Part shown: piece by piece, positions 1-64,000 of the stretch
How the letters are laid out: each line of letters starts with the position of its first letter
Numbering within the stretch: position 1 is the first letter of the stretch
Position numbers and translations under genes: made by a program
The notes under the pieces: model-generated
The model's input: the letters and a program-made list of their open reading frames with translations, nothing else
What the model was told of the DNA's origin: nothing
Databases searched by the model: none
From: Actinomycetota bacterium
GTDB lineage: Bacteria > Actinomycetota > Coriobacteriia > Anaerosomatales > PHET01
Assembly: GCA_029265315.1 (NCBI GenBank)
Contig: JAJUJM010000004.1
Location: forward strand, 13,032 to 77,031
Length of the DNA stretch: 64,000 nt
Direction: 5' to 3'

Positions 1-766
1 ACATGAAGTGCTCGCCCATCGCGCAGCCGCCCATCGGGGCGATGTACTGCAGCGGAGCGGGGTCGGACGCGTTGGCGGCCACGACGATCGTGTACTCCAT
101 CGCGCCGTACTGCTCGAGCGTCTCCACGAGACCCGCCACGGTGGAGGCCTTCTGGCCGACCGCGACGTACACGCAGATGACGTCCTTGCCCTTCTGGTTG
201 ATGATCGTGTCGACCGCGACGGCGGTCTTTCCTGTCTGGCGGTCGCCGATGATGAGCTCGCGCTGGCCGCGACCGATCGGGATCATCGCGTCGATGGCCA
301 TGATGCCCGTCTGCATCGGCTCATGGACACCCTTGCGCTCGATGACGCCCGGCGCGCGGAACTCGACCGGACGGTAGCCCTCAGCGGTGATCGGTCCCTT
401 GCCGTCCAGAGGCTGCCCGAGCGGGTTCACGATGCGGCCGAGCAACGCGGGGCCCGAAGGCACCTCCACGACGCGACCGGTGGTGCGGACGGTGTCGTTC
501 TCTTTGATGGCCGAGTACTCGCCCATGAGCACGGCGCCGACCTCATCCTCGTCGAGGTTCAGTGCCATGCCCATGACGGTGTGGCCGCCTGCGCCGACGA
601 ACTCGAGAAGCTCGCCGGCCATGGCGCCCTTCAGTCCGATGCAGCGGGCGATACCGTCGCCGAGCTGGATGACGGCGCCGACCTCACGGACGTCGACCTC
701 GGGCTTGAACGATTCGAGCTGGCGCTTCAGCACCTCATTGATGGAGCTTGCGCTGATCTGGGTCAC
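1..766 (-). CDS. atpA: F0F1 ATP synthase subunit alpha (3' end cut by window edge)
   Basis: Own minus-strand translation from GTG at 766: [24 protein letters not shown]... with Walker A GDRQTGKT. It follows atpH in the canonical order. It is absent from the ORF track because it runs off the window. Confidence 0.9.
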
Positions 767-1324
767 TTATGCCTCACCTCCCTGCGATGCGTTCGAAAGC
801 GTGGCGCGCATCGCGTCGAGCTGCGAGGACAGGCTCCCGTCGAGCACACGCCCGGCGACGTTGATGCGGATACCACCGAGAATCGCCTCGTCCACGCGCT
901 CGCGCAGCGAGACGGGGCGGCCGAGAGCTGCGGCGAGCTTCTCGGTGAGCGACGCGCGCAGCGCGTCGTTGAGCGGAATGGCCGTGGTCACCTCGGCGAC
1001 GACGATGCCGCGCTCCGCTTCAGCTATCTCGCCGAAGCGGGCGGATATCGCACCCAGTGACCCGCCAAGACCTCTCTCGATCGCGAGCATGGCGATCGCG
1101 ACCGCCTCGGGTGCCACCGACCCGGCGAAGATCTCGCGCATGATCTCGCGCTTCTTCTCCGGCGTGATGGACTCGTCGGCGAGCGCATCGCGCAGCTCGA
1201 CGCTGCCCACGACCGTCTCGACGATCGTCTGCAGGCCGGCGCCCACGGCGTCGACCGCGTCGGCAACGTTGGCGAGCTCGAAGAGGACCCTGGCGTAGGT
1301 CCCGATGCCCTCGCTAGTTGTCAT
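767..1324 (-). CDS. atpH: F0F1 ATP synthase subunit delta (OSCP)
   Basis: 185-aa ORF between atpF and atpA. Its stop abuts the atpA start. Size and position are typical of the delta subunit. Confidence 0.85.
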   Translation of the reverse strand: MTTSEGIGTYARVLFELANVADAVDAVGAGLQTIVETVVGSVELRDALADESITPEKKREIMREIFAGSVAPEAVAIAMLAIERGLGGSLGAISARFGEIAEAERGIVVAEVTTAIPLNDALRASLTEKLAAALGRPVSLRERVDEAILGGIRINVAGRVLDGSLSSQLDAMRATLSNASQGGEA

Positions 1325-1898
1325 TCAGCCCGCCCACCTCTGCGACGTACTGCTCGATGAGCTTCGCGTGGTCCTCGGCCGAGAGCTTCTCACCGATGAG
1401 CTTGCTCGCCACGGCGACAGAGAGCTGTGCGACCTCGCCCTGGAGCTCGGCGACGACCGCACGCTTCTCGGCCTCGAGCGCCTCGTGGGCCTTCGCGATG
1501 ATCTGAGCGGCCTCCTCGTTGGCCTTGGCGATGATCTCGTCCTTCATCGTCTCGGCCACCTTGCGGCCCTGCTCGATGACCTTCGCGGCCTCGCCGCGCG
1601 CCTCAGCCAGCTGCTTCTTGTACTCCTCGAGCATGCGCTCGGCCTCGACCTTGGTCTCCTCGGCCTTCTCGAGGGACTCGCGGATGCGCTCCGCGCGGGC
1701 GTCGAGCATGGACAGGATCGCGGGGAAGGCGAACTTCCACAGCAGGAAGAACAGAATCAGGAATGCGACCCACGTCGGCCAGATGACGGCCGGGTTCGGG
1801 TACACCGATCCGAGCGTGGCAGCGAGCCCGCCCTCGGCAGCACCCTCGGCCGCGCCCTCACTGGCGAACGCGACTGCGGGAAACAGCAGATCCAACAC
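1314..1898 (-). CDS. atpF: F0F1 ATP synthase subunit b
   Basis: 194 aa. One N-terminal hydrophobic helix is followed by a long A/E/K-rich helix (EAERMLEEYKKQLAEARGEAAKV...). Operon position fits. Confidence 0.85.
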   Translation of the reverse strand: MLDLLFPAVAFASEGAAEGAAEGGLAATLGSVYPNPAVIWPTWVAFLILFFLLWKFAFPAILSMLDARAERIRESLEKAEETKVEAERMLEEYKKQLAEARGEAAKVIEQGRKVAETMKDEIIAKANEEAAQIIAKAHEALEAEKRAVVAELQGEVAQLSVAVASKLIGEKLSAEDHAKLIEQYVAEVGGLNDN

Positions 1899-1943
1899 TT
1901 CGTGGCCTCCGTCCTAGGGTTGGTCTTGAGCCCAGCGTGTCGC

Positions 1944-2162
<219 letters not shown>

Positions 2163-2261
2163 TTACTTCCTCCTTCGTTTCGAAGCCGCCGCTACGTCAG
2201 CGCGACTCCCAACCATTCACCGTTCACCGGCTTCCCTGTTCCGGGTCGCCGGGGTACTCCG

Positions 2262-3140
2262 CTAGTGCTCGGACGCGTGCACCGAGCTTTGGATGTAGAC
2301 CGCCGTGAGGATCGTGAACACGTATGCCTGGATGAACGCGACGAACAGCTCGAACGCGTACATGATGATCAGGAAGAGCAGCGACACCGCACCGACCGCG
2401 AGCCCGCCGGCCGTGATCCTCTGCATGAAGATGACCACGAACGCCGAGAACACGCCCAGGATGATGTGGCCGGCATACAGGTTGGCGAAGAGTCGGACCG
2501 CCAGCGTGAGCGGTCGGATGAAGAACGTAGAGACGAACTCGAGCAGGAAGATGTACCCGCCCAAGCCGATGCGGGCCGCAAGCGGCATGGCACGAACACC
2601 CGACGGGATCAGGCTCTTGAAGTAGCCGATGAACCCGTTCTTCGTGAAGCCGACCCACACGAACACGAGCCATGCGATGAGCGCCAAGGCGACGGTGCCG
2701 CCGACGGCGCCGCCGATGGACTTGCCGCCCGGGATCAGGCCGAAGATGTTCGACGTGAGAATGAGGAAGAAGAACGTGCCCAGCAGCGGCACGTACTTCG
2801 GGCCGTCCTTCTGGCCGATGACGTCCACGGCCATGTCGCGGATGAACTCCACGCCGGCCTCGATGACGCTGACCAGACGGTTCGCGGGGGCCAAGGCGCG
2901 CACGTCGCCCGACTGCGCCGCCAGCGCCATCTGCTTCTTCTCGCGGCTCGAGACCACGATCATGAGCACCATGACCGTGGCGAGTGCGATGAGGCCCCAG
3001 ACCACGTAGTTCGTGAGCACGAACGGGCCTGTCACGGGTCCCTCGTGGTGCATGTTGTCGTAAGGAAGCACCGAGAGCTCATGGACGAGCTCCGTTATCT
3101 TCTCCGGCAACAGCTCCATCGGGTTTGCTGCGTTCGCCAC
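2262..3140 (-). CDS. atpB: F0F1 ATP synthase subunit a
   Basis: 292-aa polytopic protein with the conserved LAVRLFANLYAGH segment (essential Arg). Confidence 0.92.
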   Translation of the reverse strand: MANAANPMELLPEKITELVHELSVLPYDNMHHEGPVTGPFVLTNYVVWGLIALATVMVLMIVVSSREKKQMALAAQSGDVRALAPANRLVSVIEAGVEFIRDMAVDVIGQKDGPKYVPLLGTFFFLILTSNIFGLIPGGKSIGGAVGGTVALALIAWLVFVWVGFTKNGFIGYFKSLIPSGVRAMPLAARIGLGGYIFLLEFVSTFFIRPLTLAVRLFANLYAGHIILGVFSAFVVIFMQRITAGGLAVGAVSLLFLIIMYAFELFVAFIQAYVFTILTAVYIQSSVHASEH

Positions 3141-3155
3141 GCGGCTTGCTCCCTT

Positions 3156-3533
3156 CTACTCGCGCGCCGCTGCTGCTGGCCTGCGGTACCTGTGCAGACC
3201 CGCGTAGCGGACCAACTCGACGGTATACAGAACCAGAAAACCCCCCGCGAAGGCGAACGCGAAGGGTCTGAAGCCAGCGGGTGCGAAGCTCTTGTAGCCC
3301 CAGAGGATGGCGGTGGCGGCTGCAAGCCTGACGAACAGTGAGAGCGCCGCGAAGGCCACTCCGGCCTCGGCGGCCCCCGGACGCACCATGCGCATGGACA
3401 GGCGAGAGAGCAGCAGGAACACGGCTGCCAACACCACGCCGAGCGCCACACCCACAAAGGGGTTCTCGAGCGCCGCGGTGCTATGGGCGAGTAGCGTGCT
3501 CAGCGTGCCTTCCCCTCTAGCGCGACACACCCG
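3156..3533 (-). CDS. small membrane protein, ATP synthase protein I-like
   Basis: Hydrophobic C-terminal two-thirds of ORF 3156..3677, located immediately upstream of atpB as in other actinobacterial atp operons. The start is uncertain; GTG at 3533 was chosen after an AGGGA-like SD. Confidence 0.5.
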   Translation of the reverse strand, partial: RVCRARGEGTLSTLLAHSTAALENPFVGVALGVVLAAVFLLLSRLSMRMVRPGAAEAGVAFAALSLFVRLAAATAILWGYKSFAPAGFRPFAFAFAGGFLVLYTVELVRYAGLHRYRRPAAAARE

Positions 3534-3761
3534 TCCCTGACGGGGCGGGTGAAATGCAGCATGACCTGCAGGGACGCCAGCGAATGTGGTGCGACGCGCA
3601 CCGATCAGACCGCGACGCGGCCACGCTCTTCGGGTCGCCGGCCACCCGAGCGCGCGAACATCGTAGCCGAACCCCACGGTGCCGACAAGGAAAAGAAAGG
3701 GGGATTCGACGAGCGGCGCGCCGAATAGAGAAAGGCTTCGCGGATCCAGGACGGCACCGCC

Positions 3762-4859
3762 TCAGGAGTCGCTCTCGTGCTCCTCATGATGGTGTGCGGC
3801 CTCGAAGAGGCCGAGCCAATGTGCCATGAACGCGGTGACGACGAAGAGCGCCACGAGCGTGGGCCACCTGAGGAACCCGGGCGAGTAGCGCACCGCGTAG
3901 GCCGCCACCGCCAGGGCTGCCGACCAGACATAGATGATGAGAACGGTCTGACGCTGGTCGAAACCGCGGCCTAGAAGCCTGTGGTGGATGTGCCCCTTGT
4001 CCGCGGAGTGGATCGGGCGACGATGCCTGATCCGCCTGACGATGGCGCTCGCGGTGTCGAAGATAGGGACGCCGATGATGAGCAGAGGGACCGCCAGAGC
4101 GATGGTCGCGGTGGTCTTCATGACGCCCAGCAGAGACACGGTGGCCAGCGTGAAGCCGAGGAACATCGCACCCGAGTCGCCCATGAAGATCGAGGCCGGG
4201 TGGAAGTTGTGGCGCAAGAACCCCGCACACGCACCGATCACGGCGGCGGCAAGCACCGCCGCATCGAGACGGTTGCCCTGAGCCGCCAGCACGAGCAGAC
4301 TCGTCGCCGCTATCGCGCTCACCCCGGCTGCAAGACCGTCGAGGCCGTCAATGAGGTTGATGACGTTCGCGAAACCGATGAGGTAGACGACCGTGATCGG
4401 AATCGACAGTACGCCCAAGGTGATCAACCCGCCGGACACGGGGTTGCCCACGTAGGCTATCCGAAGCCCCGCCCACACCACGATGCCCGCGGCCACGACC
4501 TGGCCGGCGAGCTTGGCGCCGGGGTTCAGGTCGACCAGGTCGTCGACGACGCCGACCAGGAACATGACGGTGATGCCGGCGAAGATGCCCAATGCGCGCC
4601 CGGCACCGCCCGTGCCTTGCAGAAGGTAGCCCTCCCAACCCAAGAAGGACTCCCCCGTCCACTGCACCAACAGCGCCGAGAGCACTCCTGCGAAGATGGC
4701 CACGCCACCGATCCGCGGAATCTCGCCCTCGTGCACGTTGCGTCCGCCCGGCTTGGCCACAGCGCCGGCGACAAGACCCAAGCGACGCACGAACGGCGTG
4801 ACCGCGAGCGTCACCGAAGCCGCGACAGCGATCAGAAGCGCGTAGTGCCCGTACGTCAC
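3762..4859 (-). CDS. wecA: undecaprenyl-phosphate GlcNAc-1-phosphate transferase (MraY/WecA family, GT4)
   Basis: 365 aa, polytopic, with motifs [12 protein letters not shown] and [12 protein letters not shown]. It sits upstream of the atp operon, as rfe/wecA does in Mycobacterium. Confidence 0.85.
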
Positions 4860-5344
4860 GACCGGTCGCCCTCAGCCGATGACATCTCTCGCGACCCCGG
4901 CGTGAGCAGACGTCTGGGGACGATGCCCGCCTCTGCGAGCAGTTCCTCGGACAGCGGGTCGGGGTATGGGTCGCGGAACACGATGTCGACCACGCCGGCG
5001 TTCAGCAGGATCTTGGCGCAGAGCACGCACGGCTGGTGGGTGCAGTATGCCGTCGCCCCATCCATCGCGATCCCGTGCTTGGCCGCCTGGATCACCGCGT
5101 TCTGCTCGGCATGGATGCCGCGGCAGAGCTCGTGATGACTGCCGCTCGGGATGTTGCGCTTCTCGCGCAGGCAGCCCACGTCCTCACAGTGCGCGAGCCC
5201 CTTGGGCACTCCGTTGTAGCCTGTGGCGAGTATGCGCTTGTCCTTCACCAGGACCGCGCCGGTGGCCCGCCTCAAGCAGGTCGAGCGGCCTGACACCTGC
5301 TCGGCGATCGCCATGAAGTACTCGTCCCACGACGGGCGAGGCAT
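4856..5344 (-). CDS. dCMP deaminase (CMP/dCMP deaminase zinc-binding family)
   Basis: Motifs HAEQNA and PCVLCAKIL. 162 aa. 4-nt overlap with wecA. Confidence 0.85.
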
Positions 5345-5359
5345 CGTGTGAAAAGCCTC

Positions 5360-6001
5360 CTACTTGGTGCCGAAGAGACGGTCGCCCGCGTCCCCCAGAC
5401 CGGGGACTATGTAGCCGTGGTCGTTGAGGTGGCTGTCGACCGCGCAGGTGAAGATGCGGACGTCATCACAGCTCGCAAGCACCTCACGGATGCCTTCAGG
5501 TGCGGCTATCAACACGAGCAGGCTGATGTGGTTCGCCCCCTTCTCGCGGAGGAACTCGACCGCGGCCGCCGCCGAGCCCCCGGTGGCGAGCATCGGGTCG
5601 ACGATGAGCACGTCGCGTTCGGCGATGTCCTCGGGCAGCTTGCAGTAGTACTCCACCGGTCGCAGCGTCTGCGGGTCGCGGTACAGGCCCACGTGGCCGA
5701 CCTTGGCCGCGGGTATGAGCTCGAGGATGCCGTCCACCATCCCCAGTCCCGCGCGCAGGATCGGGATCACGGCCACCTTCTTGCCAGCGAGCACCCGCGT
5801 GGTGGTCTGGGTGATCGGGGTGGTCACAGTGGTCTCGGCGAGCTGGAAGTCCCGCGTGGCCTCATAAGCCGAGAGCATCGCCAGCTCTTTCACGAGCTCG
5901 CGGAACTCCTTCGCTCCTGTCGCGACATCGCGAAGTATCGAGAGCTTGTGCTGCACGAGCGGGTGGTCGATCACCACGACATTGTCAGGGAACTCGGTCA
6001 T
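5360..6001 (-). CDS. upp: uracil phosphoribosyltransferase
   Basis: 213 aa with PRPP-binding loop [15 protein letters not shown] and a C-terminal [16 protein letters not shown] motif. Confidence 0.93.
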
Positions 6002-6058
6002 TGACGATCGTCTCCTCGCCAGTCCACGCGAACCGCACGCGGCGGACGCGAACCACGC

Positions 6059-7306
6059 CTAGAGCATCGGATAGAGTGGGTGCTTCTCGATCAGGGCCGA
6101 GACCTCGGTCCTGATGTCGGCCAGCACCGACTCGTCATCACGGTTGAAGATCGCGCGGGCCATCAGGCAGCCGATGGTGTGCGCCTCACCTTCCGAGAAG
6201 CCACGCGTCGTCATGGCGGCGGTCCCGATGCGGATGCCGCTCGTGACGAACGGGCTTTCCGGGTCGTTGGGGATCGCGTTCTTGTTGACCGTGAAGCCCA
6301 CCTCCTCGAGGAGCTTCTCGGCGTCCTTGCCGGTGATACCGGCAGGGCGCAGGTCCACGAGCATGAGGTGGTTGTCGGTGCCGCCCGACACGAGCCGGAG
6401 TCCGCACTCCACCATCGCGGCACCCATCGCCTTGGCGTTGATGACGACCTGGTCGATGTAGGCCTTGAACTCGGGTTGCATGGCCTCCTTGAAGGCCACC
6501 GCCTTCGCGGCGATGATGTGCTCGAGCGGGCCGCCCTGCAGACCCGGGAACACGGCTTTGTCGAGAGCGGCCGCCCACTCCTCTTTGCACAGCACGAAGC
6601 CGGAGCGCGGACCGCGCAGGGTCTTGTGGCTCGTGGATGTCACGAAGTCCGCATGCGGCACCGGCGACGGGTGGGCGCCGGTCGCCACGAGCCCTGCGAT
6701 GTGGGCCATGTCGACCATGAGCACCGCTCCGACCGCCTTGGCGATAGCGGCGAAACGCTCGAAGTCGATGACGCGCGGGTAGGCGCTCGCACCGGCGATG
6801 ATCATCTTCGGCTTGTGCTCGTGGGCGAGGCGCTCCAGCCCATCGTAGTCGATCGTCTCGGTCTCCATGTCCAGCCCGTACGGGACGATGTTGAACCACT
6901 TGCCCGAGAAGTTGACCGGCGAGCCATGGGTCAGGTGGCCCCCCATCGCCAGGTTCATCCCCAGGACCGTGTCGCCCGGCTGACAGACGGCGTAGTAGAC
7001 GGCCATGTTCGCCTGAGCGCCCGCGTGGGGCTGCACGTTGGCATGGTCGGCCCCGAACAGCTCGCACGCCCGGCGTCGCGCCAGGTCCTCGACCTTGTCG
7101 ACCTCCTCGCAGCCCCCGTAGTACCGCTTGCCGGGCAGGCCCTCAGCGTACTTGTTCGTGAGCACCGTGCCTGCGGCCTCGAGGACTGCGGGTGAAACGA
7201 AGTTCTCGCTTGCGATGAGCTCGATCGTGCCGCGTTGCCGAGCGAGCTCAGCGTCGATCGCGGCGGCCACCTCCGGGTCTTGGGCCGGGATGTACTGAAG
7301 CGACAT
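6059..7306 (-). CDS. glyA: serine hydroxymethyltransferase
   Basis: Starts at ATG 7306 ([13 protein letters not shown]...). PLP-lysine region is [15 protein letters not shown]. The 39 extra N-terminal residues in the track were rejected. Confidence 0.95.
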
Positions 7307-7367
7307 GGGGCGTGCGTCCTTTCGCTGACGTGTCAGCCCGACGCGCTCTGCGTCGAGCTCTTGGTCC

Positions 7368-7820
7368 TTACTCCTGCGACCGCGGACTCTCCACGGACGC
7401 GATCTTGGCCACCCGGCCGGCATGTCGACCGCCCTCGAAGGGTGTGGCCAGGAACTCGTCGACTATCCGTTCGTTGATCTCGGGGTCGACGAACCGCCCC
7501 GAGACCGTGATCACGTTGGCGTCGTTGTGCTGCCGGGCGAGCCGCGCGAACTCGGGGCTCGTCACGTTGGCCGCTCGGACGCCCGTGATCTTGTTGGCTG
7601 CGATCGCCATGCCTATTCCGGTGCCGCAGACCAGGACGCCGAAGTCAGCGTCGCCCTCCGCCACCTCACGACCCACGAGCAACGCGTAGTCCGGATAGTC
7701 GACCGATTCGTCTGAACCGGTGCCGAAGTCCGTGACCTCGTGTCCCTGTGCGACCAGGTGCGCCTTGAGCGACTCCTTCTGTTCGAATCCGGCGTGGTCT
7801 GACCCAAGCGCGACACGCAT
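7368..7820 (-). CDS. rpiB: ribose-5-phosphate isomerase B
   Basis: Starts at ATG 7820 ([12 protein letters not shown]...). Contains [15 protein letters not shown] and is 150 aa. Confidence 0.9.
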
Positions 7821-7966
7821 CGGACGATCGACCCCCTCGGGATCTCGCGGCGAAAGTGGACCGATTGTACCCCAAGCGCCGATCCACCCCGGTGACGATA
7901 TCGGGACCGATACCGCGATGGGTACAGGTCCCGATACGTCATCGGACGCATGCGCGCAGGAACGCG

Positions 7967-8608
7967 TCACGCACCGCCGCGCGCCGCCTCCATGATCGCT
8001 TCTGTGGGAATCGCTCCCTCGCGCACGACGACCGGCTCGGGCCCCGTGCACAGCACCACCGTGGAAGCCTGCTGGTGCTCGGTCTCGCCGCCGTCGAGCA
8101 CGAGGTCGGCCGCTGTGATGATGCGGGGCTCGACCTCCTCGAACGAGCCGGGAGCCGGATTGCCGTGCGTGTTGGCGGACGTGGCGAATATCGGACCTCC
8201 CGCGGCCTGCAGAAGCTCCATCACGACTTCGTGCTTGGGGCTGCGAAGCCCGATCGTCCCGTCCGGAGCGCGGAAGTCACGTGGCACCTTCTCAGAAGCC
8301 TTCACCACAAGCGTGACGGCCCCTGGCCAGAAAGCACGGGCGATGTTGTGGGCGTACTCCGGCACGTCCTCGCCCCACGTGTCGAGCGCGTCCTCCGTCT
8401 CGACGAGCAGAGGGATCGGGAGGTCCGCCGGCCGGACTTTCACCTCGAAGATCTCGTGCGGACCGAACTTGGAGTCCGCCAGTGCCCCCAGACCGTAAAC
8501 GGTCTCGGTCGGGAAGACGACGATCCCGCCGTCACGAAGCACCGTGGCGGCGAGATTGATGACTTCTGCGGAAGGGTTCTCCGGGTCCACTCGATATTGC
8601 TTCGTCAT
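7967..8608 (-). CDS. tsaC: L-threonylcarbamoyladenylate synthase (YrdC/TsaC domain only)
   Basis: 213 aa with motif VVFPTETVYGLGA. Conserved position downstream of prmC. Confidence 0.85.
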   Translation of the reverse strand: MTKQYRVDPENPSAEVINLAATVLRDGGIVVFPTETVYGLGALADSKFGPHEIFEVKVRPADLPIPLLVETEDALDTWGEDVPEYAHNIARAFWPGAVTLVVKASEKVPRDFRAPDGTIGLRSPKHEVVMELLQAAGGPIFATSANTHGNPAPGSFEEVEPRIITAADLVLDGGETEHQQASTVVLCTGPEPVVVREGAIPTEAIMEAARGGA

Positions 8609-9522
8609 GTTTCGAGCCCTCCTTCACAAGGTGGCCTGTCGGCTGACCGCCCCCTTCGCCTGAGCCGCGCGAGCACCACGCGGTCACGCCCGGCGAGATC
8701 ACGGACGGTCCTGACCTCTTCATACCACTCTAACGCTTCTTTGGCCGCCGACTGCACCCTTCTTTCGTCGAGTTCCACGGCGAGCAGCCCTCCGGGGGCG
8801 AGCCACTCGCGCGCTTGGGCCAGCAGGCGCCGATAGACCTCCAGGCCGTCCGGCCCGCCGTCAAGCGCCAGGTGCGGCTCGAAGCCTGCGACCTCGAACG
8901 GTAGCGTCGGCACATCTGCGCTGGGTACGTAGGGCGGGTTCGCCACCACCACGTCGAGACGGCCCCGCAGCTCACCGGGAAGGCCGGCCATGAGATCGCC
9001 TTCACTGACGGTCACCCGGCCGTCCAACCCCAGCCGTCGCGCATTGTCACGGGCGACCTCGACCGCGAGTGCCGAGATGTCGGTGGCCAAGACCCGGCAG
9101 CGCGGGCACTCCTGCGCGATCGAGAGGGCGATGCACCCGCTGCCTGTGCAGATGTCGGCCACAGACGGAGCTTCACACATTGAGACCGCCCGAAGCACCT
9201 CGCCCACGAGCACCTCGGTTTCAGGCCGCGGTATGAGCACTCCGGGACGGACGCGCAGCACGAGGTGCCTGAAGGCGACCTCGCCCGTCACGTACTGGAG
9301 CGGCTCACCGCTAGCGCGCCGCCTCACCGCCTCGCGAAGCGTCGCGCGCTCGTCTGACGTGAGTGGGCGGTCGTGGTAGGCGTAAAGCTCAACGCGCGAA
9401 AGCCCGGTGGCCGCGGACATGAGCCACTCCGCGCTGCGTCGCGGATGCTCATCGCCCTTCTCGGCGAGGAAGCCCCGCGTCCAGTCGAGCGCCGCTGCGA
9501 CCGTCCAGACCCGCTCCGTCAT
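8605..9522 (-). CDS. prmC: release-factor glutamine N5-methyltransferase
   Basis: SAM-MTase motif DICTGSGCIA and catalytic NPPY (VVANPPYVP). Downstream of prfA. Confidence 0.9.
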   Translation of the reverse strand: MTERVWTVAAALDWTRGFLAEKGDEHPRRSAEWLMSAATGLSRVELYAYHDRPLTSDERATLREAVRRRASGEPLQYVTGEVAFRHLVLRVRPGVLIPRPETEVLVGEVLRAVSMCEAPSVADICTGSGCIALSIAQECPRCRVLATDISALAVEVARDNARRLGLDGRVTVSEGDLMAGLPGELRGRLDVVVANPPYVPSADVPTLPFEVAGFEPHLALDGGPDGLEVYRRLLAQAREWLAPGGLLAVELDERRVQSAAKEALEWYEEVRTVRDLAGRDRVVLARLRRRGRSADRPPCEGGLET

Positions 9523-9560
9523 CTACTGGTCCAGACCCATGCCAGCGAACGACTCAGACA

Positions 9561-10634
9561 TCAGGCCTCTGCGAACGCCGCGAGACGCTCTGCTCTGTCG
9601 GCGGCGGTGAGGGCCTCGACGAGCGGGTCGATCTCGCCGGCCATGATCGCCGGGATGTTGTGCACGGTGAGCCCGATGCGGTGGTCGGTCACGCGGTCTT
9701 GCGGATAGTTGTAGGTCCTGATCTTCTCGGAGCGGTCACCGGACCCGATCTGGCTGCGACGCTGCTCGCCCAGCTCGGCCTGCTGCCTCTCGAGCTCCAG
9801 CTCGTAGAGGCGTGCTCGCAGGACCCGCATCGCCGCCTCTCTGTTCTGGAGCTGGGACTTCTGGTTCTGCGACTGCACGACGAGCCCCGTCGGCAGGTGC
9901 GTGATCCGCACCGCCGAATCGGTGGTGTTGACCGATTGGCCACCGGGACCGCTCGAGCGGTACACATCGATGCGCAGGTCGTTCGGGTTGATCTCGACCT
10001 CGACGTCCTCGACCTCGGGAAGCACCGCGACGGTGGCGGTCGACGTGTGGATGCGGCCCTGTGACTCGGTGACCGGCACACGCTGCACCCGGTGCACGCC
10101 CGACTCGAACTTCATCTTGGAGTAGACCTTGTCGCCGCGGACGCGGAACGAGACCTCCTTGAAGCCGCCGGCCTCGGACTCGCTCGCATCGATCTCCTCG
10201 ACCTTCCAGCGCTGCAGTTCCGCATACCGCGTGTACATGCGGTACAGGTCGCCGGCGAAGATGGCGGCCTCGTCGCCACCCGCGCCCGCCCGGATCTCGA
10301 CGATGATGTCCTTCTCATCGTTGGGGTCTCCCGGCAGCATCATCACTTTGAGCTCGTCCTCAAGCTGAGGGATGCGCGACTCGAGCTCCTTCGCTTCCTC
10401 AGCGGCAAGCTCTTTCATGTCCGGGTCGGACTCGGTCTTCAGGACCTCTTTGGCCTGTTCGAGCTCTCTCAGCACGCCCAAGTACTCGCGAGCCTTGTCG
10501 GCGAGCGGGGCTTGGCTGCGTTGCTCCTTCGCCAAACGGGCGTATTCCTTCTGGTCGCCGAACACCGCCGGGTCGGCGAGCTTGGCGGTCAGTTCGTCGT
10601 ACGCGGCGAGGAGTCGTTCGAGTTTCTCACGCAT
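9561..10634 (-). CDS. prfA: peptide chain release factor 1
   Basis: GGQ motif ([10 protein letters not shown]) and RF1-type P-V-T tripeptide ([14 protein letters not shown]). 357 aa. Confidence 0.95.
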
Positions 10635-10679
10635 CGGACTGCTTCTTCCTGGTTCCAGATACGGTCATCTACGGTGCCC

Positions 10680-11744
10680 TCATGCAGGTATGGGGCCGTC
10701 CGCCAGCGGTTCCGGGGCCTCGCCGGGTCCGCGCGCCGATCCGAGAGCGCTTCCGTCGCCTGCGGTCTCGGGGCCCTTGCCCGTCTCCTCGCGACGCTCG
10801 CGCTCGATGACCGGCATGACCGCAGCCACCGCCACCTCGATCATCGCATCGTCGGGCTCGCGCGTGGTCATGCGCTGGAGCTGCAGCCCCGGCCACAGCA
10901 GCACCTTCACGAGCGGGCTTTCCGAGTGCGTGCCGGCCCACTTGACGGTGATCTCATACGCGATACCGGCCACGAGTGGCATGAGGATGATACGCGAGAG
11001 GATGACGAGCGCAAGGACGACGTAGCGGTTGTCGATCCCCCAGCTCGTCGCGATCGCTTTGACCGGCACGAGCGAGAACACGAGGATCGCGACGACCATC
11101 ACCATGAGCAGGAACGAGGTACCGCAGCGCATGTGCTGCGTGGACCAGCGCTGGATGATGCGCGGCTCGAGCGGGAGCCCGTGCTCGTAGGCGTGGATCA
11201 CCTTGTGCTCGGCGCCGTGGTACGCGAACACCCGCTGGATGTCCTTCATCCGGCTGATCGCCCAGATGTAGACGAAGAACGCGACCACGCGCAGAAGTCC
11301 GTCGACCACGTTCCATATGAAGGGTCGGTCGGTCGCCTGCCCCACGAACAGGTTCGTGAGTATCGCGGGCAGCACGATGAAGAGGCCCACCGCGAGACCG
11401 ACACCCATCACGAGCGAGAACGTCACCTCTCCGGCTGAGAGCTGCTCGTCTTCGGTCTCACCGGCAAGCGACGCCGAGACGGTGAACGCCTTCATCGCCA
11501 GCGCGAGCGTCTCAACGAGCGCGACCACGCCGCGGATGATCGGCTTGCGCATCCAGGCACGACTCGCTGCCGCAGAGTGCAGGTCGTGCTCCTCGACATG
11601 GATGGACCCGTCAGGGGTGCGGACAGCGACCGCCCAGTTGTACTTGCCGCGCATCATCACGCCCTCGAGGACCGCTTGGCCCCCGATGTGCGTGTGCTTG
11701 ACAGGTCCGTCCATGCGCTCGACGGCCGGTGTGGTGTCGCTCAT
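10680..11744 (-). CDS. DUF1385 (YqhQ-like) membrane protein
   Basis: 354 aa. The N-terminus IGGQAVLEGVMMRG...WAVAVR and the central HGAEHKVIHAYE motif are typical of DUF1385 proteins, which commonly sit between rpmE and prfA. Confidence 0.7.
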   Translation of the reverse strand: MSDTTPAVERMDGPVKHTHIGGQAVLEGVMMRGKYNWAVAVRTPDGSIHVEEHDLHSAAASRAWMRKPIIRGVVALVETLALAMKAFTVSASLAGETEDEQLSAGEVTFSLVMGVGLAVGLFIVLPAILTNLFVGQATDRPFIWNVVDGLLRVVAFFVYIWAISRMKDIQRVFAYHGAEHKVIHAYEHGLPLEPRIIQRWSTQHMRCGTSFLLMVMVVAILVFSLVPVKAIATSWGIDNRYVVLALVILSRIILMPLVAGIAYEITVKWAGTHSESPLVKVLLWPGLQLQRMTTREPDDAMIEVAVAAVMPVIERERREETGKGPETAGDGSALGSARGPGEAPEPLADGPIPA

Positions 11745-11747
11745 CAG

Positions 11748-12431
11748 CTACTCTCGCTTCGGGGCCTTGGGGTACGGTTCGCCGCAGGTCATCTTACCTT
11801 CACGACACGGACCACGACGGCACGACGCGCCCGCGTCCATGAAGATGTACGGAGCGGTCGGCTCGACCAGCTCGAGCATGGCGAGCGCCGCCTCGCGGAT
11901 CTCCCACTGCGCGCGCCTGCAACAGCGCAGTTCGAAGAAGTGGAGCAGCTCACGGATGTTCATCGTGACGACGATCTTGGTCTCGACAGCGTTCGGGAGC
12001 AGGTAACGCGCGTCCTCGGCGTCGACTCCGGAATCGATGAGCGCGCGGTAGGCCGCGAAGGCGGCCGCGGTCGCCTCGTTGAAGCGGGCCTCGGCCTCAG
12101 GGTCGGCCGCCACGCGCGGCGGCACGATGAAGCCGGGCTCTTCAGCGAAGGAGACGTAGCGCTGCGACTGCTGGTTGTAGCTGGCGAGCCGGTGACGCAC
12201 GAGCTGGTGTGTCATCGCACGGCTCACGCCGTCGATCGCGAAGGTGTAGCTCGCATGCTCGAGCGCCGAGAAGTGGCCGCTCGTCATGATGACGCGCAGC
12301 ACCCTCGTGACCGCATCGTCGTCCATCTCGTCCATGAGCTCGGCCGCCCCGACCGGCGCGTAGCACAGCCGGGCGGCGACCGCCACGGCGCGTTCGGGGT
12401 CTGGCGTGTGGTAGAGCAGACGGACGTCCAT
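11748..12431 (-). CDS. thyX: flavin-dependent thymidylate synthase
   Basis: ThyX signature RHRLASYNQQSQRY. ATG at 12431 is preceded by a GAGGAG SD. The Cys-rich C-terminal tail is CRRGPCREGKMTCG. Confidence 0.9.
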   Translation of the reverse strand: MDVRLLYHTPDPERAVAVAARLCYAPVGAAELMDEMDDDAVTRVLRVIMTSGHFSALEHASYTFAIDGVSRAMTHQLVRHRLASYNQQSQRYVSFAEEPGFIVPPRVAADPEAEARFNEATAAAFAAYRALIDSGVDAEDARYLLPNAVETKIVVTMNIRELLHFFELRCCRRAQWEIREAALAMLELVEPTAPYIFMDAGASCRRGPCREGKMTCGEPYPKAPKRE

Positions 12432-12557
12432 CCTCACTCCTCGTACCCGGCGCGTGACACGCATTCGCGCACCAACCGCACCGTCGCGGCAAACACGAGA
12501 GGCGCCGCTACGGTGCGACGCCTCCCCATTCTAGTCGTAGAAGCGCAGCGCGAGAGA

Positions 12558-13022
12558 CTACTCGGCGGCTTCCTCCACCGACGCTTCAGTGGCCTCGTCC
12601 GCCGCATCCTCGGTCGAGTCCGCCACCTCATCGGCCGGGGCGTCCTCGACGTCGGTCGCCTTCGCCGCGTTCTTGGCGGCCTTGATCTCGTACTCGGCGG
12701 CCTTGGCGGCCTTGGCGGCCTCCTTCGCCTCGCGCTCCTGCTTGGCCGCGATGGCGGCCTCCTCAGCGGCCTTGCGACGGGCCTCCTTCTCAGCGGCCTC
12801 CTTCTCGAGCACCGCTGCGGCAGCGGACCCGAACTTGTCGCTGAACCGCTGGACACGACCACCGGTGTCGACGAACTTCTGCTGACCCGTGAAGAACGGG
12901 TGGCACTGGTTGCAGAGTTCGACGTGGAGCTCACCGCCCGCGGTCGAACGCGTCTCGAACCGGTTCCCGCACGAGCAGACGATCGTGGTCGCCTCGTAGT
13001 TGGGATGGATACCCTGCTTCAC
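12558..13022 (-). CDS. rpmE: 50S ribosomal protein L31 (type A, Zn-binding) with long acidic/Ala-Lys-rich C-terminal extension
   Basis: GTG at 13022 lies 10 nt after GGAGG. The N-terminus reads (M)KQGIHPNY, followed by CSC...[10 protein letters not shown]. The L31 core of about 70 aa is followed by about 85 aa of A/E/K-rich sequence. Confidence 0.9.
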
Positions 13023-13044
13023 CTTGAACACACCTCCGATGGTG

Positions 13045-13064
13045 CCTTGGTTTCCGACCAAGGC
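13045..13064 (-). promoter_or_regulatory. hairpin in rpmE 5' leader
   Basis: GCCTTGGT-ttccg-ACCAAGGC stem-loop just upstream of the rpmE SD. Function unknown. Confidence 0.25.
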
Positions 13065-13233
13065 GTGAGGACAGCCCGCGTAGTCTAGCACCGTGGATGC
13101 GTCAGGGCAATCGTCTCGTCGCACCGTGCGTGACGATCATCTGACGCCAAGGCGACGGGTTCGTGGCGGTCGTCATCGCTGTGGCGTCCGGAGGGTAGAG
13201 ACATCTTGTCATCAAGAAGGAGGTGTGCCGGCC

Positions 13234-14154
13234 ATGACACAACACCCTGCGACAACCGACCCGCCGCGCACGATGAGTCGTCGAGGCGGAGCCAAGGCCC
13301 TTCGTCTCCTCGCCTCGCTGCTCGTTCTGGCCCTTCTGGCAAGCGCCGTCTCCGGCTGCTCCCGTACGGCCACACCTCGGCCGTCGACGCCGACCCTCCG
13401 CCCGACGCCGCCGACGCCCGCCCCCACCGAGACGCGCGTGCTGGCGTATTTCACCCGAGGCGAGAAGGTGGGTGTCGCCGCCAGGTTCGTGCGCGTGGAA
13501 CCGACCACGACGGCACTGGCGCGAGCAGCGATGCAGGCCCTCGTTGCCGGTCCGAGCGACGAGGAACGGCAGTTCGGACTTGGGACCGCGATCCCGCAGG
13601 GCACACGCGTGAACGGGGTCACGATCCGAGACAAGGTCGCGACTGTCGACTTGAGCCCGGAGTTCGCGTCTGGCGGTGGCTCGCTGTCGATGCTCTTGCG
13701 CGTGGCCCAGGTCGTGTGCACGTTGACCCAGTTCGACGACATCGAGCGCGTGGCATTCGCGCTGGACGGCGAGGGGGTCCCGGCGATCGGCGGCGAGGGC
13801 GTCATCGTCGACCCGCCGGTGTCGCGCGCAGACTTCGAGGAGCAGCTCCCGGCGATCCTCGTCGAGTCCCCGGCGCCGGGTGAGGCCGTTTCAAGCCCGC
13901 TGACCGTCTCCGGCAGCTCGAACGTGTTCGAGGCGACACACCAGCTTGCCATCACGGACCCCGACGGCCTGATCATCGCGGAGAAGACCGTGACCGCCAC
14001 GAGTGGCACCGGCACGCGAGGCTCATGGAGCGAGACCGTCACCTTCGGCCCCGTGAAGCGCGACGGGCTGGGCGCGGTGATCGCGTTCGAGCTCTCGGCG
14101 AAGGACGGCTCCAGACAGAACGTGGTCGAGATCCCGGTCAGGATGACCAGGTAG
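13234..14154 (+). CDS. lipoprotein with GerMN-like and Gmad2 Ig-like domains
   Basis: ATG at 13234 follows AAGGAGG. The signal peptide carries lipobox LLASAVSGC. The sequence LAYFTRGEKVG...ALVAGPSDEE...ATVDLS resembles GerMN, and the C-terminus (VSSPLTVSGSSNVFEATHQLAITD...) resembles Gmad2. One of only two plus-strand genes. Confidence 0.65.
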   Translation: MTQHPATTDPPRTMSRRGGAKALRLLASLLVLALLASAVSGCSRTATPRPSTPTLRPTPPTPAPTETRVLAYFTRGEKVGVAARFVRVEPTTTALARAAMQALVAGPSDEERQFGLGTAIPQGTRVNGVTIRDKVATVDLSPEFASGGGSLSMLLRVAQVVCTLTQFDDIERVAFALDGEGVPAIGGEGVIVDPPVSRADFEEQLPAILVESPAPGEAVSSPLTVSGSSNVFEATHQLAITDPDGLIIAEKTVTATSGTGTRGSWSETVTFGPVKRDGLGAVIAFELSAKDGSRQNVVEIPVRMTR

Positions 14155-14200
14155 GCCTCGGCGCGCTGCGTTGACCCAGTGGGCCCGTCGCCTCTTCGTA

Positions 14201-15550
14201 CTACAGGTCGATGCCGTTGCGCGAATCCCCCGCCTTGCGCGCCATCTTCGCCAGGAACTCCATGTTCGAGTTCGTCTGCTTCAGGCCCTTGATGAGCATG
14301 TCCATGGCCCGCTCGGGACTGTCGATACCGTGCAGGATGCGGCGCACGCCCCACACGAAGGGCGCCTCCTGAGGATCGAGCAACAGCTCCTCTTTCCGGG
14401 TCCCGGAGCTGATGACGTCGATCGCAGGGAAGATCCGCCGATCGGCCAAAGCGCGGTCGAGCCTGAGCTCCATGTTTCCGGTCCCCTTGAACTCCTCGAA
14501 GATGACCTCGTCCATCTTCGAACCGGTGTCGATGAGAGCGGTGGCGAGGATCGTGAGCGACCCCCCGTTCTCGATGTTGCGCGCCGCACCGAAGAACTTC
14601 TTGGGCGGATACAGCGCTTGAGAGTCCACACCGCCGGACAGGATGCGCCCGGATGCCGGCGTGGCCAGGTTGTACGCCCGCGCCAGACGCGTGATCGAGT
14701 CGAGGAGGATGACGACGTCGCGGCCGCTCTCGACGAGTCGCTTCGCGCGCTCCATCGTGAGCTCGGCGACCTGGATGTGCTGCTCGCTGGGCATGTCGAA
14801 GGTCGACGAGATGACCTCGCCATGGATCGAGCGCTCCATGTCGGTGACTTCCTCTGGGCGCTCGTCGACGAGCAGGCACATCAGGTGGACGTCCGGGTCG
14901 TTGGCGGTGATCGACGCAGCGATGTCCTTGAGCACGGTGGTCTTGCCGGCCTTGGGTGGCGACACGATGAGTCCGCGCTGCCCTTTGCCGATCGGGGCCA
15001 CGAGGTCGATGGTCCTGGCCGTCAGGTACTGAGCGCCATGCTCCATGCGCAGACGCTGGTCTGGGTAGACCGGCGTGAGGTCGGCGAACTTCGGGCGACC
15101 GCGGTTCGCTTCCGGGTCGCGGCCGTTGACCTCATCAAGACGCTGCAGCGCCGGATACTTCTCATTGTCGCGCGGGGGGCGGACCTGCCCCTTGATCATG
15201 TCGCCTCGACGAAGCTCGTTGCGGCGGACGGTCGACATCGAGACGTAGACGTCACGGTCTCCGGGCAGGTAACCACTCGTGCGCACGAAGCCGTAGCCCT
15301 CGGGAAGCACGTCGAGGATGCCGCTGATCTCGATGAAGCCTTCGGAGCGTACCTTGGCCTCGAGAACGGCGTCGATGATCTCGTCTTTCTTCTTGAGCGG
15401 CTTGTGGTCTATCGACAGCTCGGTGGCCATCTCTCGCAGCTGCGCCACGGTCAGCGCGCTGAGCTGCTCGCGGGTCACGCTCGGCTTGGGCGCCTCCTGA
15501 GACGCGCCGCCACCGCCACGGCGGCCGCGCTTGCGGGGTCGTGCACTCAT
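14201..15550 (-). CDS. rho: transcription termination factor Rho
   Basis: ATG at 15550 overlaps the tal stop (ATGA). Contains Walker [13 protein letters not shown]. The N-terminal RNA-binding domain is preceded by a short R/G-rich tail. Confidence 0.95.
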
Positions 15551-16209
15551 GCGTTCTTCACTTTCTCCCAATCGGCCAGGAACGACTCGAGGCCTCTGTC
15601 GGTCAGCGGGTGCTTGACGAGGTTCTTCAGGACGGCGAACGGCACGGTCGCGATATCGGCCCCCATCAACGCCGCCTGCGTCACGTGGTTCGCGGAACGC
15701 ACGGACGCCGCGATGACCTCGACCTTGTGGCCGAAGTCGTAGTTCGAGAGCGCCGTCACCACATCGCCGAGCTGCGCTATGCCGTCCTCACTGATGTCAT
15801 CGAAACGCCCGACGAACGGCGAGATGTAGGCCGCGCCGGCACGAGCGGCCAGCATGGCCTGCGGGACCGTGAAACACAGGGTCATGTTGACCTTGATGCC
15901 CTTGGCGTGAAGCATCTTGGTCGCCGCAAGCCCCTCCGGCATCGTCGGCACCTTGACGATGAGGTTCGGCGCTATAGCCGCGAGCTCCTCGCCTTCCCGC
16001 ACGATCTCATCGCGAGTGAGGCCCACGGTCTCACCCGAGACGGGACCATCGACGATCTCACATATGCGCCTCAGGTGGGCGTGGAAGTCCGCCAGCTTCC
16101 CGCCGATGCGGGCATAGAGCGTGGGGTTGGTCGTCACCCCCGCCAGCACCCCCCAGCTCGCGGCCTCTTCGATCTCGGCGATGTCCGCCGTGTCCAAGAA
16201 GAACTTCAC
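15547..16209 (-). CDS. transaldolase / fructose-6-phosphate aldolase (short Tal family)
   Basis: MKFFLDTADIAEIEEA...GVTTNPTL plus the Schiff-base lysine region IVKVPTM. 220 aa. Confidence 0.9.
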   Translation of the reverse strand: MKFFLDTADIAEIEEAASWGVLAGVTTNPTLYARIGGKLADFHAHLRRICEIVDGPVSGETVGLTRDEIVREGEELAAIAPNLIVKVPTMPEGLAATKMLHAKGIKVNMTLCFTVPQAMLAARAGAAYISPFVGRFDDISEDGIAQLGDVVTALSNYDFGHKVEVIAASVRSANHVTQAALMGADIATVPFAVLKNLVKHPLTDRGLESFLADWEKVKNA

Positions 16210-16266
16210 GTCAGTCCTGTTCCTTTCGTCTCGGTCTGTCGGTGTGCGCCGGTCCGATGCGACGCG

Positions 16267-17202
16267 CTACTCGTCGGTGATGGCCCGCTGGACGACGCAC
16301 TCGAGAACGTCGGCCACGGTCCGGTCCAGCTGGTGGCTGTAGATCAGCGGTATCCCATGCTCCCGCGCCATTCCCTCGATATAGGCTCCAAGCGTTCTGA
16401 TGCTCTTGAAGCCTGAACGGTACCGGTCAAGCGGGCGTGACCCTTCCGTCTGCACTTCCCGGATGTAGAAATGACTGAGGTGCGACTGCTCGTCATCGAC
16501 GCCGATCACGATGTGCACGACCCGCGCCGATTCGAACTGGGACGGATCGATGTATCCCGGCACGAGGTGGATCCCCTCTATCACCATCGACGTTCCCTCG
16601 AGCACGGCCCTGTCGATGAGTGACTTCACGCCGGAGGAGACGACCGCGGTCTGCTCGCGGAATCCGACGATCACGGGATCGGCGCCTTCCGGCACCGGGA
16701 CTCTCAAGCCACGCCACGCCGAGAAAGCGCTCTCATGGATGGCGGGCAGCAACTCCTTACTGAATATACCACGCATCACCTGGCGTATGGAATCAGTCGA
16801 GCTGATGCGGGTGATACCGAGCCTGTGCGCCACTTCCGTGGCGATCGTGGACTTCCCAACCCCGGTTGTTCCCCCGATGAGGACGATGAGAGGCCGGTCC
16901 AGACGGCCGACCTCGCGCAGACGCAGGTAGCGATGCGCGTACTCCTCTCCGGCCATACGGGTCAGGTAGTCGGTCGTGAGCTCACGCAGCCGCTCGCTCG
17001 ATACCGATAGTTCAGCTCGTTCGCGCAGGTCGTCCTGGATCAACGCGGCTATCTCGTAGGCGCGGCTGGGCGGAAGCCCTGTGGCCGTCAGGGACTGCGC
17101 CAGCAGACCTTTGCTGAACGGGAGGCCATGCGCCTTGTCGGTGATGGTGATGCTGGGATGGCGATCAGGCACCGCTCCCACTCCTTCGCTTCCGCTCGGC
17201 AC
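16267..17202 (-). CDS. 2-phosphoglycerate kinase
   Basis: About 311 aa. An N-terminal ATP-cone-like segment (PFSKGLLAQSLTATGL...) is followed by P-loop LIGGTTGVGKST. Overlaps and follows the cDPG synthetase gene. The exact start is uncertain. Confidence 0.7.
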   Translation of the reverse strand: MPSGSEGVGAVPDRHPSITITDKAHGLPFSKGLLAQSLTATGLPPSRAYEIAALIQDDLRERAELSVSSERLRELTTDYLTRMAGEEYAHRYLRLREVGRLDRPLIVLIGGTTGVGKSTIATEVAHRLGITRISSTDSIRQVMRGIFSKELLPAIHESAFSAWRGLRVPVPEGADPVIVGFREQTAVVSSGVKSLIDRAVLEGTSMVIEGIHLVPGYIDPSQFESARVVHIVIGVDDEQSHLSHFYIREVQTEGSRPLDRYRSGFKSIRTLGAYIEGMAREHGIPLIYSHQLDRTVADVLECVVQRAITDE

Positions 17203-18526
17203 CGCGTTGCAGCGCCAGCTCGCAGGCGCGCTCGACGAGGCGGTCCAGGTCGTGGCCGTCCACCGCGACCGGTACGTTGTCGCAAAGCACTGTCGGGACT
17301 CCGGCCTCCTCGCCGGCCGCCGCGACGACGTCGATCGCCGCGGCCTTGAGCTCGGTGAGCAGGGTGTCGAAGCGACCCTCGTTCGCGGCGAGGTCGGCGC
17401 GCAGGTGCGCCCGGTCGGACAGAGCGGTGCTCACCGCCACGACCTCGCATCCATGCTCCGACTCCAGGTACTCCGTCAGGCGGGGGACCACCTGCCGCGG
17501 CGCCGTCGTCGCGAACAGCACACGCCGGCCTTCGACGGATTCGATGGGCGTGGGACGAAACGTCGTGGCGACCACCGGCACCTCAGGGGCCACCGAAGCG
17601 ATGGCCCGCCGCACGGCATCGAGCTCGTCGGGTGTGCACAGGGGCTCTTCCGCAGAGGAGATGACGACCAGGTCGGCCCGGCGCACGCGGTACGGTCCGA
17701 AGTAGTCGCGTACGTAACCAACCCCGCGACTGGCGCTCACCACCACGATGGTCGCGTCGGCGTGGACCGGCGGAATCGCCGCGCCTGAGCCTTCGAGCAC
17801 CATGAGCTGCTTGCCCAGGGTATCGGCGAGCCTGGCCCCGTCGGGCACGTTGCTGAAGTACGTCTCTCCTGCCAGACCTCCGCCGCAGCGCCGACATCCC
17901 ACGGTGGTGACGCGGCTCATCACCGCGTCCTCGTAGTTGTCGCTCGATGCGTGTTTGCCCTGACGCGCGAATTCGAGCAGGTCAGCGGTCGTGAGCGACA
18001 CCTCGTCGCCGTGGATGACCTCCGGCTCAGAAGGACCGCCGCGACCCATGGCGAGCACCACGATGTCGTGACCGGCAGCCTTGAGCGCTCGCGCGACATA
18101 CGCGGACACCGCTGTCTTGCCGACCCGCTTGCCCGTCCCGATGACGCCGAGCGTCGGGGTGCACGGCTCAACCCGGGGCCTCGGCGGCACGAACGAGAAG
18201 TCGGCGCCTCGGTACTCGACCCCGCGACCCAGGACCAGGGACGCGAGCGAGAACCGGTCGGCCGCGGACAGGACCGGCTCATCAGACAGGTCGACCACGA
18301 CATCGGGTGCGTGACGGTCGATCGCGCCCAGGATGACGGCAGCGGGGTCCTCGCCGGCCAAGACCGGCACGCCGTACGCCTCGAAGCCGTTGGCCAGGTC
18401 GACCTTCTCGGTACCACCGACGAACACAGCAGCAACGACCTCGGCATCATTGCCGAGGGCCGCCAGCGCGAACCGCACGACCGGCGGATAGTGCTCGCCG
18501 TCGATGAGCGCGACCACCCTCTTCAT
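17165..18526 (-). CDS. cyclic 2,3-diphosphoglycerate synthetase-like protein
   Basis: ATG at 18526 (MKRVVALIDGEHYPPVV...). Contains GTGKRVGKTAVS P-loop-like motif. About 453 aa, the size and N-terminal signature I associate with archaeal CPGS. Paired with 2PGK. Confidence 0.65.
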   Translation of the reverse strand: MKRVVALIDGEHYPPVVRFALAALGNDAEVVAAVFVGGTEKVDLANGFEAYGVPVLAGEDPAAVILGAIDRHAPDVVVDLSDEPVLSAADRFSLASLVLGRGVEYRGADFSFVPPRPRVEPCTPTLGVIGTGKRVGKTAVSAYVARALKAAGHDIVVLAMGRGGPSEPEVIHGDEVSLTTADLLEFARQGKHASSDNYEDAVMSRVTTVGCRRCGGGLAGETYFSNVPDGARLADTLGKQLMVLEGSGAAIPPVHADATIVVVSASRGVGYVRDYFGPYRVRRADLVVISSAEEPLCTPDELDAVRRAIASVAPEVPVVATTFRPTPIESVEGRRVLFATTAPRQVVPRLTEYLESEHGCEVVAVSTALSDRAHLRADLAANEGRFDTLLTELKAAAIDVVAAAGEEAGVPTVLCDNVPVAVDGHDLDRLVERACELALQRGAERKRRSGSGA

Positions 18527-18548
18527 CGAATGACCCCCGTCCTGCCTC

Positions 18549-19367
18549 TCACAGCAGGTCCTCAACGATCACCTCGTCGAGCTCGGATGCTCGCACCCCC
18601 GGACGCCAGCGACAGTGGCGCCGATTGATGTCGGAGAAATCGGCGACCACCTCGCCATCGACGAACGGCTCCTTGCGAAGGACCCGCACGCGACCCTGCG
18701 GATATATCTCGATGATGTTGTAGCAGGGACGCACCTTGCCACGCAGGCGATGTGTGCAACAGGTACCCGCGTTGACGATCAGCATGTCTTCGAGACGCCA
18801 CACGTTGGGGACGTGCTTGTGGCCGCACAGCACGATGTCAACGCCGTTGTTGGCGAGGACGCGAAGCAGGTCGCCGGCATCGTGCACGATGTTGCGTTCG
18901 CGGCCCGTGCCGGGGACGGGGACCAGGTGATGGTGCATCGCGACGAGCTTCACCTCGTCAAGGCAGTCCGCGAACCGCTCCTCGATCCAACGGTACCGCT
19001 CACGGCCGACCCGTCCGGTGTCGAGGTCGGGCTCGCTGGAATCGACACCCAGCACCCGCACGCCTCCGTGCTCGAGCTCGGAGTTGCGGGCGCCGAACAG
19101 CTCGGCGTAGTGCTCATCGCCCACGTTGCGTGCGTCGTGGTTCCCCATCATCACGACGCGACGATTGCAGGCGATCCGGTCGAGCAGGTTCTTCGCCTGC
19201 TCGAACTCGTGCCGGAAACCCATGTCGGTCAAGTCACCCGTCACGATGACCACGTCAGGGCACAACAGATTGAGCTCATCTATGACACGCTTGGCCAATG
19301 ACGGGATGTGGTAGCGCGACCCGCAATGCAGGTCCGAGATGTGTGCGATGACGGTCGGAGCGCTCAT
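18549..19367 (-). CDS. metallophosphoesterase (calcineurin-like)
   Basis: Motifs ISDLHCG, TGDLTD, GNHDARN and CGHKHVP. Confidence 0.85.
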   Translation of the reverse strand: MSAPTVIAHISDLHCGSRYHIPSLAKRVIDELNLLCPDVVIVTGDLTDMGFRHEFEQAKNLLDRIACNRRVVMMGNHDARNVGDEHYAELFGARNSELEHGGVRVLGVDSSEPDLDTGRVGRERYRWIEERFADCLDEVKLVAMHHHLVPVPGTGRERNIVHDAGDLLRVLANNGVDIVLCGHKHVPNVWRLEDMLIVNAGTCCTHRLRGKVRPCYNIIEIYPQGRVRVLRKEPFVDGEVVADFSDINRRHCRWRPGVRASELDEVIVEDLL

Positions 19368-19388
19368 GCCTCCTCACCTTCCCCGCGG

Positions 19389-20426
19389 TCAGCGCGGCAG
19401 ACGGCCCCTGACGCTCGTGTCGGGAATCGACGGTGATGCGCCCTCAAGACGCGCGAGGACCCGAGTCAACCCCATGAGGGTACGGAACAGTTCGCCGAAC
19501 TCGTCTTCGTACGTGATGATCTCGTAGTCCCCCTTGATCCCGCCTGCGTCGGCGGCGGCATCGAGCGCGTCCTCATAGGTCCCTATCTTGTCGACCAGGC
19601 CAAGCTCTTTGGCCCGCTCGCCACTCCATGTCCAGCCCGTGGCGAGCGAGGCGACCTCCGAGCGCTTGAGCTTCCGGCCCTCGGCCACGATGTCGATGAA
19701 CTGTCCGTAGGCCTCGTCGACCTCGCCTTGGATGAGCGCGCGCTCCTCATTGGTGAGCGGGCGGTACGGGCTGCCGGTGTCCTTGTTCTTGCCCGCGGTG
19801 ATCACCGTGAACTCGATGCCCACCTTGTCCAGCAACTCGGAGGCGTTCGGGATCTGCGCGATGACGCCGATGCTGCCGACCGCGGTGCCGGGCAACGCCC
19901 AGATCTCGTCGGCCTGAGAGGAGATCATGTACGCGCCGGATGCATTGACGTCTCCACTCGACACCACCACCGGCTTGGTGCACTGCTTCACGTAGCGAGC
20001 GATCTCCTGGCTCGCGGCGACCGTGCCGCCGGGAGAATCGACACGCAGGACGATCGCCTTGACCGAGTCGTCCTGCTGCGCTTGGTCCAGCGTGTCGTAG
20101 AAGCTCTCCGGGGTGATGTAGTCACCGTAACCGTCTCCAACGCCGACGATCGGAGCGTCGATGCGGATCACGGCGACGCCCTCACCGCTGTCGCTCACGG
20201 ACTCGAAACCGTCACCGGCGAGCATCACGAAGGGAAGCGCGCAACTGCCCACGAGCAACACGACCACGACCAGGGTCCCGAGAAGCCACCAGATCCACGC
20301 CTTGGAGCGAGGCCGAGCCGCCCGATCATGGGGCTGCGCAGAGAATCGGCCATCCGCGTCCGGTCGAGGATGCCCAGGTTGCGGGGCCGCCACAGGCGGA
20401 ACTGGAGGGGGTGCCTGTTCGGACAT
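19389..20426 (-). CDS. sppA: signal peptide peptidase SppA (36K type, S49)
   Basis: ATG at 20426 (MSEQAPPP...). One TM, then IVLRVDSPGGTVAASQEI and the S49 core. The 61-aa extension in the track was rejected. Confidence 0.85.
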   Translation of the reverse strand: MSEQAPPPVPPVAAPQPGHPRPDADGRFSAQPHDRAARPRSKAWIWWLLGTLVVVVLLVGSCALPFVMLAGDGFESVSDSGEGVAVIRIDAPIVGVGDGYGDYITPESFYDTLDQAQQDDSVKAIVLRVDSPGGTVAASQEIARYVKQCTKPVVVSSGDVNASGAYMISSQADEIWALPGTAVGSIGVIAQIPNASELLDKVGIEFTVITAGKNKDTGSPYRPLTNEERALIQGEVDEAYGQFIDIVAEGRKLKRSEVASLATGWTWSGERAKELGLVDKIGTYEDALDAAADAGGIKGDYEIITYEDEFGELFRTLMGLTRVLARLEGASPSIPDTSVRGRLPR

Positions 20427-20587
20427 CGAGCGCCTTTCGAGGGGATGGTCGCGCCGTGGCGTGCGGGCGCGGGGATGGATTGATTCTTCCCCACCTAGGG
20501 CCGACTGGTCAACACGGATCGTTCCGGGCGTTCGCGAAGAGGGTCGATCCGCATGGGTGACGGGGCGGTCCGCACCCCACGGATCAC

Positions 20588-21529
20588 CTAGAGCAGGCGC
20601 GCACCCCAACGGTCGATGGCCACCGCCTGAGGCAGACGCCGGGTACCAAGAGCGAGGATGCGCGACGCGGCCCGCTCAGCGATACCGCGGGCCAGCTCGT
20701 GCGCCGCGCGGTCCGTGTCACCGGCGACGAGCCCGATCACCGTCGGCCCCGCACCGGAGAGCGCGACACCGGAGGCGCCGGAGGCCCGCAGGATGTCGGC
20801 GACTTCTCGCAGGTCGCCTACGGCCGCCTCGCGGTATGGCTCGTGCAAGCGGTCCGCGAGCGCATCACCGAACAGCTCGGGGCGTCCCGCGGCGATGGAG
20901 GCGGCGAGCAGGCCCGCGTGTGCCACGTTGAAGGCGGCGTCGCGGTGCGGGACCGCCTCAGGAAGCATCGCGCGGGCCACGGACGTCGCGAGCTCCTTGG
21001 TCGCAGGCACGGCGACCACGGCGAGGCCCCGAGCGGGCTCGAAGCGGGCGCAGCGGGCGCGGCCCTCGACCGACCAGCAGACGGTGAAGCCACCGAACAG
21101 AGCCGCAGCGACATTGTCCGGATGCCCCTCCAGCTCGGCGGCGAGCTCCAGACGCCGCTCATCACCGAAGTCGGCGTCGGCCAACGCCTCGCCCAAGAGC
21201 AGACCACCGACGATCGCCGCGCTCGAGGAGCCCAGTCCGCTCCCGGTGGGAATGGTGTTCAGACAGCTGATGCGGGCCTTGAGCTCCGGCCTGCCCGCCT
21301 CGGCGAACGCACGGGCCATCGACCGGGCCACGACATTGTCCTCGCCCGTCGAGAGGGTGCCCGCGCCTTCGCCGCTCACCTCGACGCGCCACTCGGAGGC
21401 CAGCTCGGCTTCGAAGCGGTTGTGCAGGTCCAACGCCAGCCCGAAACTGTCGAACCCGGGTCCGAGGTTGGCCGAGGTGGCCGGAACGAGAACCGCTGCC
21501 CCCACGGCTGGCCTACAGGTCCTCGACAC
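20588..21529 (-). CDS. thrB: homoserine kinase
   Basis: GHMP kinase motifs PATSANLGPGFDS and PTGSGLGSSSAAIVGG. Overlaps the hom stop. Confidence 0.92.
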   Translation of the reverse strand: MSRTCRPAVGAAVLVPATSANLGPGFDSFGLALDLHNRFEAELASEWRVEVSGEGAGTLSTGEDNVVARSMARAFAEAGRPELKARISCLNTIPTGSGLGSSSAAIVGGLLLGEALADADFGDERRLELAAELEGHPDNVAAALFGGFTVCWSVEGRARCARFEPARGLAVVAVPATKELATSVARAMLPEAVPHRDAAFNVAHAGLLAASIAAGRPELFGDALADRLHEPYREAAVGDLREVADILRASGASGVALSGAGPTVIGLVAGDTDRAAHELARGIAERAASRILALGTRRLPQAVAIDRWGARLL

Positions 21530-22802
21530 GAATCACGGCGCCGACCTCACGGACCGCCTCGCTCGCGCCGATCTCGGCGAGCGAGGCGCGCACGTCGGCC
21601 TCGCGCGCCGAGTGTGTGACGAACACGAGCTCGGCGGTCTCAGCGCCCTCCTCGCCGCGCTGTATGACGCTTGAGAGCGAGACGCCATGATCCCCGAACA
21701 CCTTCGCGCACGCGGCGAGCACGCCCGGCGCGTCGACCACGAGCAGGCGGACGTAGTAGCGGGTCTGAAGCGTTGCGATGTCCCTGACGGGATGGTGCTC
21801 GGTGCAGGTGCAGCCCACGACCGGCCTGCACCCCGTCTGGAGGTCACGCGCGATCTCGACCAGGTCACCGACCACGGCGGAGGCCGCCGGCAGCGAACCC
21901 GCCCCCTCGCCGAAGAACATCGTCTCACCGACGGCGTCGCCTACGACGTAGATCGCGTTGTACACGCCGTTCACGCTGGCGAGCGGGTGTGTCTCGGGGA
22001 TCATCGTCGGATGCACGCGTATGTCGGTGCCCTCGGCCGTGCGGTTGGCGATGGCGAGCAGCTTCACGCGATAGCCCACTTGGCGCGCGTACTCGAGGTC
22101 GGCGGGCGCCAGCGCTCGGATGCCCTCAGTGGGCACCTGGTCGAGCGTCACGCGCGAGTTGAACGCGATGGAGGCGAGGATCGCGATCTTGGCGGCTGCG
22201 TCATGCCCGTCGACATCGGCGGTGGGGTCCGCTTCGGCGAATCCTTTGGCTTGCGCCTCTGCCAGCGCGGTCGCGTAGTCGAGCCCGTCCTCGCCCATGC
22301 GGGTGAGCATGTAGTTGGTGGTGCCATTGACGATGCCCATGACGCGGGTGATCTCGTTACTCGTCAGCGAGTGCTTGAGCGGGCCGATGATCGGGATGCC
22401 GCCACCCACGCTCGCCTCGAAGCGGATGTCCACACCTGCCGCCTCAGCGGCCTCCATGACCTCTTCGCCATGCGTGGCGAGCAGCGCCTTGTTCGCGGTC
22501 ACGACGGACTTGCCCGCCCGCAGGGCCGCGAGCACCACCTCGCGGGCGACTCCCGTGCCGCCGATGAGCTCGATGACGACATCGATATCCGGGTCCGCGG
22601 TGACCTCGAACGCGTCCGTGGTGCACGCCTCCGGGTCCAACCCGAGCGCGGCGAAACGCTCGGTCGCGCGGTCAGCGAACCTCGTCAGGCGGATGTCGAC
22701 ACCGGCGCGCCGCTGGAAGTCCTCGCCATGTCGCCTGAGGATCTCGACCACACCCGATCCGACGGTACCCAGACCGATCAGACCCACACGGATGGTTCGC
22801 AT
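21513..22802 (-). CDS. hom: homoserine dehydrogenase
   Basis: ATG at 22802 (MRTIRVGLIGLGTVGSGV...). A C-terminal ACT-like domain is present. 429 aa. Confidence 0.92.
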   Translation of the reverse strand: MRTIRVGLIGLGTVGSGVVEILRRHGEDFQRRAGVDIRLTRFADRATERFAALGLDPEACTTDAFEVTADPDIDVVIELIGGTGVAREVVLAALRAGKSVVTANKALLATHGEEVMEAAEAAGVDIRFEASVGGGIPIIGPLKHSLTSNEITRVMGIVNGTTNYMLTRMGEDGLDYATALAEAQAKGFAEADPTADVDGHDAAAKIAILASIAFNSRVTLDQVPTEGIRALAPADLEYARQVGYRVKLLAIANRTAEGTDIRVHPTMIPETHPLASVNGVYNAIYVVGDAVGETMFFGEGAGSLPAASAVVGDLVEIARDLQTGCRPVVGCTCTEHHPVRDIATLQTRYYVRLLVVDAPGVLAACAKVFGDHGVSLSSVIQRGEEGAETAELVFVTHSAREADVRASLAEIGASEAVREVGAVIRVEDL

Positions 22803-22928
22803 ATCGCTCGACGTCCTTCCTGCGAGGTGATGTCGGGTCGACCTTGTGGTTCGGCCCCTGAGGATGACGCCCGCTATTCTAACCGACCCACAGCAGCGGG
22901 CGCGCATGCGACGCGGGCATCCTGCCGA

Positions 22929-23339
22929 TCAGTGCGCCCTGCTCGGCGCCGTCTCGCCGGAAACCCAGACGAGGTACTCGGCGAGGTCGGTCTGGAAGGC
23001 CGAAGGGCCCTCGCCATGGAGCTGGCGCCGGTACTCCGCGGCAGCGATCAGGTCGCTCGGGTCGTGGCGTGCCGCCTCGACCCACAGGGCGAGCTGCTTC
23101 AAGTCGCCGCCGGACAAGCGGATCGCGGCGAGCATCAACCGGCAGCTCACCATGTCCGAGAGCTCCGGGTCCCCGCTCGGGTCCTCGCCCACCAACGCGG
23201 ACAGGATGACCGCGGCGGGCTGGACGGTCTCGCCCTGGAACGCGTCACGCAGGCGCGCGTCGACCACCTCGGAACGCCAGAACGGCCGCTTGAGCGTCAG
23301 CTCGTCTGCGAGCGGCGCGCCCGCCACACCGTCAACCAC
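22929..23339 (-). CDS. hypothetical protein (136 aa)
   Basis: GTG start preceded by a strong GAGGTGGGG SD, 3 nt after the lysA stop. I recognised no motif. Confidence 0.45.
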   Translation of the reverse strand: MVDGVAGAPLADELTLKRPFWRSEVVDARLRDAFQGETVQPAAVILSALVGEDPSGDPELSDMVSCRLMLAAIRLSGGDLKQLALWVEAARHDPSDLIAAAEYRRQLHGEGPSAFQTDLAEYLVWVSGETAPSRAH

Positions 23340-23342
23340 GCC

Positions 23343-24704
23343 TCACCCCACCTCACACTTCAGGAGGTCCTCGTAGGTCTCGCGACGGACCACCCAGCGC
23401 CATCCGCCGTCTTTGACGAAGACGACGCCCGGGCGCACCTGCTTGTTGTAGTTGCTGCTCATCGACTGGCAGTACGCACCGGTGGCGCAGACGCACAGCA
23501 CGTCGCCCACCTCGGGGCACTGGAGCGGCGCGTCGTTGACCACGATGTCTCCGCTCTCGCAGTGCTTGCCGGCGACGGTGGCCACCATCTCGCGCGGCCG
23601 GTCAGCCTTGTTCGCGATGAGGGCCTCATAGTGTGCGTCGTAAAGCGATGTGCGGATGTTGTCCGACATGCCGCCATCGACCGCGACGTACGTGCGGATG
23701 TTCGGGATCTCCTTGATCGAGCCCACCGTGTACAGCGTGACGCCGGCGTTCGCCACGATCGAGCGCCCGGGTTCGACCGCCATCGCGGGCACCGTGAGCC
23801 CGTGCTTCTCGCACTCCTCCTTGATGCCGTCGACGACGACCTTGCCGTAGTCCTTTATGGTCGAGGGCTCATCGGGAAGCCCGTAGGCGATGCCCAGACC
23901 GCCACCCGTGTCGAGCATGCGCACCTCGACGCCAGTCTCCGCCTTGATCTCGGCGATGAACTCCACGATGACCTCGATGGCTTTCGCGAAGCTGTGGAGC
24001 GCGAAGATCTGGCTGCCGATGTGCATATGGAGCCCGTCGAAATCGAGCCCCGGTAGCTCAAGCGCCCGCTTGACCGCCTGCATCGCAAGTCCCTGGTTGC
24101 GGCCGAACCCGAACTTCGAGTCCTCGGCGCCGGTCATGATGAAGTCGTGGGTGTCGGCCTCCACGCCCGGCGTGACGCGGATGAGGATGCGCTGCCTCAT
24201 GCCACGCTCGAGGGCGAGTGCGTTCAGGCGCTCCATCTCCTCGAACGAGTCCACGACTATGCGGCCCACGCGTGCGTCGAGACACTCTGCAAGCTCATCG
24301 GGGGTCTTGTTGTTGCCGTGGACATAGATGCGTTCCATAGGGAATCCGGCGCGCAGCGCGAACGCGAGCTCCCCGCCGCTGGACACATCCAGACAGCAGC
24401 CCTCTTCCGCTACGATCCTGACCATCGCAAGCGACATGAACGCCTTGCCCGCGTACACGACGTCGACGTCAGGCCAGTGGTAGCGGGTCCACTTCACGTA
24501 CTCCGAGAGCTGGTGACGGATGGTCGCCTCGTCCATGACGTAGAGCGCCGTACCCGCGTCACGCGCGAGCTCGACCGTGTCCACGCCTCCGATCCACAGA
24601 TGTCCGTCACGGACTTCAGCGGTCATGGGCAGAACGCCCATGAGGTCATGGCCGGTCTTGTGGTCGGCGACCGATGGCGGGCGGGCGGTGGACGGCTTTC
24701 CCAT
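23343..24704 (-). CDS. lysA: diaminopimelate decarboxylase
   Basis: Group IV PLP decarboxylase (YAGKAF, HMHIGSQ, CESGD). ATG at 24704 was chosen because of the AAGGGG SD; later ATGs at 24641/24626 are possible. Confidence 0.9.
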   Translation of the reverse strand: MGKPSTARPPSVADHKTGHDLMGVLPMTAEVRDGHLWIGGVDTVELARDAGTALYVMDEATIRHQLSEYVKWTRYHWPDVDVVYAGKAFMSLAMVRIVAEEGCCLDVSSGGELAFALRAGFPMERIYVHGNNKTPDELAECLDARVGRIVVDSFEEMERLNALALERGMRQRILIRVTPGVEADTHDFIMTGAEDSKFGFGRNQGLAMQAVKRALELPGLDFDGLHMHIGSQIFALHSFAKAIEVIVEFIAEIKAETGVEVRMLDTGGGLGIAYGLPDEPSTIKDYGKVVVDGIKEECEKHGLTVPAMAVEPGRSIVANAGVTLYTVGSIKEIPNIRTYVAVDGGMSDNIRTSLYDAHYEALIANKADRPREMVATVAGKHCESGDIVVNDAPLQCPEVGDVLCVCATGAYCQSMSSNYNKQVRPGVVFVKDGGWRWVVRRETYEDLLKCEVG

Positions 24705-24808
24705 GCTGAGACCCCTTACGGACGAACAGCGATTCGTATACACTAATCCATGGAGTTAGCTAATGCTATTTCATCGCCGGTTGGCGGTCAAATCCTCCGA
24801 GTACACCG

Positions 24809-26521
24809 TCACATGCGCTCCGGCGCCCCGACGCCCAGCAGGCCGAGCGCGCACCGGAGTGCCCGACGGGTGGCGTCCACGGCGAACAGCCGCGCCCGCG
24901 TGAGGTCCGGGGCGTCCGGATCGATGACCCTGCACACCGTGTAGAACTGGTGGAAGGACGCCGCCAGCTCCTCCACGTACCGGGTGAGCTTGTAGGGGGC
25001 GAGCTCCCTTGCGGCCACATCGATGACCTCGCCGAAGCGGTCGAGCTCCCGCATCAGCGCGAGTTCGGCCTCACTGTCAAGCGGCGCGAGGTCCGCCTCG
25101 TCCAGAGCCAACGCCGCCACGACGTCGTCCACGGCCGCATCAGGGTTCTCGCCCGCCTCCTCGGCCGCTTTTCTCAGGATCGAGCAGATACGCGCGTGGG
25201 CGTACTGGACGTAGTAGACGGGGTTGTCGGCCGACTGCTCCTTCGCCACCGCGATGTCGAAATCGACCTGCTGGTCGGTGGAGCGGCGCAGGAACCAGTA
25301 GCGTGCCGCGTCCGCGCCGACCTCTTCGACGAGCTCCTCGAACGTGACCATCTCGCCTGTCCGCTTGCTCATTCGCACGGCCTCACCGTTGCGGAAGAGG
25401 TTGACGAGCTGGCCTATCACGATATCGAGTTGGCCCTCGTGCCCCAGGGCGGCTACCGCCGCCTGCATCCGCGCGACGTAGCCGTGATGGTCCGCACCCC
25501 AGATGTTGATGACCCGGTCGAAGCCGCGGTCGAACTTGTCTTTGTGGTACGCGATGTCGGCGGCGAAGTACGTGTAGCTGCCGTCCGCTTTGACGAGCAC
25601 GCGGTCCTTGTCGTCGCCGAAGGCCGTCGACCGGAACCACACAGCGCCCTCGTGGTCGTACACGTGTCCGCGCTCGCGAAGCTCCTCGATGGCGGTATCG
25701 ATCTCGCATGGGCCACCGTCCGCAGAGGCGGCGTGGAGTCGGCGCTCGGAGAACCACACGTCGAAGTCGACACCGAAATCGTGCAGCACCCGCTTCAGGT
25801 GCTCGAGCACCTGCGCGTACGCCTTCTCGCGGAAATACTCCTCGCGCGAGGCTGCGGACGCATCGAGCCAGCACGTACCTTCGGCGTCGAAGATCTCCCG
25901 TGCGATCTCCTTGATGTAGCTGCCCTGGTACCCATCTTCAGGGAACGGCTCATCGCTACCGCAGAACTCCAGGTAGCGCGCCGAGACACTGCGGGCGAAC
26001 AGGTCCATCTGCACGCCGGCGTCGTTGACGTAGAACTCGCGTTCGACCGACCAGCCCGTGTGCGCGAGCAGGCGGGCCACCGAATCGCCCAGTGCCGCCC
26101 ATCGGCCGTGACCCACATGCATCGGGCCGACCGGGTTGGCCGAGACGAACTCGACCTGGACACGCCGTCCGGCGCCTGAGTCGCTGCTGCCAAGCTTGGA
26201 GTCGGCTTGGCGCACGTGGCGGACGACTCGCTGCAGGGCCGTCGGCGAAAGTCTCAGGTTGATGAAGCCGGGGCCGGCGACTTCGACCGAGGCGATGTCC
26301 GGGTGGTCAGCCAGGCGACCTGCGACGATCTGCGCAACCTGACGTGGTGGCATTCCCGCCGCCTTCGCGCACTTGAGCGCGACGGTCGTGGCCCAGTCGC
26401 CGTGAGCGGGGTCGCGGGGGCGTTCCACGCTTGGCTCGGGAATCTCGACGAGTTCGAGCTCACCAGCATCGACCGCGTCTTCGATGGCCGCGATCACCAT
26501 GGATTCGATGGCTTCTCTCAA
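24809..26521 (-). CDS. argS: arginine--tRNA ligase
   Basis: Class I motifs PMHVGHGR and MSKRTG. TTG start as in the track. 570 aa. Confidence 0.93.
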   Translation of the reverse strand: MREAIESMVIAAIEDAVDAGELELVEIPEPSVERPRDPAHGDWATTVALKCAKAAGMPPRQVAQIVAGRLADHPDIASVEVAGPGFINLRLSPTALQRVVRHVRQADSKLGSSDSGAGRRVQVEFVSANPVGPMHVGHGRWAALGDSVARLLAHTGWSVEREFYVNDAGVQMDLFARSVSARYLEFCGSDEPFPEDGYQGSYIKEIAREIFDAEGTCWLDASAASREEYFREKAYAQVLEHLKRVLHDFGVDFDVWFSERRLHAASADGGPCEIDTAIEELRERGHVYDHEGAVWFRSTAFGDDKDRVLVKADGSYTYFAADIAYHKDKFDRGFDRVINIWGADHHGYVARMQAAVAALGHEGQLDIVIGQLVNLFRNGEAVRMSKRTGEMVTFEELVEEVGADAARYWFLRRSTDQQVDFDIAVAKEQSADNPVYYVQYAHARICSILRKAAEEAGENPDAAVDDVVAALALDEADLAPLDSEAELALMRELDRFGEVIDVAARELAPYKLTRYVEELAASFHQFYTVCRVIDPDAPDLTRARLFAVDATRRALRCALGLLGVGAPERM

Positions 26522-26619
26522 GAGATGGGGTCCTTCGTGTCAGCGATGGCACCGGAAGTCGTGCAGGTACGATACCCGATGAGCCGACCGAGTGCATCGT
26601 CAGAATGGTCCACCACGGG

Positions 26620-27087
26620 TCACTTGTGGTAGGGCTCTCCCCGTGCGATCCGGAACGCGCGGTAGAGCTGCTCGAGCAGCACGACCCGCGCAAGGTTGTG
26701 CGGCAGCGTCATCGGTCCGAGCGACAGCCGCTCATCGGCTCGCGACAGCACGTCCGCGGACAGGCCGAGCGAACCGCCGATCACGAACGTCACAGCGCTC
26801 CGGCCATCCAGGGCGAGGCGCTCAAGATGCTCTGAGAACTCGACACTTCCCAGAGCGCGACCATGGATGTCTAGAGCGACCACGTGCGTTCCCGGCCTGA
26901 TGGCGTCGAGCACTGCGCTGCCCTCCTCAGCCAGCGCGTGGTCGTCACCTCGCTTGCCCGGATCACGGTCGGCGACCTCGATGACGCGCACGTCTGCATA
27001 GGGCCGCAACCGCTTGAGGTACTCATCGGCCGCGTCCTTCCAGAAACGCTCCTTGAGTCTCCCGACCGCGATGACGGTGATGCGCAC
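26620..27087 (-). CDS. rlmH: 23S rRNA (pseudouridine1915-N3)-methyltransferase
   Basis: 155-aa SPOUT protein: (M)RITVIAVGRLKE...YLKRL...LPHNLARVVLLEQLYRA. Confidence 0.88.
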   Translation of the reverse strand: MRITVIAVGRLKERFWKDAADEYLKRLRPYADVRVIEVADRDPGKRGDDHALAEEGSAVLDAIRPGTHVVALDIHGRALGSVEFSEHLERLALDGRSAVTFVIGGSLGLSADVLSRADERLSLGPMTLPHNLARVVLLEQLYRAFRIARGEPYHK

Positions 27088-28574
27088 TAGCGGCGGTCCG
27101 CGTCCGAGCCCAGGGTCGCGGTGAGAGTCCGTCTCGTCTCGCCGCGAACGACCTCTATCCTCACCGTGTCGCCCACCTTGTGCTCGCGTATCCCCGCGAA
27201 GACGTCCTCGACGCTTCCCACCTGTCGTTCCCCGATCTGCACGATGATGTCGCCACGCTCGATCCCGGCCGCCTCGGCAGGCGATTGCGGCTGGACGAAA
27301 CGCACCAGAGCGCCTTCGGTCACCGGCAGGCCGAACTGCGAAGCGATGCTCTCGTCGACCGTCTGGGTGCTCACACCGAGATACGGGTGCGTCGCGCGTC
27401 CCGTCTCGATGATCTGCTCGGCGATGTCGATCGCGAAGTCCACCGGGATCGCGAAGCCGATCCCTGCGGACTGCGGCGCGCCCACCGCGCCCGAGGGCGA
27501 CTGGATCAGCGTGTTGATGCCGACGAGCCGTCCACGCTCGTCCACGAGCGCGCCGCCCGAGTTGCCGGGGTTGATCGCGGCGTCGGTCTGTATGAGGTTC
27601 GTGTACGTGGTGATGTCCTGAAGACCGCTGACCACGTCAGTACGGTTCAGCGCCGAGACGATTCCCGCGGTGACGGTCTTCTCCAGGCCGAACGGGCTGC
27701 CGACCGCCATCACATACTGTCCGACCTTCAAGTCCTTTGACGAGCCTATCTCGATCGCTGGGTATCCCTCGCCTTCGATCTTCAAGACCGCCAGGTCACT
27801 CGACGGGTCCGTGCCCACGACGGTGGCCTCGACGTCTTCGACGCCCACGGTGACCACTATCCGGTCGGCGCCCTCGATGACGTGGTTGTTCGTGAGGATG
27901 TGACCGTCGGGGCGGATGATCACACCCGAACCGTTGCCGGCCTCGCGCTCCACGCGCGTCCCGGTGAAGGGGTTGAAACCCTGGCTGACGATCGTGACGT
28001 TGACCACGGATGGCACGACCTTGGCGGCGACGGCCTCGCTCACGTCAGTGACGCGCCCCGTGGGGTTTATCGTCACCGTCGCCTCTCGTGAGCGCTCTTG
28101 TGGCACTGCTGAGAGCGGCCGCACGCCCGGGACCAGCCCCAACGCCCACACGAGCCCGGCTGCGACGAACAGCCCACCTACGACCGCTCCCATCGCCGCG
28201 GCCGTGATGACCGCGGCGCTCGACCAGCGCTTCTGCACCGCGGGCTCCTCACATGGTTCGTCGCCATCGCCGACGTAGTCGCAGACCGGAAGCGGCCCGG
28301 AACTGGAAGGCGGGGTCACCTGATGAGCTTCGATGTCGGCCAGATGGGTGTCGGCGTCGGCCATCCACGCGATCGACTCGCCTTCCGAGGCGAGCGGCTC
28401 TGGTTCAGAGTGGATGTGCCAGTCCGTGCGCTCGGCCTCGCGAGCCACGTCGGCCGGGGAACGCATCCCCGCAACCGGTCCAGGAAGTCCCGGCCCCACT
28501 GAGGGCGGCGCCGGCGACTCGTCGGCCGCAGGTCGGCCGGCGGTCTCGGATATCTGATCCCGATCGTCTTGCAT
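27087..28574 (-). CDS. membrane-anchored HtrA/DegP-family serine protease with PDZ domain
   Basis: One TM, trypsin-like core with HVIEGAD and GNSGGALVD, and a C-terminal PDZ domain (GDIIVQIGERQV). Confidence 0.88.
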   Translation of the reverse strand: MQDDRDQISETAGRPAADESPAPPSVGPGLPGPVAGMRSPADVAREAERTDWHIHSEPEPLASEGESIAWMADADTHLADIEAHQVTPPSSSGPLPVCDYVGDGDEPCEEPAVQKRWSSAAVITAAAMGAVVGGLFVAAGLVWALGLVPGVRPLSAVPQERSREATVTINPTGRVTDVSEAVAAKVVPSVVNVTIVSQGFNPFTGTRVEREAGNGSGVIIRPDGHILTNNHVIEGADRIVVTVGVEDVEATVVGTDPSSDLAVLKIEGEGYPAIEIGSSKDLKVGQYVMAVGSPFGLEKTVTAGIVSALNRTDVVSGLQDITTYTNLIQTDAAINPGNSGGALVDERGRLVGINTLIQSPSGAVGAPQSAGIGFAIPVDFAIDIAEQIIETGRATHPYLGVSTQTVDESIASQFGLPVTEGALVRFVQPQSPAEAAGIERGDIIVQIGERQVGSVEDVFAGIREHKVGDTVRIEVVRGETRRTLTATLGSDADRR

Positions 28575-28711
28575 GGTTCACCTCGACGAGATGTGATGGG
28601 GACGGGTTTGGTGCGATGACCAACCTACTATGTCCCCAACCCGGCGAGTCGCCGGATACACGGAATCGTCACGGCGACGTCGCAGACGCTTCACCAAGTG
28701 ACTCACGGACG

Positions 28712-30082
28712 CTAGCGGATGGCCGTACCAAGCCAACCGAGAAGCGGTCCTGCCGCCAACCCCAACGCAAGAGTCGCCCCCACACACATCGCCACAGCGA
28801 CCGAGCCGGCGACGGAAGGGGCGAGCGGGGCGCGCTCGGCCACCGGCTCACCGAAGAACGACGCGCGCACGATGCGCAGGTAGTAGGCGGCCGACACGAC
28901 GCTCGTGAGCACGGCGACCACGACCCACGGCGCGAAGCCTGCACCCAAGGCCGCCTGGAACAGGGTGAGCTTTCCGAAGAAGCCGACGAGCGGCGGTATG
29001 CCGATGAGCGACGCCAACATGACGACCGCGCCCCAGACCGCCGCGGGCCTTCGCGAGAACGCGCCGGCGAAGTCCTCGACGAGGACCCCCTCCTCCGCCA
29101 CGAGCAGCATCATCCCGAGCGATGGGACGGCGTATGCGAACGCGTAGAAGACGGCCGCCGCATATCCGGCTGCGCCGGCGCCCGCCGCTGCGAGCATCAG
29201 GTAGCCGGTGTGCGCGACGCCCGAGTACGCCATCATGCGCCGTACGTCGGTCTGGGTCAGGGCGGCCAGGTTGCCGAGCACCATCGAAGCCACCGCGGCC
29301 ACAAGGACGATGGTGGACACCACCGGCGCAGTGGCAGCGACCGACGCCAGCAACCTGACGAACGCGACCGCACCTGCGACCTTCGGTGCCGTGGAGACGA
29401 ACGCGACCGTCCACGGTTCCGCACCTTCGTAGGCATCCGGGGCCCAGTAGTGGAACGGAGCGGCGGACAGCTTCGCGAACAGGCCGACGAAGGCGAGCAG
29501 CACGGCGAGAAGCCCCAGCACGCCTGCGCCGGACAGGTCGAACCCGGCCATGCGGGTGGTCCCGGTGACGCCGTAGAGGAACGACAGCCCGTACATCATC
29601 ACAAGCGACGTGAGCAGCGAGAGCAGGAAGTACTTCAGTGCCCCCTCGAGTCCTTCGACGCGCTCGCGGCGATAGCCCATGAGCACATACGCGGGCATCG
29701 TGGCGAGCTCGATCGCGAGCACGAGCGTGACGAGGTCCGTGGCCGCCGACATCAGCATCGCGCCGAGGGTGGCGAACAGGGCGAGCGCCGTGGCCTCGCG
29801 GGTCCGCCCCTGGCCACGCGCAGCGGTCCAGAGCAACCATACGGCCGAAAGCGCCGCCGTCCCGGCGCGAGCGAACCGTGCGGTCGAATCGAACGCGAGC
29901 GCGCCGCCGAACAGCGCTTCGCCGGCCGGCTGGACCACGACGGCCGCGCACGCGACAGCCGCCAAAGCAGCGCCGGCGATGGCGGCGCCACGGTCACGGC
30001 CCGGCAGCGCCGAGGCGAACAGCGCCCATGCCACGCCGACCAGGACGAGCAGCTCGGGTATGAGGAGCCCGTAGCCGGTCAT
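28712..30082 (-). CDS. nuoN: NADH-quinone oxidoreductase subunit N
   Basis: 456-aa antiporter-like polytopic protein, last gene of the nuo operon. Confidence 0.88.
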   Translation of the reverse strand: MTGYGLLIPELLVLVGVAWALFASALPGRDRGAAIAGAALAAVACAAVVVQPAGEALFGGALAFDSTARFARAGTAALSAVWLLWTAARGQGRTREATALALFATLGAMLMSAATDLVTLVLAIELATMPAYVLMGYRRERVEGLEGALKYFLLSLLTSLVMMYGLSFLYGVTGTTRMAGFDLSGAGVLGLLAVLLAFVGLFAKLSAAPFHYWAPDAYEGAEPWTVAFVSTAPKVAGAVAFVRLLASVAATAPVVSTIVLVAAVASMVLGNLAALTQTDVRRMMAYSGVAHTGYLMLAAAGAGAAGYAAAVFYAFAYAVPSLGMMLLVAEEGVLVEDFAGAFSRRPAAVWGAVVMLASLIGIPPLVGFFGKLTLFQAALGAGFAPWVVVAVLTSVVSAAYYLRIVRASFFGEPVAERAPLAPSVAGSVAVAMCVGATLALGLAAGPLLGWLGTAIR

Positions 30083-31543
30083 CTAGCCACCCACCAGTTT
30101 CGCCAGCGCTGTCATGGCGGGGTCGGTGAAGCGCAGCAGCGCGTCCCAGTTCAGTCCGATGACGACGATCAGCGCGACGAGCGGCGCGACCGTGACGATC
30201 TCGCGCAGGTTCGCGTCGGGCTGGTCGGCCACGATGTGGCTGGGCTGCCCCATGACCACACGCTGCAGCATCCAGAGCATGTAGGCGGCCCCGAAGAGCA
30301 CGCCGAGCACGCCCACGATCACGAGCCAGGCCGCCACGCCGGTCGACTGCCACGCGCCCAGCAGCGAGAGGAACTCACCCACGAAACCGGAAAGGCCCGG
30401 CAGACCCATGCTCGCGAACGAAGCGAACGCCATGAGCCCGGCGATGACCGGGACCTGGTTGGCAAGGCCGGACAGGTCGGCGATCTGCCGCGTGTGCGTA
30501 CGGTCGTAGACCATGCCGATCATGAGGAAGAGCATGCCCGTGGTCAGACCATGGCTGATGTTGACGGCCATCGCGCCATTGAGGCCCGCGGCCGTGCCTG
30601 AGGCGATACCGAGCATCGCGAAGCCCATGTGCGAGACGGACGAGTACGCCACGAGCTTCTTCACGTCGGTCTGCGCGAACGACACCGCGGCGCCGTACAC
30701 GATCGAGAAGACCGCGATCACCGCGATGGCGAACTGCCACGACGCGAACCCCTCGGGGAGGACGGGCAGCGACACACGCAGAAAGCCGTACGTGCCCATC
30801 TTGAGCAGGACGCCGGCCAGCAGGACGGACCCGGCCGTGGGAGCCTCCACGTGAGCATCAGGCAGCCACGTATGGAGCGGGAAGACCGGGACCTTCACCG
30901 CGAAGCCCAGGAAGAACGCGGCGAACAGCCACCACTGGACTTCTGAGGGCAGCTTCGCGCCGAGTCCGGCCAGTTCGGTGAGGCTGAAGGTGCCCAGTTG
31001 CAGACGCAGCGCGATGATGCCGATGAGCATGAACACGGAGCCGAGCAACGTGTACAGGAAGAACTTGATCGCCGCGTACTCGCGCCTGGGACCGCCCCAC
31101 TGTGCGATGAGGAAATACATCGGGACGAGCACGAGCTCCCAGAACACGTAGAACAGCACGAAGTCCAGCGCGGCGAACACGCCGTTCATGCCCACCTGCA
31201 GGAGCAGAAGCATCGCGAAGTAGAACGCGGGCTTCTTGTCGACCTTCCAGCTCGCGAGCACGGCGAGCATCGTGAGGAGCGCCGACAACGCCACGAGCGG
31301 CGCCGACATGCCGTCGACCCCCAGCGCGTAACGGATGCCGGCCTGCGGCACCCAGTCGACATCGGTCACGAACTGCATCGCGGCAGACGCGGCGTCGAAG
31401 CTCGCGATCATGATCCCCGCGAGCACGAGGTCGGCCGCGGTGGTCGCGAGCGCGATCCACTTCGCGAGGTGTGCCTGGCTCTTCGGCAGCACCGCGCACA
31501 GCAGCACCCCGACAAGCGGCAGGAAGACGATCCAGCTCAGCAC
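30083..31543 (-). CDS. nuoM: NADH-quinone oxidoreductase subunit M
   Basis: 486-aa antiporter-like subunit with the HTWLPDAHVEAPTAGSVLLAG motif. Confidence 0.9.
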   Translation of the reverse strand: MLSWIVFLPLVGVLLCAVLPKSQAHLAKWIALATTAADLVLAGIMIASFDAASAAMQFVTDVDWVPQAGIRYALGVDGMSAPLVALSALLTMLAVLASWKVDKKPAFYFAMLLLLQVGMNGVFAALDFVLFYVFWELVLVPMYFLIAQWGGPRREYAAIKFFLYTLLGSVFMLIGIIALRLQLGTFSLTELAGLGAKLPSEVQWWLFAAFFLGFAVKVPVFPLHTWLPDAHVEAPTAGSVLLAGVLLKMGTYGFLRVSLPVLPEGFASWQFAIAVIAVFSIVYGAAVSFAQTDVKKLVAYSSVSHMGFAMLGIASGTAAGLNGAMAVNISHGLTTGMLFLMIGMVYDRTHTRQIADLSGLANQVPVIAGLMAFASFASMGLPGLSGFVGEFLSLLGAWQSTGVAAWLVIVGVLGVLFGAAYMLWMLQRVVMGQPSHIVADQPDANLREIVTVAPLVALIVVIGLNWDALLRFTDPAMTALAKLVGG

Positions 31544-31544
31544 G

Positions 31545-33461
31545 CTAGGCCCCCCTTGAGACGATCACGATCAGCATGAGTACGACGACCGCGCCCACGA
31601 CGAGGCGCTGGTAGTTCTGCAGTCGACCGGTCTGCAGACGACGGAACAGGCCACCTATGCCCTTGGACGCGTCCGCGACGCCGTTGACGGCGCCGTCCAC
31701 CACGCCTTGGTCGAACGCATGCGCCCCGTTCGCGGTGGCGACCCACGCCGTTCCGGCGCCGTTCACCACGCCATCGACCACGTGCGCGTCGAAAGCCGAA
31801 GCACCTTCCGACGCACGGAAGTACCCCTTGATGAACAGCGTGTCGTAGGTCAGGTCGAAGTACAGCTTCTGTACGAGCGCATCGTAGAAGTAGCCGAGTC
31901 GCTGCTTCCAGACGCGGGTGTTGACCACCTTCGAGCGTCCGCCGTAGAACCACCACCCGGCACCGATACCGACGGCGGCGACGAGCGTGGAGATGAGTGC
32001 CACGGTCACTTCCGGCCACTTGCCCTCGTGACCGAGGAACTCGGCGTACGTCGGCCCAGCGAAACCGGCCACAAGGGTGATCGCGGCGAGCAGCGTCATC
32101 GGACCGAGCATCGAGCGGTGGGCCTCATGCAGCTCCTCAGCCTGCTCGGGGCCTGAGAAGACCCGGAACCACAGCCGCGTCACGTAGAACGCGGTGAGCC
32201 CCGAGGCCAGAAGCACGAACCCGACGGTGACGTAGTGGTGCTCATGCAGCAGGACGGTGACGATCTCGTCCTTGCTGAAGAAGCCGGCGAGCGGGAACAC
32301 GCCAGCCAAGGCGAGCGAACCAATGGTGAATGTCGCGGTCGTGACCGGCATGTGACGCGCCAGTCCGCCCATCTCGCGCATGTCCTGCGTGTGCGCGGCG
32401 TGGATGATCACACCGGCGCCGAGGAACAGCAGGGACTTGAAGAACGCGTGGGTGGTGAGGTGGAAGAGCGCCGCGACAGCGCTGCCGGCGCCCAGCGCAA
32501 CGAACATGAGGCCGAGCTGGCTCACGGTCGAGTACGCGAGCACCTTCTTGATGTCGTGTTGGACCGCGGCCATGAGTCCTGCGGCGAGCGCCGTCGCGGC
32601 CCCGACGACCATCATCGCCGTGAGAACACCTGGCGCGTGCTCGAAGATCGGCAGCGTCCGAGCAACCACGAACACGCCAGCGGCAACCATGGTCGCCGCG
32701 TGGATGAGCGCCGAGGCTGGAGTCGGACCGGCCATCGCGTCCGGCAACCACACGTGCAGCGGGATCTGGGCGGACTTACCCATCGCCGCCCACAGGAGCC
32801 CGAGCGAGACGACGAGCGCTGCTCCCGGCGCCCACTCGCCCGCGCCATGCAGCACCTCAGCCAGCTCGAACGTGCCGGCGTTGGCCCAGATCGCGAAGAG
32901 CGCGACGAGGAAGCCCAAGTCGCCGACGCGCGTGGTCAGGAACGCCTTCTGGGACGCCTTGCGCGGCCCCTCGAGCTCGTACCAGAACCCGATGAGCAGG
33001 TACGAGCACAAGCCCATCATCTCCCACATCGCGAACGTGAGCAGGAGGTTGTCCGAGAGCACGAGCGCGAGCATCGCCGCGGTGAACAGCGACAGCACGG
33101 CGAAGTACCACCCTTCGCGTTCGTCACGGTGCATGTATCCGAGCGAGTAGATCTGGACGCACGTCGCGACGATGGTCACCACGACGAGGGTCGCCGCGGC
33201 GACGGGGTCGAGCGCGAGACCGAGCTCGAGCGGTCTGCCTCCGACATGTCCGAGCGCCCAAGCGATGCTCCACACAGGTTCCTCGTGATGCCCGCCCGGC
33301 CAGGTCCGCACGAAGGCGGCAAGAGACAGCGCCGCGGATGCGGCCATCGCCGACGGCGGCAGCCAGAGCAGTCGCTTGCGCATCGCGCGTGAGAGTGGCA
33401 GCAGCACGACGAAGGAGAGCGCAGGGAGTGCCGGTATGAGGGCGACCCAGTTCATGATCAC
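31545..33461 (-). CDS. nuoL: NADH-quinone oxidoreductase subunit L
   Basis: 638 aa with HVWLPDAMAGPTPASALIHAATMV and a long C-terminal lateral-helix region. Confidence 0.9.
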   Translation of the reverse strand: MIMNWVALIPALPALSFVVLLPLSRAMRKRLLWLPPSAMAASAALSLAAFVRTWPGGHHEEPVWSIAWALGHVGGRPLELGLALDPVAAATLVVVTIVATCVQIYSLGYMHRDEREGWYFAVLSLFTAAMLALVLSDNLLLTFAMWEMMGLCSYLLIGFWYELEGPRKASQKAFLTTRVGDLGFLVALFAIWANAGTFELAEVLHGAGEWAPGAALVVSLGLLWAAMGKSAQIPLHVWLPDAMAGPTPASALIHAATMVAAGVFVVARTLPIFEHAPGVLTAMMVVGAATALAAGLMAAVQHDIKKVLAYSTVSQLGLMFVALGAGSAVAALFHLTTHAFFKSLLFLGAGVIIHAAHTQDMREMGGLARHMPVTTATFTIGSLALAGVFPLAGFFSKDEIVTVLLHEHHYVTVGFVLLASGLTAFYVTRLWFRVFSGPEQAEELHEAHRSMLGPMTLLAAITLVAGFAGPTYAEFLGHEGKWPEVTVALISTLVAAVGIGAGWWFYGGRSKVVNTRVWKQRLGYFYDALVQKLYFDLTYDTLFIKGYFRASEGASAFDAHVVDGVVNGAGTAWVATANGAHAFDQGVVDGAVNGVADASKGIGGLFRRLQTGRLQNYQRLVVGAVVVLMLIVIVSRGA

Positions 33462-33769
33462 CCCTTCAGCTCCGCGAGCGAGTCGACTTCAGACGATCGG
33501 GCCGAGCGGAAGATGGCCAGCACCAGCGCCAAGCCCAGCCCAATCTCTGCCGCCGACACGATCATGACGAAGACCGTGAAGAACTGGCCGGTCATCTCCA
33601 CCGGCGTCACGTAACGCGAGAAGGCGACCAGGTTCAAGTCGACGCCGACCGCCATGAGCTCGAGCGACATGAGCACCTGGACGGCGCCCTTCTTCGAAAC
33701 GGCGCCGTACATCCCGGCCGAGAACAGCAGCGCGGCCAGCATGAGGTAGGCTTCAAGCCCGAGCGTCAT
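33458..33769 (-). CDS. nuoK: NADH-quinone oxidoreductase subunit K
   Basis: ATG at 33769 overlaps the nuoJ stop (ATGA). 103 aa, three TM helices, with the MSLELMAVGVDLN region. Confidence 0.88.
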   Translation of the reverse strand: MTLGLEAYLMLAALLFSAGMYGAVSKKGAVQVLMSLELMAVGVDLNLVAFSRYVTPVEMTGQFFTVFVMIVSAAEIGLGLALVLAIFRSARSSEVDSLAELKG

Positions 33770-34275
33770 CGCTCGCCCTCCTCTCGCGACCACCACACGG
33801 CCCCCACGAGCGCCGCGGTCAGCACGAGCGACGCGATCTCGAAGGGCAGCACCCAGCCCTCGATCTCGAACAGGCGCTCACCGAACTCACGCACGCCGGG
33901 AAACACGTCGGGCTCGACACCCGGGACCAAGACACCGCCCGCCACGGCCACGGCGACAGCCGCGAAGAACGTCACCGCAAGAGCGAGCCCCGGCCACGAG
34001 AAGTCACGCGGCCGCACCGCGTCCTCGCGGCGTCGGAGCGTGATCATGATGGTGAACAGGTTCAGGATGGCCACCGCCCCCGCGTACACGAGCACCTGCA
34101 TGAGGGCCAGGTACCGAGCTTCGAGCAAGGCGAACAGGCCGGCAGCGGCGATGGACACCGCGAGCAGGCAATACGCCGCGTGCACGACGTTGCGGGCCGT
34201 CAGCATGCCGACAGCCGAAGCGACAGAGACGAGAGCGAGCACGCCGAAGGCGACGAGCGTGTACGTGTCAGTCAT
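33766..34275 (-). CDS. nuoJ: NADH-quinone oxidoreductase subunit J
   Basis: 169-aa hydrophobic protein in the operon position between nuoI and nuoK. Confidence 0.85.
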   Translation of the reverse strand: MTDTYTLVAFGVLALVSVASAVGMLTARNVVHAAYCLLAVSIAAAGLFALLEARYLALMQVLVYAGAVAILNLFTIMITLRRREDAVRPRDFSWPGLALAVTFFAAVAVAVAGGVLVPGVEPDVFPGVREFGERLFEIEGWVLPFEIASLVLTAALVGAVWWSREEGER

Positions 34276-34798
34276 GCTCGGGCTCCCTCGGTGCGTCCTG
34301 TTCCGATTCGGGGGCCGCTTGAGCGGCCTCTTGGACGGGCGTCCGCTCGGGCCTGTCCGCGGGTGTGTCCGCGGCCTTGCGTTTCGGTCCGGCCGCAGGA
34401 GTGTCCGTGAGCAGCGCGACGTCGAGCTCCTCGGGCCTGAATCGGGCGAGCTCGTAGTCGTGGCCCATGCGTATCGCGTCGAACGGGCACGCCTCGACGC
34501 ACAGGCCGCACATCATGCAAGCCCCGATCTGGTACCCCCAGCGGTCGATGTGCTTGCTGCGGTCCTCACCGGTCGTGACGTCGATCCTGATGATGTAGTC
34601 AGGGCATGCGCGCTCGCACGCCAGACACGCCGTGCACCTGTGGGAACCGTCCTCGTCGCGCACGATCTCGACCGCCCACCGCGAACGCTCGGGCAGCTCC
34701 ACCTTCTCGTGCGGGTACTTGACCGTGATCGGACCACGCAGCAGGTTCCGAAACGAGATGCGCATGCCGTTCAGGATGCCGGTGCCCCACACGCTCAC
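34268..34798 (-). CDS. nuoI: NADH-quinone oxidoreductase subunit I (2x[4Fe-4S])
   Basis: This is the C-terminal 176 aa of track ORF 34268..36217. GTG at 34798 overlaps the nuoH stop (GTGA). Two ferredoxin motifs are present: CTACLACERACP and CMMCGLCVEACP. Confidence 0.88.
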   Translation of the reverse strand: MSVWGTGILNGMRISFRNLLRGPITVKYPHEKVELPERSRWAVEIVRDEDGSHRCTACLACERACPDYIIRIDVTTGEDRSKHIDRWGYQIGACMMCGLCVEACPFDAIRMGHDYELARFRPEELDVALLTDTPAAGPKRKAADTPADRPERTPVQEAAQAAPESEQDAPREPEHD

Positions 34799-35796
34799 GA
34801 GACACCTCCGATGAGAGCGGGTCCCAGCTTGACCGCGAGGCCGGTGATGACGATCCACACCAGCGTGGCCGGGAGCAGGACCTTCCAGCCCAGCGACAGC
34901 AACTGGTCGATGCGAACACGAGGAAGGGTGCCGCGGACCCACATGAGTACGGCGATGACGAGGTAGGTCTTGATCATGAAGACGACGGCCCCGCCCACGC
35001 CGGAAAGCAACGCGTCCGGTACGAACGGCAACGTCCAGCCGCCGAAGAACAGCGTGACCATGAGTGCGGAGAAGACGAACGTGTTGCTGAACTCGGAGAG
35101 GAACAGAAGGCCGAACTTCATCGACGCGTATTCGGTCGCGAAACCGGCCACGAGCTCCGATTCGGCCTCGGACATGTCGAACGGCGTCTGGTTGGCCTCG
35201 ATCAACCCGGCGACCAGGAAGAAGAGGAACGCCGGGAAGCACGGGACGATGAACCAGACCGAGCCCTGTTGCGCACGGACGATGTCGGCCAGGTTCATCG
35301 AGCCGGCGATCATCACGGGCGGCAGCGCAGCGAGCAACAGCGGCACCTCGTACGTGACCTGCTGCGCGATCGAACGCATCGCGCCGAGCAGTGACCACTT
35401 GTTGTAGCTCGCCCATCCTGCGGCGAAGATCCCAAGGGTCACGAGCGAGAGGATCGCGAAGGTGAACAGCAGTCCTGCGTCGAGGTCGGCCGCGATGATG
35501 CTGCTCGAGAAGGGCAGTGCCGCATACGCCGCGAGCGAAGGCACGAACACGATCAGCGGTGCCAGGAAGTACAGTACCCGGTCGACCATCCCCGGTGTGG
35601 GGTCCTCCTTGGTCAGGAGTTTGACCACGTCGGCGAGGGTCTGGAACATCCCGGCGGGACCCAGCTCGGTCGGCCCGAGCCGTACGTGCAGGTGACCGAG
35701 CACCTTGCGCAGCATGTAGATGAGCACGACGCCGTTGAGAAGCATGAGCCCGACGGCGGCGAGCACGCGGAGTGTGGCGATCAGAACGGGGCTCAT
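34795..35796 (-). CDS. nuoH: NADH-quinone oxidoreductase subunit H
   Basis: 333-aa polytopic protein with the MSEAESELVAGFATEYASMKF motif. Its start overlaps the nuoD stop by 4 nt. Confidence 0.9.
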   Translation of the reverse strand: MSPVLIATLRVLAAVGLMLLNGVVLIYMLRKVLGHLHVRLGPTELGPAGMFQTLADVVKLLTKEDPTPGMVDRVLYFLAPLIVFVPSLAAYAALPFSSSIIAADLDAGLLFTFAILSLVTLGIFAAGWASYNKWSLLGAMRSIAQQVTYEVPLLLAALPPVMIAGSMNLADIVRAQQGSVWFIVPCFPAFLFFLVAGLIEANQTPFDMSEAESELVAGFATEYASMKFGLLFLSEFSNTFVFSALMVTLFFGGWTLPFVPDALLSGVGGAVVFMIKTYLVIAVLMWVRGTLPRVRIDQLLSLGWKVLLPATLVWIVITGLAVKLGPALIGGVS

Positions 35797-36998
35797 CGGT
35801 CGATCTCCCCCAGCACCACGTCCACGCTACCCAGGATGACGACCGCATCGGCCAGAAGCGTCCCCGGAAGGATAGCCTCCGCCGCCTGCAGCGCATAGAG
35901 CGCGGGCGGGCGGTAGCGCATACGATACGGGGTGTCCGAACCGTCCGACACGAGATGCACGCCCAGTTCGCCTCGCGGCGACTCGACGGCGGCGTACGCC
36001 TCACCCACGGGAGGCCGCAGCACCTTTGGTACCTTCGCCATGAACTCGCCTTCCGGAAGGCCCTCGATGCACTGACGCACGATACGCACCGCCTCGCGCA
36101 TCTCGCCCATCCGGACGAGGTAACGCGCGAGGCAGTCTCCGTCGCTCGACATCGGCACAGCGAAATCCATCTCATCGTACGCGGCGTACGGGCGGTCCTT
36201 GCGAACGTCGAAGCCAAGGCCGCTGGCCCGCAGGTTCGCCCCGGTCAGGCCGAATGCGATGGCCGTCTCCAGGTCGATGGTCCCAACGCCCCGGACACGG
36301 CCTTGGAAGATCTCGTTGCCGCCCAGAAGCTGGTCGTGCTCATCAAGGTGCGTGTCGATGGTGGAAAGGAACGCGTGTATCTTCTCGACCGCCGTGGGGG
36401 TGATGTCAGCGACCACCCCGCCGGGCCGGACGTAGTTGAACATCATGCGCTGGCCCGTGACGTCCTCGAGGATGTCGAGAAGCGCCTCGCGGTCCCTGAC
36501 CGCGTACAGGAACTGTCCCATGGCGCCCGTGTCCAGACCGAAGGTCCCGTACCAGACGAGGTGACTCGCGATGCGGTTGAGCTCTGCCATGAGCACCCGA
36601 AGCCACTGTGCTCGCCGCGGGACCTCGATCTCCATGATCGCTTCGGCCGCCAGCGCGAAGGCGAGCTCGTTGTGGATGCCGGAGACGTAGTCTCCTCGGT
36701 CCATGAGGGTGCCGACAGCGTTGTAGCGCCTGTGCTCCGCGAGCTTCTCGATGCCTCTGTGCAAGTAGCCGATGACCGACTCCGCCGCAACGACCTCCTC
36801 GCCGTCGAGCTCCAGCAGGACGCGCAGGACACCGTGGGTGGAAGGATGCTGCGGCCCCATGTTGACGATGAGCCGCTCGGTGTCGAGGGCGTCCACGCCC
36901 ATCGGTGCGCGCCTGAGCGACGCCGGGACGAACCCGACGTCGGTCGGAGGCGTGTCGGTGAGCCAACCGGCGTGCTCTACGAGGTGGCGCGGGTCCAT
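35793..36998 (-). CDS. nuoD: NADH-quinone oxidoreductase subunit D
   Basis: 401 aa with NMGPQHPSTHGVLR and YLHRGIEKLAE motifs. Followed directly by nuoH. Confidence 0.92.
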   Translation of the reverse strand: MDPRHLVEHAGWLTDTPPTDVGFVPASLRRAPMGVDALDTERLIVNMGPQHPSTHGVLRVLLELDGEEVVAAESVIGYLHRGIEKLAEHRRYNAVGTLMDRGDYVSGIHNELAFALAAEAIMEIEVPRRAQWLRVLMAELNRIASHLVWYGTFGLDTGAMGQFLYAVRDREALLDILEDVTGQRMMFNYVRPGGVVADITPTAVEKIHAFLSTIDTHLDEHDQLLGGNEIFQGRVRGVGTIDLETAIAFGLTGANLRASGLGFDVRKDRPYAAYDEMDFAVPMSSDGDCLARYLVRMGEMREAVRIVRQCIEGLPEGEFMAKVPKVLRPPVGEAYAAVESPRGELGVHLVSDGSDTPYRMRYRPPALYALQAAEAILPGTLLADAVVILGSVDVVLGEIDR

Positions 36999-37462
36999 CA
37001 GCGGTTGCGCACCTCCTCGGCGGTCCTGATGGGATGCTCCTTGAGCAAGAGCGGTTCAGAGCCCTTGGTGAGCAGCAGGTGCTTCGGATTGGGATGGCCC
37101 GACAGCGTCAGGCCGAACATCTCAGCGCACTCACGCTCGGGCATGAGCGCTGCGGGGAAGATCTCCCACACGCTCTTCAAGTCGGAACCGTAGTCCATGT
37201 CGATCTTCACGTAGAGGTCCTCGTCCCGGCCGAACGAGCGCAGATGGTAGACGACATCGACCGCGTCGCCGGTGTCGATGCCGAACAGGTCCACGAGGAA
37301 CTCGAACCCGTCCTCGGACTCCTTCAGGGCGCGAAGCACGGTGTGGACGTTCGACGGCGTCGCGCGGACGACGACGCCCAGCGACGCGACGTCGTCGATC
37401 TCGATGCCCTTCAGCCCGACGGCTGAGAGCGTTCTAGCCAGCGCTGCCGTGTCGGGCCGCAA
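36998..37462 (-). CDS. nuoC: NADH-quinone oxidoreductase subunit C
   Basis: 30-kDa subunit core ([10 protein letters not shown]...VVYHLRS...[10 protein letters not shown]). The start is uncertain. In-frame TTG at 37462 was chosen, which overlaps the nuoB end. The upstream part of the track ORF lies inside nuoB in another frame. Confidence 0.75.
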
Positions 37463-37940
37463 GGCGCTCCCCCGTCTTCTCGCTGATCTTGTCCATGAGC
37501 CTGAAGAACGCATACTGCACCGACTCGGGACGAGGCGGGCAGCCCGGGACGTAGACGTCGACCGGCACCACCTTGTCGACACCCATGACGACGTTCGGGT
37601 ACTCGCGGAATGGGCCTCCCGTGCTGGCACATGCGCCCATGGCGATGACCCACTTCGGTTCGGGCATCTGGTCGTAGAGACGGCGCACGGTCGCGGCCAT
37701 CTTCTCGTTCACGGTCCCGGCCACGATCATGACGTCGGCCTGCCGCGGGCTCGCACGGAAGAACACGCCGTGACGGTCGAAGTCGAACCGCGGCCCTGAC
37801 GCGTGCATGAGGCCCTCGATGGCGCAGCACGCGATGCCGAACGCCATGTACCACAGTGAATGACGGCGCGCCCAGTCGAAGAGCTGCTCGCTGCGGATGA
37901 ACAGGATGGAGTTCTCGCCGGTGAACCTGTCTATCGCCAC
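37434..37940 (-). CDS. nuoB: NADH-quinone oxidoreductase subunit B
   Basis: GTG at 37940 follows a GGAGGGAG SD. N2-cluster cysteines are present: [26 protein letters not shown]. Confidence 0.9.
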
Positions 37941-38311
37941 CTGAGCGCTCCCTCCTTCCACGCGTAGGCCAGACCGCCCGCGAGAATCGCGATGAAGATG
38001 ATCATCTCGATGAAGACGAACCACCCGATTCCCGGACGGCCGAAGGTCACGGCCCACGGATAGAGGAACACGACCTCGATGTCGAAGATCACGTACAGGA
38101 GCGCGTACACATAGTAGCCGGCGCGGAACCGGACCCACGGCCCCCCCACCGGCTCGACGCCGCACTCATACATCGTTATCTTCTCCGGCGAGGGGGCTTT
38201 GGGCGACAGCAACCACGAGGCGCTCAGCGTGAGCACGGTGAAGGCCGCCCCGATGACGATGAAGAGCGCTATGACGATGCTCTCGAGACTCAAACGACGC
38301 CCCTTACCCAT
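37931..38311 (-). CDS. nuoA: NADH-quinone oxidoreductase subunit A
   Basis: ATG at 38311 ([16 protein letters not shown]...). Contains YECGVEP and [11 protein letters not shown] motifs. 126 aa. Confidence 0.88.
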
Positions 38312-38600
38312 CGCATTGGCCACCCGGCGCTGCCGGGCGCCGCACCCGCTCGGCACTGCGAGCGTCCGGAGCGGGCATGCTCTCGCCCGGATGCCGACTC
38401 CCGACTTGGGGGGTGTCCGTCGGACACTACCATACACCGACGCGCAAGCTACCAGTCGAGCGGCGACAATCATCGGTGAACGGCTACATTCCGGCGGGGA
38501 ACGGCGACGTCATACCCCGCCTGGTATTTGAGCACGCCATCGCTCGCACGTGCCGCACAGACCGCCGACGGCCTGGGACTGAAGCGACTCCGAGCTCATC

Positions 38601-38627
38601 CAACACGAAAGCCCCCGCGTGGGGGGC
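38601..38627 (-). terminator. putative intrinsic terminator after tRNA-Thr
   Basis: On the minus strand a GCCCCC-cacgc-GGGGGC hairpin is followed by TTTCGTGTT. Confidence 0.5.
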
Positions 38628-38661
38628 CTCGCTGGACTGCGCTTGCGCAGGTGATGTTCTG

Positions 38662-38737
38662 TGGAGCCGACGAGGGGACTCGAACCCCTGGCCTGCGCAT
38701 TACGAGTGCGCTGCTCTACCAGCTGAGCTACGTCGGC
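38662..38737 (-). tRNA. tRNA-Thr (anticodon CGT)
   Basis: Reverse complement folds as a 76-nt cloverleaf: acceptor GCCGACG/CGTCGGC, D arm GCTC-AGCTGGTA-GAGC, anticodon arm GCGCA-CTCGTAA-TGCGC, T arm AGGGG-TTCGAGT-CCCCT, with encoded CCA. Confidence 0.95.
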
Positions 38738-38758
38738 CTGTATACCGTTCTCAACACC

Positions 38759-39955
38759 TCACGAGGCGGTCGACCCGCCGCCCCCGCCGGCCGGTGGCCG
38801 GCGCCTGCGCCTCCGGCGACTGGAACGCGGCTTCTCGCCACCCTCGCCCGCCGACTGGCCAGCGGGCCTGTCGCCACCGGTCGCTGTGCGCTCCGCGGGC
38901 GCTTGCGTCTGCCGCTCGCGCGGCTGACGCTTCGCCGTCCGGCCGTCTCGCTGGCCTGGACTCTGCTCAGCCGTCGACTCCTCAGAGCCGCCGCCCGAAG
39001 GCTTCCGGCGCCGACGTTTCCGCGTCGACGGATCCGGGGCCGGCTCGGACGGACCCGAAGGCTCCGCCGCCAGCGCCGTATCCGCGATGAGCGCGGACAA
39101 CGAACCTCGACTGGCCGCTTCGAGCGTCTCGCGACCCACCGCACACGGGCACCCGCTGCCCTTCGCGCACTCCATGTCGGCCAACGCGACCGTCACTGAT
39201 GCGCCGTCCTCCATGCGGATCCGAACCTTCTCGCGGAGCGTGTCAAGCTCGGCGACCTTGGCCGGACCGATGGGGGTCTCGATGATCGCGCCCCGCTTCG
39301 GAGCACGCCCCTTGAAGTCCTTGTAGGCATCGTACTCGTAGCGCAGACAGCACATGAGTCTGCCGCACAGCCCGCTGATTTTCAAGGGGTTCAGCGGTAG
39401 GTCCTGCTCTTTGGCCATGCGGATGGAGACGGGCTGGAAGTCACCACCGAAGCGCACGCAGCACAGCGGCTGCCCACAGTGCCCCACGCCGCCGATTGCT
39501 CGCGCCTCGTCACGGACGCCGACCTGGCGCATGTCGATACGCGTGTGGAACCGCGCGGCGAGCTCTTTGACCAGGTCACGGAAGTCCACCCGCTCCTCGG
39601 CCGAGAAGTAGAAGACGATACGGTCGCCGCCGAACGAGTACTCCACGTCGACCGGCTTCATGTCCAGACCACGCGCCGCGACGAGCTCCCGGAACACACG
39701 GTACGCCTCGTCCTCCTTGGCGTGCAGCTCCTCAGCGGTCGCGAGGTCATCGGCGTCGGCCACACGCAGTATGGGCTTGAGCGCCGCCGGCAGCGCGGAG
39801 GGCTCGACGTCGTGCGGCGGCTGCACGACGGTGCCCAGTTCCGTCCCTCGGTCGGTCTCGACCACGACGGTGTCGCCCTCCATGGGCTCAGCGCCGGCGG
39901 GATCGAACCAGAGCGTCTTGGAGAAACGGAGCCGGACTCCGACTACCGTGGGCAT
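38759..39955 (-). CDS. PSP1-domain protein (RicT/YaaT-like) with long Arg/Gly-rich C-terminal tail
   Basis: PSP1 core with the Cys cluster GHCGQPLCCVRFGG...GLCGRLMCCLRYE. Conserved tmk-holB-yaaT order. Confidence 0.85.
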   Translation of the reverse strand: MPTVVGVRLRFSKTLWFDPAGAEPMEGDTVVVETDRGTELGTVVQPPHDVEPSALPAALKPILRVADADDLATAEELHAKEDEAYRVFRELVAARGLDMKPVDVEYSFGGDRIVFYFSAEERVDFRDLVKELAARFHTRIDMRQVGVRDEARAIGGVGHCGQPLCCVRFGGDFQPVSIRMAKEQDLPLNPLKISGLCGRLMCCLRYEYDAYKDFKGRAPKRGAIIETPIGPAKVAELDTLREKVRIRMEDGASVTVALADMECAKGSGCPCAVGRETLEAASRGSLSALIADTALAAEPSGPSEPAPDPSTRKRRRRKPSGGGSEESTAEQSPGQRDGRTAKRQPRERQTQAPAERTATGGDRPAGQSAGEGGEKPRSSRRRRRRRPPAGGGGGSTAS

Positions 39956-41067
39956 CGTAGGACCTCTCGAACGTCGAACAGCATCGCCTCGATGGCGAGC
40001 TGGGGGCTCACATTATACGAGATACGGCGACGCGCCTCGTTGACCGCCGCCAGTGCCGTCGTGGCCGCACTGGGTGTGACGACCTCAGCGACCTCGACCA
40101 TCGCATCGGAGGCGTCCGGATTCACCACAAGCGAAGGCAGCGAGAGCGACATGACGAGGCAGTCCCGGATCCACGCTTCGGCCACGTTCAGCACCTCGCC
40201 CACCCCCTCACGCTCACGCGCCGTGAGCTCACGCTTGTGTCGCTCCTCGAGCGCTTTGAGCGAGCCGCGTCCCATGAGCTCTGCGCGCGTCTCAAGCTCG
40301 GCGGTCTGCGCGGCCTTCACCTCCTCGAGGGGCGCCTTCACAGCCGTCAGCAGTTCCTTCGCGGCGTTGAGGACGTCGAGGTCATCCATCACCGCCAGGT
40401 CTTTCAGTGTGGCGAGGATCACGTCTCGGGCCGCACGCCGCCCGGGGCTCGCCAGGAACTCACGTGCGCGTGCGACGACGCCGCCGGCCGCCGCGAGCGC
40501 TCCCGAGGCCTCTTCGCGCCGTGCCCCCGTCTTCTCCATCAGCACAGCGAGCGCCTCTGAGGGGGCGAGCCGCCTGAACCTGACCGTCTGGCATCGCGAG
40601 ACGATGGTGGGCAACACCGCGTCGAGGGTGTGTGCCATCAAGACGAGCACCGTGTCTTCCGGAGGCTCCTCAAGCGTCTTCAGGAAGGCGTTGCCCGAGC
40701 TGTCGTTGAACAGGTCGGCACTTTCGATCAGGTACACCTTGCGAGGGCCCTCGACCGGCGCGAGCCACACATCTCGGATCAGGTCAGTGACCTGTTCTTT
40801 CACGTAACCTTGAGCGCCCTCCGGCTGGACCAGCCGCACGTCCGGATGCACCCCCCTGCGGATGCGACCACACGTCGAGCAGGCGCCGCATCCGCCGTCG
40901 TCGCACTGAAGGGCACACGCGAATGCCTTCGCGGCGCTCTTCTTGCCGGCCCCGGGCGGACCCACGAACAGATAGGCGTGGCTGACGCGTCCGCTCTCCA
41001 CGGCGCCGCGCAGGAAGCGAGTCGCCCGCGGTTGACCCAGAAGGTCGTCCCACACGCAGCGCACCAC
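39943..41067 (-). CDS. holB: DNA polymerase III subunit delta'
   Basis: GTG at 41067/41064 lies just after the tmk stop. Contains HAYLFVGPPGAGKKSAA and Zn module CDDGGCGACSTC. Confidence 0.85.
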   Translation of the reverse strand: MVRCVWDDLLGQPRATRFLRGAVESGRVSHAYLFVGPPGAGKKSAAKAFACALQCDDGGCGACSTCGRIRRGVHPDVRLVQPEGAQGYVKEQVTDLIRDVWLAPVEGPRKVYLIESADLFNDSSGNAFLKTLEEPPEDTVLVLMAHTLDAVLPTIVSRCQTVRFRRLAPSEALAVLMEKTGARREEASGALAAAGGVVARAREFLASPGRRAARDVILATLKDLAVMDDLDVLNAAKELLTAVKAPLEEVKAAQTAELETRAELMGRGSLKALEERHKRELTAREREGVGEVLNVAEAWIRDCLVMSLSLPSLVVNPDASDAMVEVAEVVTPSAATTALAAVNEARRRISYNVSPQLAIEAMLFDVREVLRCPR

Positions 41068-41068
41068 C

Positions 41069-41710
41069 TCACGACCCCCCCAGCGCTCGGCGAATGAGCG
41101 GGATGTCACGCAGCGCGTCCGTGACTCGCTCGGCCACCTCGTCCACGCTCCCGGACGCGTCCACGACGCGCACACGTGCGGGTTCCTCGCGAGCTATCGC
41201 GAGGAACCCTTCACGTACCCGCGCATGGAAGGCCGCATCTTCTCGCTCCAAGCGGTCAGCGCCGCTGTCCGTGGCGCGAAAGAGCCCCAGCGCGGGGTCG
41301 ATGTCGAGCAAGATGGTCCGGTCCGGCGCGAGACCGCCGGTCGCCACCTCGTGCAGCGCGCGCACGCGGTCCAGGTCCAGCCCTCGAGCGTGGCCCTGGT
41401 AGGCGGTGGTCGAGTCGTAGAAGCGGTCGCACAACACGACCTCGCCGGCCGCAAGCGCAGGCTCGATCACCTGAGCGACCAGCTGAGCGCGCGCGGCCTC
41501 GTACAGCAGCAGCTCCGACACCGGTACGAGATCGGAGTTCTCGGGATCGAGCAGGATGGCCCGGATCGCTTCGCCGACCGCCGTCCCCCCCGGTTCGCGC
41601 AGCTCGCTGACGGCGATGCCCGCCGCGCGCAGACGGGCCGCCAGTATGCGCATCTGCGTGCTCTTGCCGCAGCCTTCTCCGCCTTCGAAGGTGACGAGGA
41701 CGCCTCTCAC
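41069..41710 (-). CDS. tmk: thymidylate kinase
   Basis: P-loop FEGGEGCGKSTQ and DRFYDSTTAYQG. 213 aa. Confidence 0.93.
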   Translation of the reverse strand: MRGVLVTFEGGEGCGKSTQMRILAARLRAAGIAVSELREPGGTAVGEAIRAILLDPENSDLVPVSELLLYEAARAQLVAQVIEPALAAGEVVLCDRFYDSTTAYQGHARGLDLDRVRALHEVATGGLAPDRTILLDIDPALGLFRATDSGADRLEREDAAFHARVREGFLAIAREEPARVRVVDASGSVDEVAERVTDALRDIPLIRRALGGS

Positions 41711-42273
41711 ACCCCCGCCTCCTCACGCCATGCCCCCGGCGCTGCGGCGTACAGGTCACCACCGTGGGCGTCGAGGGCCACGAAGGCAGGGAATCCTTCC
41801 AAGCGCATGCGAACGAGCGCCTCGGTGCCCAGCTCGGGGTACGCGACGGGTTCGATTCCGACCACGTGGGTGGCTAGCAACGCCGCGGCCCCTCCCACCG
41901 CCGCGAAGTAGACGCCGCCCGTCTCGATGCACGCGTCGCGCACCATCCGACCGCGCGCCCCCTTGCCGATGGTCGCGACGATCCCCGCGCGCATGAGTTC
42001 CGGTGTCGCCGCGTCCATCCGCTTGGCGGTGGTCGGCCCAACGGCGCCGGCAGGGCGTCCCGCGGCGGGAGGAGTCGGCCCGGCGTAGAACAACGTCTGT
42101 CCAGCGAGCCCGTAGGGCAGGTGCCCGTCGCTCCGTAGCTCGGCGAGCAGACGAGCGTGCGTGGCGTCACGCGCAGTGAACACGTCGCCGTACAAGATTA
42201 CCTCGTCACCCGCCCGCAAGGACGCCAGCGCATCGCGCGAGAGCGGCAGGTCGATTCGCAGCGGCCGGGTCAC
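41707..42273 (-). CDS. class I (Fe-S) fumarate hydratase / tartrate dehydratase, beta subunit
   Basis: 188 aa. GDEVILYGDVFTARDATH...LFYAGPTP...GPTTAKRMD...ATIGKG is typical of the C-terminal/beta domain. Confidence 0.85.
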   Translation of the reverse strand: MTRPLRIDLPLSRDALASLRAGDEVILYGDVFTARDATHARLLAELRSDGHLPYGLAGQTLFYAGPTPPAAGRPAGAVGPTTAKRMDAATPELMRAGIVATIGKGARGRMVRDACIETGGVYFAAVGGAAALLATHVVGIEPVAYPELGTEALVRMRLEGFPAFVALDAHGGDLYAAAPGAWREEAGV

Positions 42274-43718
42274 TCACACCCCTCCTCGAGGTCCTCGGCA
42301 CATTCTTTCCACCGAAGTGCGACAAAGCCCCAGACCGCGGCCGCCAAGACGATGGCGGCGGACAACTGGAGGGTGATGCGGGGGCCCGTCAGGGCGAGCC
42401 GTTCCGGGGCAAGGCCGTTTTCCTGCACGAATCGGATGACGTATCCGCCGATGATGTCGTTGAGGGGCGCCATCACGACCATCGACAGCAGTAGCGCCAC
42501 ACGGATGACACTCTCGAGTGCCGTGAAGACCCGGCCACGGACCTCGTCAGCGGTCGTGTGCACGACGTAGCTGTTGCCCGCCACTGTGAGCGTCGCGATG
42601 CAGGCGCCGGCGACGGCCGCGAACAGGCCCGCCACACCGTAGACCCCCACGCTGGCGAAACCGAGCATCGACAGTCCGAAGCCGGCCACGCTGCCTGCGA
42701 ACAACAGTTGCAGGGACAACGAGCGCTCGAGCCCGGGGACCACAAGCGCGCCCACGAACATGCCTGCGGCCATGAACACCAGCATGAAGGTCTGCGGGCT
42801 GCCCGAGACCTGTTCGAGCCATGCGATGGGTTCGGCGAACAGGACGCCGCTCGTGAGCGACTTCACGTAGTCCAGCCCCACAGGGATGATCGCTCCGCCG
42901 CCCAGGATCGCGAGGAAGATGGTCACGAGCAAGCCACGCAGCTCACGATGGCCACGAAGGAAGCGGAACGAGTCCAGCGCGTCACGTCCAAGCATCGAGA
43001 CGCGGAACCTCTCCCCGTCGGCGGCGGCGCGCGCATCGACCTTGATGCTTGCGACGACCAGAGCGGAGAAGACGAACGTCAGCGCGTCGAGGAAGAAGCC
43101 CGCACGCGGACCGAGGAGCGCGGGGGCCGCAAGGCCGGCGAAATAGTCGACCACCGGAAGGTCCGCCGCGATGATGGCGCGCACACCGGCCTCGAAACCG
43201 GCGAGGATCGCGCCGGAAGCGGTGAGGCCCACGAGCATCGACGCCTGCTGCGTGGTGTACATGACGCCGTTGGCGGCGGTCACGTCGCCTTCTTCGACCA
43301 GATAGGGGATCAGCGCGTTTCGAGCGGGCCAGAAGAACAGCGATGCGGTCTCCATGAGCAGCACGACGACGTAGATGGCGAGCAGCGAGTTCGTCGTGAG
43401 CAGTATGAGGACGAGGACGAACCTGACGGCGTCCGCCACGATCATCGTCTTACGGCGGTCGAAGCGGTCGACGAGCGCCCCGGTGACCGATGAGAGCACG
43501 AGGGCCGGGATGATCTTGGCGATGAGAATGCCGGCCACGGCGAAGGAGGACCCGCCGGACAGAGAACTCACCATGGGGATGAGCAGGCCGATCACGAGCC
43601 AGTCGCCGATACCCGAGACCATCTGAGCTGACCACAAGCGGCGGAAGCGGCCGTCCGCCAGAAGTCGCTTCATCCCGCCCTTGCCGTTGCCGTCGGCCGT
43701 CACCGGTGCGTCGTTCAC
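42270..43718 (-). CDS. MFS transporter (DHA3/EntS-like features)
   Basis: Polytopic, with the N-terminal RFRRLWSAQMVSGIGDWL motif. GTG at 43718 overlaps the alpha-subunit stop (GTGA), and its own stop overlaps the beta-subunit ATG (ATGA). ATG at 43673 is an alternative start. Confidence 0.8.
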   Translation of the reverse strand: MNDAPVTADGNGKGGMKRLLADGRFRRLWSAQMVSGIGDWLVIGLLIPMVSSLSGGSSFAVAGILIAKIIPALVLSSVTGALVDRFDRRKTMIVADAVRFVLVLILLTTNSLLAIYVVVLLMETASLFFWPARNALIPYLVEEGDVTAANGVMYTTQQASMLVGLTASGAILAGFEAGVRAIIAADLPVVDYFAGLAAPALLGPRAGFFLDALTFVFSALVVASIKVDARAAADGERFRVSMLGRDALDSFRFLRGHRELRGLLVTIFLAILGGGAIIPVGLDYVKSLTSGVLFAEPIAWLEQVSGSPQTFMLVFMAAGMFVGALVVPGLERSLSLQLLFAGSVAGFGLSMLGFASVGVYGVAGLFAAVAGACIATLTVAGNSYVVHTTADEVRGRVFTALESVIRVALLLSMVVMAPLNDIIGGYVIRFVQENGLAPERLALTGPRITLQLSAAIVLAAAVWGFVALRWKECAEDLEEGCE

Positions 43719-44557
43719 TCGCTGATCTCCACGGTCGCACTGCGTACGGCGCAACACCCCATGTTGACCGCAACAGGAAGGGCGGCGATGTGACAGGGAG
43801 CGGTCACGACATGGACCGCCAACGCCGTCGTGTCACCGCCCAGCCCGGCCGGCCCGATGCCGGTGGCATTGACGGCCTCGAGCAGTCGCTGCTCGATCTC
43901 GGCCACCTCCGGATGAGGGTGCGCGTCCCCCACCGGCCTCAGGAGCGCCTTCTTGGCGAGTGCACCCACCTTGTCGAAGGTCGCGCCCACGCCCACCCCT
44001 ATCAGCAGAGGCGGGCACGCCCCTGTCGCCTTCGCCGTCACCGTCTCGATCACGACACGCGCGATGCCCTCGGTCCCCTCGTCGGGAGCGAGCATCTCGA
44101 TGCGGCTGGCATTGTCGGACCCTCCGCCCTTGAGCATCACGTGGACGGCGGTGCCTGTGCCGGATCTCCACGCCACCTCGATGAACGCTGGTGTGTTGTC
44201 GTGGGTGTTGGTGCGGTCGACCAGAGCATCTCTGACCACCGACATCCTCAGGCGCGCATCACGGTAGGCCGCAGCGACGGCGGAGTCCACCGCCGCCTGT
44301 ACGTCGCCGGACAGGTCCTCGCCCTCGCCGAGCTCGATCCTCACCCATACGGTCCCCGTGTCCTGGCAGATGGGGACATGGTCGGTCGAGGCGACCCGGG
44401 CGTTGTCGATGAGCTGCCGCAACACGGTGCGCCCGCGCTCAGAACGCTCGGTGTGAAGCGCTCGGCGAAGTGCCTCCACGACGTCGGGTCGGAGCGTTGT
44501 CGCAGCTTGCGGAATGGCCGCCCGGACCGCCTCGGCTATGCGTTGCGCGGTCGGCAC
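43715..44557 (-). CDS. class I (Fe-S) fumarate hydratase / tartrate dehydratase, alpha subunit
   Basis: 280 aa with cluster-ligand region PICQDTGTVWV and the KGGGSDN motif. Confidence 0.88.
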   Translation of the reverse strand: MPTAQRIAEAVRAAIPQAATTLRPDVVEALRRALHTERSERGRTVLRQLIDNARVASTDHVPICQDTGTVWVRIELGEGEDLSGDVQAAVDSAVAAAYRDARLRMSVVRDALVDRTNTHDNTPAFIEVAWRSGTGTAVHVMLKGGGSDNASRIEMLAPDEGTEGIARVVIETVTAKATGACPPLLIGVGVGATFDKVGALAKKALLRPVGDAHPHPEVAEIEQRLLEAVNATGIGPAGLGGDTTALAVHVVTAPCHIAALPVAVNMGCCAVRSATVEISE

Positions 44558-44558
44558 C

Positions 44559-45494
44559 TCACGCCCTCAGCCCGATGGCGTCCAGGGACGCCGCGACCGT
44601 TCGGGCCGAACTCTGCAGCGCTTCAAGCTCGGCGTCGTTCAATGGGAGCTCGGGAACCGACTGGACTCCCCCGGCCCCAAGACGCGCCGGTACGCTCAGG
44701 TAGACGTCGTCGATCCCGTACTCGCCGGTGAGACGCACACAACTCGGCAGAAGCGCGCCTGTGTCACCGAGGATGGCACGCACCATCGCCACGATGGAGC
44801 CGGCGGGAGCGTAGAAGGCCGAGCCGGACTTCAGCAGCGCCACCACCTCCGCACCGCCGTGGATGGTCCGCTCCACCAACTCGTCGACCTCGTGTGCGGG
44901 CAGCAGGTCGGTGATCGGCACGTCGTTGATCGTGGTGAAGCGCGGCATCGGCACCATCGCGTCCCCGTGAGCACCCATCGCAAGCGCATCTATCTCGGTG
45001 ATCGGCGCCCCGGTGTGGTGCGCGACGGCGAAGGCGAACCGGGCCGAATCGAGCACGCCGCCCATGCCCAGCACACGCTCGTGTGGCAGCCCGGACTCGC
45101 GCCACGCAAGGTAGGTCATGATGTCGAGCGGATTGGTCACGCACACGAAGACCGCCTCGGGCGAAGCCTCCACCGCCTGTGTGATCACGCTGCGCATGAT
45201 GTCGCTGTTGGCCGCGAGCAGGTCATCTCGCGTCATCCCGGGCTTGCGAGGAAGCCCTGCGGTGATCACGACGACATCGCTGCCGGCGGTGTCCGAGTAG
45301 TCATTGGTCCCACGCACCGACGGCCCGAAACGCTCGATCGAGCGCAGGTGCATGAGGTCGAGGGCCTTTCCTTGTGGCACACCTTCGACGACGTCGACCA
45401 TGACGACGTCAGCCGTTCCGTGCAGCAGGAGCAGTTCAGCGGTGGTGGCCCCGACCTGTCCGGCTCCGACCACCGTGACCTTGGGAAACGTCAT
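44559..45494 (-). CDS. mdh: malate dehydrogenase (LDH-like MDH family)
   Basis: KVTVVGAGQVGATTA Rossmann motif and ITAGLPRKPGMTRDDL (Arg at the specificity position). 311 aa. Confidence 0.9.
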   Translation of the reverse strand: MTFPKVTVVGAGQVGATTAELLLLHGTADVVMVDVVEGVPQGKALDLMHLRSIERFGPSVRGTNDYSDTAGSDVVVITAGLPRKPGMTRDDLLAANSDIMRSVITQAVEASPEAVFVCVTNPLDIMTYLAWRESGLPHERVLGMGGVLDSARFAFAVAHHTGAPITEIDALAMGAHGDAMVPMPRFTTINDVPITDLLPAHEVDELVERTIHGGAEVVALLKSGSAFYAPAGSIVAMVRAILGDTGALLPSCVRLTGEYGIDDVYLSVPARLGAGGVQSVPELPLNDAELEALQSSARTVAASLDAIGLRA

Positions 45495-45604
45495 CTACAC
45501 CCCTCTTGTCGCCGGTGTGGGACGCGCGCGGACCCGTGCGCGCACAGTACGCGGATTCTAGCACGGCGACAGCCGACTGAGCGCCCGGAGGCCCTGTGAT
45601 ACCC

Positions 45605-46276
45605 CTAGACGTCCGCCAGGTATCCCACGTCGAGCCTGCGTCCCTCGTGGTGCGCCAGACGCTGAGCGAGGATCGTCGGCAGCTGCGGGAGCGCGTCCCG
45701 AGGCTCGGGCTGGGGTACGGGCACCGTCACATCGGCGATGAGGACGTCGCCGTCCGAGAACGCTTCTGCCAACACCGATCCCACGAGCACCACCGCACTG
45801 CCTCCGTGCCCCGGCTCGCCCAGTTCACCCCCGGCGCACTCGGCGACGATCACGAGCCCGGCGAGCGCATCCGAGAGCGCGATGGCGACTTCCAGCGCAG
45901 CCTCGGCCTGAAGGTCGTTCTCCGACAGCGGCGACATGATGAGCACGTTGGGCGCCCAATCGAGGGCCCTCGACCACAGCGCGGGGTCGAAAGATGCGTC
46001 ACCTGACACGGCGAGCACGGACCCCAGGGCCTCTGCGCCGGTCACGGGCACCGCACCATCGGGCCAGGCTCTTGCCTCCGCCCCCACCAAGGGCACCGGA
46101 CCGGCAGCATCCCGCGCAAGAGACATCAAAGACACCGCATCGCGATCGGACGGGAAGCGCGGCGCCACGATGAGCTCCGCGCCGCGACCCACGGCCGCTC
46201 GGACGGCTTCTGTGAACGCTTCAGCGTCCTCGCGCGGGGAACGCTGCAACTGGTGTTGGACGACTGCGATCCTCAT
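45605..46276 (-). CDS. carbon-nitrogen hydrolase-like protein, apparently lacking catalytic Cys
   Basis: ATG at 46276 (MRIAVVQHQL...). The fold-like pattern ends in GHGGSAVV, but no Glu-Lys-Cys triad context is recognisable (AVSGDA where the nucleophile elbow is expected). Confidence 0.4.
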   Translation of the reverse strand: MRIAVVQHQLQRSPREDAEAFTEAVRAAVGRGAELIVAPRFPSDRDAVSLMSLARDAAGPVPLVGAEARAWPDGAVPVTGAEALGSVLAVSGDASFDPALWSRALDWAPNVLIMSPLSENDLQAEAALEVAIALSDALAGLVIVAECAGGELGEPGHGGSAVVLVGSVLAEAFSDGDVLIADVTVPVPQPEPRDALPQLPTILAQRLAHHEGRRLDVGYLADV

Positions 46277-46347
46277 CAGGCCTCCGGGCGGACGGGTCAC
46301 CCAGTTCATCCCCGAAGGGCGGTCCGATGAGACGACTCACCGTGAAT

Positions 46348-48843
46348 CTAGCCCACTGACTCGCTCGATCGCTTCCGTCCGCCGCGTCGTGCCGGCTTCT
46401 TGGTCTTGACGCTCTCCTTCGAAGGACACTCCGGGTCCACGCAGATACGCCATGGGCCCCGGCCGGTGTGGACGATGACCACAGGGGCACCGCAGGGCTC
46501 ACACCGCTCGCCTGTGGCCTCTATCTCGCCACGTCCGGGCAGCGGGTACGAGGTCTTGCACTCGTCGTGGTTCACACACCGCGCGAATCGCTTGAGGGTC
46601 TTGGGCGACCGCTGTGCGATGAGACGGCCCCCCGCCCTACCGTCCCGCTCGCACGTCGGACACGCGCCGATGTCGACCGTCGGCTCCTGGTTGGTGGCGC
46701 AGTTCGGATCAAGGCAGCGCACGACCGGTTTCGTCCTGAACTGGATCACTTTGACCTGTGGCGTGCCGCACACGGGGCAGCTCTCAGGCACGGACTCGAT
46801 CTTGCCTTGCGGAAGCGGGTAGGTGACCTCGCACTCGGGCCAGCCCGCACAACCCACGAACTGACCACGGGTCTTGGCCGAGCTCTTGATGAGCAGGTCG
46901 TGTCCCGACTTCGGGCACACGCCCACCTTGGCGTCTTCGGCGGTCGCGTCCTTCAGGGCTTCACCCACCTCGCCCGCCTGCGGGATCAGCTCATCCATGA
47001 CCTTGGCGAGAAGCTCGCGGGAGTGCCCGACGACCTGTTCGCGGGTGATGCGCCCACTCGCGATGTCGTCCATCTCGGTCTCGAGCTCAGCCGTCATGTC
47101 AGGGGTCGTGATGCGTGGGGCGAACGCCGTGAGGGCGTCGATCACCGCCCTGCCCAGGCAGGTCGGTTCGATGGGATCGTTCTCGGCGTACTTGACCTCG
47201 TACAGCCTCTCGATGATCGCGTGGCGGGTCGCCTTGGTGCCCAACCCGCGCTTCTCCATCTCCTGGATCAGTACACCCTGGCTGTAGCGCTTGGGCGGCT
47301 CGGTCTGCTTCTCGAGTTTCTCGACGTCAAGAAACGCGACCGAGTCACCCACGGACAGAGGCGGCAGCTGCTCGTCCTTCTTGAGTCCGTAGTGGTACAC
47401 AGCTCGAAAGCCCGGCTTGATGAGCACGTCACCCTTCGCCACGAAGCGCTCTCCGGCGACATCGACGGTGACTTTCGTCCCCTCGATGGTCGCTGGCTCC
47501 GAAAGCGTGGCCATGAACCTTCGCGCCACGAGGTTGTAGAGCTTGAACTCCTCGGGCTTCATCTTGTCCGGGTCACCGGCGCCGGTGGGGTGGATCGGCG
47601 GGTGGTCGGTGGTCTCCTTCTTGCCCCGCGTGGGGTGCAGCGTGCCACTGGCGAGCTTGCGAGCGTGCTCGCGGTAGGCGGGGACCTCGGCGAGCGTGGA
47701 GAGGATACCCTTCAGGTCAAGGGACGCCGGGTAGACGGTGTTGTCGACGCGCGGGTAACTGATGAGTCCGTTCATGTAGAGCGTCTCAGCGATGCGCATC
47801 GTCCTCGCCGGCGAGAGTCCCTCGGCTGCGGCGGCGGCCTGCAGGGCGGTGGTGTTGAACGGGGTCGGTGGTGCGACGGTGCGCTGCTGGGTCTCCACGG
47901 ACACGACGGTCCCGGTGGCCGACTTCCCCTCCGCTTCGAGCACGCCCTCGAGCACCGCCATCGCCTTGACCGCCGGCTCCTCGGAAGAGAAGTTGTTGCC
48001 TTCATGCCCGGCGCCGAACTCGTGACCGCCGGCCAGGAAACGCGCTTTCACCTGCCAGTAGGTCTCAGGGACGAAGGCCTCTCGCTCACGTTCGCGTTCA
48101 ACGATCAACGCGAGTGTCGGCGTCTGCACACGACCCGCCGACTTGACGTTGCCGAACCCGGAGTACTTGGCCATGGTCAGGTAGCGGGTGAGGACGGCGC
48201 CCCAGATCAGGTCGATGTCCTGACGGGACTCCCCCGCCTGTGCCAGATGGTCATCGACCTCGGTGATGTCGGCGAACGCCCGCTCGATCTCGTCTTTGGT
48301 GATCGCCGAGTAGCGCACGCGCTTGACGGGCACCGAAGGGTTGGCTGACTGGACGAGTCCGCGCGCATCGGCACCGATGAGCTCGCCTTCGCGGTCGAAG
48401 TCCGTCGCGATGATGACCTGGTCCGCTTTCTTCGCGAGCGACTTCAGGGACCGGATGATCTCACGTTCCGCAGGCACCTTGCCAACCGGAGCCCATACGA
48501 GGTACGGCAACGACGCGAGCTTCCACGTCTTCAAGTCGACACCATCCGCGGTGAACGGCTTGCGCTTGGGCCACGGGGGGGTCGGGAGCGTCTCGGGCAG
48601 CTGGGCCGGCGTCTCCGCACCTTCGCCCCAGACCGCCTTCCAGCCGCCGTCGTACTTCAGCTCGAGGGGGAAGTCGACACCGAGGATGTGCCCTTTGAGA
48701 CCTATGGCGACCCAGTCCTCGCCGTCGCGGCGGAAGGTGTACGTGGGAGTGCTGTAGACCTTGTCGGCCTTGGGTTTGCCGACGGCGAGGATCTCGGCGA
48801 GCTTCTTCGCGGCGATGTTCTTCTCGGTGACGACCAGCTTCAC
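46348..48843 (-). CDS. topA: type IA DNA topoisomerase with four C-terminal Zn ribbons
   Basis: GTG at 48843 (VKLVVTEKNIAAKKLAEIL, Toprim). Active-site Tyr region is GLISYPRVDNTVY. There are four C4 ribbons (CPKSGH..CAGWPEC, CPVCG..CLDPNC, CPTCE..CVNHDEC, CEPCG..CVDPEC). Confidence 0.88.
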   Translation of the reverse strand: MKLVVTEKNIAAKKLAEILAVGKPKADKVYSTPTYTFRRDGEDWVAIGLKGHILGVDFPLELKYDGGWKAVWGEGAETPAQLPETLPTPPWPKRKPFTADGVDLKTWKLASLPYLVWAPVGKVPAEREIIRSLKSLAKKADQVIIATDFDREGELIGADARGLVQSANPSVPVKRVRYSAITKDEIERAFADITEVDDHLAQAGESRQDIDLIWGAVLTRYLTMAKYSGFGNVKSAGRVQTPTLALIVEREREREAFVPETYWQVKARFLAGGHEFGAGHEGNNFSSEEPAVKAMAVLEGVLEAEGKSATGTVVSVETQQRTVAPPTPFNTTALQAAAAAEGLSPARTMRIAETLYMNGLISYPRVDNTVYPASLDLKGILSTLAEVPAYREHARKLASGTLHPTRGKKETTDHPPIHPTGAGDPDKMKPEEFKLYNLVARRFMATLSEPATIEGTKVTVDVAGERFVAKGDVLIKPGFRAVYHYGLKKDEQLPPLSVGDSVAFLDVEKLEKQTEPPKRYSQGVLIQEMEKRGLGTKATRHAIIERLYEVKYAENDPIEPTCLGRAVIDALTAFAPRITTPDMTAELETEMDDIASGRITREQVVGHSRELLAKVMDELIPQAGEVGEALKDATAEDAKVGVCPKSGHDLLIKSSAKTRGQFVGCAGWPECEVTYPLPQGKIESVPESCPVCGTPQVKVIQFRTKPVVRCLDPNCATNQEPTVDIGACPTCERDGRAGGRLIAQRSPKTLKRFARCVNHDECKTSYPLPGRGEIEATGERCEPCGAPVVIVHTGRGPWRICVDPECPSKESVKTKKPARRGGRKRSSESVG

Positions 48844-48942
48844 GAGGTGGCACGACCTTTCCGGCGGGAGCGCATCGCGATGCAGTATACACACGGCGTC
48901 AATCCCCTATATATGTAGGGGATCATGGGGCCGTGTCGACGG

Positions 48943-49521
48943 CTACTTCTTGGGGGCCGCCTCGTCCTTGACGCCCGCTCGGTCGTGACACTCGGTACAG
49001 TGGTCCTTCTTGTGGCACGACTCCATGCAGTCCTCGTCCGTGCCCGCCTTCTTGATCGCCTTGCCGTGGGTGGCGAGCCAGCGCTCGCCGGGGGCTCCCC
49101 CTTGGTGCTCGCCGGCGATCAGCACCAGCTTCTCTCCGGCCTTCAGTATGGTCCCTGCTGCCGGTTCCTGACCCGTCACCCAATGGTCCCAAGCGTCCGG
49201 CTTGAAGGGCGCACGGTACTCCTCGACCTCGAAGCTCTGGCCGGGCTTGCTGGTCTCCGGCCCCGGCTCGACGGTGAATGCCGGTCTGACGACTTCAACC
49301 CTGAGACCCGCCGCGGTCATCTCCTGACCTGAGACGTTCACCTCGGTCATGTACAGGTCAGGCACCGACACCTCGGCGGCGGGCTTGGCGGGAGGCGCGG
49401 GTTCGGTGGACGGACCACATGCCGCGAGGGCCAACACCGAGATGACGGCCAGGACGCCAAGGGCCAGGGTGCCGATCGCCGCTGCGCGACCGGCACGCGG
49501 ACGATGCGTGAGGCCGCTCAC
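48943..49521 (-). CDS. lipoprotein with PASTA-like domain and C-terminal CX3CH/CXXCH (possible di-haem) tail
   Basis: GTG at 49521 overlaps the HD gene stop (GTGA). Signal peptide has lipobox LALAAC. PASTA-like segments are VPDLYMTEV...AAGLRVEVV and VTGQEPAAGTILKAGEKLVLIAG. The tail is THGKAIKKAGTDEDCMESCHKKDHCTECH. Confidence 0.6.
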   Translation of the reverse strand: MSGLTHRPRAGRAAAIGTLALGVLAVISVLALAACGPSTEPAPPAKPAAEVSVPDLYMTEVNVSGQEMTAAGLRVEVVRPAFTVEPGPETSKPGQSFEVEEYRAPFKPDAWDHWVTGQEPAAGTILKAGEKLVLIAGEHQGGAPGERWLATHGKAIKKAGTDEDCMESCHKKDHCTECHDRAGVKDEAAPKK

Positions 49522-50072
49522 AGCCCCAGCTCCGATGCGCCGCGCTGCATCGCTAGAAGCGAGATCGCGAGGAATTCGTCGCGGTCGAGCCCCAGCGCCT
49601 CGTGTCCCGCCATCTGCTCGCGTGACGCCCCTCTCGCGAACGCCTTCTCCTTCCAACGCTTCTTCAGGGCGTCCACATCCACGGCCGCGAGCTTCTTTTC
49701 CGGACGGATCAGCGCCGCCGCGACGATGAAGCCGGTTGTGGGATCGGCACACCACAGCGCGTGGTCGAACGCGGTCTCCCGGGGTACCTTGTCCGCATGC
49801 GCGAGGATCGCGTGCAGCATCTCATCATCGATGCGACCGCGAAGCTCTTCGGCCGTGACATGGCCGTGCCGCTCGAAGTCCTCAGCGGTCTGAGCGTAGT
49901 CCAGGTCATGGAGCAGTCCCGCGATGCCCCACCGTTCGACATCTTCGTCGGCAAGACCCAGCCGCTTTGCGAGCGCACGCATGATGAGCTCGGTCGCCAC
50001 ACAGTGGCTCACGAGGTTGCGCTGCGGGATGCGCTCAGTCACGAGCGCGTACGCCTCCTCTCGCGTGATCAC
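49518..50072 (-). CDS. HD/HDIG-domain metal-dependent phosphohydrolase
   Basis: GTG at 50072 overlaps the hypB stop (GTGA). HD signature is HCVATE...AGLLHDLDY. Confidence 0.75.
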   Translation of the reverse strand: MITREEAYALVTERIPQRNLVSHCVATELIMRALAKRLGLADEDVERWGIAGLLHDLDYAQTAEDFERHGHVTAEELRGRIDDEMLHAILAHADKVPRETAFDHALWCADPTTGFIVAAALIRPEKKLAAVDVDALKKRWKEKAFARGASREQMAGHEALGLDRDEFLAISLLAMQRGASELGL

Positions 50073-50788
50073 GCCGGCCCCTCCTCGCCCGTCGCAGCCC
50101 CGGCGTCGCCGACAGGCGGCTTGCCGGCGGCCGTGCGCACCGCTTCGATGCGCCTCGCAAGCCATCCCGCCCACTCGTCAACACCCTGCCCCTTCGTCGC
50201 CGCTATGCGGAAGATGGGAGCAGTGGGGTTCAGTGATCTGACCACACTCGTGAACTCGTCCTCGTCGAAATCGAAGACCGGCAGCGTGTCGACCTTGTTC
50301 AGGATGACGGCCTCCGAGATCTGGAAGATGCCCGGGTACTTGTACGGCTTGTCGTGGCCCTCGGGCACGGACAGGATCATCACTTTGGCGTGCTCGCCCA
50401 AGAAGAACTCGGTCGGGCACACGAGGTTTCCCACGTTCTCGACGATGATGAGGTCGAGCGCATCGAGGTCGAGCGTGTCGACCGCTCGTTGGATCATGTC
50501 GCTTTCGAGGTGGCACGCACCGCCGGTGTTTATCTGCACCGCGGGGATGCCGTGCGCTTTGACCTTCTCCGCATCGACCTTGCTTGCTATGTCACCCTCG
50601 ATCACGGCGATGCCGTATCGATCGCGCAGCGCCGCGATCGTGGCCAGTATCGTCGAGGTCTTGCCCGCCCCGGGCGATGCCATCAGGTCGAGCACGAACA
50701 CGCCGGCCGAATCGAACCGGGCGCGGTTCTCGGCGGCGAGCTTCTCGTTTCGGTCGAGGATGGGTTTGGACAGGTCGATCGTGGCCAT
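50069..50788 (-). CDS. hypB: hydrogenase nickel-incorporation GTPase HypB
   Basis: P-loop MASPGAGKTS, IEGDIAS, NVGNLVCP and LNKVD motifs. 239 aa. Confidence 0.9.
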   Translation of the reverse strand: MATIDLSKPILDRNEKLAAENRARFDSAGVFVLDLMASPGAGKTSTILATIAALRDRYGIAVIEGDIASKVDAEKVKAHGIPAVQINTGGACHLESDMIQRAVDTLDLDALDLIIVENVGNLVCPTEFFLGEHAKVMILSVPEGHDKPYKYPGIFQISEAVILNKVDTLPVFDFDEDEFTSVVRSLNPTAPIFRIAATKGQGVDEWAGWLARRIEAVRTAAGKPPVGDAGAATGEEGPA

Positions 50789-50794
50789 GGTCTC

Positions 50795-51163
50795 CTACCC
50801 TTGCGATTCTTCGGTCGGCTCCTCGCTGGTCTCGATGGAGTCGATCTGCAGTTCGCGCCCCTGGAGCAGTGTCACGTTCAGCGAATCACATTCGGGGCAC
50901 AGCATCGTGAAGCGGTCGTGGTCGTACTCGGCTCCGCAGTCGTTGCAGCGCGAGCGTGGCGCGACGTGGGTGACGACGAGGGTCGCGCCTTCGGCGATGG
51001 TGCCCGGCGTGAGGGCCTCGAAGGCGAACTGCAACGCGAACTCCACCACCTCCGTGAGCTCGCCCACGCTGATGCGGATCTCGGTGATACTGTCGGCTCC
51101 CGCGCGCTCCGCGGCCTCGACAGCGGCCTCGAGGATCCCTTGCGTGATGCCCATCTCATGCAT
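50795..51163 (-). CDS. hypA: hydrogenase nickel metallochaperone HypA
   Basis: N-terminal MHE (Ni site) and Zn site CNDCG...CPECD. 122 aa. Confidence 0.9.
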   Translation of the reverse strand: MHEMGITQGILEAAVEAAERAGADSITEIRISVGELTEVVEFALQFAFEALTPGTIAEGATLVVTHVAPRSRCNDCGAEYDHDRFTMLCPECDSLNVTLLQGRELQIDSIETSEEPTEESQG

Positions 51164-51181
51164 GTCAGGGTCGCTTTCCCA

Positions 51182-51961
51182 CTACGACGCGGCCTCGGCC
51201 GCGAGCGCTTCCTGCTCCTTGATGCGCTTCGCGAAGGCCAGGCGAGCGAACAGCAGGCTCCCCTCGTAGAGGAGCACGAGCGAGCCGCCCAGGAAGCCCA
51301 TCGTCACAGGGGACCAGTCGGGTGTGGCGACCGCCGCTACCACGGCCAGACCGCTGTACGCGAACCGCCAGTTCTGTCGGAGCTTTCGGTATGGGATCAA
51401 CCCGAAACCGATGGAGTAGAACACGACGATGGGTATCTCGAACGCCAGCCCGAAGCCGACCATCAGAAGTGTGATGCCGGTGAGGAAGCGGTCCGCCGAC
51501 GGCAGCAGGGTGATCATCTCGCCACCCTGCGCGAACATGAACTCGAACGCCGGCCTCATGATCACGCCGTATGCGAAACCGGCACCCGCCAGGAACAACA
51601 CCACCGCGGCGAAGAACGTGGGAACCACCCACCTGCGCTCGTTGGGGCGCAACGCGGGCAGGAAGAACGCCATCACCTGCCAGATGATGACCGGGCTGAA
51701 CACCACGATCGCCGCGAACAGCGACACCTTGAAGCGGAAGGTGAAGGTCTCGAAGGGCCCGAAGACCGTGAGGCCCTGCTCCGGCAGCATGTCACGAATC
51801 GGAGCGAGGACCCACGTGAAGACCCACGTGAAGAACGGATCGAAGTACAGCACCGTCGAGCCCACGAAGAGCGTGAGGGCGATCACGACGAGCCGCTGTC
51901 TGAGCTCAGCGACGTGCTCGAAGAACGGGAGCCTTTTGGGTCCGATGGGCATGGTCCGCAT
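51182..51961 (-). CDS. tatC: twin-arginine translocase subunit TatC
   Basis: 259 aa, six TM helices, N-terminal LPFFEHVAELRQRL motif. Confidence 0.9.
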   Translation of the reverse strand: MRTMPIGPKRLPFFEHVAELRQRLVVIALTLFVGSTVLYFDPFFTWVFTWVLAPIRDMLPEQGLTVFGPFETFTFRFKVSLFAAIVVFSPVIIWQVMAFFLPALRPNERRWVVPTFFAAVVLFLAGAGFAYGVIMRPAFEFMFAQGGEMITLLPSADRFLTGITLLMVGFGLAFEIPIVVFYSIGFGLIPYRKLRQNWRFAYSGLAVVAAVATPDWSPVTMGFLGGSLVLLYEGSLLFARLAFAKRIKEQEALAAEAAS

Positions 51962-51971
51962 TCAACGAGGA

Positions 51972-52286
51972 CTACTCCTCGTCTTCCTCCTCGTCATCCT
52001 CGTCGGTCGACGCCCAGATGGTAGCGGCTTGCGTCAGCTGAGCCGTCGGCTCAGTCTGGCCTTCCGCCCGGGCGGCCAGCTCCTCTTCCCGCTTGCGAGC
52101 CGCCTCGTCAGAGTCCCGCATGTACATCTCGGCGCGGATGATCCGCTCCATGTCTTCCTGGGCGCGCTTGAACGTCCCCATCGCCCGCCCGATGGTGCGT
52201 CCGAGTTCGGGCAGCTTGTCGGGGCCGAAGATGATCAGCACGAAGGCGATGACGATGAGCAGCTCAAAGCCGCTGATGCCGAACAA
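51972..52286 (-). CDS. tatA: twin-arginine translocase TatA/E-family protein
   Basis: TTG at 52286 follows a GAAGGTGGG SD. (M)FGISGFELLIVIAFVLIIFGPDKLPELGR is followed by an acidic tail. The N-terminal extension in the track was rejected. Confidence 0.85.
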   Translation of the reverse strand: MFGISGFELLIVIAFVLIIFGPDKLPELGRTIGRAMGTFKRAQEDMERIIRAEMYMRDSDEAARKREEELAARAEGQTEPTAQLTQAATIWASTDEDDEEEDEE

Positions 52287-52384
52287 TGACCCACCTTCTC
52301 GTCGTAGTCCGGCGGGCGGCGACCATGCGGTGGCTGGACGAGCTGCCACACGGCGGTGCCGGCCGCCGTCGTGTCGTACCGGTC

Positions 52385-52720
52385 CTAGAACCGAGCGGCC
52401 TCGGAGATGTCAGCGAAGATCGGGAACACCTTGTCGAGACCGGTGATGCGGAAGATCTTGAGGATGTTGTCGCGCGTGCAGACGACCCGCACCGCCCCGT
52501 CCCGCTCACGCGCCCGCCTCAGGCCACTCACCAAGACACCCAGGCCCGAGCTGTCGATGAATCCGACCCTGTCCAGATCGACGATCACGTTGACGCAGCC
52601 GCCCTCGATCGCGGCGACCAGAGCCTCTTTGAGTCGGGGGGCCGTATACACATCGATCTCCCCGTCGATCCTCATCGTACACACATCACCGGAGACATCG
52701 GTGCTGATATCTAGCTCCAT
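52385..52720 (-). CDS. STAS-domain anti-sigma-factor antagonist
   Basis: 111 aa with DLDRVGFIDSSGLGVLV (phosphorylatable Ser context). Confidence 0.85.
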   Translation of the reverse strand: MELDISTDVSGDVCTMRIDGEIDVYTAPRLKEALVAAIEGGCVNVIVDLDRVGFIDSSGLGVLVSGLRRARERDGAVRVVCTRDNILKIFRITGLDKVFPIFADISEAARF

Positions 52721-52869
52721 GGTCGGCTGCTCCCGCTGTGGTCGGCGATTCAGTGAGAGCGATTGTACCGCTGGTCCAGACGCCTCGCCACTCGCGCACG
52801 AAGGTGTTTGTGGAGAATCGCGCTCGTCGGGGTACCATCCTTATGCACCCGACCCCAAGGAAGGACGAC

Positions 52870-53217
52870 ATGGCGCTAACCATCGACCTCGCGCAGGACA
52901 CCGACAGTTGGACCCTCACGCTTCGAGGCGATCTGGACTATGGCGAGTGTGCCGGGTTCCGCATGAACATCGATCGCATCCTCAAGTCCTCGCCGGCGGC
53001 GACCATCGTGGACCTGTCGGGCCTCGAATACCTGGATTCCTCAGGACTCGGGCTGCTGCTCGCGCTGTCCAAGGAGTATGGCGCACAAGGCGGCAAGCTC
53101 GTCCTCGTCACGAACGAGACGGTGGACAACATCCTGTCCCTCACGCGACTGAACGGCATCTTCGCCACTGCGAGCACCCTCGAAGAGGCCCGTCAGATCG
53201 CGGTCCCGGGCGACTGA
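52870..53217 (+). CDS. STAS-domain anti-sigma-factor antagonist
   Basis: ATG at 52870 follows an AGGAAGGA SD. Contains DLSGLEYLDSSGLGLLL. 115 aa. Divergent from the preceding STAS gene. Confidence 0.85.
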   Translation: MALTIDLAQDTDSWTLTLRGDLDYGECAGFRMNIDRILKSSPAATIVDLSGLEYLDSSGLGLLLALSKEYGAQGGKLVLVTNETVDNILSLTRLNGIFATASTLEEARQIAVPGD

Positions 53218-53256
53218 CCCTGCGGCCCGGACCTGCGGCCCGGACGTACTGCCGCG

Positions 53257-53970
53257 CTACGGCGTAGCTGTCGTGACCTGACCTTTGAGGCGCGCGATCT
53301 CGCTCTTCGCGAAAGCGGGGTCGCCACCCCGAGCCCCGTCCGGGTCGAGCTGAAGGTACTTCTCGTAAGCGGCGACGGCCTTGTCAGCCTCGCCCAACGC
53401 GTTATAGAACACGCCGAGATTGAAGTAGGCAGGACCGAAATCGGGTGTGTCCTTCGTGACCTGTTCGGCGGTCTTGATGGCGGCATTGGTCTCGCCCGTG
53501 TAGAAGAGCGTGATCGCGTAGTCGACCGTCACAGGCGCCTCGCCTTGTTTCACCGCGAGGGCCCGCTCGTATGCGTCCTTGGCAGCGACCCATAGCGGCT
53601 GATCGGCACCGATCGTCGCGCTGTCCGTCTGACTGGCCTGCTGCAGCTGAATCGCCCAGTCGAAATAGGTGTTGCCCAAGCTGACCAGAACCGGATAGCT
53701 CTCCGGTTCACTTTGCAGCTGCGCGGTGAGCGAAGCGACCGTCGGCTGGAACTGCTGATCGATCGACTCGCGAGTGCTCAACTGACCCGGCTGGTTCGCC
53801 GTGCCGTTCCCCCCAGAGAAGGCGTTGCCGAACAGGGGTATGAAACTCGCCACGAACGCGATGATCAGGAAGATCAGGATCACTTTGACGCCGAGCGACG
53901 TCTGGGCCTTGTTGAGTGCCACAGGCGACCTCCTGGTGAAGAGAGGACAGGTCACGGGCCCGGCGCTCAC
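53257..53970 (-). CDS. membrane-anchored TPR-repeat protein
   Basis: One N-terminal TM (VKVILIFLIIAFVASFIPLF) followed by TPR-like repeats (LGNTYFD..., AYFNLGVFYNALGEADKAVAAYEKYLQLDP). Start uncertain. Confidence 0.65.
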   Translation of the reverse strand: MSAGPVTCPLFTRRSPVALNKAQTSLGVKVILIFLIIAFVASFIPLFGNAFSGGNGTANQPGQLSTRESIDQQFQPTVASLTAQLQSEPESYPVLVSLGNTYFDWAIQLQQASQTDSATIGADQPLWVAAKDAYERALAVKQGEAPVTVDYAITLFYTGETNAAIKTAEQVTKDTPDFGPAYFNLGVFYNALGEADKAVAAYEKYLQLDPDGARGGDPAFAKSEIARLKGQVTTATP

Positions 53971-54012
53971 CCTTCGGAACAGGGAGATGCCGGGCCCGTC
54001 CGGGTCGAGACG

Positions 54013-54444
54013 CTACTCCTTGCCGTCCGCAGGCTGGTCACCCTCGGCCGGCTTGTCGTCCCCCGCATCAGGCGTGCCGGTCGCTCCCATCGCTCCACCG
54101 ATCTGCGGGTGGCCCGGCGGAAGCTCACCGCCCTGGAGCTGCTCAGGAGTCAGTTGCGGGGCGGTCTGGCCCGTGCTGGGCATGCCGGTGGTCGGTACTG
54201 TCGGGGTGCTGACCCCGGGAGCGGCGATACCGCGACCTATGAAGATGCCGATGATCACGCCAAGAAGCGCCGTGACGACTCCGATGAGCACGGTCACGGT
54301 CAGGGTGACGCTCTGCTCGCCGGCGGCCACGGGTGCAGCTGATGCCGCCTTGGACGCGGCCTTCGCCGGCGCGCTCTTCTTGGCGGCAGCGGGCTGCTCG
54401 GTCTTGGGCTCGTCCTCGTCGAAGAAGAAGTCCTGATCGCTCAC
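54013..54444 (-). CDS. small single-pass membrane protein (Ala/Pro/Gly-rich)
   Basis: 143 aa. Acidic N-terminus, one TM (VTVLIGVVTALLGVIIGIFIG), and an extracytoplasmic tail containing ELPPGHPQIGG. Confidence 0.5.
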   Translation of the reverse strand: MSDQDFFFDEDEPKTEQPAAAKKSAPAKAASKAASAAPVAAGEQSVTLTVTVLIGVVTALLGVIIGIFIGRGIAAPGVSTPTVPTTGMPSTGQTAPQLTPEQLQGGELPPGHPQIGGAMGATGTPDAGDDKPAEGDQPADGKE

Positions 54445-54604
54445 GTTCGTCTATCCTCCTGTGTCGGACGGACGCCCGCGAAAGACGCCCGCGCCCGTGC
54501 CTGCCTGAACCTCGCGTAGTATAGCATCGCGCGCGCACCGCGCCAGAAGCTCATCCGCGCGCCTGAGCAGCAACGAATGCGCCAAGAGGTCACACCGTCA
54601 CACG

Positions 54605-55951
54605 TCAGCCCCGAAGCTTCATCCTGAGCTCCTCGGCCCGACTGTACAACCGTTGCGGATCGAGCCTGCTCCAGGAGTGCCGCTGGTAGAGGACCTCGCC
54701 CGCCACCATCGTCCAGAGCACGTTCTCCTGGTTCGCGGTGTGGACGAGCGTGCTGTAGGGATAGTGTGTAGGCACCTGGTGGCTCTCAGACAGGTCGACG
54801 GCGATGATATCGGCCTGCTTGCCGGGCTCGAGTGAGCCCACGCGGTCCTCGATGCCCAAGGCACGTGCCGAGTCCAGCGTGGCCATCTTGACGAACTGCC
54901 TGGCCGGAACGAACCGTTCCTCGCCGAGCAGCGCGCGCTGCACCAGCAAGCCGATACGCATCTCCTCGAACTCGTCCATCGAGTTGCTCGCAGCCGGCGA
55001 GTCCGTCCCAAGACCCACGCGGACGCCCGCAGCGAACAGCTTGGCGAGCGGTGCGGTACCCATCCCCAACTTCGCGTTGCAGCGCGGACAGTGCGCGACC
55101 GCGACATCACGCGACGCCAACACCTCGATGTCCGCATCGTCGATCTGCGTGCAGTGGACAGCGAGGACGTTGGGGGCGTCGAGTATGTCCCACTGCAACA
55201 CGTAGCGAACCGGGCTGACCCCGGTGGGCAGCCACAGCGGCGCGTGCGAATCGAAGGTGTCCCTGACATCGGTGGCGAGCATCGACGAGCCGTACTTCAC
55301 GAACTGGTACTCTTCGCGACTGCCCGCAAGGTGCATCGCCACCGGCGTGCCGTCGGCGGCGAAGCCGGCCACCGCACGGAAGAGCTCCGGGTGACACGAG
55401 TACGGCGCATGCGGCGCGATACCGGCGACGATCCGCTCCGCGCCTGTGGCGCTCCGCCAAGACTCGACGTCTTCGGTCGCCCGTCTCATCACCTCCGCCA
55501 CCTTCGGCTTCTCCATCGTGGCGACTTCGCGGTAGACGACGCCGCGAAGCCCCGACATGACCGCGGCACGGAACGACGCCCCGCTCGCGGTGATGTCGGC
55601 TATCGTGGTGATCCCGGATTGAAGCGCCTCGAGAGCGCCGAGCTGCGCGGAGTCCTCCCAGTCCTGTTCGCTGAAGAGCCTCTCCTTCTGAAGCAGCTGG
55701 AGCTTCCATCGCGAGTACGGCACATCGTCCACAAGGCCCCGCATGGCGGTGTACTCGAGGTGGGTATGGGCATCGATGAAACCGGGCATCAGCGCCGCGA
55801 GACCGAAATCGGTGACCGGTTCGTCCGGGTGGAGTTGCTTGAGGCGATCAGCCTCGCCGATCTCGACGATGGAGTCCCCGTGCACGAGCACCGCACCGTG
55901 CTCGATGTGTGGTGCGGCGATAGGGAGCACGTAACGGGCGGTGAGCAACAT
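54605..55951 (-). CDS. amidohydrolase-superfamily deaminase (MTA/SAH- or aminofutalosine-deaminase-like)
   Basis: ATG at 55951 follows a GAAGGGGA SD (MLLTARYVLPI...). Metal ligands GFIDAHTHLE, MHLAGS and GLGTDS are present. The 101-aa extension in the track was rejected. Confidence 0.8.
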   Translation of the reverse strand: MLLTARYVLPIAAPHIEHGAVLVHGDSIVEIGEADRLKQLHPDEPVTDFGLAALMPGFIDAHTHLEYTAMRGLVDDVPYSRWKLQLLQKERLFSEQDWEDSAQLGALEALQSGITTIADITASGASFRAAVMSGLRGVVYREVATMEKPKVAEVMRRATEDVESWRSATGAERIVAGIAPHAPYSCHPELFRAVAGFAADGTPVAMHLAGSREEYQFVKYGSSMLATDVRDTFDSHAPLWLPTGVSPVRYVLQWDILDAPNVLAVHCTQIDDADIEVLASRDVAVAHCPRCNAKLGMGTAPLAKLFAAGVRVGLGTDSPAASNSMDEFEEMRIGLLVQRALLGEERFVPARQFVKMATLDSARALGIEDRVGSLEPGKQADIIAVDLSESHQVPTHYPYSTLVHTANQENVLWTMVAGEVLYQRHSWSRLDPQRLYSRAEELRMKLRG

Positions 55952-56034
55952 GGCGCCAATCCCCTTCGGGCGTCGTTTGAGAAGTCTCCCGCCGATTCTA
56001 CCGCACGCATGCGGCACCAGCCGCCCGGCCTCTT

Positions 56035-56766
56035 CTATCTCAGCGCCGTGTGCAGTGCGACGATGCCGCCCGTGAGATCGCGCCACGAGATGACCGAGAA
56101 CCCGGCGGCGCGCAGCTCGGCCGCCAGCTCCGCCTGATCGGGGAAACGCCGGATCGAGTCGTTCAGGTAGACGAATCCGTCGCGTTGACCGGTGAGCAGA
56201 CCGCCGATCGCCGGGACGGCATGCCGCAGGTAGACGTGGTACAGGCCACGCCACGGCGCGAAGGGCGGGTGCGAGAACTCCAGGACCACGTAGCGACCGC
56301 CCGGCCTGAGCACGCGACGGACCTCAGCGAAGTTCGCCGCGCGATCGGGCAGGTTGCGGACCCCGAACGCGACGGTCACGACATCGAACTCCTCATCGCC
56401 GAACGGCAGGTCCTGCGCGTCCGCGAGCTCGACAGTGAGTTGTGTCGACCCCTCGTAGCGTGCGATCTTCTCGCGCGCGACATCGAGCATCTCGGGGGTG
56501 AAGTCGGTCACCACGACGGCGGCCGGGGCCGCCTGACGCGCGATCGCAAGCGCCACATCGCCCGTACCCGCACACAGGTCGAGCACCCGGTCTTCCGGTC
56601 GCAGAGCACAGGCACGGACGAGTTCACGGCGCCACAGGCGGTCGATACCCAGCGATGCGAGCATATTGAACGAGTCGTAACGGTCAGCGATGGTTGAGAA
56701 GATGCCCTGAACGCGCTCGGTGGTCGCCTCGCCCGGAGCAGGCTCATCGTGTGTCATGCGCAACAA
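56035..56766 (-). CDS. menG: demethylmenaquinone/ubiquinone C-methyltransferase
   Basis: UbiE/MenG signature FSTIADRYDSFNMLASLGIDRLWRR and SAM motif VLDLCAGTGD. 243 aa. Confidence 0.88.
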   Translation of the reverse strand: MLRMTHDEPAPGEATTERVQGIFSTIADRYDSFNMLASLGIDRLWRRELVRACALRPEDRVLDLCAGTGDVALAIARQAAPAAVVVTDFTPEMLDVAREKIARYEGSTQLTVELADAQDLPFGDEEFDVVTVAFGVRNLPDRAANFAEVRRVLRPGGRYVVLEFSHPPFAPWRGLYHVYLRHAVPAIGGLLTGQRDGFVYLNDSIRRFPDQAELAAELRAAGFSVISWRDLTGGIVALHTALR

Positions 56767-56772
56767 GGTCCT

Positions 56773-58590
56773 TTATGCCTCGCCGGCTTCGTATGCGGTC
56801 CGCGCCGTGTGGCCGGCATGCTGGTCGGACTTCGCCGGCGGCACGATTCCCTTGAGGTGGCCGACGACGTTGTTGACATTCTCTCTCAACCACAGCCCGG
56901 CGGCAGCTGCGACATGCCGGATCTCGACTGAGTGGGGCCAGTTGAGCTCGGACTTCTCGCATACGGTGGACTGCGATAGCCGTTCGGACTCGTACTTGAG
57001 CGCCCATAGGGCGGGCTCACGAAGAGGTTCGGGCCCTGCCATGATCTCATCTATACGATTCAGCACGAGTCGCGCTTCCAGGATGCGCGACTCGGTACGT
57101 GCTGCGGTAGCTCTGTCGATGATGCCGGCCGCCGCCTTGGTGCGATTGACGGACAGGCCCGCGTCGTAGGTGGCATCGGCCATCTCGTCCGGACCCATCG
57201 CGGCGCTCTCGTAGTTCATGATGTACTTCCAAGACGGCATCACGAGTCGCTGCCGGTGCTCTTCCAGCGTACGCGCCCTCAGCGTGTAGCCATACTCAGA
57301 CGGGTTGTCGAACGCTCGGGAACCGGGATCGAGGAACGGCGCCATCGGGCTCACGAAACACAGAAGCCGCGGGTCGTTGCCGACGGACTCGTACAGATGA
57401 CGGATGTAGTTGGCGGTCTCACGCACCGACGCCGCCGTCTGCGTCGGGATGCCCGTCATGAAGTACAGGTCGAAGCGGCTGCACCCGTTCTTGAGCGCGT
57501 CTTTGACCGTCTGCTCGACCTGGGCCATCGTGTAGTGACTCTTGCCGAACGCCGCGCGCACGTCGTCGTCGTGGCTCTCGACGCTGATCTCCACCGACCA
57601 GTCGTCCAGATGGGCGTCGAGAAACTGGTAGAACTCCTCGTGTGGCGGCTTGAAGAACTCGAAGCCGATGGGGTTTCGCATCCCGATGCGCTGGAGCCCC
57701 TTCACGAAATCGCGCGTGTACTCTCGGCCGGCTTGGAGGAAGTCGTTCAAGACGAACATCGGGCCGGGGATGTAGCGCTGGATGTGCTCGATGTCGCGCA
57801 CGAGAAGCTCCGGGTCGCGAAACGCCACCCGGTCGCGCCCGAAGTGCTCGCGGAACGAATAGGCCGAACCGCCACAAGTCACACAATCGTGCGTGCACCC
57901 CCTGCAGGTGAGCGAAGCGCACACAGGGTACTTCAGCCAGTCCTTGAAGGGGACAACACCCATCATGTCGCGGTAGCGGATGACGGACTTCATGTTGAAG
58001 GAGTAGTCGAGCGAGATGGCGTTCATGTCCGAGGGGACCCAGGACAGGGGGTTCACGTTGACGGCGCCACTCGCATCCTTCCACGTCAGGTTGGGAATCT
58101 CATCGAGCCGGCCGTCGCGCTTGATGGCCTCCACGAGCCGGCGAAAGGGCTCTTCCGTCGAGTCGCCCCGCAGCACGAAATCGACCGCGTCGTAGGAACA
58201 CAGCTCCTCATGGAAGTAGCTCGACGACAGGCCACCGAAGACCACCGGCGTGTCGGGGTGGTACTTCTTGACGATACGGGCGACCTCGACCGACCCGTGA
58301 GCATGAGGCAGCCAGTGCAGGTCGATACCGAACAGTGCCGCATCAAGCCCGCGGATATAGGCTTCGACGTCGAAACCGGGCTTGTTGAGCATCAGCACCG
58401 CGAGATTGACGATGCGGACACGCACCCCGTGGCGCTCTAGATACTCCGCCATCGTCGTGAAGCCCAGCGGGTACATCTCGAAGATCGGCGTCGACGGCAC
58501 CATGTCCGAGACCGGCCCGAACATGATCGAGCGCTCTCGGAAGTCGTACACGGCGGGCGCATGAAGCAAGACGACGTCGACTCTGGGCAT
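56773..58590 (-). CDS. B12-binding-domain radical SAM protein (class B), function unknown
   Basis: 605 aa. An N-terminal Rossmann-like B12 domain (VVLLHAP...VVFGGLSSSY) is followed by CTHDCVTC (CX3CX2C) and a long C-terminal extension. Its stop lies 6 nt before menG. Confidence 0.75.
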   Translation of the reverse strand: MPRVDVVLLHAPAVYDFRERSIMFGPVSDMVPSTPIFEMYPLGFTTMAEYLERHGVRVRIVNLAVLMLNKPGFDVEAYIRGLDAALFGIDLHWLPHAHGSVEVARIVKKYHPDTPVVFGGLSSSYFHEELCSYDAVDFVLRGDSTEEPFRRLVEAIKRDGRLDEIPNLTWKDASGAVNVNPLSWVPSDMNAISLDYSFNMKSVIRYRDMMGVVPFKDWLKYPVCASLTCRGCTHDCVTCGGSAYSFREHFGRDRVAFRDPELLVRDIEHIQRYIPGPMFVLNDFLQAGREYTRDFVKGLQRIGMRNPIGFEFFKPPHEEFYQFLDAHLDDWSVEISVESHDDDVRAAFGKSHYTMAQVEQTVKDALKNGCSRFDLYFMTGIPTQTAASVRETANYIRHLYESVGNDPRLLCFVSPMAPFLDPGSRAFDNPSEYGYTLRARTLEEHRQRLVMPSWKYIMNYESAAMGPDEMADATYDAGLSVNRTKAAAGIIDRATAARTESRILEARLVLNRIDEIMAGPEPLREPALWALKYESERLSQSTVCEKSELNWPHSVEIRHVAAAAGLWLRENVNNVVGHLKGIVPPAKSDQHAGHTARTAYEAGEA

Positions 58591-58824
58591 GCTGAGGCGG
58601 GTCCTTTCCTATGCACGGTATGTCCGGACCCCTGCGACGGCTCTTGCGCCGCACCCCTCGCCAGCGCCTGGTCGACGCACGCGAGAGGCGAGTGTAGCAC
58701 GACGCGCAGGGTGACCGACAGAACATGTGCGCGTCGCCGTATTCGACGCAAGAGGCGAGTCACCTGCTCGCGGCGTTCATCCCGCGACTTCTCTCGCGAT
58801 ACGGAGTGGCTCCCGTGATGAGCA

Positions 58825-58851
58825 GGGCCCCGTCCGCAGTGGACGGGGCCC
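58825..58851 (-). terminator. GC-rich hairpin terminator downstream of cytochrome gene
   Basis: Perfect 11-bp stem GGGCCCCGTCC-5 nt loop-GGACGGGGCCC, 33 nt after the stop at 58884. No clear U-tract. Confidence 0.5.
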
Positions 58852-58883
58852 CACAAGTCACACCGAGAGAATCAGTGTGCTCC

Positions 58884-59552
58884 TTACGGCAGACCCTTGA
58901 GCAGGAGCTCCCAGCCCATGGTCGTGCCGGATCCGTACGTACCGAGCGGCAGCGGAGACGTGGTGGTCGTCTTCGCGAACGCAGGATTGTCGCCGTTCCA
59001 GTACGTCGCATCGCCGTGACAATCGATGCACACGGAGTCCAGGTTCTCGACTGCGGCGTTCTCAAGAGCGCCGGAGTCAGTCTGAACCGCCGGGATGATC
59101 GACGTGCCGTTGCGGGTCTCGCCCGTCCACAGCGCGAAGTCGGTACCGCTGAACTTCGCCGCGTCGCCAAGCGAGATGGTATCGACCGTGGCGGTGGCAT
59201 TCCCGCCGTTGGTGGTGCGGGTACCGCCGAAGGCCACCGGCGTGCCGTCGAAGTCGACACCGTAGAGCTCGTCCTTCAGCATGTTCGCGCCGAGCGTGCG
59301 GTGCGGGTAGCTGAAGCCTCCGTCGATGCACTTGCCATTGAGGCCGGCGACCGCGCTCTGCTTCAGGTAGGACTGAGCGGCGTAGTTCGTCTTGCCGGAC
59401 ACCGGCGCGGTGATCGTGGCGGTGTAGGCCGCTGAGAAGTTCGAAGTGTCATCCGAGTGACACACGTCGCAGTTGCTCGCACCGATATGGCAGTTGCGGC
59501 AGTGCGGACCCTCGTTGTCGTCACGCCCGTCCCCATCGGTCCCGATGGGCAT
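58884..59552 (-). CDS. multihaem cytochrome c, C-terminal portion (3 CXXCH); probably continuous with 59562..60722
   Basis: Motifs CRNCH, CDVCH and CIDCH. No signal peptide and no SD. Same reading frame as the upstream ORF, separated from it only by TGA plus three codons. Confidence 0.7.
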   Translation of the reverse strand: MPIGTDGDGRDDNEGPHCRNCHIGASNCDVCHSDDTSNFSAAYTATITAPVSGKTNYAAQSYLKQSAVAGLNGKCIDGGFSYPHRTLGANMLKDELYGVDFDGTPVAFGGTRTTNGGNATATVDTISLGDAAKFSGTDFALWTGETRNGTSIIPAVQTDSGALENAAVENLDSVCIDCHGDATYWNGDNPAFAKTTTTSPLPLGTYGSGTTMGWELLLKGLP

Positions 59553-59564
59553 CTGGCGCGCTCA
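59532..59564 (-). other. in-frame TGA (59562-59564) plus downstream hairpin (59532-59549): candidate recoding (SECIS-like) element or nonsense lesion
   Basis: The mRNA reads UGA-GCGCGCCAGAUG-CCCAUCG-GGAC-CGAUGGG. The stem is 7 bp, the spacer is 12 nt, and the apical loop is G-containing. Confidence 0.35.
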
Positions 59565-60722
59565 ATGACGAGGCTGCGCGTCGTGAGCGTAAGCGAGCAC
59601 ATACGTACCGGTCGTGCTGTCGCTCGCGCTCGGCTTCCAGACCTCGGCCTGCTGCGTCGAAGCGCCGGCAGTACCGTCGTGGCAGTCGGTGCAGAACTCG
59701 GACTCGGACAGGAAGCCGCCCGTGCCCGTCGGCGAAGTGCCGCTGGCCGGCGCGAACGGGAAGGGGTTGTCGTTGTCGTTGTCCTGGTAACCGCCGTAGT
59801 AGGTGTCCGCAGGGCCAAGCGGCTCGACCCAGTTGATCGCGTACTTGTTCACACCATTGGTGGCCACCACGCCGAAGCCGGCCACATCCGTGTCCGTCTT
59901 CGTCTCCATCGCGTCCGTATGCGGGTTCTTCAGGAGCAGGAAGCGGCCGGACGGCCAGATCGGGCGATAGCGGAACGCGAACACGCCTGCGGTGTTGTTG
60001 CCGTCCCAGACGAAGTTGCCGTAATCGACGTCGATGCCCCACTCGTTGTCCTCGAGCAGACCGTCCTGGTCACCGTTGCCGAAGCCGGCCTTGATCGGCC
60101 AGTTGGCGGCAAGGGTGTCGAGCTGCGTCGTGGTCGGACGCCCCTGCTGCCCCGGGCCGACGAACGCGCGACCGGGGTCCGAGAACGTCGTCAGGATGCG
60201 AGCGGAGTTGCCGTGCGGGCTGTGGCAGTCGAAGCACGCGAAGCCCTCGGGGTCGCTGTAGGCCGGCTTGATGTCAGCCGGGGCGTTACCCTTGTAACCC
60301 AGCGTGTGTCCCGTGCCGAAACCCATGGTCGACGTGGCGATCGCCGACGCCTGCGCGACGTCGAACGCACCCGTACGGTAGTCGTTGTCCATCTGGATGT
60401 TGATGGTCGATCCGCCACCGCCGCCATGGCAGTAATCGCACGCGGCCTCACGGGAAGAAGCACGGAGCAGCTTGAAGCTACCTTCGGCATAGTGCGTGGA
60501 GTGGCAGTCAGCGCACTTGTTCGTGGTAGTCGTGTAGCCGCCGTGCGGACCCGAGAAGTAGCCGGTCGCGCGGGTGTACTGCAGCGGGTTGTTGTACCCC
60601 TCGGCGAACGCCGGAGCGACGCCAAGAGCCACGACAACGACCGCGGCGACGGAGACGAGCAGGATCCTCTTGATCACTGATGCCTCCTTCTTGCGGACTG
60701 AACGGAAAAGGCGCCTTGTCAT
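59562..60722 (-). CDS. secreted multihaem cytochrome c, N-terminal portion (4 CXXCH)
   Basis: ATG at 60722 follows AAAGGGGGTG; an alternative GTG at 60677 follows AAGGAGG. Signal peptide is ...IKRILLVSVAAVVVVALGVAPAFA. Motifs are CADCH, CDYCH, CFDCH and CTDCH. Ends at TGA 59562. Confidence 0.8.
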   Translation of the reverse strand: MTRRLFRSVRKKEASVIKRILLVSVAAVVVVALGVAPAFAEGYNNPLQYTRATGYFSGPHGGYTTTTNKCADCHSTHYAEGSFKLLRASSREAACDYCHGGGGGSTINIQMDNDYRTGAFDVAQASAIATSTMGFGTGHTLGYKGNAPADIKPAYSDPEGFACFDCHSPHGNSARILTTFSDPGRAFVGPGQQGRPTTTQLDTLAANWPIKAGFGNGDQDGLLEDNEWGIDVDYGNFVWDGNNTAGVFAFRYRPIWPSGRFLLLKNPHTDAMETKTDTDVAGFGVVATNGVNKYAINWVEPLGPADTYYGGYQDNDNDNPFPFAPASGTSPTGTGGFLSESEFCTDCHDGTAGASTQQAEVWKPSASDSTTGTYVLAYAHDAQPRH

Positions 60723-60750
60723 GTGTTCACACCCCCTTTCGGTCGACAAG

Positions 60751-60772
60751 GTCCGGTCCGGTCGGACCGGAC
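60751..60772 (-). promoter_or_regulatory. 9-bp GC hairpin in cytochrome 5' leader
   Basis: GTCCGGTCC-ggtc-GGACCGGAC, located between the putative promoter and the SD. Confidence 0.35.
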
Positions 60773-60818
60773 AGATGCACGCCCGCACGATGAGACGGGC
60801 TGCTCTGCCTCACTCTGA

Positions 60819-60848
60819 AGAATAGTGAATCTGATAACTAGGAATCAA
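60819..60848 (-). promoter_or_regulatory. candidate sigma70-type promoter for cytochrome gene
   Basis: Minus strand reads TTGATT-18 nt-TATTCT within the A+T-rich intergenic region. The spacer coincides with one arm of the 14-nt inverted repeat. Confidence 0.3.
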
Positions 60849-60870
60849 TATGTTTCGTTATCTGATTCAC
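60825..60870. promoter_or_regulatory. 14-nt inverted repeat (operator-like)
   Basis: GTGAATCTGATAAC (60825-60838) and GTTATCTGATTCAC (60857-60870). 13/14 positions are complementary, with an 18-nt spacer. Confidence 0.5.
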
Positions 60871-60871
60871 T

Positions 60872-60897
60872 AATACTGACGATTCGATTTCAGTATT
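60872..60897. promoter_or_regulatory. 8-nt inverted repeat
   Basis: AATACTGA-10 nt-TCAGTATT, immediately adjacent to the 14-nt repeat. Confidence 0.4.
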
Positions 60898-60921
60898 CTC
60901 GCAGGTCAGAGCCCTGACGCG

Positions 60922-60956
60922 ACGAATGGGCACCTCTGCGAGAGCCGCCCATTCGT
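60922..60956 (-). terminator. 10-bp hairpin downstream of NHL gene (possible terminator)
   Basis: ACGAATGGGC-15 nt-GCCCATTCGT, 60 nt after the stop at 61017. No U-tract. Confidence 0.3.
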
Positions 60957-61016
60957 GTATTCGCCAACTAAACTGTTTCTAAACGCGCCGACCTCGAGCC
61001 GAGCGACCGACCAAGG

Positions 61017-62444
61017 CTACTCAGCTATGCGGTATTCGGCTTGAAGCTGCTCGAGTGTGACGCGCTTCCCGGGCGCTTCCCTGTACGCTTCAGCATCATC
61101 ATCGTCCGCGACCACCAAGACGACCCGCGGCAGGAGCACTCGCTCAAGCCCTTGTGGCCGCATGGCGCGTGACAGGGCCCCGATCGGGTCCTCGCTCCCC
61201 TTCTCGCCAACAGCTGCGAGGTACTCCGCCAGAGCCACGCCCTCCTCGGTCACGTCTGCGAAACGCTCATACACCTCAGGCAACACGTGCAGCTTCCTTG
61301 AGACAGCGGCCAAGAGACGCAGCTGACCTTCGTCCATCGCGCGCTTCAGCGCTTCGTCAGTCGCGAACCAACGTTTCCTGCCGAGCACGAACGGCAGTAT
61401 CGCGAGCATGGCCAGCGGCACAAGCCACCACAGCCACGGGTTGCGGCGCAACACGTTGTCTTCCTCCGGCAGAAGCAGCCTCACGATCTGGACGCGGTCG
61501 TTGTACGTGTCGGTGATGGCGAAGGTCTCGCCCCCCAGGTAGGCGATCGACGTGGGGAGGTTGAAGCGGCCGTCGCTCTTGCCTTGGAGCTCCTCAAAGG
61601 TGTGGATGAGTCTTCCCGTGTCCGCGTCGAGGACCCTGATCGCATGCTTGAATCCGTCCAGCACGAACACACGTCCACGGTCGTCGAGCGCCACCCCTGT
61701 CGGCAGGCCATACTCGACCTTAGGGTCGTCCTGGAACCGACCGGGCTTCCCGTCCACCCACCGGACCGTGGCAGTCGTCTCCCCTTCCAATGCGACCCGC
61801 TGCACACGGTTGTTGTTGGAGTCGGCGACGATGAGCTCACCGCCCTGAGCTGGCACAGCGGAACGCGGGTAGTCGAACTGTCCGGACTCAAGTCCGCGCG
61901 TGCCGACCTCTCCTTGAAGCTCGCCTTGGTCTGACAGCAGGACCACCGGACCGAACGTCAACACCGCGACGCCGTCGGGCATGACCACCGGCGCCAGCGG
62001 ATTCAACACAGGGATCTCCCAGAGGAACTCGCCCTGCGTCGTGAAGCACAGAACCCTCAATCGCGAACGGTCCGCCACGTACACATGGTCCGCAGCGCGG
62101 TCGACGGCCACGCCTATCGGCACGAGCATCTGCCCCTGCTCAAGACCGCGCTCGCCCCACGTGCGGACCCAGTCGCCCCCGCGGTCGAACTCCACGATGC
62201 GCTGCGTGTCGCGCAACGTGACGTAGAAGTCGCCATCGTCCGCGGCCGCCAACCCGACCGGTCGCCTCAGATTCTCACCATTCGCCACATAGATCGAACG
62301 GACAGGGACCACGCCCGACGGAGCGCCGCCCTCCTGTCGCCGGTCCTCAGTGTCACCGGTCAGCCAGAAGAACAGCGCCGCGAGGCCGAGCAGCAAGGCC
62401 AGCAGCAGAACCAGGATCCACAACAGCGCTCGGTTGCTTCTCAC
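61017..62444 (-). CDS. bitopic-flanked NHL-repeat beta-propeller protein with cytoplasmic C-terminal domain
   Basis: N-terminal TM (LLWILVLLLALLLGLAALFFWL). Repeated NHL-like blades follow (PVGLAADDGDFYVTL, PIGVAVDRAADHVYVADRSRLRV, LIVADSNNNRVQRV, PTGVALDDRGRVFVLD, PTSIAYLGGETFAITDTYNDRVQIV). Then comes a second TM (WLWWLVPLAMLAILPFVLG) and a tail of about 130 aa. The GTG start overlaps the TPR gene stop (GTGA). Confidence 0.75.
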   Translation of the reverse strand: MRSNRALLWILVLLLALLLGLAALFFWLTGDTEDRRQEGGAPSGVVPVRSIYVANGENLRRPVGLAAADDGDFYVTLRDTQRIVEFDRGGDWVRTWGERGLEQGQMLVPIGVAVDRAADHVYVADRSRLRVLCFTTQGEFLWEIPVLNPLAPVVMPDGVAVLTFGPVVLLSDQGELQGEVGTRGLESGQFDYPRSAVPAQGGELIVADSNNNRVQRVALEGETTATVRWVDGKPGRFQDDPKVEYGLPTGVALDDRGRVFVLDGFKHAIRVLDADTGRLIHTFEELQGKSDGRFNLPTSIAYLGGETFAITDTYNDRVQIVRLLLPEEDNVLRRNPWLWWLVPLAMLAILPFVLGRKRWFATDEALKRAMDEGQLRLLAAVSRKLHVLPEVYERFADVTEEGVALAEYLAAVGEKGSEDPIGALSRAMRPQGLERVLLPRVVLVVADDDDAEAYREAPGKRVTLEQLQAEYRIAE

Positions 62445-63190
62445 TGTGCGTCACCGCCCTCGGGGGCACCGTGCGGGTTCGGCGTGGCGGTCGGCTCCGA
62501 GTACTCGACCCCCAAGCGCCGCAGCCCGGCGATGGCCTCCTCATTCCCGGGCAGGAACTTCAGTGCCTTCTTGTAGTTGTCGATCGCCTCGCCCTTCCTG
62601 CCGGCCTTCTCGAGTATCTGGGCGTACACGATCCCCATGTCCGCGGCAGCCGGATCGATGCGCAGGCCCGTCTGCATGGCTTTGATCGCCTCGTCGTAGT
62701 TGGCGTTCTCCGCAAGGATCTGGGCCAACAGGAAGTAGGGCTCCGCCTTGCTCACACCAGTGATCTTGATCTCAGCCCGAACGTGCTTCTCCGCCAAGTC
62801 AAGTTGTCCGTCCCGCACGTAGAGGGTCGCGAGCCTGAGGTTGTAGAACGGCTGTTTCTCGGCGTTCTTGACGGCCTCACGGGCGTGCCTGAATGCGTCC
62901 TCGGTCTTTCCCATGTCGAACTCGACCTCGGCCAATGACATCAGTGTCGCGGGGTCGGCCGGGTTGTTGTTCAACCCTTGCACGAGGAGGTCATAGTCCC
63001 GCTCGAGCGCAGAACGCGGCTCTCCGCTGAAAAGGCCACCGTTGAGCAGCAAGTAGACCAACACGCCGGTCAGGACGACGACGGTCACCGCGAGCACCAA
63101 CACCACTGCACGGTTGCTTCCGCCGACACGGCGGACTTTGGGCAGCGCACCTGCCACGGAATCACTCACCCTTCGAGATGTGGACGACAT
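62441..63190 (-). CDS. membrane-anchored TPR-repeat protein
   Basis: One TM (AVVLVLAVTVVVLTGVLVYLLL) followed by TPR repeats (LMSLAEVEFDMGKTEDAFRHAREAV, YFLLAQILAENANYDEAIKAMQTGLRIDP, IVYAQILEKAGRKGEAIDNYKKALKFLP). Confidence 0.75.
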   Translation of the reverse strand: MSSTSRRVSDSVAGALPKVRRVGGSNRAVVLVLAVTVVVLTGVLVYLLLNGGLFSGEPRSALERDYDLLVQGLNNNPADPATLMSLAEVEFDMGKTEDAFRHAREAVKNAEKQPFYNLRLATLYVRDGQLDLAEKHVRAEIKITGVSKAEPYFLLAQILAENANYDEAIKAMQTGLRIDPAAADMGIVYAQILEKAGRKGEAIDNYKKALKFLPGNEEAIAGLRRLGVEYSEPTATPNPHGAPEGGDAQ

Positions 63191-63200
63191 TCGTGACTTC

Positions 63201-63214
63201 GTTCATGAATGAAC
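63201..63214. promoter_or_regulatory. short inverted repeat just upstream of TPR gene start
   Basis: GTTCAT-GA-ATGAAC, 11 nt upstream of ATG 63190, at the position where an SD would be expected. Confidence 0.2.
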
Positions 63215-63266
63215 GGTTAAGGCCGCAAGCATCCTAGCAAGGCTGATGCCCCCTCACAAGCGAAGC

Positions 63267-64000
63267 TCATCGGTACGGATCGGACTCATGGCACAACCCG
63301 CAGAAGGTGACCGCGTGACACCGGCAGCCCCCCGGGCCGTTGGCCGCCGCAGCGGCCCCGTGGACAGGAAACCATTGCGAGTAGGTGCCGTGCAGGTTGA
63401 CGACGTCGTGACAGGCGCATGCGTCCTGCCTCGTCGGCCTGGCGGTCTCGTGGCACTTCGCACACAGAGCGGGGTCGGAGTATGAGACGCCCGCGTGCTG
63501 GCCTGCGAAGGCCGGCGGATGCGGCAGCACCAGTCCGTGGCATTCGACACATGACCGATCGGTGCGTGCCGAGTGGCACCCCTTGCACGTCACCGGGGCC
63601 GCCGACACGCCCATCGGCACCCTCGTCGCGTCACTGTCTGAGGGCTTCCCGCTGATGTGGCAGGTGACGCAGTCCGCATCAGCGACGCTTCCGTCGTGAC
63701 AGTGCAGACAACGAGACATCACGGGGCGCACGATCGCCACGGTTCGACTGGCGACCGTCCGTGTCTCGTCCGCACTCGTCGCATGTCCCACGCCAGGGTG
63801 ACATGACAGACAGGTGCCTCCGGATTCGATGATGTCGCTGTGCCTGACCCTGATCCCGTTCGACTCGAGTGAACCCCCAGCGATCGCCTTGTGACACCGG
63901 ATGCACGCGCCGTCGGACACCGGTGACCGCGGCCCCTCCGAGATGAGGGAGGCAAACCCCGCAGCCGAGGCCTGCCATGCTCCGAAGACGCCCGGCTGCG
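63267..64000 (-). CDS. multihaem cytochrome c (at least 8 CXXCH), probably 5'-truncated by window edge
   Basis: Motifs CIRCH, CLSCH, CLHCH, CVTCH, CKGCH, CVECH, CAKCH and CGLCH within 217 aa. The track ORF starts at GTG 63920, but the frame stays open to 64000 and encodes a hydrophobic stretch (...FGAWQASAAGFASLISEG...) that looks like a signal or anchor. Confidence 0.8.
   Translation of the reverse strand, partial: QPGVFGAWQASAAGFASLISEGPRSPVSDGACIRCHKAIAGGSLESNGIRVRHSDIIESGGTCLSCHPGVGHATSADETRTVASRTVAIVRPVMSRCLHCHDGSVADADCVTCHISGKPSDSDATRVPMGVSAAPVTCKGCHSARTDRSCVECHGLVLPHPPAFAGQHAGVSYSDPALCAKCHETARPTRQDACACHDVVNLHGTYSQWFPVHGAAAAANGPGGCRCHAVTFCGLCHESDPYR

Follow-up and report, generated by a model that had tools for sequence, protein, structure and literature searches.

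A conserved in-frame UGA, almost certainly a selenocysteine codon, in a seven-haem cytochrome gene of Anaerosomatales

In the 64,000-nt stretch of Actinomycetota DNA analysed here (the window), two adjacent minus-strand open reading frames (ORFs) very probably form a single gene, in which the UGA between them (59562-59564) would be recoded to selenocysteine (Sec) by SelB and Sec-tRNA(Sec), with a stem-loop 12 nt downstream as the guide. The product would be a c-type cytochrome of about 597 aa, exported by the Sec pathway and carrying seven covalently bound haems, in a Gram-positive host belonging to the OPB41/Anaerosomatales kind of Coriobacteriia; where selenium is scarce, stopping at the UGA would release a truncated four-haem form. 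The UGA is conserved along with the hairpin and the reading frame that follows it, and paralogues have Cys instead of Sec. The codon is almost certainly a conserved selenocysteine codon and not an error, a pseudogene mutation or a gene boundary.

Results

The two ORFs share one frame and are separated by a single TGA, as the initial annotation had described; four CXXCH motifs precede this TGA and three follow it (Table 1). The ORF that ends at the TGA carries CADCH, CDYCH, CFDCH and CTDCH, and past the TGA the frame runs on as ARQ-M, with the Met codon at 59552, through CRNCH, CDVCH and CIDCH up to the stop codon TAA (58884-58886, minus strand). Motifs 1-4 are invariant in alignments A1, A3 and A5, motifs 5-7 are invariant among 39 full-length sequences, and full-length homologues of 570-790 aa can be aligned end to end with the window cytochrome. 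NCBIfam and Pfam contain no model for this cytochrome family beyond generic CXXCH domains (Paired_CXXCH_1 at 34.1 bits against a cut-off of 20.6, and Cytochrome_C7 at 31.0 bits, above its cut-off), and for the C-terminal half they contain no model at all. Outside the CXXCH motifs a single Cys, C450 (C465 when numbered from the alternative ATG), is invariant; it lies in the block KCIDGGFSYPHRTLG, residues of which may act as a haem ligand, and a C.DGGF motif occurs in 109 of the 120 C-terminal halves that are called on their own.

Table 1. Coordinates of the cytochrome gene, its sequence elements and its neighbours in the window
Feature	Position	Strand	Details
Complete seven-haem cytochrome gene, predicted selenoprotein	58884..60677	-	597 codons from GTG 60677; Sec codon 372
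Shine-Dalgarno GAAGGAGG	60683..60690	-	5 nt upstream of GTG 60675-60677; read from sequence
Predicted signal peptide MIKRILLVSVAAVVVVALGVAPAFA	60603..60677	-	cleavage predicted before EGYN
Haem motifs 1-4	59679..60515	-	CADCH 60501-60515, CDYCH 60426-60440, CFDCH 60222-60236, CTDCH 59679-59693
In-frame UGA, read as Sec residue 372	59562..59564	-	context HDAQPRH-U-ARQM
SECIS-like element	59522..59560	-	upper hairpin 59532-59549, 7 bp, loop GGAC
Haem motifs 5-7	59016..59501	-	CRNCH 59487-59501, CDVCH 59457-59471, CIDCH 59016-59030
Invariant block KCIDGGFSYPHRTLG	59289..59333	-	invariant in alignment A3; C450 and an invariant His
Likely transcription terminator hairpin, G+C-rich	58825..58852	-	32 nt past the stop codon
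NHL-repeat beta-propeller protein, N-terminal membrane anchor	61017..62444	-	Pfam NHL, E = 8.6e-24
TPR protein, conserved neighbour upstream of the NHL gene	62441..63190	-	Pfam TPR families; synteny
Further multihaem cytochrome gene, 3' part	63290..64000	-	leaves the window end; 8 CXXCH visible

A single protein of about 610 aa had been proposed, and while the single protein is upheld, a length of 597 aa is more likely. The true start is probably GTG 60677 rather than ATG 60722, and is preferred because a Shine-Dalgarno sequence lies upstream of it with a 5-nt spacer and because the database protein P0001 (371 aa, 100% identical) begins there; the alternative ATG would give a precursor of 612 aa, with Sec at residue 387, and where longer orthologue calls show 'KEAS', this is the Shine-Dalgarno sequence, translated. 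The signal peptide was judged by eye from its KR n-region, hydrophobic core and AFA motif; AlphaFold2 places a helix at residues 2-25, within this region, and the AFAEGYN junction is kept among homologues. Inspection of the sequence and its translation agreed with the earlier observation that the downstream ORF has neither a signal peptide nor a Shine-Dalgarno sequence, there being no purine-rich Shine-Dalgarno upstream of ATG 59552 (CGTCATTGAGCGCGCCAG) and no hydrophobic N-terminus in the downstream part. The terminator-like hairpin past the stop codon has a folding energy of -32.7 kcal/mol (RNAfold), and a scan for consensus terminators found nothing at this hairpin because it has no T run. 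A further candidate in the window for ORFs joined by a TGA, the run of lysA, a 136-aa ORF and homoserine dehydrogenase, was rejected as three separate genes that share a frame by chance.

Comparison of orthologues found TGA at this column in all 23 distinct DNA contexts, which are separate MAGs and metagenomes from Coriobacteriia/Anaerosomatales and Ca. Aquicultor, with protein identities of 33-91%; two of the contexts are tandem copies from Ca. Aquicultor secundus, and in none of the 23 is TGA replaced by TAG or TAA. Among the genes of the window TGA serves as an ordinary stop codon, ending 29 of 53, which excludes a reassigned genetic code and gives a probability of about 1e-6 that a real gene end would be TGA in 23 contexts out of 23. 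When 120 representatives of protein clusters formed at 90% identity were examined, 81 were called as ending at ...HDxQPRH, and 24 were full-length, with Cys at the UGA column and seven CXXCH motifs. At the DNA level the homologues that read through carry TGC or TGT at this position, as a Sec codon had been expected to imply (13 homologous DNA contexts). In about 9% of homologues the column is occupied by Y, L, R or H, and the fold therefore does not strictly require this residue. The two halves experience the same purifying selection, with dN/dS of 0.06-0.41 past the TGA versus 0.04-0.32 before it. Annotations treat the downstream half as a 'hypothetical protein' of its own, under the locus tag next to that of the upstream half (e.g. 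ACYC77_02000/02005 and HY876_03985/03990); a separately exported downstream gene was found among none of the homologues, and in one Ca. Aquicultor copy (L025:357) there is no start codon from the TGA to the next CXXCH. Sec insertion at the UGA of a cytochrome of about 600 aa, one of the options raised in the initial annotation, is thus supported by the TGA column, by the Cys homologues and by the lack of an exported downstream gene.

The hairpin CCCAUCG-GGAC-CGAUGGG does begin 12 nt after the UGA, and the flanking extension of its stem, previously only suggested, takes the form of a lower stem in which 59555-59560 pair with 59522-59527. Folding the 48 nt that run from the UGA gives -24.1 kcal/mol (z = -3.33), a value equalled by 0 of 200 dinucleotide shuffles. 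Under criteria of the bSECISearch type, a bacterial SECIS carries a G in its apical loop, which lies some 16-37 nt away from the UGA. The window loop begins at nt 23, counted from the U of the UGA; orthologue hairpins are placed at nt 14-20 after this U and their loops begin at nt 20-29 (mostly 23 or 26), in keeping with the SECIS-like spacing noted earlier, and these loops read GGAC, GUAC, CGGGU or GGUCA, usually with a G among the first two positions.

Compensatory changes preserve the hairpin, and most Cys-type homologues lack it. Tallied on hairpin-anchored arms, 85 of the 91 positions in 13 distinct stems are paired (93%), with 2-4 canonical pair types at every position, and the median energy of the local hairpin is -9.1 kcal/mol for Sec-type versus -3.3 kcal/mol for non-Sec sequences, Cys-type ones included, a significant difference (Mann-Whitney p = 1e-4). 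When all SECIS regions were combined in one MAFFT/RNAalifold consensus, no structure emerged, since the hairpin occupies two registers that differ by 3 nt. Synonymous recodings were less stable than the native hairpin in 19 of 22 cases, although this control is modest (mean z = -0.95, with 4 of the 22 reaching 5% or below on their own), so that part of the hairpin propensity is due to the encoded peptide; a few copies (L079; L025 at 2794; L015) have weak hairpins. The proposed check against a SECIS model gave no support, as no Rfam family matches the hairpin region (E <= 10), which is expected since bacterial SECIS elements are gene-specific; over the whole window, Rfam at the gathering threshold returned only one tRNA-Thr and one L31 leader.

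A scan of the window and of related loci with ARAGORN and with tblastn using E. coli SelA, SelB and SelD revealed no selA, selB, selD or tRNA-Sec in the 64 kb of the window or in 128 related loci (0.91 Mb), and the Sec machinery is assumed to be encoded in the genome. A literature search on these taxa, including the supplement of the OPB41 paper, found nothing on Sec.

In about 20 loci the NHL gene immediately precedes the cytochrome and the TPR-NHL-cytochrome order is kept, and genes for CcsA, Rex and two additional multihaem cytochromes are found close by; the CcsA gene was seen in related loci, and it is also in related loci that two multihaem cytochrome genes occupy the position of the one that leaves the window end. 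Together, the TPR protein, the NHL beta-propeller and the further multihaem cytochromes would represent the usual make-up of gene clusters for extracellular electron transfer in Gram-positive respirers of metals and sulfur. One homologue (P0031) comes from Parvivirga hydrogeniphila Es71-Z0120, a cultured obligate Fe(III) reducer (PMC9686372). This strain carries the TGA form (locus MX659_06960 and the gene after it), and so do UBA2272 (DDXA01, contig DDXA01000004), HGW-Actinobacteria-7 (PHET01), La2_metabat2.009 (JBBRSD01), Ca. Aquicultor secundus (PFFU01) and a 1.8-Mb contig with P0135.

Discussion

Several other explanations of the interrupted frame have to be weighed against selenocysteine insertion. 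Readthrough of the UGA, complete or partial, could take place independently of selenium, a near-cognate tRNA inserting Trp, Cys or Arg and the hairpin serving as a generic stimulator, so that four- and seven-haem isoforms are made. Hairpin geometry alone cannot separate SECIS-directed recoding from stimulated readthrough, neither the window nor the related loci contain Sec machinery, and it is plausible in either event that a truncated product is made, with a signal peptide and four haems. We nevertheless consider this explanation improbable: homologues place Cys, the classic counterpart of Sec, at exactly the UGA column, TAG or TAA never replaces TGA in the 23 contexts, and the loop position and G-rich loops match bacterial SECIS rules. 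Conserved readthrough of such a kind is also not known as an established mechanism in bacteria.

The presence of two real genes, the three-haem protein being made by termination-reinitiation at the AUG 9 nt past the TGA, would agree with the calls of every annotation pipeline and with the occurrence of this AUG (ARQ-M) in most copies, but it is very unlikely. Haem is attached to c-type cytochromes by an extracytoplasmic system, and a downstream product with neither a signal peptide nor a Shine-Dalgarno sequence would therefore be out of its reach; the Met is also kept in fused Cys-type proteins (C-x-R-Q-M) and is thus a structural residue, the Ca. Aquicultor copy mentioned above has no start codon to use, and the two halves are separated or rearranged in no homologue. 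Decay or errors do occur in the family, as is evident from a related copy (L029:5125) with a 1-nt deletion just past the TGA, but that the TGA itself should be a recent nonsense mutation or a sequencing or assembly error is barely conceivable, given that 23 distinct contexts, each assembled independently, share it at this column, that 81 of 120 clusters end at it and that the sequence past it is under purifying selection. The nonsense mutation and the base-call error listed as options in the initial annotation are excluded by this conservation of TGA together with the downstream dN/dS.

That a multihaem cytochrome containing Sec would be unusual, as had been remarked, is by now partly outdated, since MccSep/ExtKL of Geobacter sulfurreducens (GSU2937-2936), a five-haem cytochrome c selenoprotein acting as a polysulfide reductase, was characterised in 2026 (PMC13510729; PDB 9WT8; NCBIfam NF040886). 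Sec multihaem cytochromes therefore exist and are catalytic (PMC13510729), and MccSep is the one family for which they have been experimentally established, only in that year. MccSep and the window cytochrome are both c-type multihaem cytochromes with a signal peptide, in both one in-frame UGA gives two annotated ORFs and is directly followed by a SECIS-like stem-loop, both have Cys-type homologues, and both have an extra Cys outside CXXCH, which in MccSep ligates the catalytic haem beside Sec. The window cytochrome differs in having seven haems and about 600 aa (five and 450 aa in MccSep), in the context of its Sec (PRH-U-ARQM as opposed to DG-U-P), in belonging to Gram-positive Actinomycetota and not to Desulfobacterota or Nitrospirota, and in its TPR and NHL neighbours, where MccSep has the extHIJ porin and rhodanese genes. 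Neither its sequence nor the family profiles matched MccSep structure 9WT8 in the PDB copy searched (E <= 10), and NF040886 gave no match at E <= 1.

A 2026 review of the prokaryotic selenoproteome (PMC13188914) also lists the GSU2204-family CXXCH proteins (NF041027) and an octahaem cytochrome of the tetrathionate-reductase family (TIGR04315), which likewise contain Sec and CXXCH motifs; the full-length protein and two Cys-type homologues gave no match to either at E <= 1, and judged by sequence the cytochrome matches no selenoprotein cytochrome family of that review. As for gene context, a TPR protein, an NHL beta-propeller and secreted multihaem cytochromes are found together, as here, in the TPR/NHL-associated clusters of the Gram-positive metal reducers Thermincola, Carboxydothermus and Dethiobacter (PMC10376724) and in OmcE-type nanowire clusters with beta-propeller partners (bioRxiv 10.1101/2025.10.22.684050; PDB 9YUQ, 7TFS), none of whose cytochromes has been reported with Sec. 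Similarity to OmcE (7TFS, 9YUQ) is not significant (E = 0.03-0.6) and is confined to the haem-motif contexts CxxCHxxH and FCxxCHDGxxG; overall, sequence and profile searches of the PDB gave only motif-level, non-significant matches to NrfB and OmcE.

What the Sec residue might do at a haem can be approached through the alignments. A selenol at or next to a haem iron is suggested because the family has just six invariant non-motif His for its seven haems, Sec-type proteins have an extra invariant His immediately before Sec, different homologues place U, C, H or Y in the Sec column, and there is an extra invariant Cys in the KCIDGGF block. Sec could then act catalytically, as a nucleophile adjacent to a haem that has non-His ligation (the arrangement known from MccSep), or it could tune the haem as one of its axial ligands. 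The sulfur enzymes TsdA, SoxAX and DsrJ have His/Cys-ligated catalytic haems and offer a possible analogy, given the invariant non-motif Cys and the one haem with no invariant distal His found here, but they have no sequence relationship to this cytochrome. AlphaFold2 models of a Cys-type full-length homologue and of the window N-terminal half were of low confidence (pLDDT about 60 for both), too low to place these residues, and a Foldseek search with them against the PDB gave no match.

More speculatively, and with considerable doubt on our part, Sec and the invariant His before it may sit on the distal side of one of the seven haems in a cell-surface cytochrome of Gram-positive iron or sulfur respirers, forming either the first natural selenolate-ligated haem or a second Sec-haem catalytic centre that evolved independently. 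If this is true, extracellular respiration by Anaerosomatales in the subsurface would be selenium-dependent, and selenium supply would decide between a truncated four-haem and a full-length seven-haem product.

Conclusions

The cytochrome described here almost certainly represents a previously unlisted family of Sec-containing cytochromes with seven haems, whose hosts are Gram-positive metal respirers of the subsurface. In public databases some 80 protein clusters or more (90% identity) are split into "four-haem" and "three-haem" hypothetical proteins, and this split annotation skews the haem counts and cytochrome inventories behind the prediction of extracellular electron transfer and keeps the selenoprotein out of selenoproteome surveys. 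As one carrier, P. hydrogeniphila, is in culture, the Sec prediction is directly testable. If it is true, this would be a second family of Sec multihaem cytochromes, with no detectable homology to MccSep, and would place a Sec cytochrome in Gram-positive Actinomycetota that are dominant in some deep-subsurface habitats.

Gene structure and start

The initial annotation had described an in-frame TGA joining a part with four CXXCH motifs to one with three in a seven-haem cytochrome, and the window sequence confirms this arrangement, as well as the lack of a Shine-Dalgarno sequence at the ATG downstream of the TGA and of an export signal in the product from that ATG. The proposal of a single protein of about 600 aa stands, but ATG 60722, the annotated or longest start, is probably wrong, the true one probably being GTG 60677, which is preceded by the strong Shine-Dalgarno sequence GAAGGAGG and at which a 100% identical database protein (P0001) begins. 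From this GTG the precursor comprises 597 aa with the UGA as codon 372, and the 'KEAS' residues of extended orthologue calls are the Shine-Dalgarno sequence in translation. At the other end of the protein, GWELLLKGLP is nearly invariant family-wide (its W, G and L are invariant) and may serve in sorting, anchoring or the binding of a partner.

Coordinates of the cytochrome gene, its signals and other features in the window
Feature	Position	Strand	Remarks
Upstream ORF	ends at TGA 59562-59564	minus	four CXXCH motifs, signal-peptide-like N-terminus
Downstream continuation (ARQ-M...)	ends at TAA 58884	minus	225 codons, three CXXCH motifs, same frame
Hairpin CCCAUCG-GGAC-CGAUGGG	59532-59549	minus	extended by a lower stem
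C-terminus GWELLLKGLP	58887-58916		
G+C-rich hairpin	58825-58852		-32.7 kcal/mol, 32 nt past cytochrome stop, no T tract
Inverted repeat	60823-60872		AT-rich intergenic region upstream of cytochrome
Tail (3' part) of another multihaem cytochrome	63290-64000	minus	8 CXXCH, runs off window end
B12-binding radical SAM protein and TRZ/ATZ-type amidohydrolase	54605-58590		radical SAM protein: TIGR04190, 646 bits
lysA-like gene, 136-aa ORF, homoserine dehydrogenase	21513-24743	minus	one frame, only TGA codons between
L31-Coriobacteria ribosomal protein leader	13034-13064		Rfam, 35.6 bits (gathering score 33)

Conservation of the TGA

Among 5.8 billion proteins searched, 173 relatives were found. Among the 120 cluster representatives listed, 81 have their called end at ...HDxQPRH, i.e., at the position of the window TGA, each with four CXXCH motifs, and 24 read through with Cys at this column; the other read-through forms either carry Y, L, R or H in its place or fall outside the motif pattern used, and all read-through forms but one carry seven CXXCH motifs. 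At the DNA level, 73 loci from genomes and 51 from metagenomes gave 40 distinct contexts, with TGA at the column in 23, TGC or TGT in 13, other sense codons in 4 and TAA or TAG in none, a distribution in line with the recoding that had been suggested. Protein identity of the TGA forms ranges from 91% to about 33%, and they include two tandem Sec-type copies in Ca. Aquicultor secundus (locus L025, 357 and 2794). Were these ordinary gene ends, TGA in 23/23 would have p ~1e-6, relatedness ignored. The TGA is thus conserved and not accidental; since it is also the normal stop of 29 of the 53 genes in the window, the code is without reassignment.

In two related loci, L008 (5038, 7737) and L029 (5125, 7149), the Sec-type gene is closely followed downstream by a long Cys-type paralogue of about 700 aa, and in the Sec-type copy of L029 the frame is broken immediately past the TGA by a 1-nt deletion, which reflects either decay or an assembly error. 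Elsewhere in the window, the diaminopimelate decarboxylase (lysA-like) and homoserine dehydrogenase genes and the ORF between them, which has no Pfam match, were considered and rejected as a case of recoding, being separate housekeeping genes. The L31-Coriobacteria leader is the sole taxon-specific RNA match in the window; together with the names of the homologues, it assigns the window to Coriobacteriia of the OPB41/Anaerosomatales kind.

One protein or two genes

Separately deposited C-terminal pieces form at least 110 database clusters, named 'hypothetical proteins' and without a Pfam domain, some of them bearing locus tags consecutive to those of N-terminal pieces (ACYC77_02000/02005, HY876_03985/03990). 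That the locus consists of two independent genes split at the TGA is nevertheless not credible, because haem attachment is extracytoplasmic and a piece of a c-type cytochrome that lacks a signal peptide cannot get to the attachment system. The frame past the TGA is intact in every TGA copy except the broken one of L029, the three haem motifs of the downstream half are invariant, and selection constrains this half to the same degree as the upstream one (dN/dS 0.06-0.41 vs 0.04-0.32). Fused Cys-type proteins likewise conserve the Met that follows the TGA (C-x-R-Q-M), and in one Aquicultor copy there is no start codon between the TGA and the next haem motif.

The hairpin downstream of the TGA

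The hairpin is present as first noted, with its stem extended by a lower stem; the 48-nt stretch that starts with the UGA has a folding energy of -24.1 kcal/mol (z = -3.33), none of 200 shuffles being as stable. In nearly all TGA copies a local hairpin starts 14-20 nt from the U of UGA, its apical loop begins at nt 20-29 (most often 23 or 26), and G is the usual occupant of the first two loop positions. The stems are unlike in sequence (CCCAUCG/CGAUGGG, GCUAUCG/CGAUAGC, GUAUCC/GGAUAC, CUGAACC/GGUUCAG, UUGAAUC/GAUUCAA and CUGUCCC/GGGACAG), yet pairing holds at 85 of the 91 stem positions of 13 distinct hairpins, with 2-4 canonical pair types at every position. For Sec-type genes the median energy of the best local hairpin is -9.1 kcal/mol, compared with -3.3 for Cys-type and other homologues (Mann-Whitney p = 1e-4, phylogeny left uncorrected). 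When the peptide is kept and its codons are exchanged for synonymous ones, the natural sequence proves the more stable in 19/22 cases, the effect being modest (mean z = -0.95); some stem changes also alter the peptide (PIGTDG, AIGTDS, VSGQDT, LNPGGS), which is itself partly shaped towards hairpin formation. No Rfam family matches the hairpin region, as is to be expected given that each gene family has its own bacterial SECIS element. Judged from these sequence patterns, the hairpin behaves like a bacterial SECIS.

Haem ligation and known selenoprotein cytochromes

The 39 full-length sequences share no more than six invariant non-motif His, one fewer than the seven haems, and one invariant non-motif Cys, within KCIDGGFSYPHRTLG. 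Sec-type proteins have, in addition, an invariant His immediately before Sec, and the Sec column is occupied by U, C, H or Y among members. From these features together we infer that Sec would lie at or beside a haem with unusual distal ligation. It may act as a catalytic nucleophile, as in MccSep, or alternatively as an axial ligand of the haem. Both AlphaFold2 models were poor (pLDDT ~60) and gave no Foldseek match.

A precedent for a Sec multihaem cytochrome now exists in MccSep/ExtKL of Geobacter, a five-haem polysulfide reductase with Sec325 beside a His/Cys-ligated haem (PMC13510729), and the cytochrome-type selenoproteins listed in a 2026 review fall into three families, those of ExtKL, GSU2204 and OTR (PMC13188914). 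Membership in any of these was rejected for want of a sequence or profile match: MccSep (9WT8, present in the PDB copy) was not matched at E <= 10 by sequence or family profiles, nor were NF040886, NF041027 and TIGR04315 of NCBIfam release 20 at E <= 1, and that release holds no family model at all for the window cytochrome. The latter differs from MccSep in having seven haems rather than five, in its Sec context (PRH-U-ARQM vs DG-U-P), and in size, host phylum and gene neighbourhood. Its haem-motif contexts (CxxCHtpHg, sEFCxxCHDGxaG) recall the nanowire cytochrome OmcE (9YUQ, 7TFS), a likeness that is not significant with the family profile (E = 0.03-0.6).

Gene neighbourhood and expression signals

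The order TPR, NHL propeller, Sec-cytochrome is kept in about 20 loci. In Gram-positive metal reducers, cytochromes for extracellular electron transfer are usually accompanied by TPR and NHL proteins (PMC10376724), OmcE nanowire clusters likewise contain beta-propeller proteins, and the obligate Fe(III) reducer Parvivirga hydrogeniphila carries a homologue of the cytochrome. Upstream, related genomes encode CcsA, a Rex-type regulator (in the cytochrome cluster of L127-L129), a Wzy-like protein and two further multihaem cytochromes, which in related loci lie upstream of the TPR gene. Downstream are a B12-radical SAM protein (TIGR04190), a UbiE-type methyltransferase and an amidohydrolase; the radical SAM and amidohydrolase genes follow the cytochrome in most related genomes, with the methyltransferase between them in L127-L130. 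The amidohydrolase resembles 5'-deoxyadenosine or aminofutalosine deaminase, and these genes may have a role with the cytochrome or with quinone metabolism.

The 16-nt inverted repeat TAGTGAATCTGATAAC / GTTATCTGATTCACTA upstream of the cytochrome (94% complementary, 18-nt spacer) is a candidate operator, and seven related loci (L002, L007, L009, L013, L032, L077, L078) have its half-site GTGAAnnnGATAAC 150-250 nt ahead of the orthologous gene. The G+C-rich hairpin past the stop codon is likely a terminator missed by the consensus scan.

Probable selenocysteine recoding and the family

Searches of the window and of 0.91 Mb of related loci found no selA, selB, selD or tRNA-Sec, and Sec machinery in the host genome is a prediction. 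Conservation of the TGA, constraint on the downstream half and the hairpin support Sec recoding, one of the options of the initial annotation, as the leading interpretation, and we regard recoding of a single seven-haem cytochrome as very probable. A profile search of 1.84 billion representatives gave 59 clusters (50% identity) at E <= 1e-30, many matches stopping at the Sec position or starting just after it. Our literature search found no paper on this family, and the paper that describes Parvivirga and Anaerosoma gives a count of 17-18 multihaem cytochromes but leaves selenocysteine unmentioned (PMC9686372). The cytochrome appears to represent a new, widely mis-annotated selenoprotein family, of a kind, the Sec multihaem cytochromes, that has only just been recognised.

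Follow-up and report, generated by a model that had tools for sequence, protein, structure and literature searches.

A predicted selenocysteine-containing heptahaem cytochrome in a conserved respiratory gene cluster of Anaerosomatales (Actinomycetota)

Introduction

Among the closest described systems is MccSep / ExtKL (GSU2937-2936) of Geobacter sulfurreducens, a multihaem cytochrome c selenoprotein that functions as a polysulfide reductase (PMC13510729; PDB 9WT8-9WTC; NCBIfam NF040886). Other cytochromes annotated with selenocysteine (Sec) appear in a selenoproteome review (PMC13188914), namely an octahaem cytochrome of the tetrathionate reductase family (TIGR04315) and a CXXCH protein of the GSU2204 family (NF041027). 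Gram-positive chains such as those of Thermincola and Carboxydothermus combine membrane quinol-oxidising and secreted multihaem cytochromes in a monoderm setting, and the clusters of Desulfovibrio ferrophilus and Ca. Tenderia place NHL beta-propeller and TPR proteins beside cytochromes (PMC5815863; bioRxiv 10.1101/2022.05.06.490989).

Here a minus-strand cluster that shares traits with these systems is described from a 64,000-nucleotide stretch (the window) of an Actinomycetota assembly, GCA_029265315.1. Like MccSep, its terminal component is a putative secreted multihaem c-type cytochrome; in both genes an in-frame UGA followed by a stem-loop interrupts the reading frame. Also shared are Sec- and Cys-type homologues side by side, basic residues near Sec and a conserved extra Cys, which in MccSep ligates the active-site haem from the distal side; annotations routinely give both proteins as two ORFs. 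The two differ in haem number and size (five haems and about 450 aa in MccSep, seven and about 570 mature residues here), in the position of Sec (a C-terminal Ig-like domain, PDG-U-PTPN, against a site between haem motifs 4 and 5, PRH-U-ARQM) and in neighbourhood, which comprises rhodanese ExtH and porin ExtI for MccSep and NapC-type cytochromes, TPR and NHL proteins here. MccSep is periplasmic and belongs to diderm Desulfobacterota and Nitrospirota, whereas the present protein comes from monoderm Actinomycetota. Searches of a library that included 9WT8 and 9WT9 detected no sequence similarity to MccSep, NF040886 was not matched, and neither half of the protein matches the TIGR04315 or NF041027 models, likewise of c-type cytochromes with Sec-containing members, at E<=0.01. 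Selenocysteine, predicted here, has not been reported for the Thermincola, Carboxydothermus, D. ferrophilus or Ca. Tenderia systems; no homology between the terminal cytochrome and OcwA, MtrC or OmcS is detectable, and the NHL protein is fixed in the cytoplasmic membrane by two TM helices instead of associating with an outer membrane.

Results and Discussion

Gene order and coordinates for 58884-64000 were reproduced by an ORF check of the window, in accord with the four-gene arrangement (cytochrome, TPR, NHL, large cytochrome) given in an earlier note on this DNA. The genes considered are as follows.

63267..64000, running past the window end, minus strand: 3' part of cytA, a multihaem cytochrome gene with 8 CXXCH motifs
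62441..63190, minus strand: membrane-anchored TPR protein (Pfam TPR_2, 57.9 bits)
61017..62444, minus strand: TM - NHL beta-propeller - TM protein (Pfam NHL, 82.8 bits)
58884..60722, minus strand: predicted heptahaem selenoprotein, 612 codons including UGA codon 387
54605..58590, minus strand: conserved downstream neighbours, from profile matches and synteny, comprising the next three
56773-58590, minus strand: B12-radical SAM protein, family TIGR04190
56035-56766, minus strand: UbiE/MenG methyltransferase (235 bits)
54605-~55900, minus strand: TRZ/ATZ-type amidohydrolase

The cytA fragment holds its eight motifs in 243 codons, which agrees with the at least eight haems claimed in the earlier note; the N-terminal anchor claimed with them falls beyond the window end but is present in orthologues (locus L007), which are 366-389 aa long with an N-terminal TM helix. 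Against Pfam Cytochrom_NNT the fragment scores 19.9 bits, below the 24.1 cut-off, whereas the full-length orthologues in L040 and L007 exceed that cut-off for NapC/NirT (30.6 and 25.2 bits). The TPR protein has the anticipated architecture, a single N-terminal hydrophobic helix followed by TPR repeats, and its synteny is conserved; its suggested kinship to CcmI/NrfG was not upheld, since TPR_CcmH_CycH reaches 33.1 bits against a Pfam cut-off of 42. The NHL gene starts with GTG and overlaps the TPR stop by 4 nt (GTGA), as previously described. Its product, for which about 90 orthologue clusters lie on cytochrome-bearing contigs, ends in a tail of ~118 aa that matched no Pfam family.

At least 12 related loci repeat this gene order, which places the cluster well beyond chance expectation and supports the earlier idea of a respiratory module of cytochromes, conserved in a monoderm lineage of Actinomycetota, the Anaerosomatales. 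The retained synteny runs from ResB-CcsA-Rex through two NapC/NirT-type cytochromes, TPR, NHL and the Sec cytochrome to menaquinone genes, and includes the isolate Parvivirga hydrogeniphila, in which ResB and CcsA, the system II maturation genes for which the earlier note had proposed a survey, adjoin the cluster immediately upstream together with Rex. The TIGR04190, UbiE/MenG (the menG already placed in the adjoining operon) and TRZ/ATZ-type neighbours provide a menaquinone-related context for the Sec cytochrome. Genes for a linked soluble-substrate reductase, named in the note as evidence against electron export, were found in no locus examined.

The large cytochrome gene contains the following three features.

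59562..59564, minus strand: in-frame UGA (U387), motif AHDAQPRH-U-ARQM, conserved in homologues
59532..59549, minus strand: SECIS-like hairpin CCCAUCG-GGAC-CGAUGGG, starting 13 nt past the UGA
59328..59330, minus strand: codon of the invariant lone Cys465, motif C-I-D-G-G-F-S-Y-P-H-R, in 32/32 full-length homologues

The gene begins with ATG behind the ribosome-binding site AAGGGGG and encodes a signal peptide, as read from the sequence, at residues 1-40 (ending AFA, before EG) and CXXCH motifs at residues 70, 95, 163, 344, 408, 418 and 565. The secreted seven-CXXCH cytochrome of ~610 aa described earlier stands in its motifs and signal peptide, and the haem-sparse spacing and the CADCHSTH and CFDCHSPH signatures were all confirmed; it is not a plain ORF, since the TGA at codon 387 (59562-59564), overlooked in that uninterrupted reading, splits the gene, which conventional ORF calling divides into 59565..60722 and 58884..59552.

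This UGA is almost certainly read as selenocysteine, judging by comparison of homologues. TGA is in frame within HDAQPRH-U-ARQM in more than 25 homologous genes of Anaerosomatales and Ca. Aquicultor, spread over two classes, which are 30-90% identical and conserved on either side of it, and paralogues carry Cys (TGC/TGT) at this position. Of the 120 best-ranking homologue clusters, 81 stop precisely after ...PRH, 27 carry Cys at the site and 12 another residue; since some paralogues have Tyr, Leu, Arg, His or Gly there, folding does not require Sec/Cys, nor perhaps do some functions. TGA is also the commonest stop codon in the window, normally ending 29 of 57 genes, and is thus not reassigned. 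The C-terminal part, which occurs as stand-alone 'hypothetical' ORFs in more than 100 clusters, has three invariant CXXCH motifs and neither a signal peptide nor a ribosome-binding site of its own, and its apparent 'start' Met belongs to the conserved RQM, found also in uninterrupted homologues. The apex of the hairpin lies 24.5 nt from U (24-28 nt downstream of TGA across genes). In 11 of 13 Coriobacteriia-type Sec genes the stem is perfect over 6-8 bp, with compensatory double changes at 2/7 pairs in register A and 4/7 in register B, and Cys-type paralogues are no different from shuffled sequence (mean score 4.17 vs 4.27). Selenocysteine machinery was scored in related MAG assemblies that carry the locus and in one other Anaerosomatales MAG: nine of the former have tRNA-SeC (ARAGORN), two of these nine have SelB (354.8 bits in the MAG of L014), and the latter has SelA (547 bits).

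Gene callers and the NCBI annotation treat the TGA as a real stop, for instance as MCL4079320 and a separate 179-aa ORF in P. hydrogeniphila, which would leave a pseudogene or two genes, one for a secreted cytochrome with four haems and one for an unrelated cytoplasmic protein of 222 aa. The comparative data above, from the shared codon and Cys-type paralogues to the covarying hairpin and machinery, already contradict this reading, which is hardly credible. The genes almost certainly define a family of selenium-containing seven-haem cytochromes, not found described, whose members are as a rule annotated as two separate 'hypothetical' genes.

All 32 full-length homologues share seven CXXCH motifs, six further His and Cys465, the last invariant also where position 387 is neither Sec nor Cys. 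Cys465 is a candidate haem ligand or resolving partner of Sec; counting ligands is weak evidence, since Met111, 94% conserved among these homologues, could ligate haem too. Generic haem-motif domains (Paired_CXXCH_1, 34.1 bits; Cytochrome_C7) match haems 1-2 only. The AlphaFold models, which are haem-free, have mean pLDDT of 51 and 69 and include a confidently predicted beta-rich insertion; Foldseek, also with a model of pTM 0.74, found no PDB counterpart.

Taken together, these features may describe a quinol-to-outside respiratory chain that ends in a secreted heptahaem selenoprotein, a reading that we favour, if tentatively. The region would be the distal half of a conserved Anaerosomatales module carrying electrons from menaquinol outward from the cytoplasmic membrane. 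Quinol would be oxidised by two membrane-anchored NapC/NirT-type cytochromes, cytA and its upstream paralogue, while the TPR and TM-NHL-propeller-TM proteins might form a scaffold for assembly or docking on the outside of the membrane. The terminal cytochrome would be exported by the Sec pathway, its UGA being decoded by SelB and tRNA-Sec under direction of the hairpin just 3' of it. We infer a terminal reductase that reacts at U387, flanked by Arg385, His386 and Arg389, with Cys465 and one haem possibly lacking a His distal ligand as partners and with electrons supplied by the other haems; such a haem-Cys-Sec site has a precedent in MccSep (PMC13510729). The acceptor would be extracellular and most likely Fe(III)-type, as in P. 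hydrogeniphila, an obligate Fe(III) reducer that grows only with Fe(III) and whose adjacent cluster MCL4079323-32 was discussed by Khomyakova et al. as a candidate for Fe(III) reduction (PMC9686372); this link comes from one isolate. One point against Fe(III) is that simple electron transfer to it requires no selenocysteine.

The same chain and selenoprotein could instead act as a reductase of soluble chalcogen compounds (such as polysulfide/S0, selenite, thiosulfate or tetrathionate) rather than in Fe(III) or solid-phase transfer, with Sec attacking the substrate, a haem-ligating Cys resolving the adduct and the haems delivering electrons, as in MccSep; we consider this rather unlikely. To our knowledge, Sec sits in a catalytic redox site in all characterised selenoenzymes, which would suit such an enzyme. 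Sec, the lone Cys and the flanking Arg also parallel U325, C239, R83 and K372 of MccSep (PMC13510729), and His/Cys haems are typical of the sulfur-metabolising cytochromes TsdA, SoxAX and DsrJ (cited in PMC13510729). However, the UGA-containing gene is present in P. hydrogeniphila, reported not to reduce S0, thiosulfate, sulfite, selenite, selenate or arsenate (PMC9686372), while Anaerosoma tenue, an S0/thiosulfate reducer of the same order, is absent among the named homologue matches. Rhodanese, Psr and other sulfur genes are not linked in the loci examined, and the lack of sequence similarity to MccSep weighs on the same side.

Less probable again, and improbable in our view, is a passive wall or surface conduit or a polymerising OmcE/OmcS-type 'nanowire', in which Sec/Cys would be an unusual haem axial ligand or a redox-tuning structural residue. 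Sec can act as a metal ligand in [NiFeSe] hydrogenase and formate dehydrogenase, although seven possible distal ligands, the six invariant His and Cys465, are available even without it, and paralogues with Leu, Arg or Gly there cannot ligate haem by that residue. NHL and TPR proteins accompany multihaem cytochromes in documented electron-export clusters (PMC5815863; bioRxiv 10.1101/2022.05.06.490989). The CXXCHxxH and CxxCHDG haem motifs are shared with OmcE and OmcS filaments, and profile matches to 7tfs_A (OmcE, E 0.46) and 9yuq_N (E 2) over CxxCHTPH and CxxCHDG are weak, partly collinear and not significant. The protein is, however, 2.5 times longer than these, with its beta-rich insertion, and since Foldseek returned no match even with the pTM 0.74 model, an OmcS/OmcE-like fold, one of the folds raised in the earlier note, was not demonstrable. 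As for the note's picture of a surface or filament cytochrome, the Sec/Cys site and invariant lone Cys speak for a reactive centre more than for a passive wire.

The A+T-rich control region expected before the large cytochrome was found at 60723-61016, with 54% GC overall and 40% in its core, compared with 66% in the window. Candidate control elements in and beyond it are listed below.

60823..60872, minus strand: inverted repeat of 16 nt with 18 nt between its arms, in the 40% GC core that precedes the Sec cytochrome gene
58822..58854, minus strand: terminator-like GC-rich hairpin, 30 nt past the TAA stop of the Sec cytochrome
60922..60956, minus strand: GC-rich hairpin directly 3' of the NHL gene

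The inverted repeat, a candidate operator, was looked for without success in the related loci L040, L001, L007 and L014. The terminator assigned earlier to the end of the large cytochrome gene is present as a strong GC-rich hairpin but has no T-run and was not called by a consensus scan. Hairpins similar to that behind the NHL gene occupy the same place in L007, L014 and L008, and the element is possibly a terminator or attenuator that separates two transcription units.

Organization of the cytochrome locus

The gene order assigned to this region by the earlier note was borne out, all genes lying on the minus strand at their expected positions. The features discussed here are as follows.

63267..>64000, minus strand: fragment of cytA, a multihaem cytochrome gene truncated by the window end, with 8 CXXCH in 243 codons
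62441..63190, minus strand: TPR protein, a single N-terminal hydrophobic helix followed by TPR repeats
61017..62444, minus strand: NHL protein (helix, NHL propeller, second helix, 118-aa tail), whose GTG start overlaps the TPR stop
58884..60722, minus strand: large heptahaem cytochrome gene, 612 codons
59562-59564, minus strand: in-frame TGA, codon 387 of the large cytochrome gene, dividing it into two same-frame ORFs
59549-59532, minus strand: hairpin CCCAUCG-GGAC-CGAUGGG downstream of the TGA
58822-58854, minus strand: GC-rich hairpin without a T-run, after the large cytochrome gene

The motif count of the cytA fragment agrees with the claim of at least 8 haems, and the N-terminal anchor ascribed to this cytochrome lies beyond the window end and is not seen within it. 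Both membrane proteins, TM+TPR and TM-NHL-TM, were found with overlapping start and stop as described, the NHL repeats (PF01436) scoring 82.8 bits (cut-off 20), and the proposed A+T-rich control region has an intergenic core of 40% GC compared with 66% for the window. At the proposed terminator the hairpin is strong, but the T-run is missing. The large cytochrome had been described as a protein of about 610 aa with seven CXXCH; motifs and spacings hold, but the ORF is not uninterrupted, the in-frame TGA having been overlooked. The earlier observations were largely right but lacked the key feature, the UGA and its very probable selenocysteine (Sec), and the electron-export reading built on them is supported in part.

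A promoter scan found none, the two terminator-like sites from a terminator scan were irrelevant, and an Rfam scan of 58500-64000 gave a single match, spurious and below threshold. A GC-rich hairpin directly 3′ of the NHL gene (60922-60956) recurs in three related loci (L007 9637-9666, L014 7273-7313 and L008 9636-9665), suggesting that the large cytochrome gene is transcribed apart from cytA-TPR-NHL. Within the 40% GC core, a 16-nt inverted repeat, TAGTGAATCTGATAAC / GTTATCTGATTCACTA, with an 18-nt spacer (60823-60872), may be an operator; it was not found at the corresponding place in L040, L001, L007 or L014, and it does not fit the spacing of Rex operators. The predicted cytoplasmic tail of the NHL protein (61017-61370, ~118 aa, after the second TM helix) had no Pfam match, and its length is kept across about 90 orthologue clusters.

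An in-frame UGA at codon 387

When the joined sequence of the large cytochrome was used as query, many of the proteins found were 340-430 aa long and terminated exactly at ...SHDAQPRH; there were also longer homologues that read on with Cys at codon 387 (e.g. SHDAQPRS-C-NRQM and SRG-C-ARQQ). Among the best 120 homologue clusters, 81 end at this codon, and the position is taken by Cys in 27 and by other residues in 12. With the C-terminal 222 aa as query, upwards of 100 clusters were recovered in which this part is a separate "hypothetical protein" lacking any Pfam domain. At the nucleotide level, TGA occupies codon 387 in more than 25 genes among 39 loci of the genome collection, followed by conserved in-frame sequence with CRNCH and CxxCH motifs; the sources of these genes are MAGs of Coriobacteriia and Anaerosomatales as well as several genomes of Ca. 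Aquicultor, and paralogues have TGC or TGT at the same codon. The gene combines a conserved in-frame UGA between conserved coding stretches, Cys homologues and a structurally conserved stem-loop shortly downstream, three features by which bacterial selenoprotein genes are recognized. Judged from the comparative evidence as a whole, the large cytochrome gene is very probably a selenoprotein gene, with U387 as its Sec residue.

A split into two genes, or decay into a pseudogene, would also account for an internal stop codon, but the comparative data contradict both, and we consider either very improbable. The C-terminal ORF lacks both a Shine-Dalgarno sequence and a signal peptide, yet encodes three invariant haem-attachment motifs; since haem attachment needs protein export, this part cannot stand alone. 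Its "start" Met belongs to an RQM motif that is found in uninterrupted homologues too. Global reassignment of TGA was excluded, since TGA is the stop codon of 29 of the 57 genes in the window. No other convincing candidate was found among TGA-split ORFs in the window and in loci L001-L040.

Several variants of the gene were encountered. The residue before Sec is His in all 81 Sec forms (...PRH-U) and mostly Gly or Ser in Cys forms. The 12 paralogue clusters with neither Sec nor Cys (among P0001-P0120, the best 120) carry Tyr, Leu, Arg, His or Gly at that position, and the assemblies of the non-Cys copies at L012 and L013 hold a Sec copy too. An Aquicultor-like genome (L017) has three tandem TGA-bearing cytochrome paralogues (1791-4385, 6662-9304 and 9695-11776) adjoining an NHL protein gene, with a subtilase gene nearby. 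In one long-read MAG (L025 10001-13783) both cytochrome copies are split over several frames, through either assembly error or pseudogenisation.

The SECIS-like hairpin

Among 13 Coriobacteriia-type Sec genes, 11 form a hairpin with a perfect 6-8 bp stem downstream of the TGA; its loop contains a G, its apex lies 24-28 nt beyond the U, and the peptides that it encodes vary among the genes (MPIGTDGD, MTLNPGGS, MVSGQDTD and others). Two positional settings of the hairpin were compared. In register B all 42 cells were paired, with compensatory double changes at 4 of 7 pairs, and in register A 39 of 42 were paired, with such changes at 2 of 7 pairs. A stem of at least 7 bp arose in 2.5% of trials with shuffled sequence, and Cys-type paralogues scored as shuffled sequence does (4.17 vs 4.27). 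In Ca. Aquicultor the hairpin is less clear, a 4-6 bp stem being encoded by the conserved peptide FNPEDG.

Selenocysteine machinery in related genomes

A search with a 46-nt pattern from Coriobacteriia tRNA-Sec gave 87 matches in its complete list and placed tRNA-Sec in nine MAG assemblies that also hold the cytochrome locus; ARAGORN called all nine tRNA-SeC with anticodon TCA. SelB (TIGR00475) was found at 354.8 bits (cut-off 242) in the MAG of locus L014 and as a fragment in that of L006, and SelA (TIGR00474) at 547 bits in another Anaerosomatales MAG. The genes selA, selB and tRNA-Sec are clustered in Coriobacteriia (L087 1-3493; L269; L289; L314). The D-arm and anticodon-arm sequence of tRNA-Sec, CCTGGTGGNNCCCGCGGNCTTCAAANCCG, is common to several phyla.

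Sequence and predicted fold of the probable selenoprotein

All 32 full-length homologues share the seven CXXCH motifs, six further invariant His (H60, H77, H139, H170, H380 and H474) and a lone Cys, C465, in the motif C-x-DGGFS-x-PHR, which is kept even where position 387 has neither Sec nor Cys. The Sec is flanked by R385 and R389. Generic Pfam models (Paired_CXXCH_1, Cytochrome_C7) cover only the first two haems, and the other ~500 residues match nothing. The family is small, with 64 representative clusters (50% identity) in a set of 1.84 billion proteins; P0264 (1617 aa, 14 matched stretches) was rejected as a low-complexity false positive.

AlphaFold2 models were built without haems. The Cys homologue P0039, with a shallow alignment of 43 sequences, reached a pLDDT of 51, and P0036, with 150 sequences, a pLDDT of 68.7 and a pTM of 0.74; in the second model an insertion rich in beta structure, located between haems 3 and 4, was predicted with confidence. 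Neither model (pLDDT 51 and 69) matched any PDB entry in Foldseek at E<=0.001. The invariant lone C465, together with only six invariant non-motif His for seven haems, would fit a putative His/Cys-ligated active-site haem adjoining the Sec.

Comparison with known cytochrome families

A multihaem selenoenzyme of Geobacter sulfurreducens, MccSep (ExtKL, GSU2937-2936), was described in August 2026. It has five haems and reduces polysulfide in the periplasm; Cys239 is a ligand of its active-site haem, and the attack on the substrate comes from Sec325 (PMC13510729). The heptahaem selenoprotein repeats the logic of known Sec cytochrome families, a haem chain with a conserved Cys and a Sec, but differs from MccSep in its layout: MccSep has five CXXCH, and its Sec sits in an Ig-like domain at the C terminus (D-G-U-P loop), whereas here seven CXXCH are invariant and Sec, in PRH-U-ARQ, falls between the fourth and the fifth. 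The MccSep chains 9wt8 and 9wt9, present in the PDB library, were matched at E<=10 neither by the Cys-type homologue P0048 (phmmer) nor by the family profile A2 (hmmsearch). A 2026 review lists three selenocysteine cytochrome families, namely ExtKL (NF040886), GSU2204 (NF041027) and the Sec form of octahaem tetrathionate reductase (TIGR04315) (PMC13188914). The heptahaem selenoprotein matched none of these models, NF040886 (the MccSep / ExtKL family) included, and thus falls outside all three families.

For a possible likeness to the filament cytochromes OmcS, OmcE or OmcZ, significant sequence or fold matches were not obtained. The sole PDB profile matches, the OmcE subunit 7tfs_A (E 0.46) and 9yuq_N, were non-significant and restricted to haem motifs, and the Foldseek comparison, with haem-free models, added none.

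No description of this heptahaem selenoprotein family was found in the literature. By sequence comparison, it would be a second multihaem selenoprotein family, unrelated in sequence to MccSep, in monoderm Actinomycetota, and widely mis-annotated. Its occurrence in another phylum and envelope type than MccSep suggests more than one origin for the pairing of Sec with a haem chain. Well over 100 sequence clusters, including that of the type strain of Parvivirga hydrogeniphila, have the protein annotated as two pieces, a truncated "multihaem cytochrome" and a "hypothetical protein", so that haem counts and electron-export models are wrong for it in Anaerosomatales (OPB41) and Ca. Aquicultor.

A conserved gene module

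When the window proteins were used in tblastn searches, at least 12 loci showed the order cytA′ (an upstream paralogue of cytA) - cytA - TPR - NHL - Sec cytochrome - B12-radical SAM (TIGR04190) - UbiE/MenG - amidohydrolase - second TPR protein. The same order, TGA included, is found in the isolate P. hydrogeniphila Es71-Z0120, whose homologue is MCL4079320 (P0031). Upstream in this genome lie genes for an O-antigen-ligase-like membrane protein, a Rex regulator and the system II maturation proteins CcsA and ResB, the earlier note having proposed a survey of relatives for system II (ResBC/CcsBA) genes. The downstream region agrees with the window up to the TatA/C, HypA/B and TopA genes, which identifies the window as Anaerosomatales chromosome.

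On the Pfam NapC/NirT model (PF03264, cut-off 24.1) the cytA fragment of the window scored 19.9 bits, below the cut-off, and full-length orthologues scored 30.6 (L040) and 25.2 bits (L007); these have N-terminal hydrophobic helices and more than 8 haems, not 4. The suggestion that the TPR protein is a CcmI/NrfG-like chaperone found no support, since PF23914 (TPR_CcmH_CycH) gave 33.1 bits against a cut-off of 42 and generic TPR families scored higher. A second membrane-anchored TPR protein (53257-53970), syntenic downstream of the menaquinone genes, has a weak match to TPR_CcmH_CycH (24 bits). No linked nitrite, sulfite or tetrathionate reductase, Psr or rhodanese genes were found in any locus examined; such linkage to a soluble-substrate reductase had been named as evidence against electron export.

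Outside this lineage, in Desulfovibrio ferrophilus and Ca. Tenderia, NHL and TPR proteins stand beside multihaem cytochromes in electron-export or uptake clusters (PMC5815863; bioRxiv 10.1101/2022.05.06.490989). The paper that described Anaerosomatales discussed the neighbouring MCL4079323-32 as candidate determinants of Fe(III) reduction and did not mention selenocysteine (PMC9686372).

Possible roles of the probable selenoprotein

Gene content, recoding signals and synteny are direct observations, and a route for electrons can be proposed on them. Menaquinol would be oxidised by the NapC/NirT-type membrane cytochromes, from which electrons would reach the heptahaem selenoprotein, a secreted protein. 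Its assembly or docking might fall to the TPR and NHL proteins, both anchored in the membrane and predicted to expose their repeat domains on the outside. In the reading that we favour, U387, C465 and a nearby haem quite possibly form the reactive centre of a terminal reductase. Tentatively, and with a probability that we regard as low, this reductase would act on Fe(III) or minerals in a selenium-dependent extracellular respiration of Anaerosomatales, a Sec-Cys pair or Sec-ligated haem meeting the acceptor.

A chalcogen reductase, for which MccSep offers a precedent, is a doubtful reading too: P. hydrogeniphila grew with Fe(III) only and reportedly did not reduce S0, thiosulfate, selenite or arsenate (PMC9686372). 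Its sulfur-reducing relative Anaerosoma tenue is absent among the named matches of the homologue searches, most matches being without a name, and PMC9686372 is ambiguously worded on whether this species has the cluster. Taken together, the physiology of this single isolate and the missing named A. tenue match favour Fe(III) or another extracellular acceptor over an MccSep-like sulfur substrate. The Sec might instead serve as a ligand, or the protein as a wire, which we consider distinctly unlikely; Sec is not required for simple electron transfer. Since the evidence on the acceptor comes from one isolate, and Sec is dispensable for such transfer, the chalcogen-reductase, ligand and wire roles each keep some probability beside terminal Fe(III) or mineral reduction.

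If selenium-dependent extracellular respiration were correct, no earlier selenoenzyme would be known either from extracellular electron transfer or from the cytochrome chain of a monoderm, and iron reduction by these widespread subsurface actinobacteria would hinge on selenium. Because an obligate Fe(III) reducer that can be cultured carries the gene in its core respiratory cluster, the selenium need of iron respiration in Gram-positive subsurface bacteria is directly testable.

Possible quinone-related genes in the window

Judged by eye from translations, ~28700-38500 holds a putative nuo operon of complex I type (A, B, C, D, H, J, K, L, M, N), with nuoE, F and G apparently missing between nuoD and nuoH. 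The B12-binding radical SAM protein at 56773-58590 matched TIGR04190 at 646 bits. In Anaerosomatales loci its gene always adjoins UbiE/MenG and a TRZ/ATZ-type amidohydrolase, and the protein may be a quinone-modifying enzyme, e.g. a methylase.
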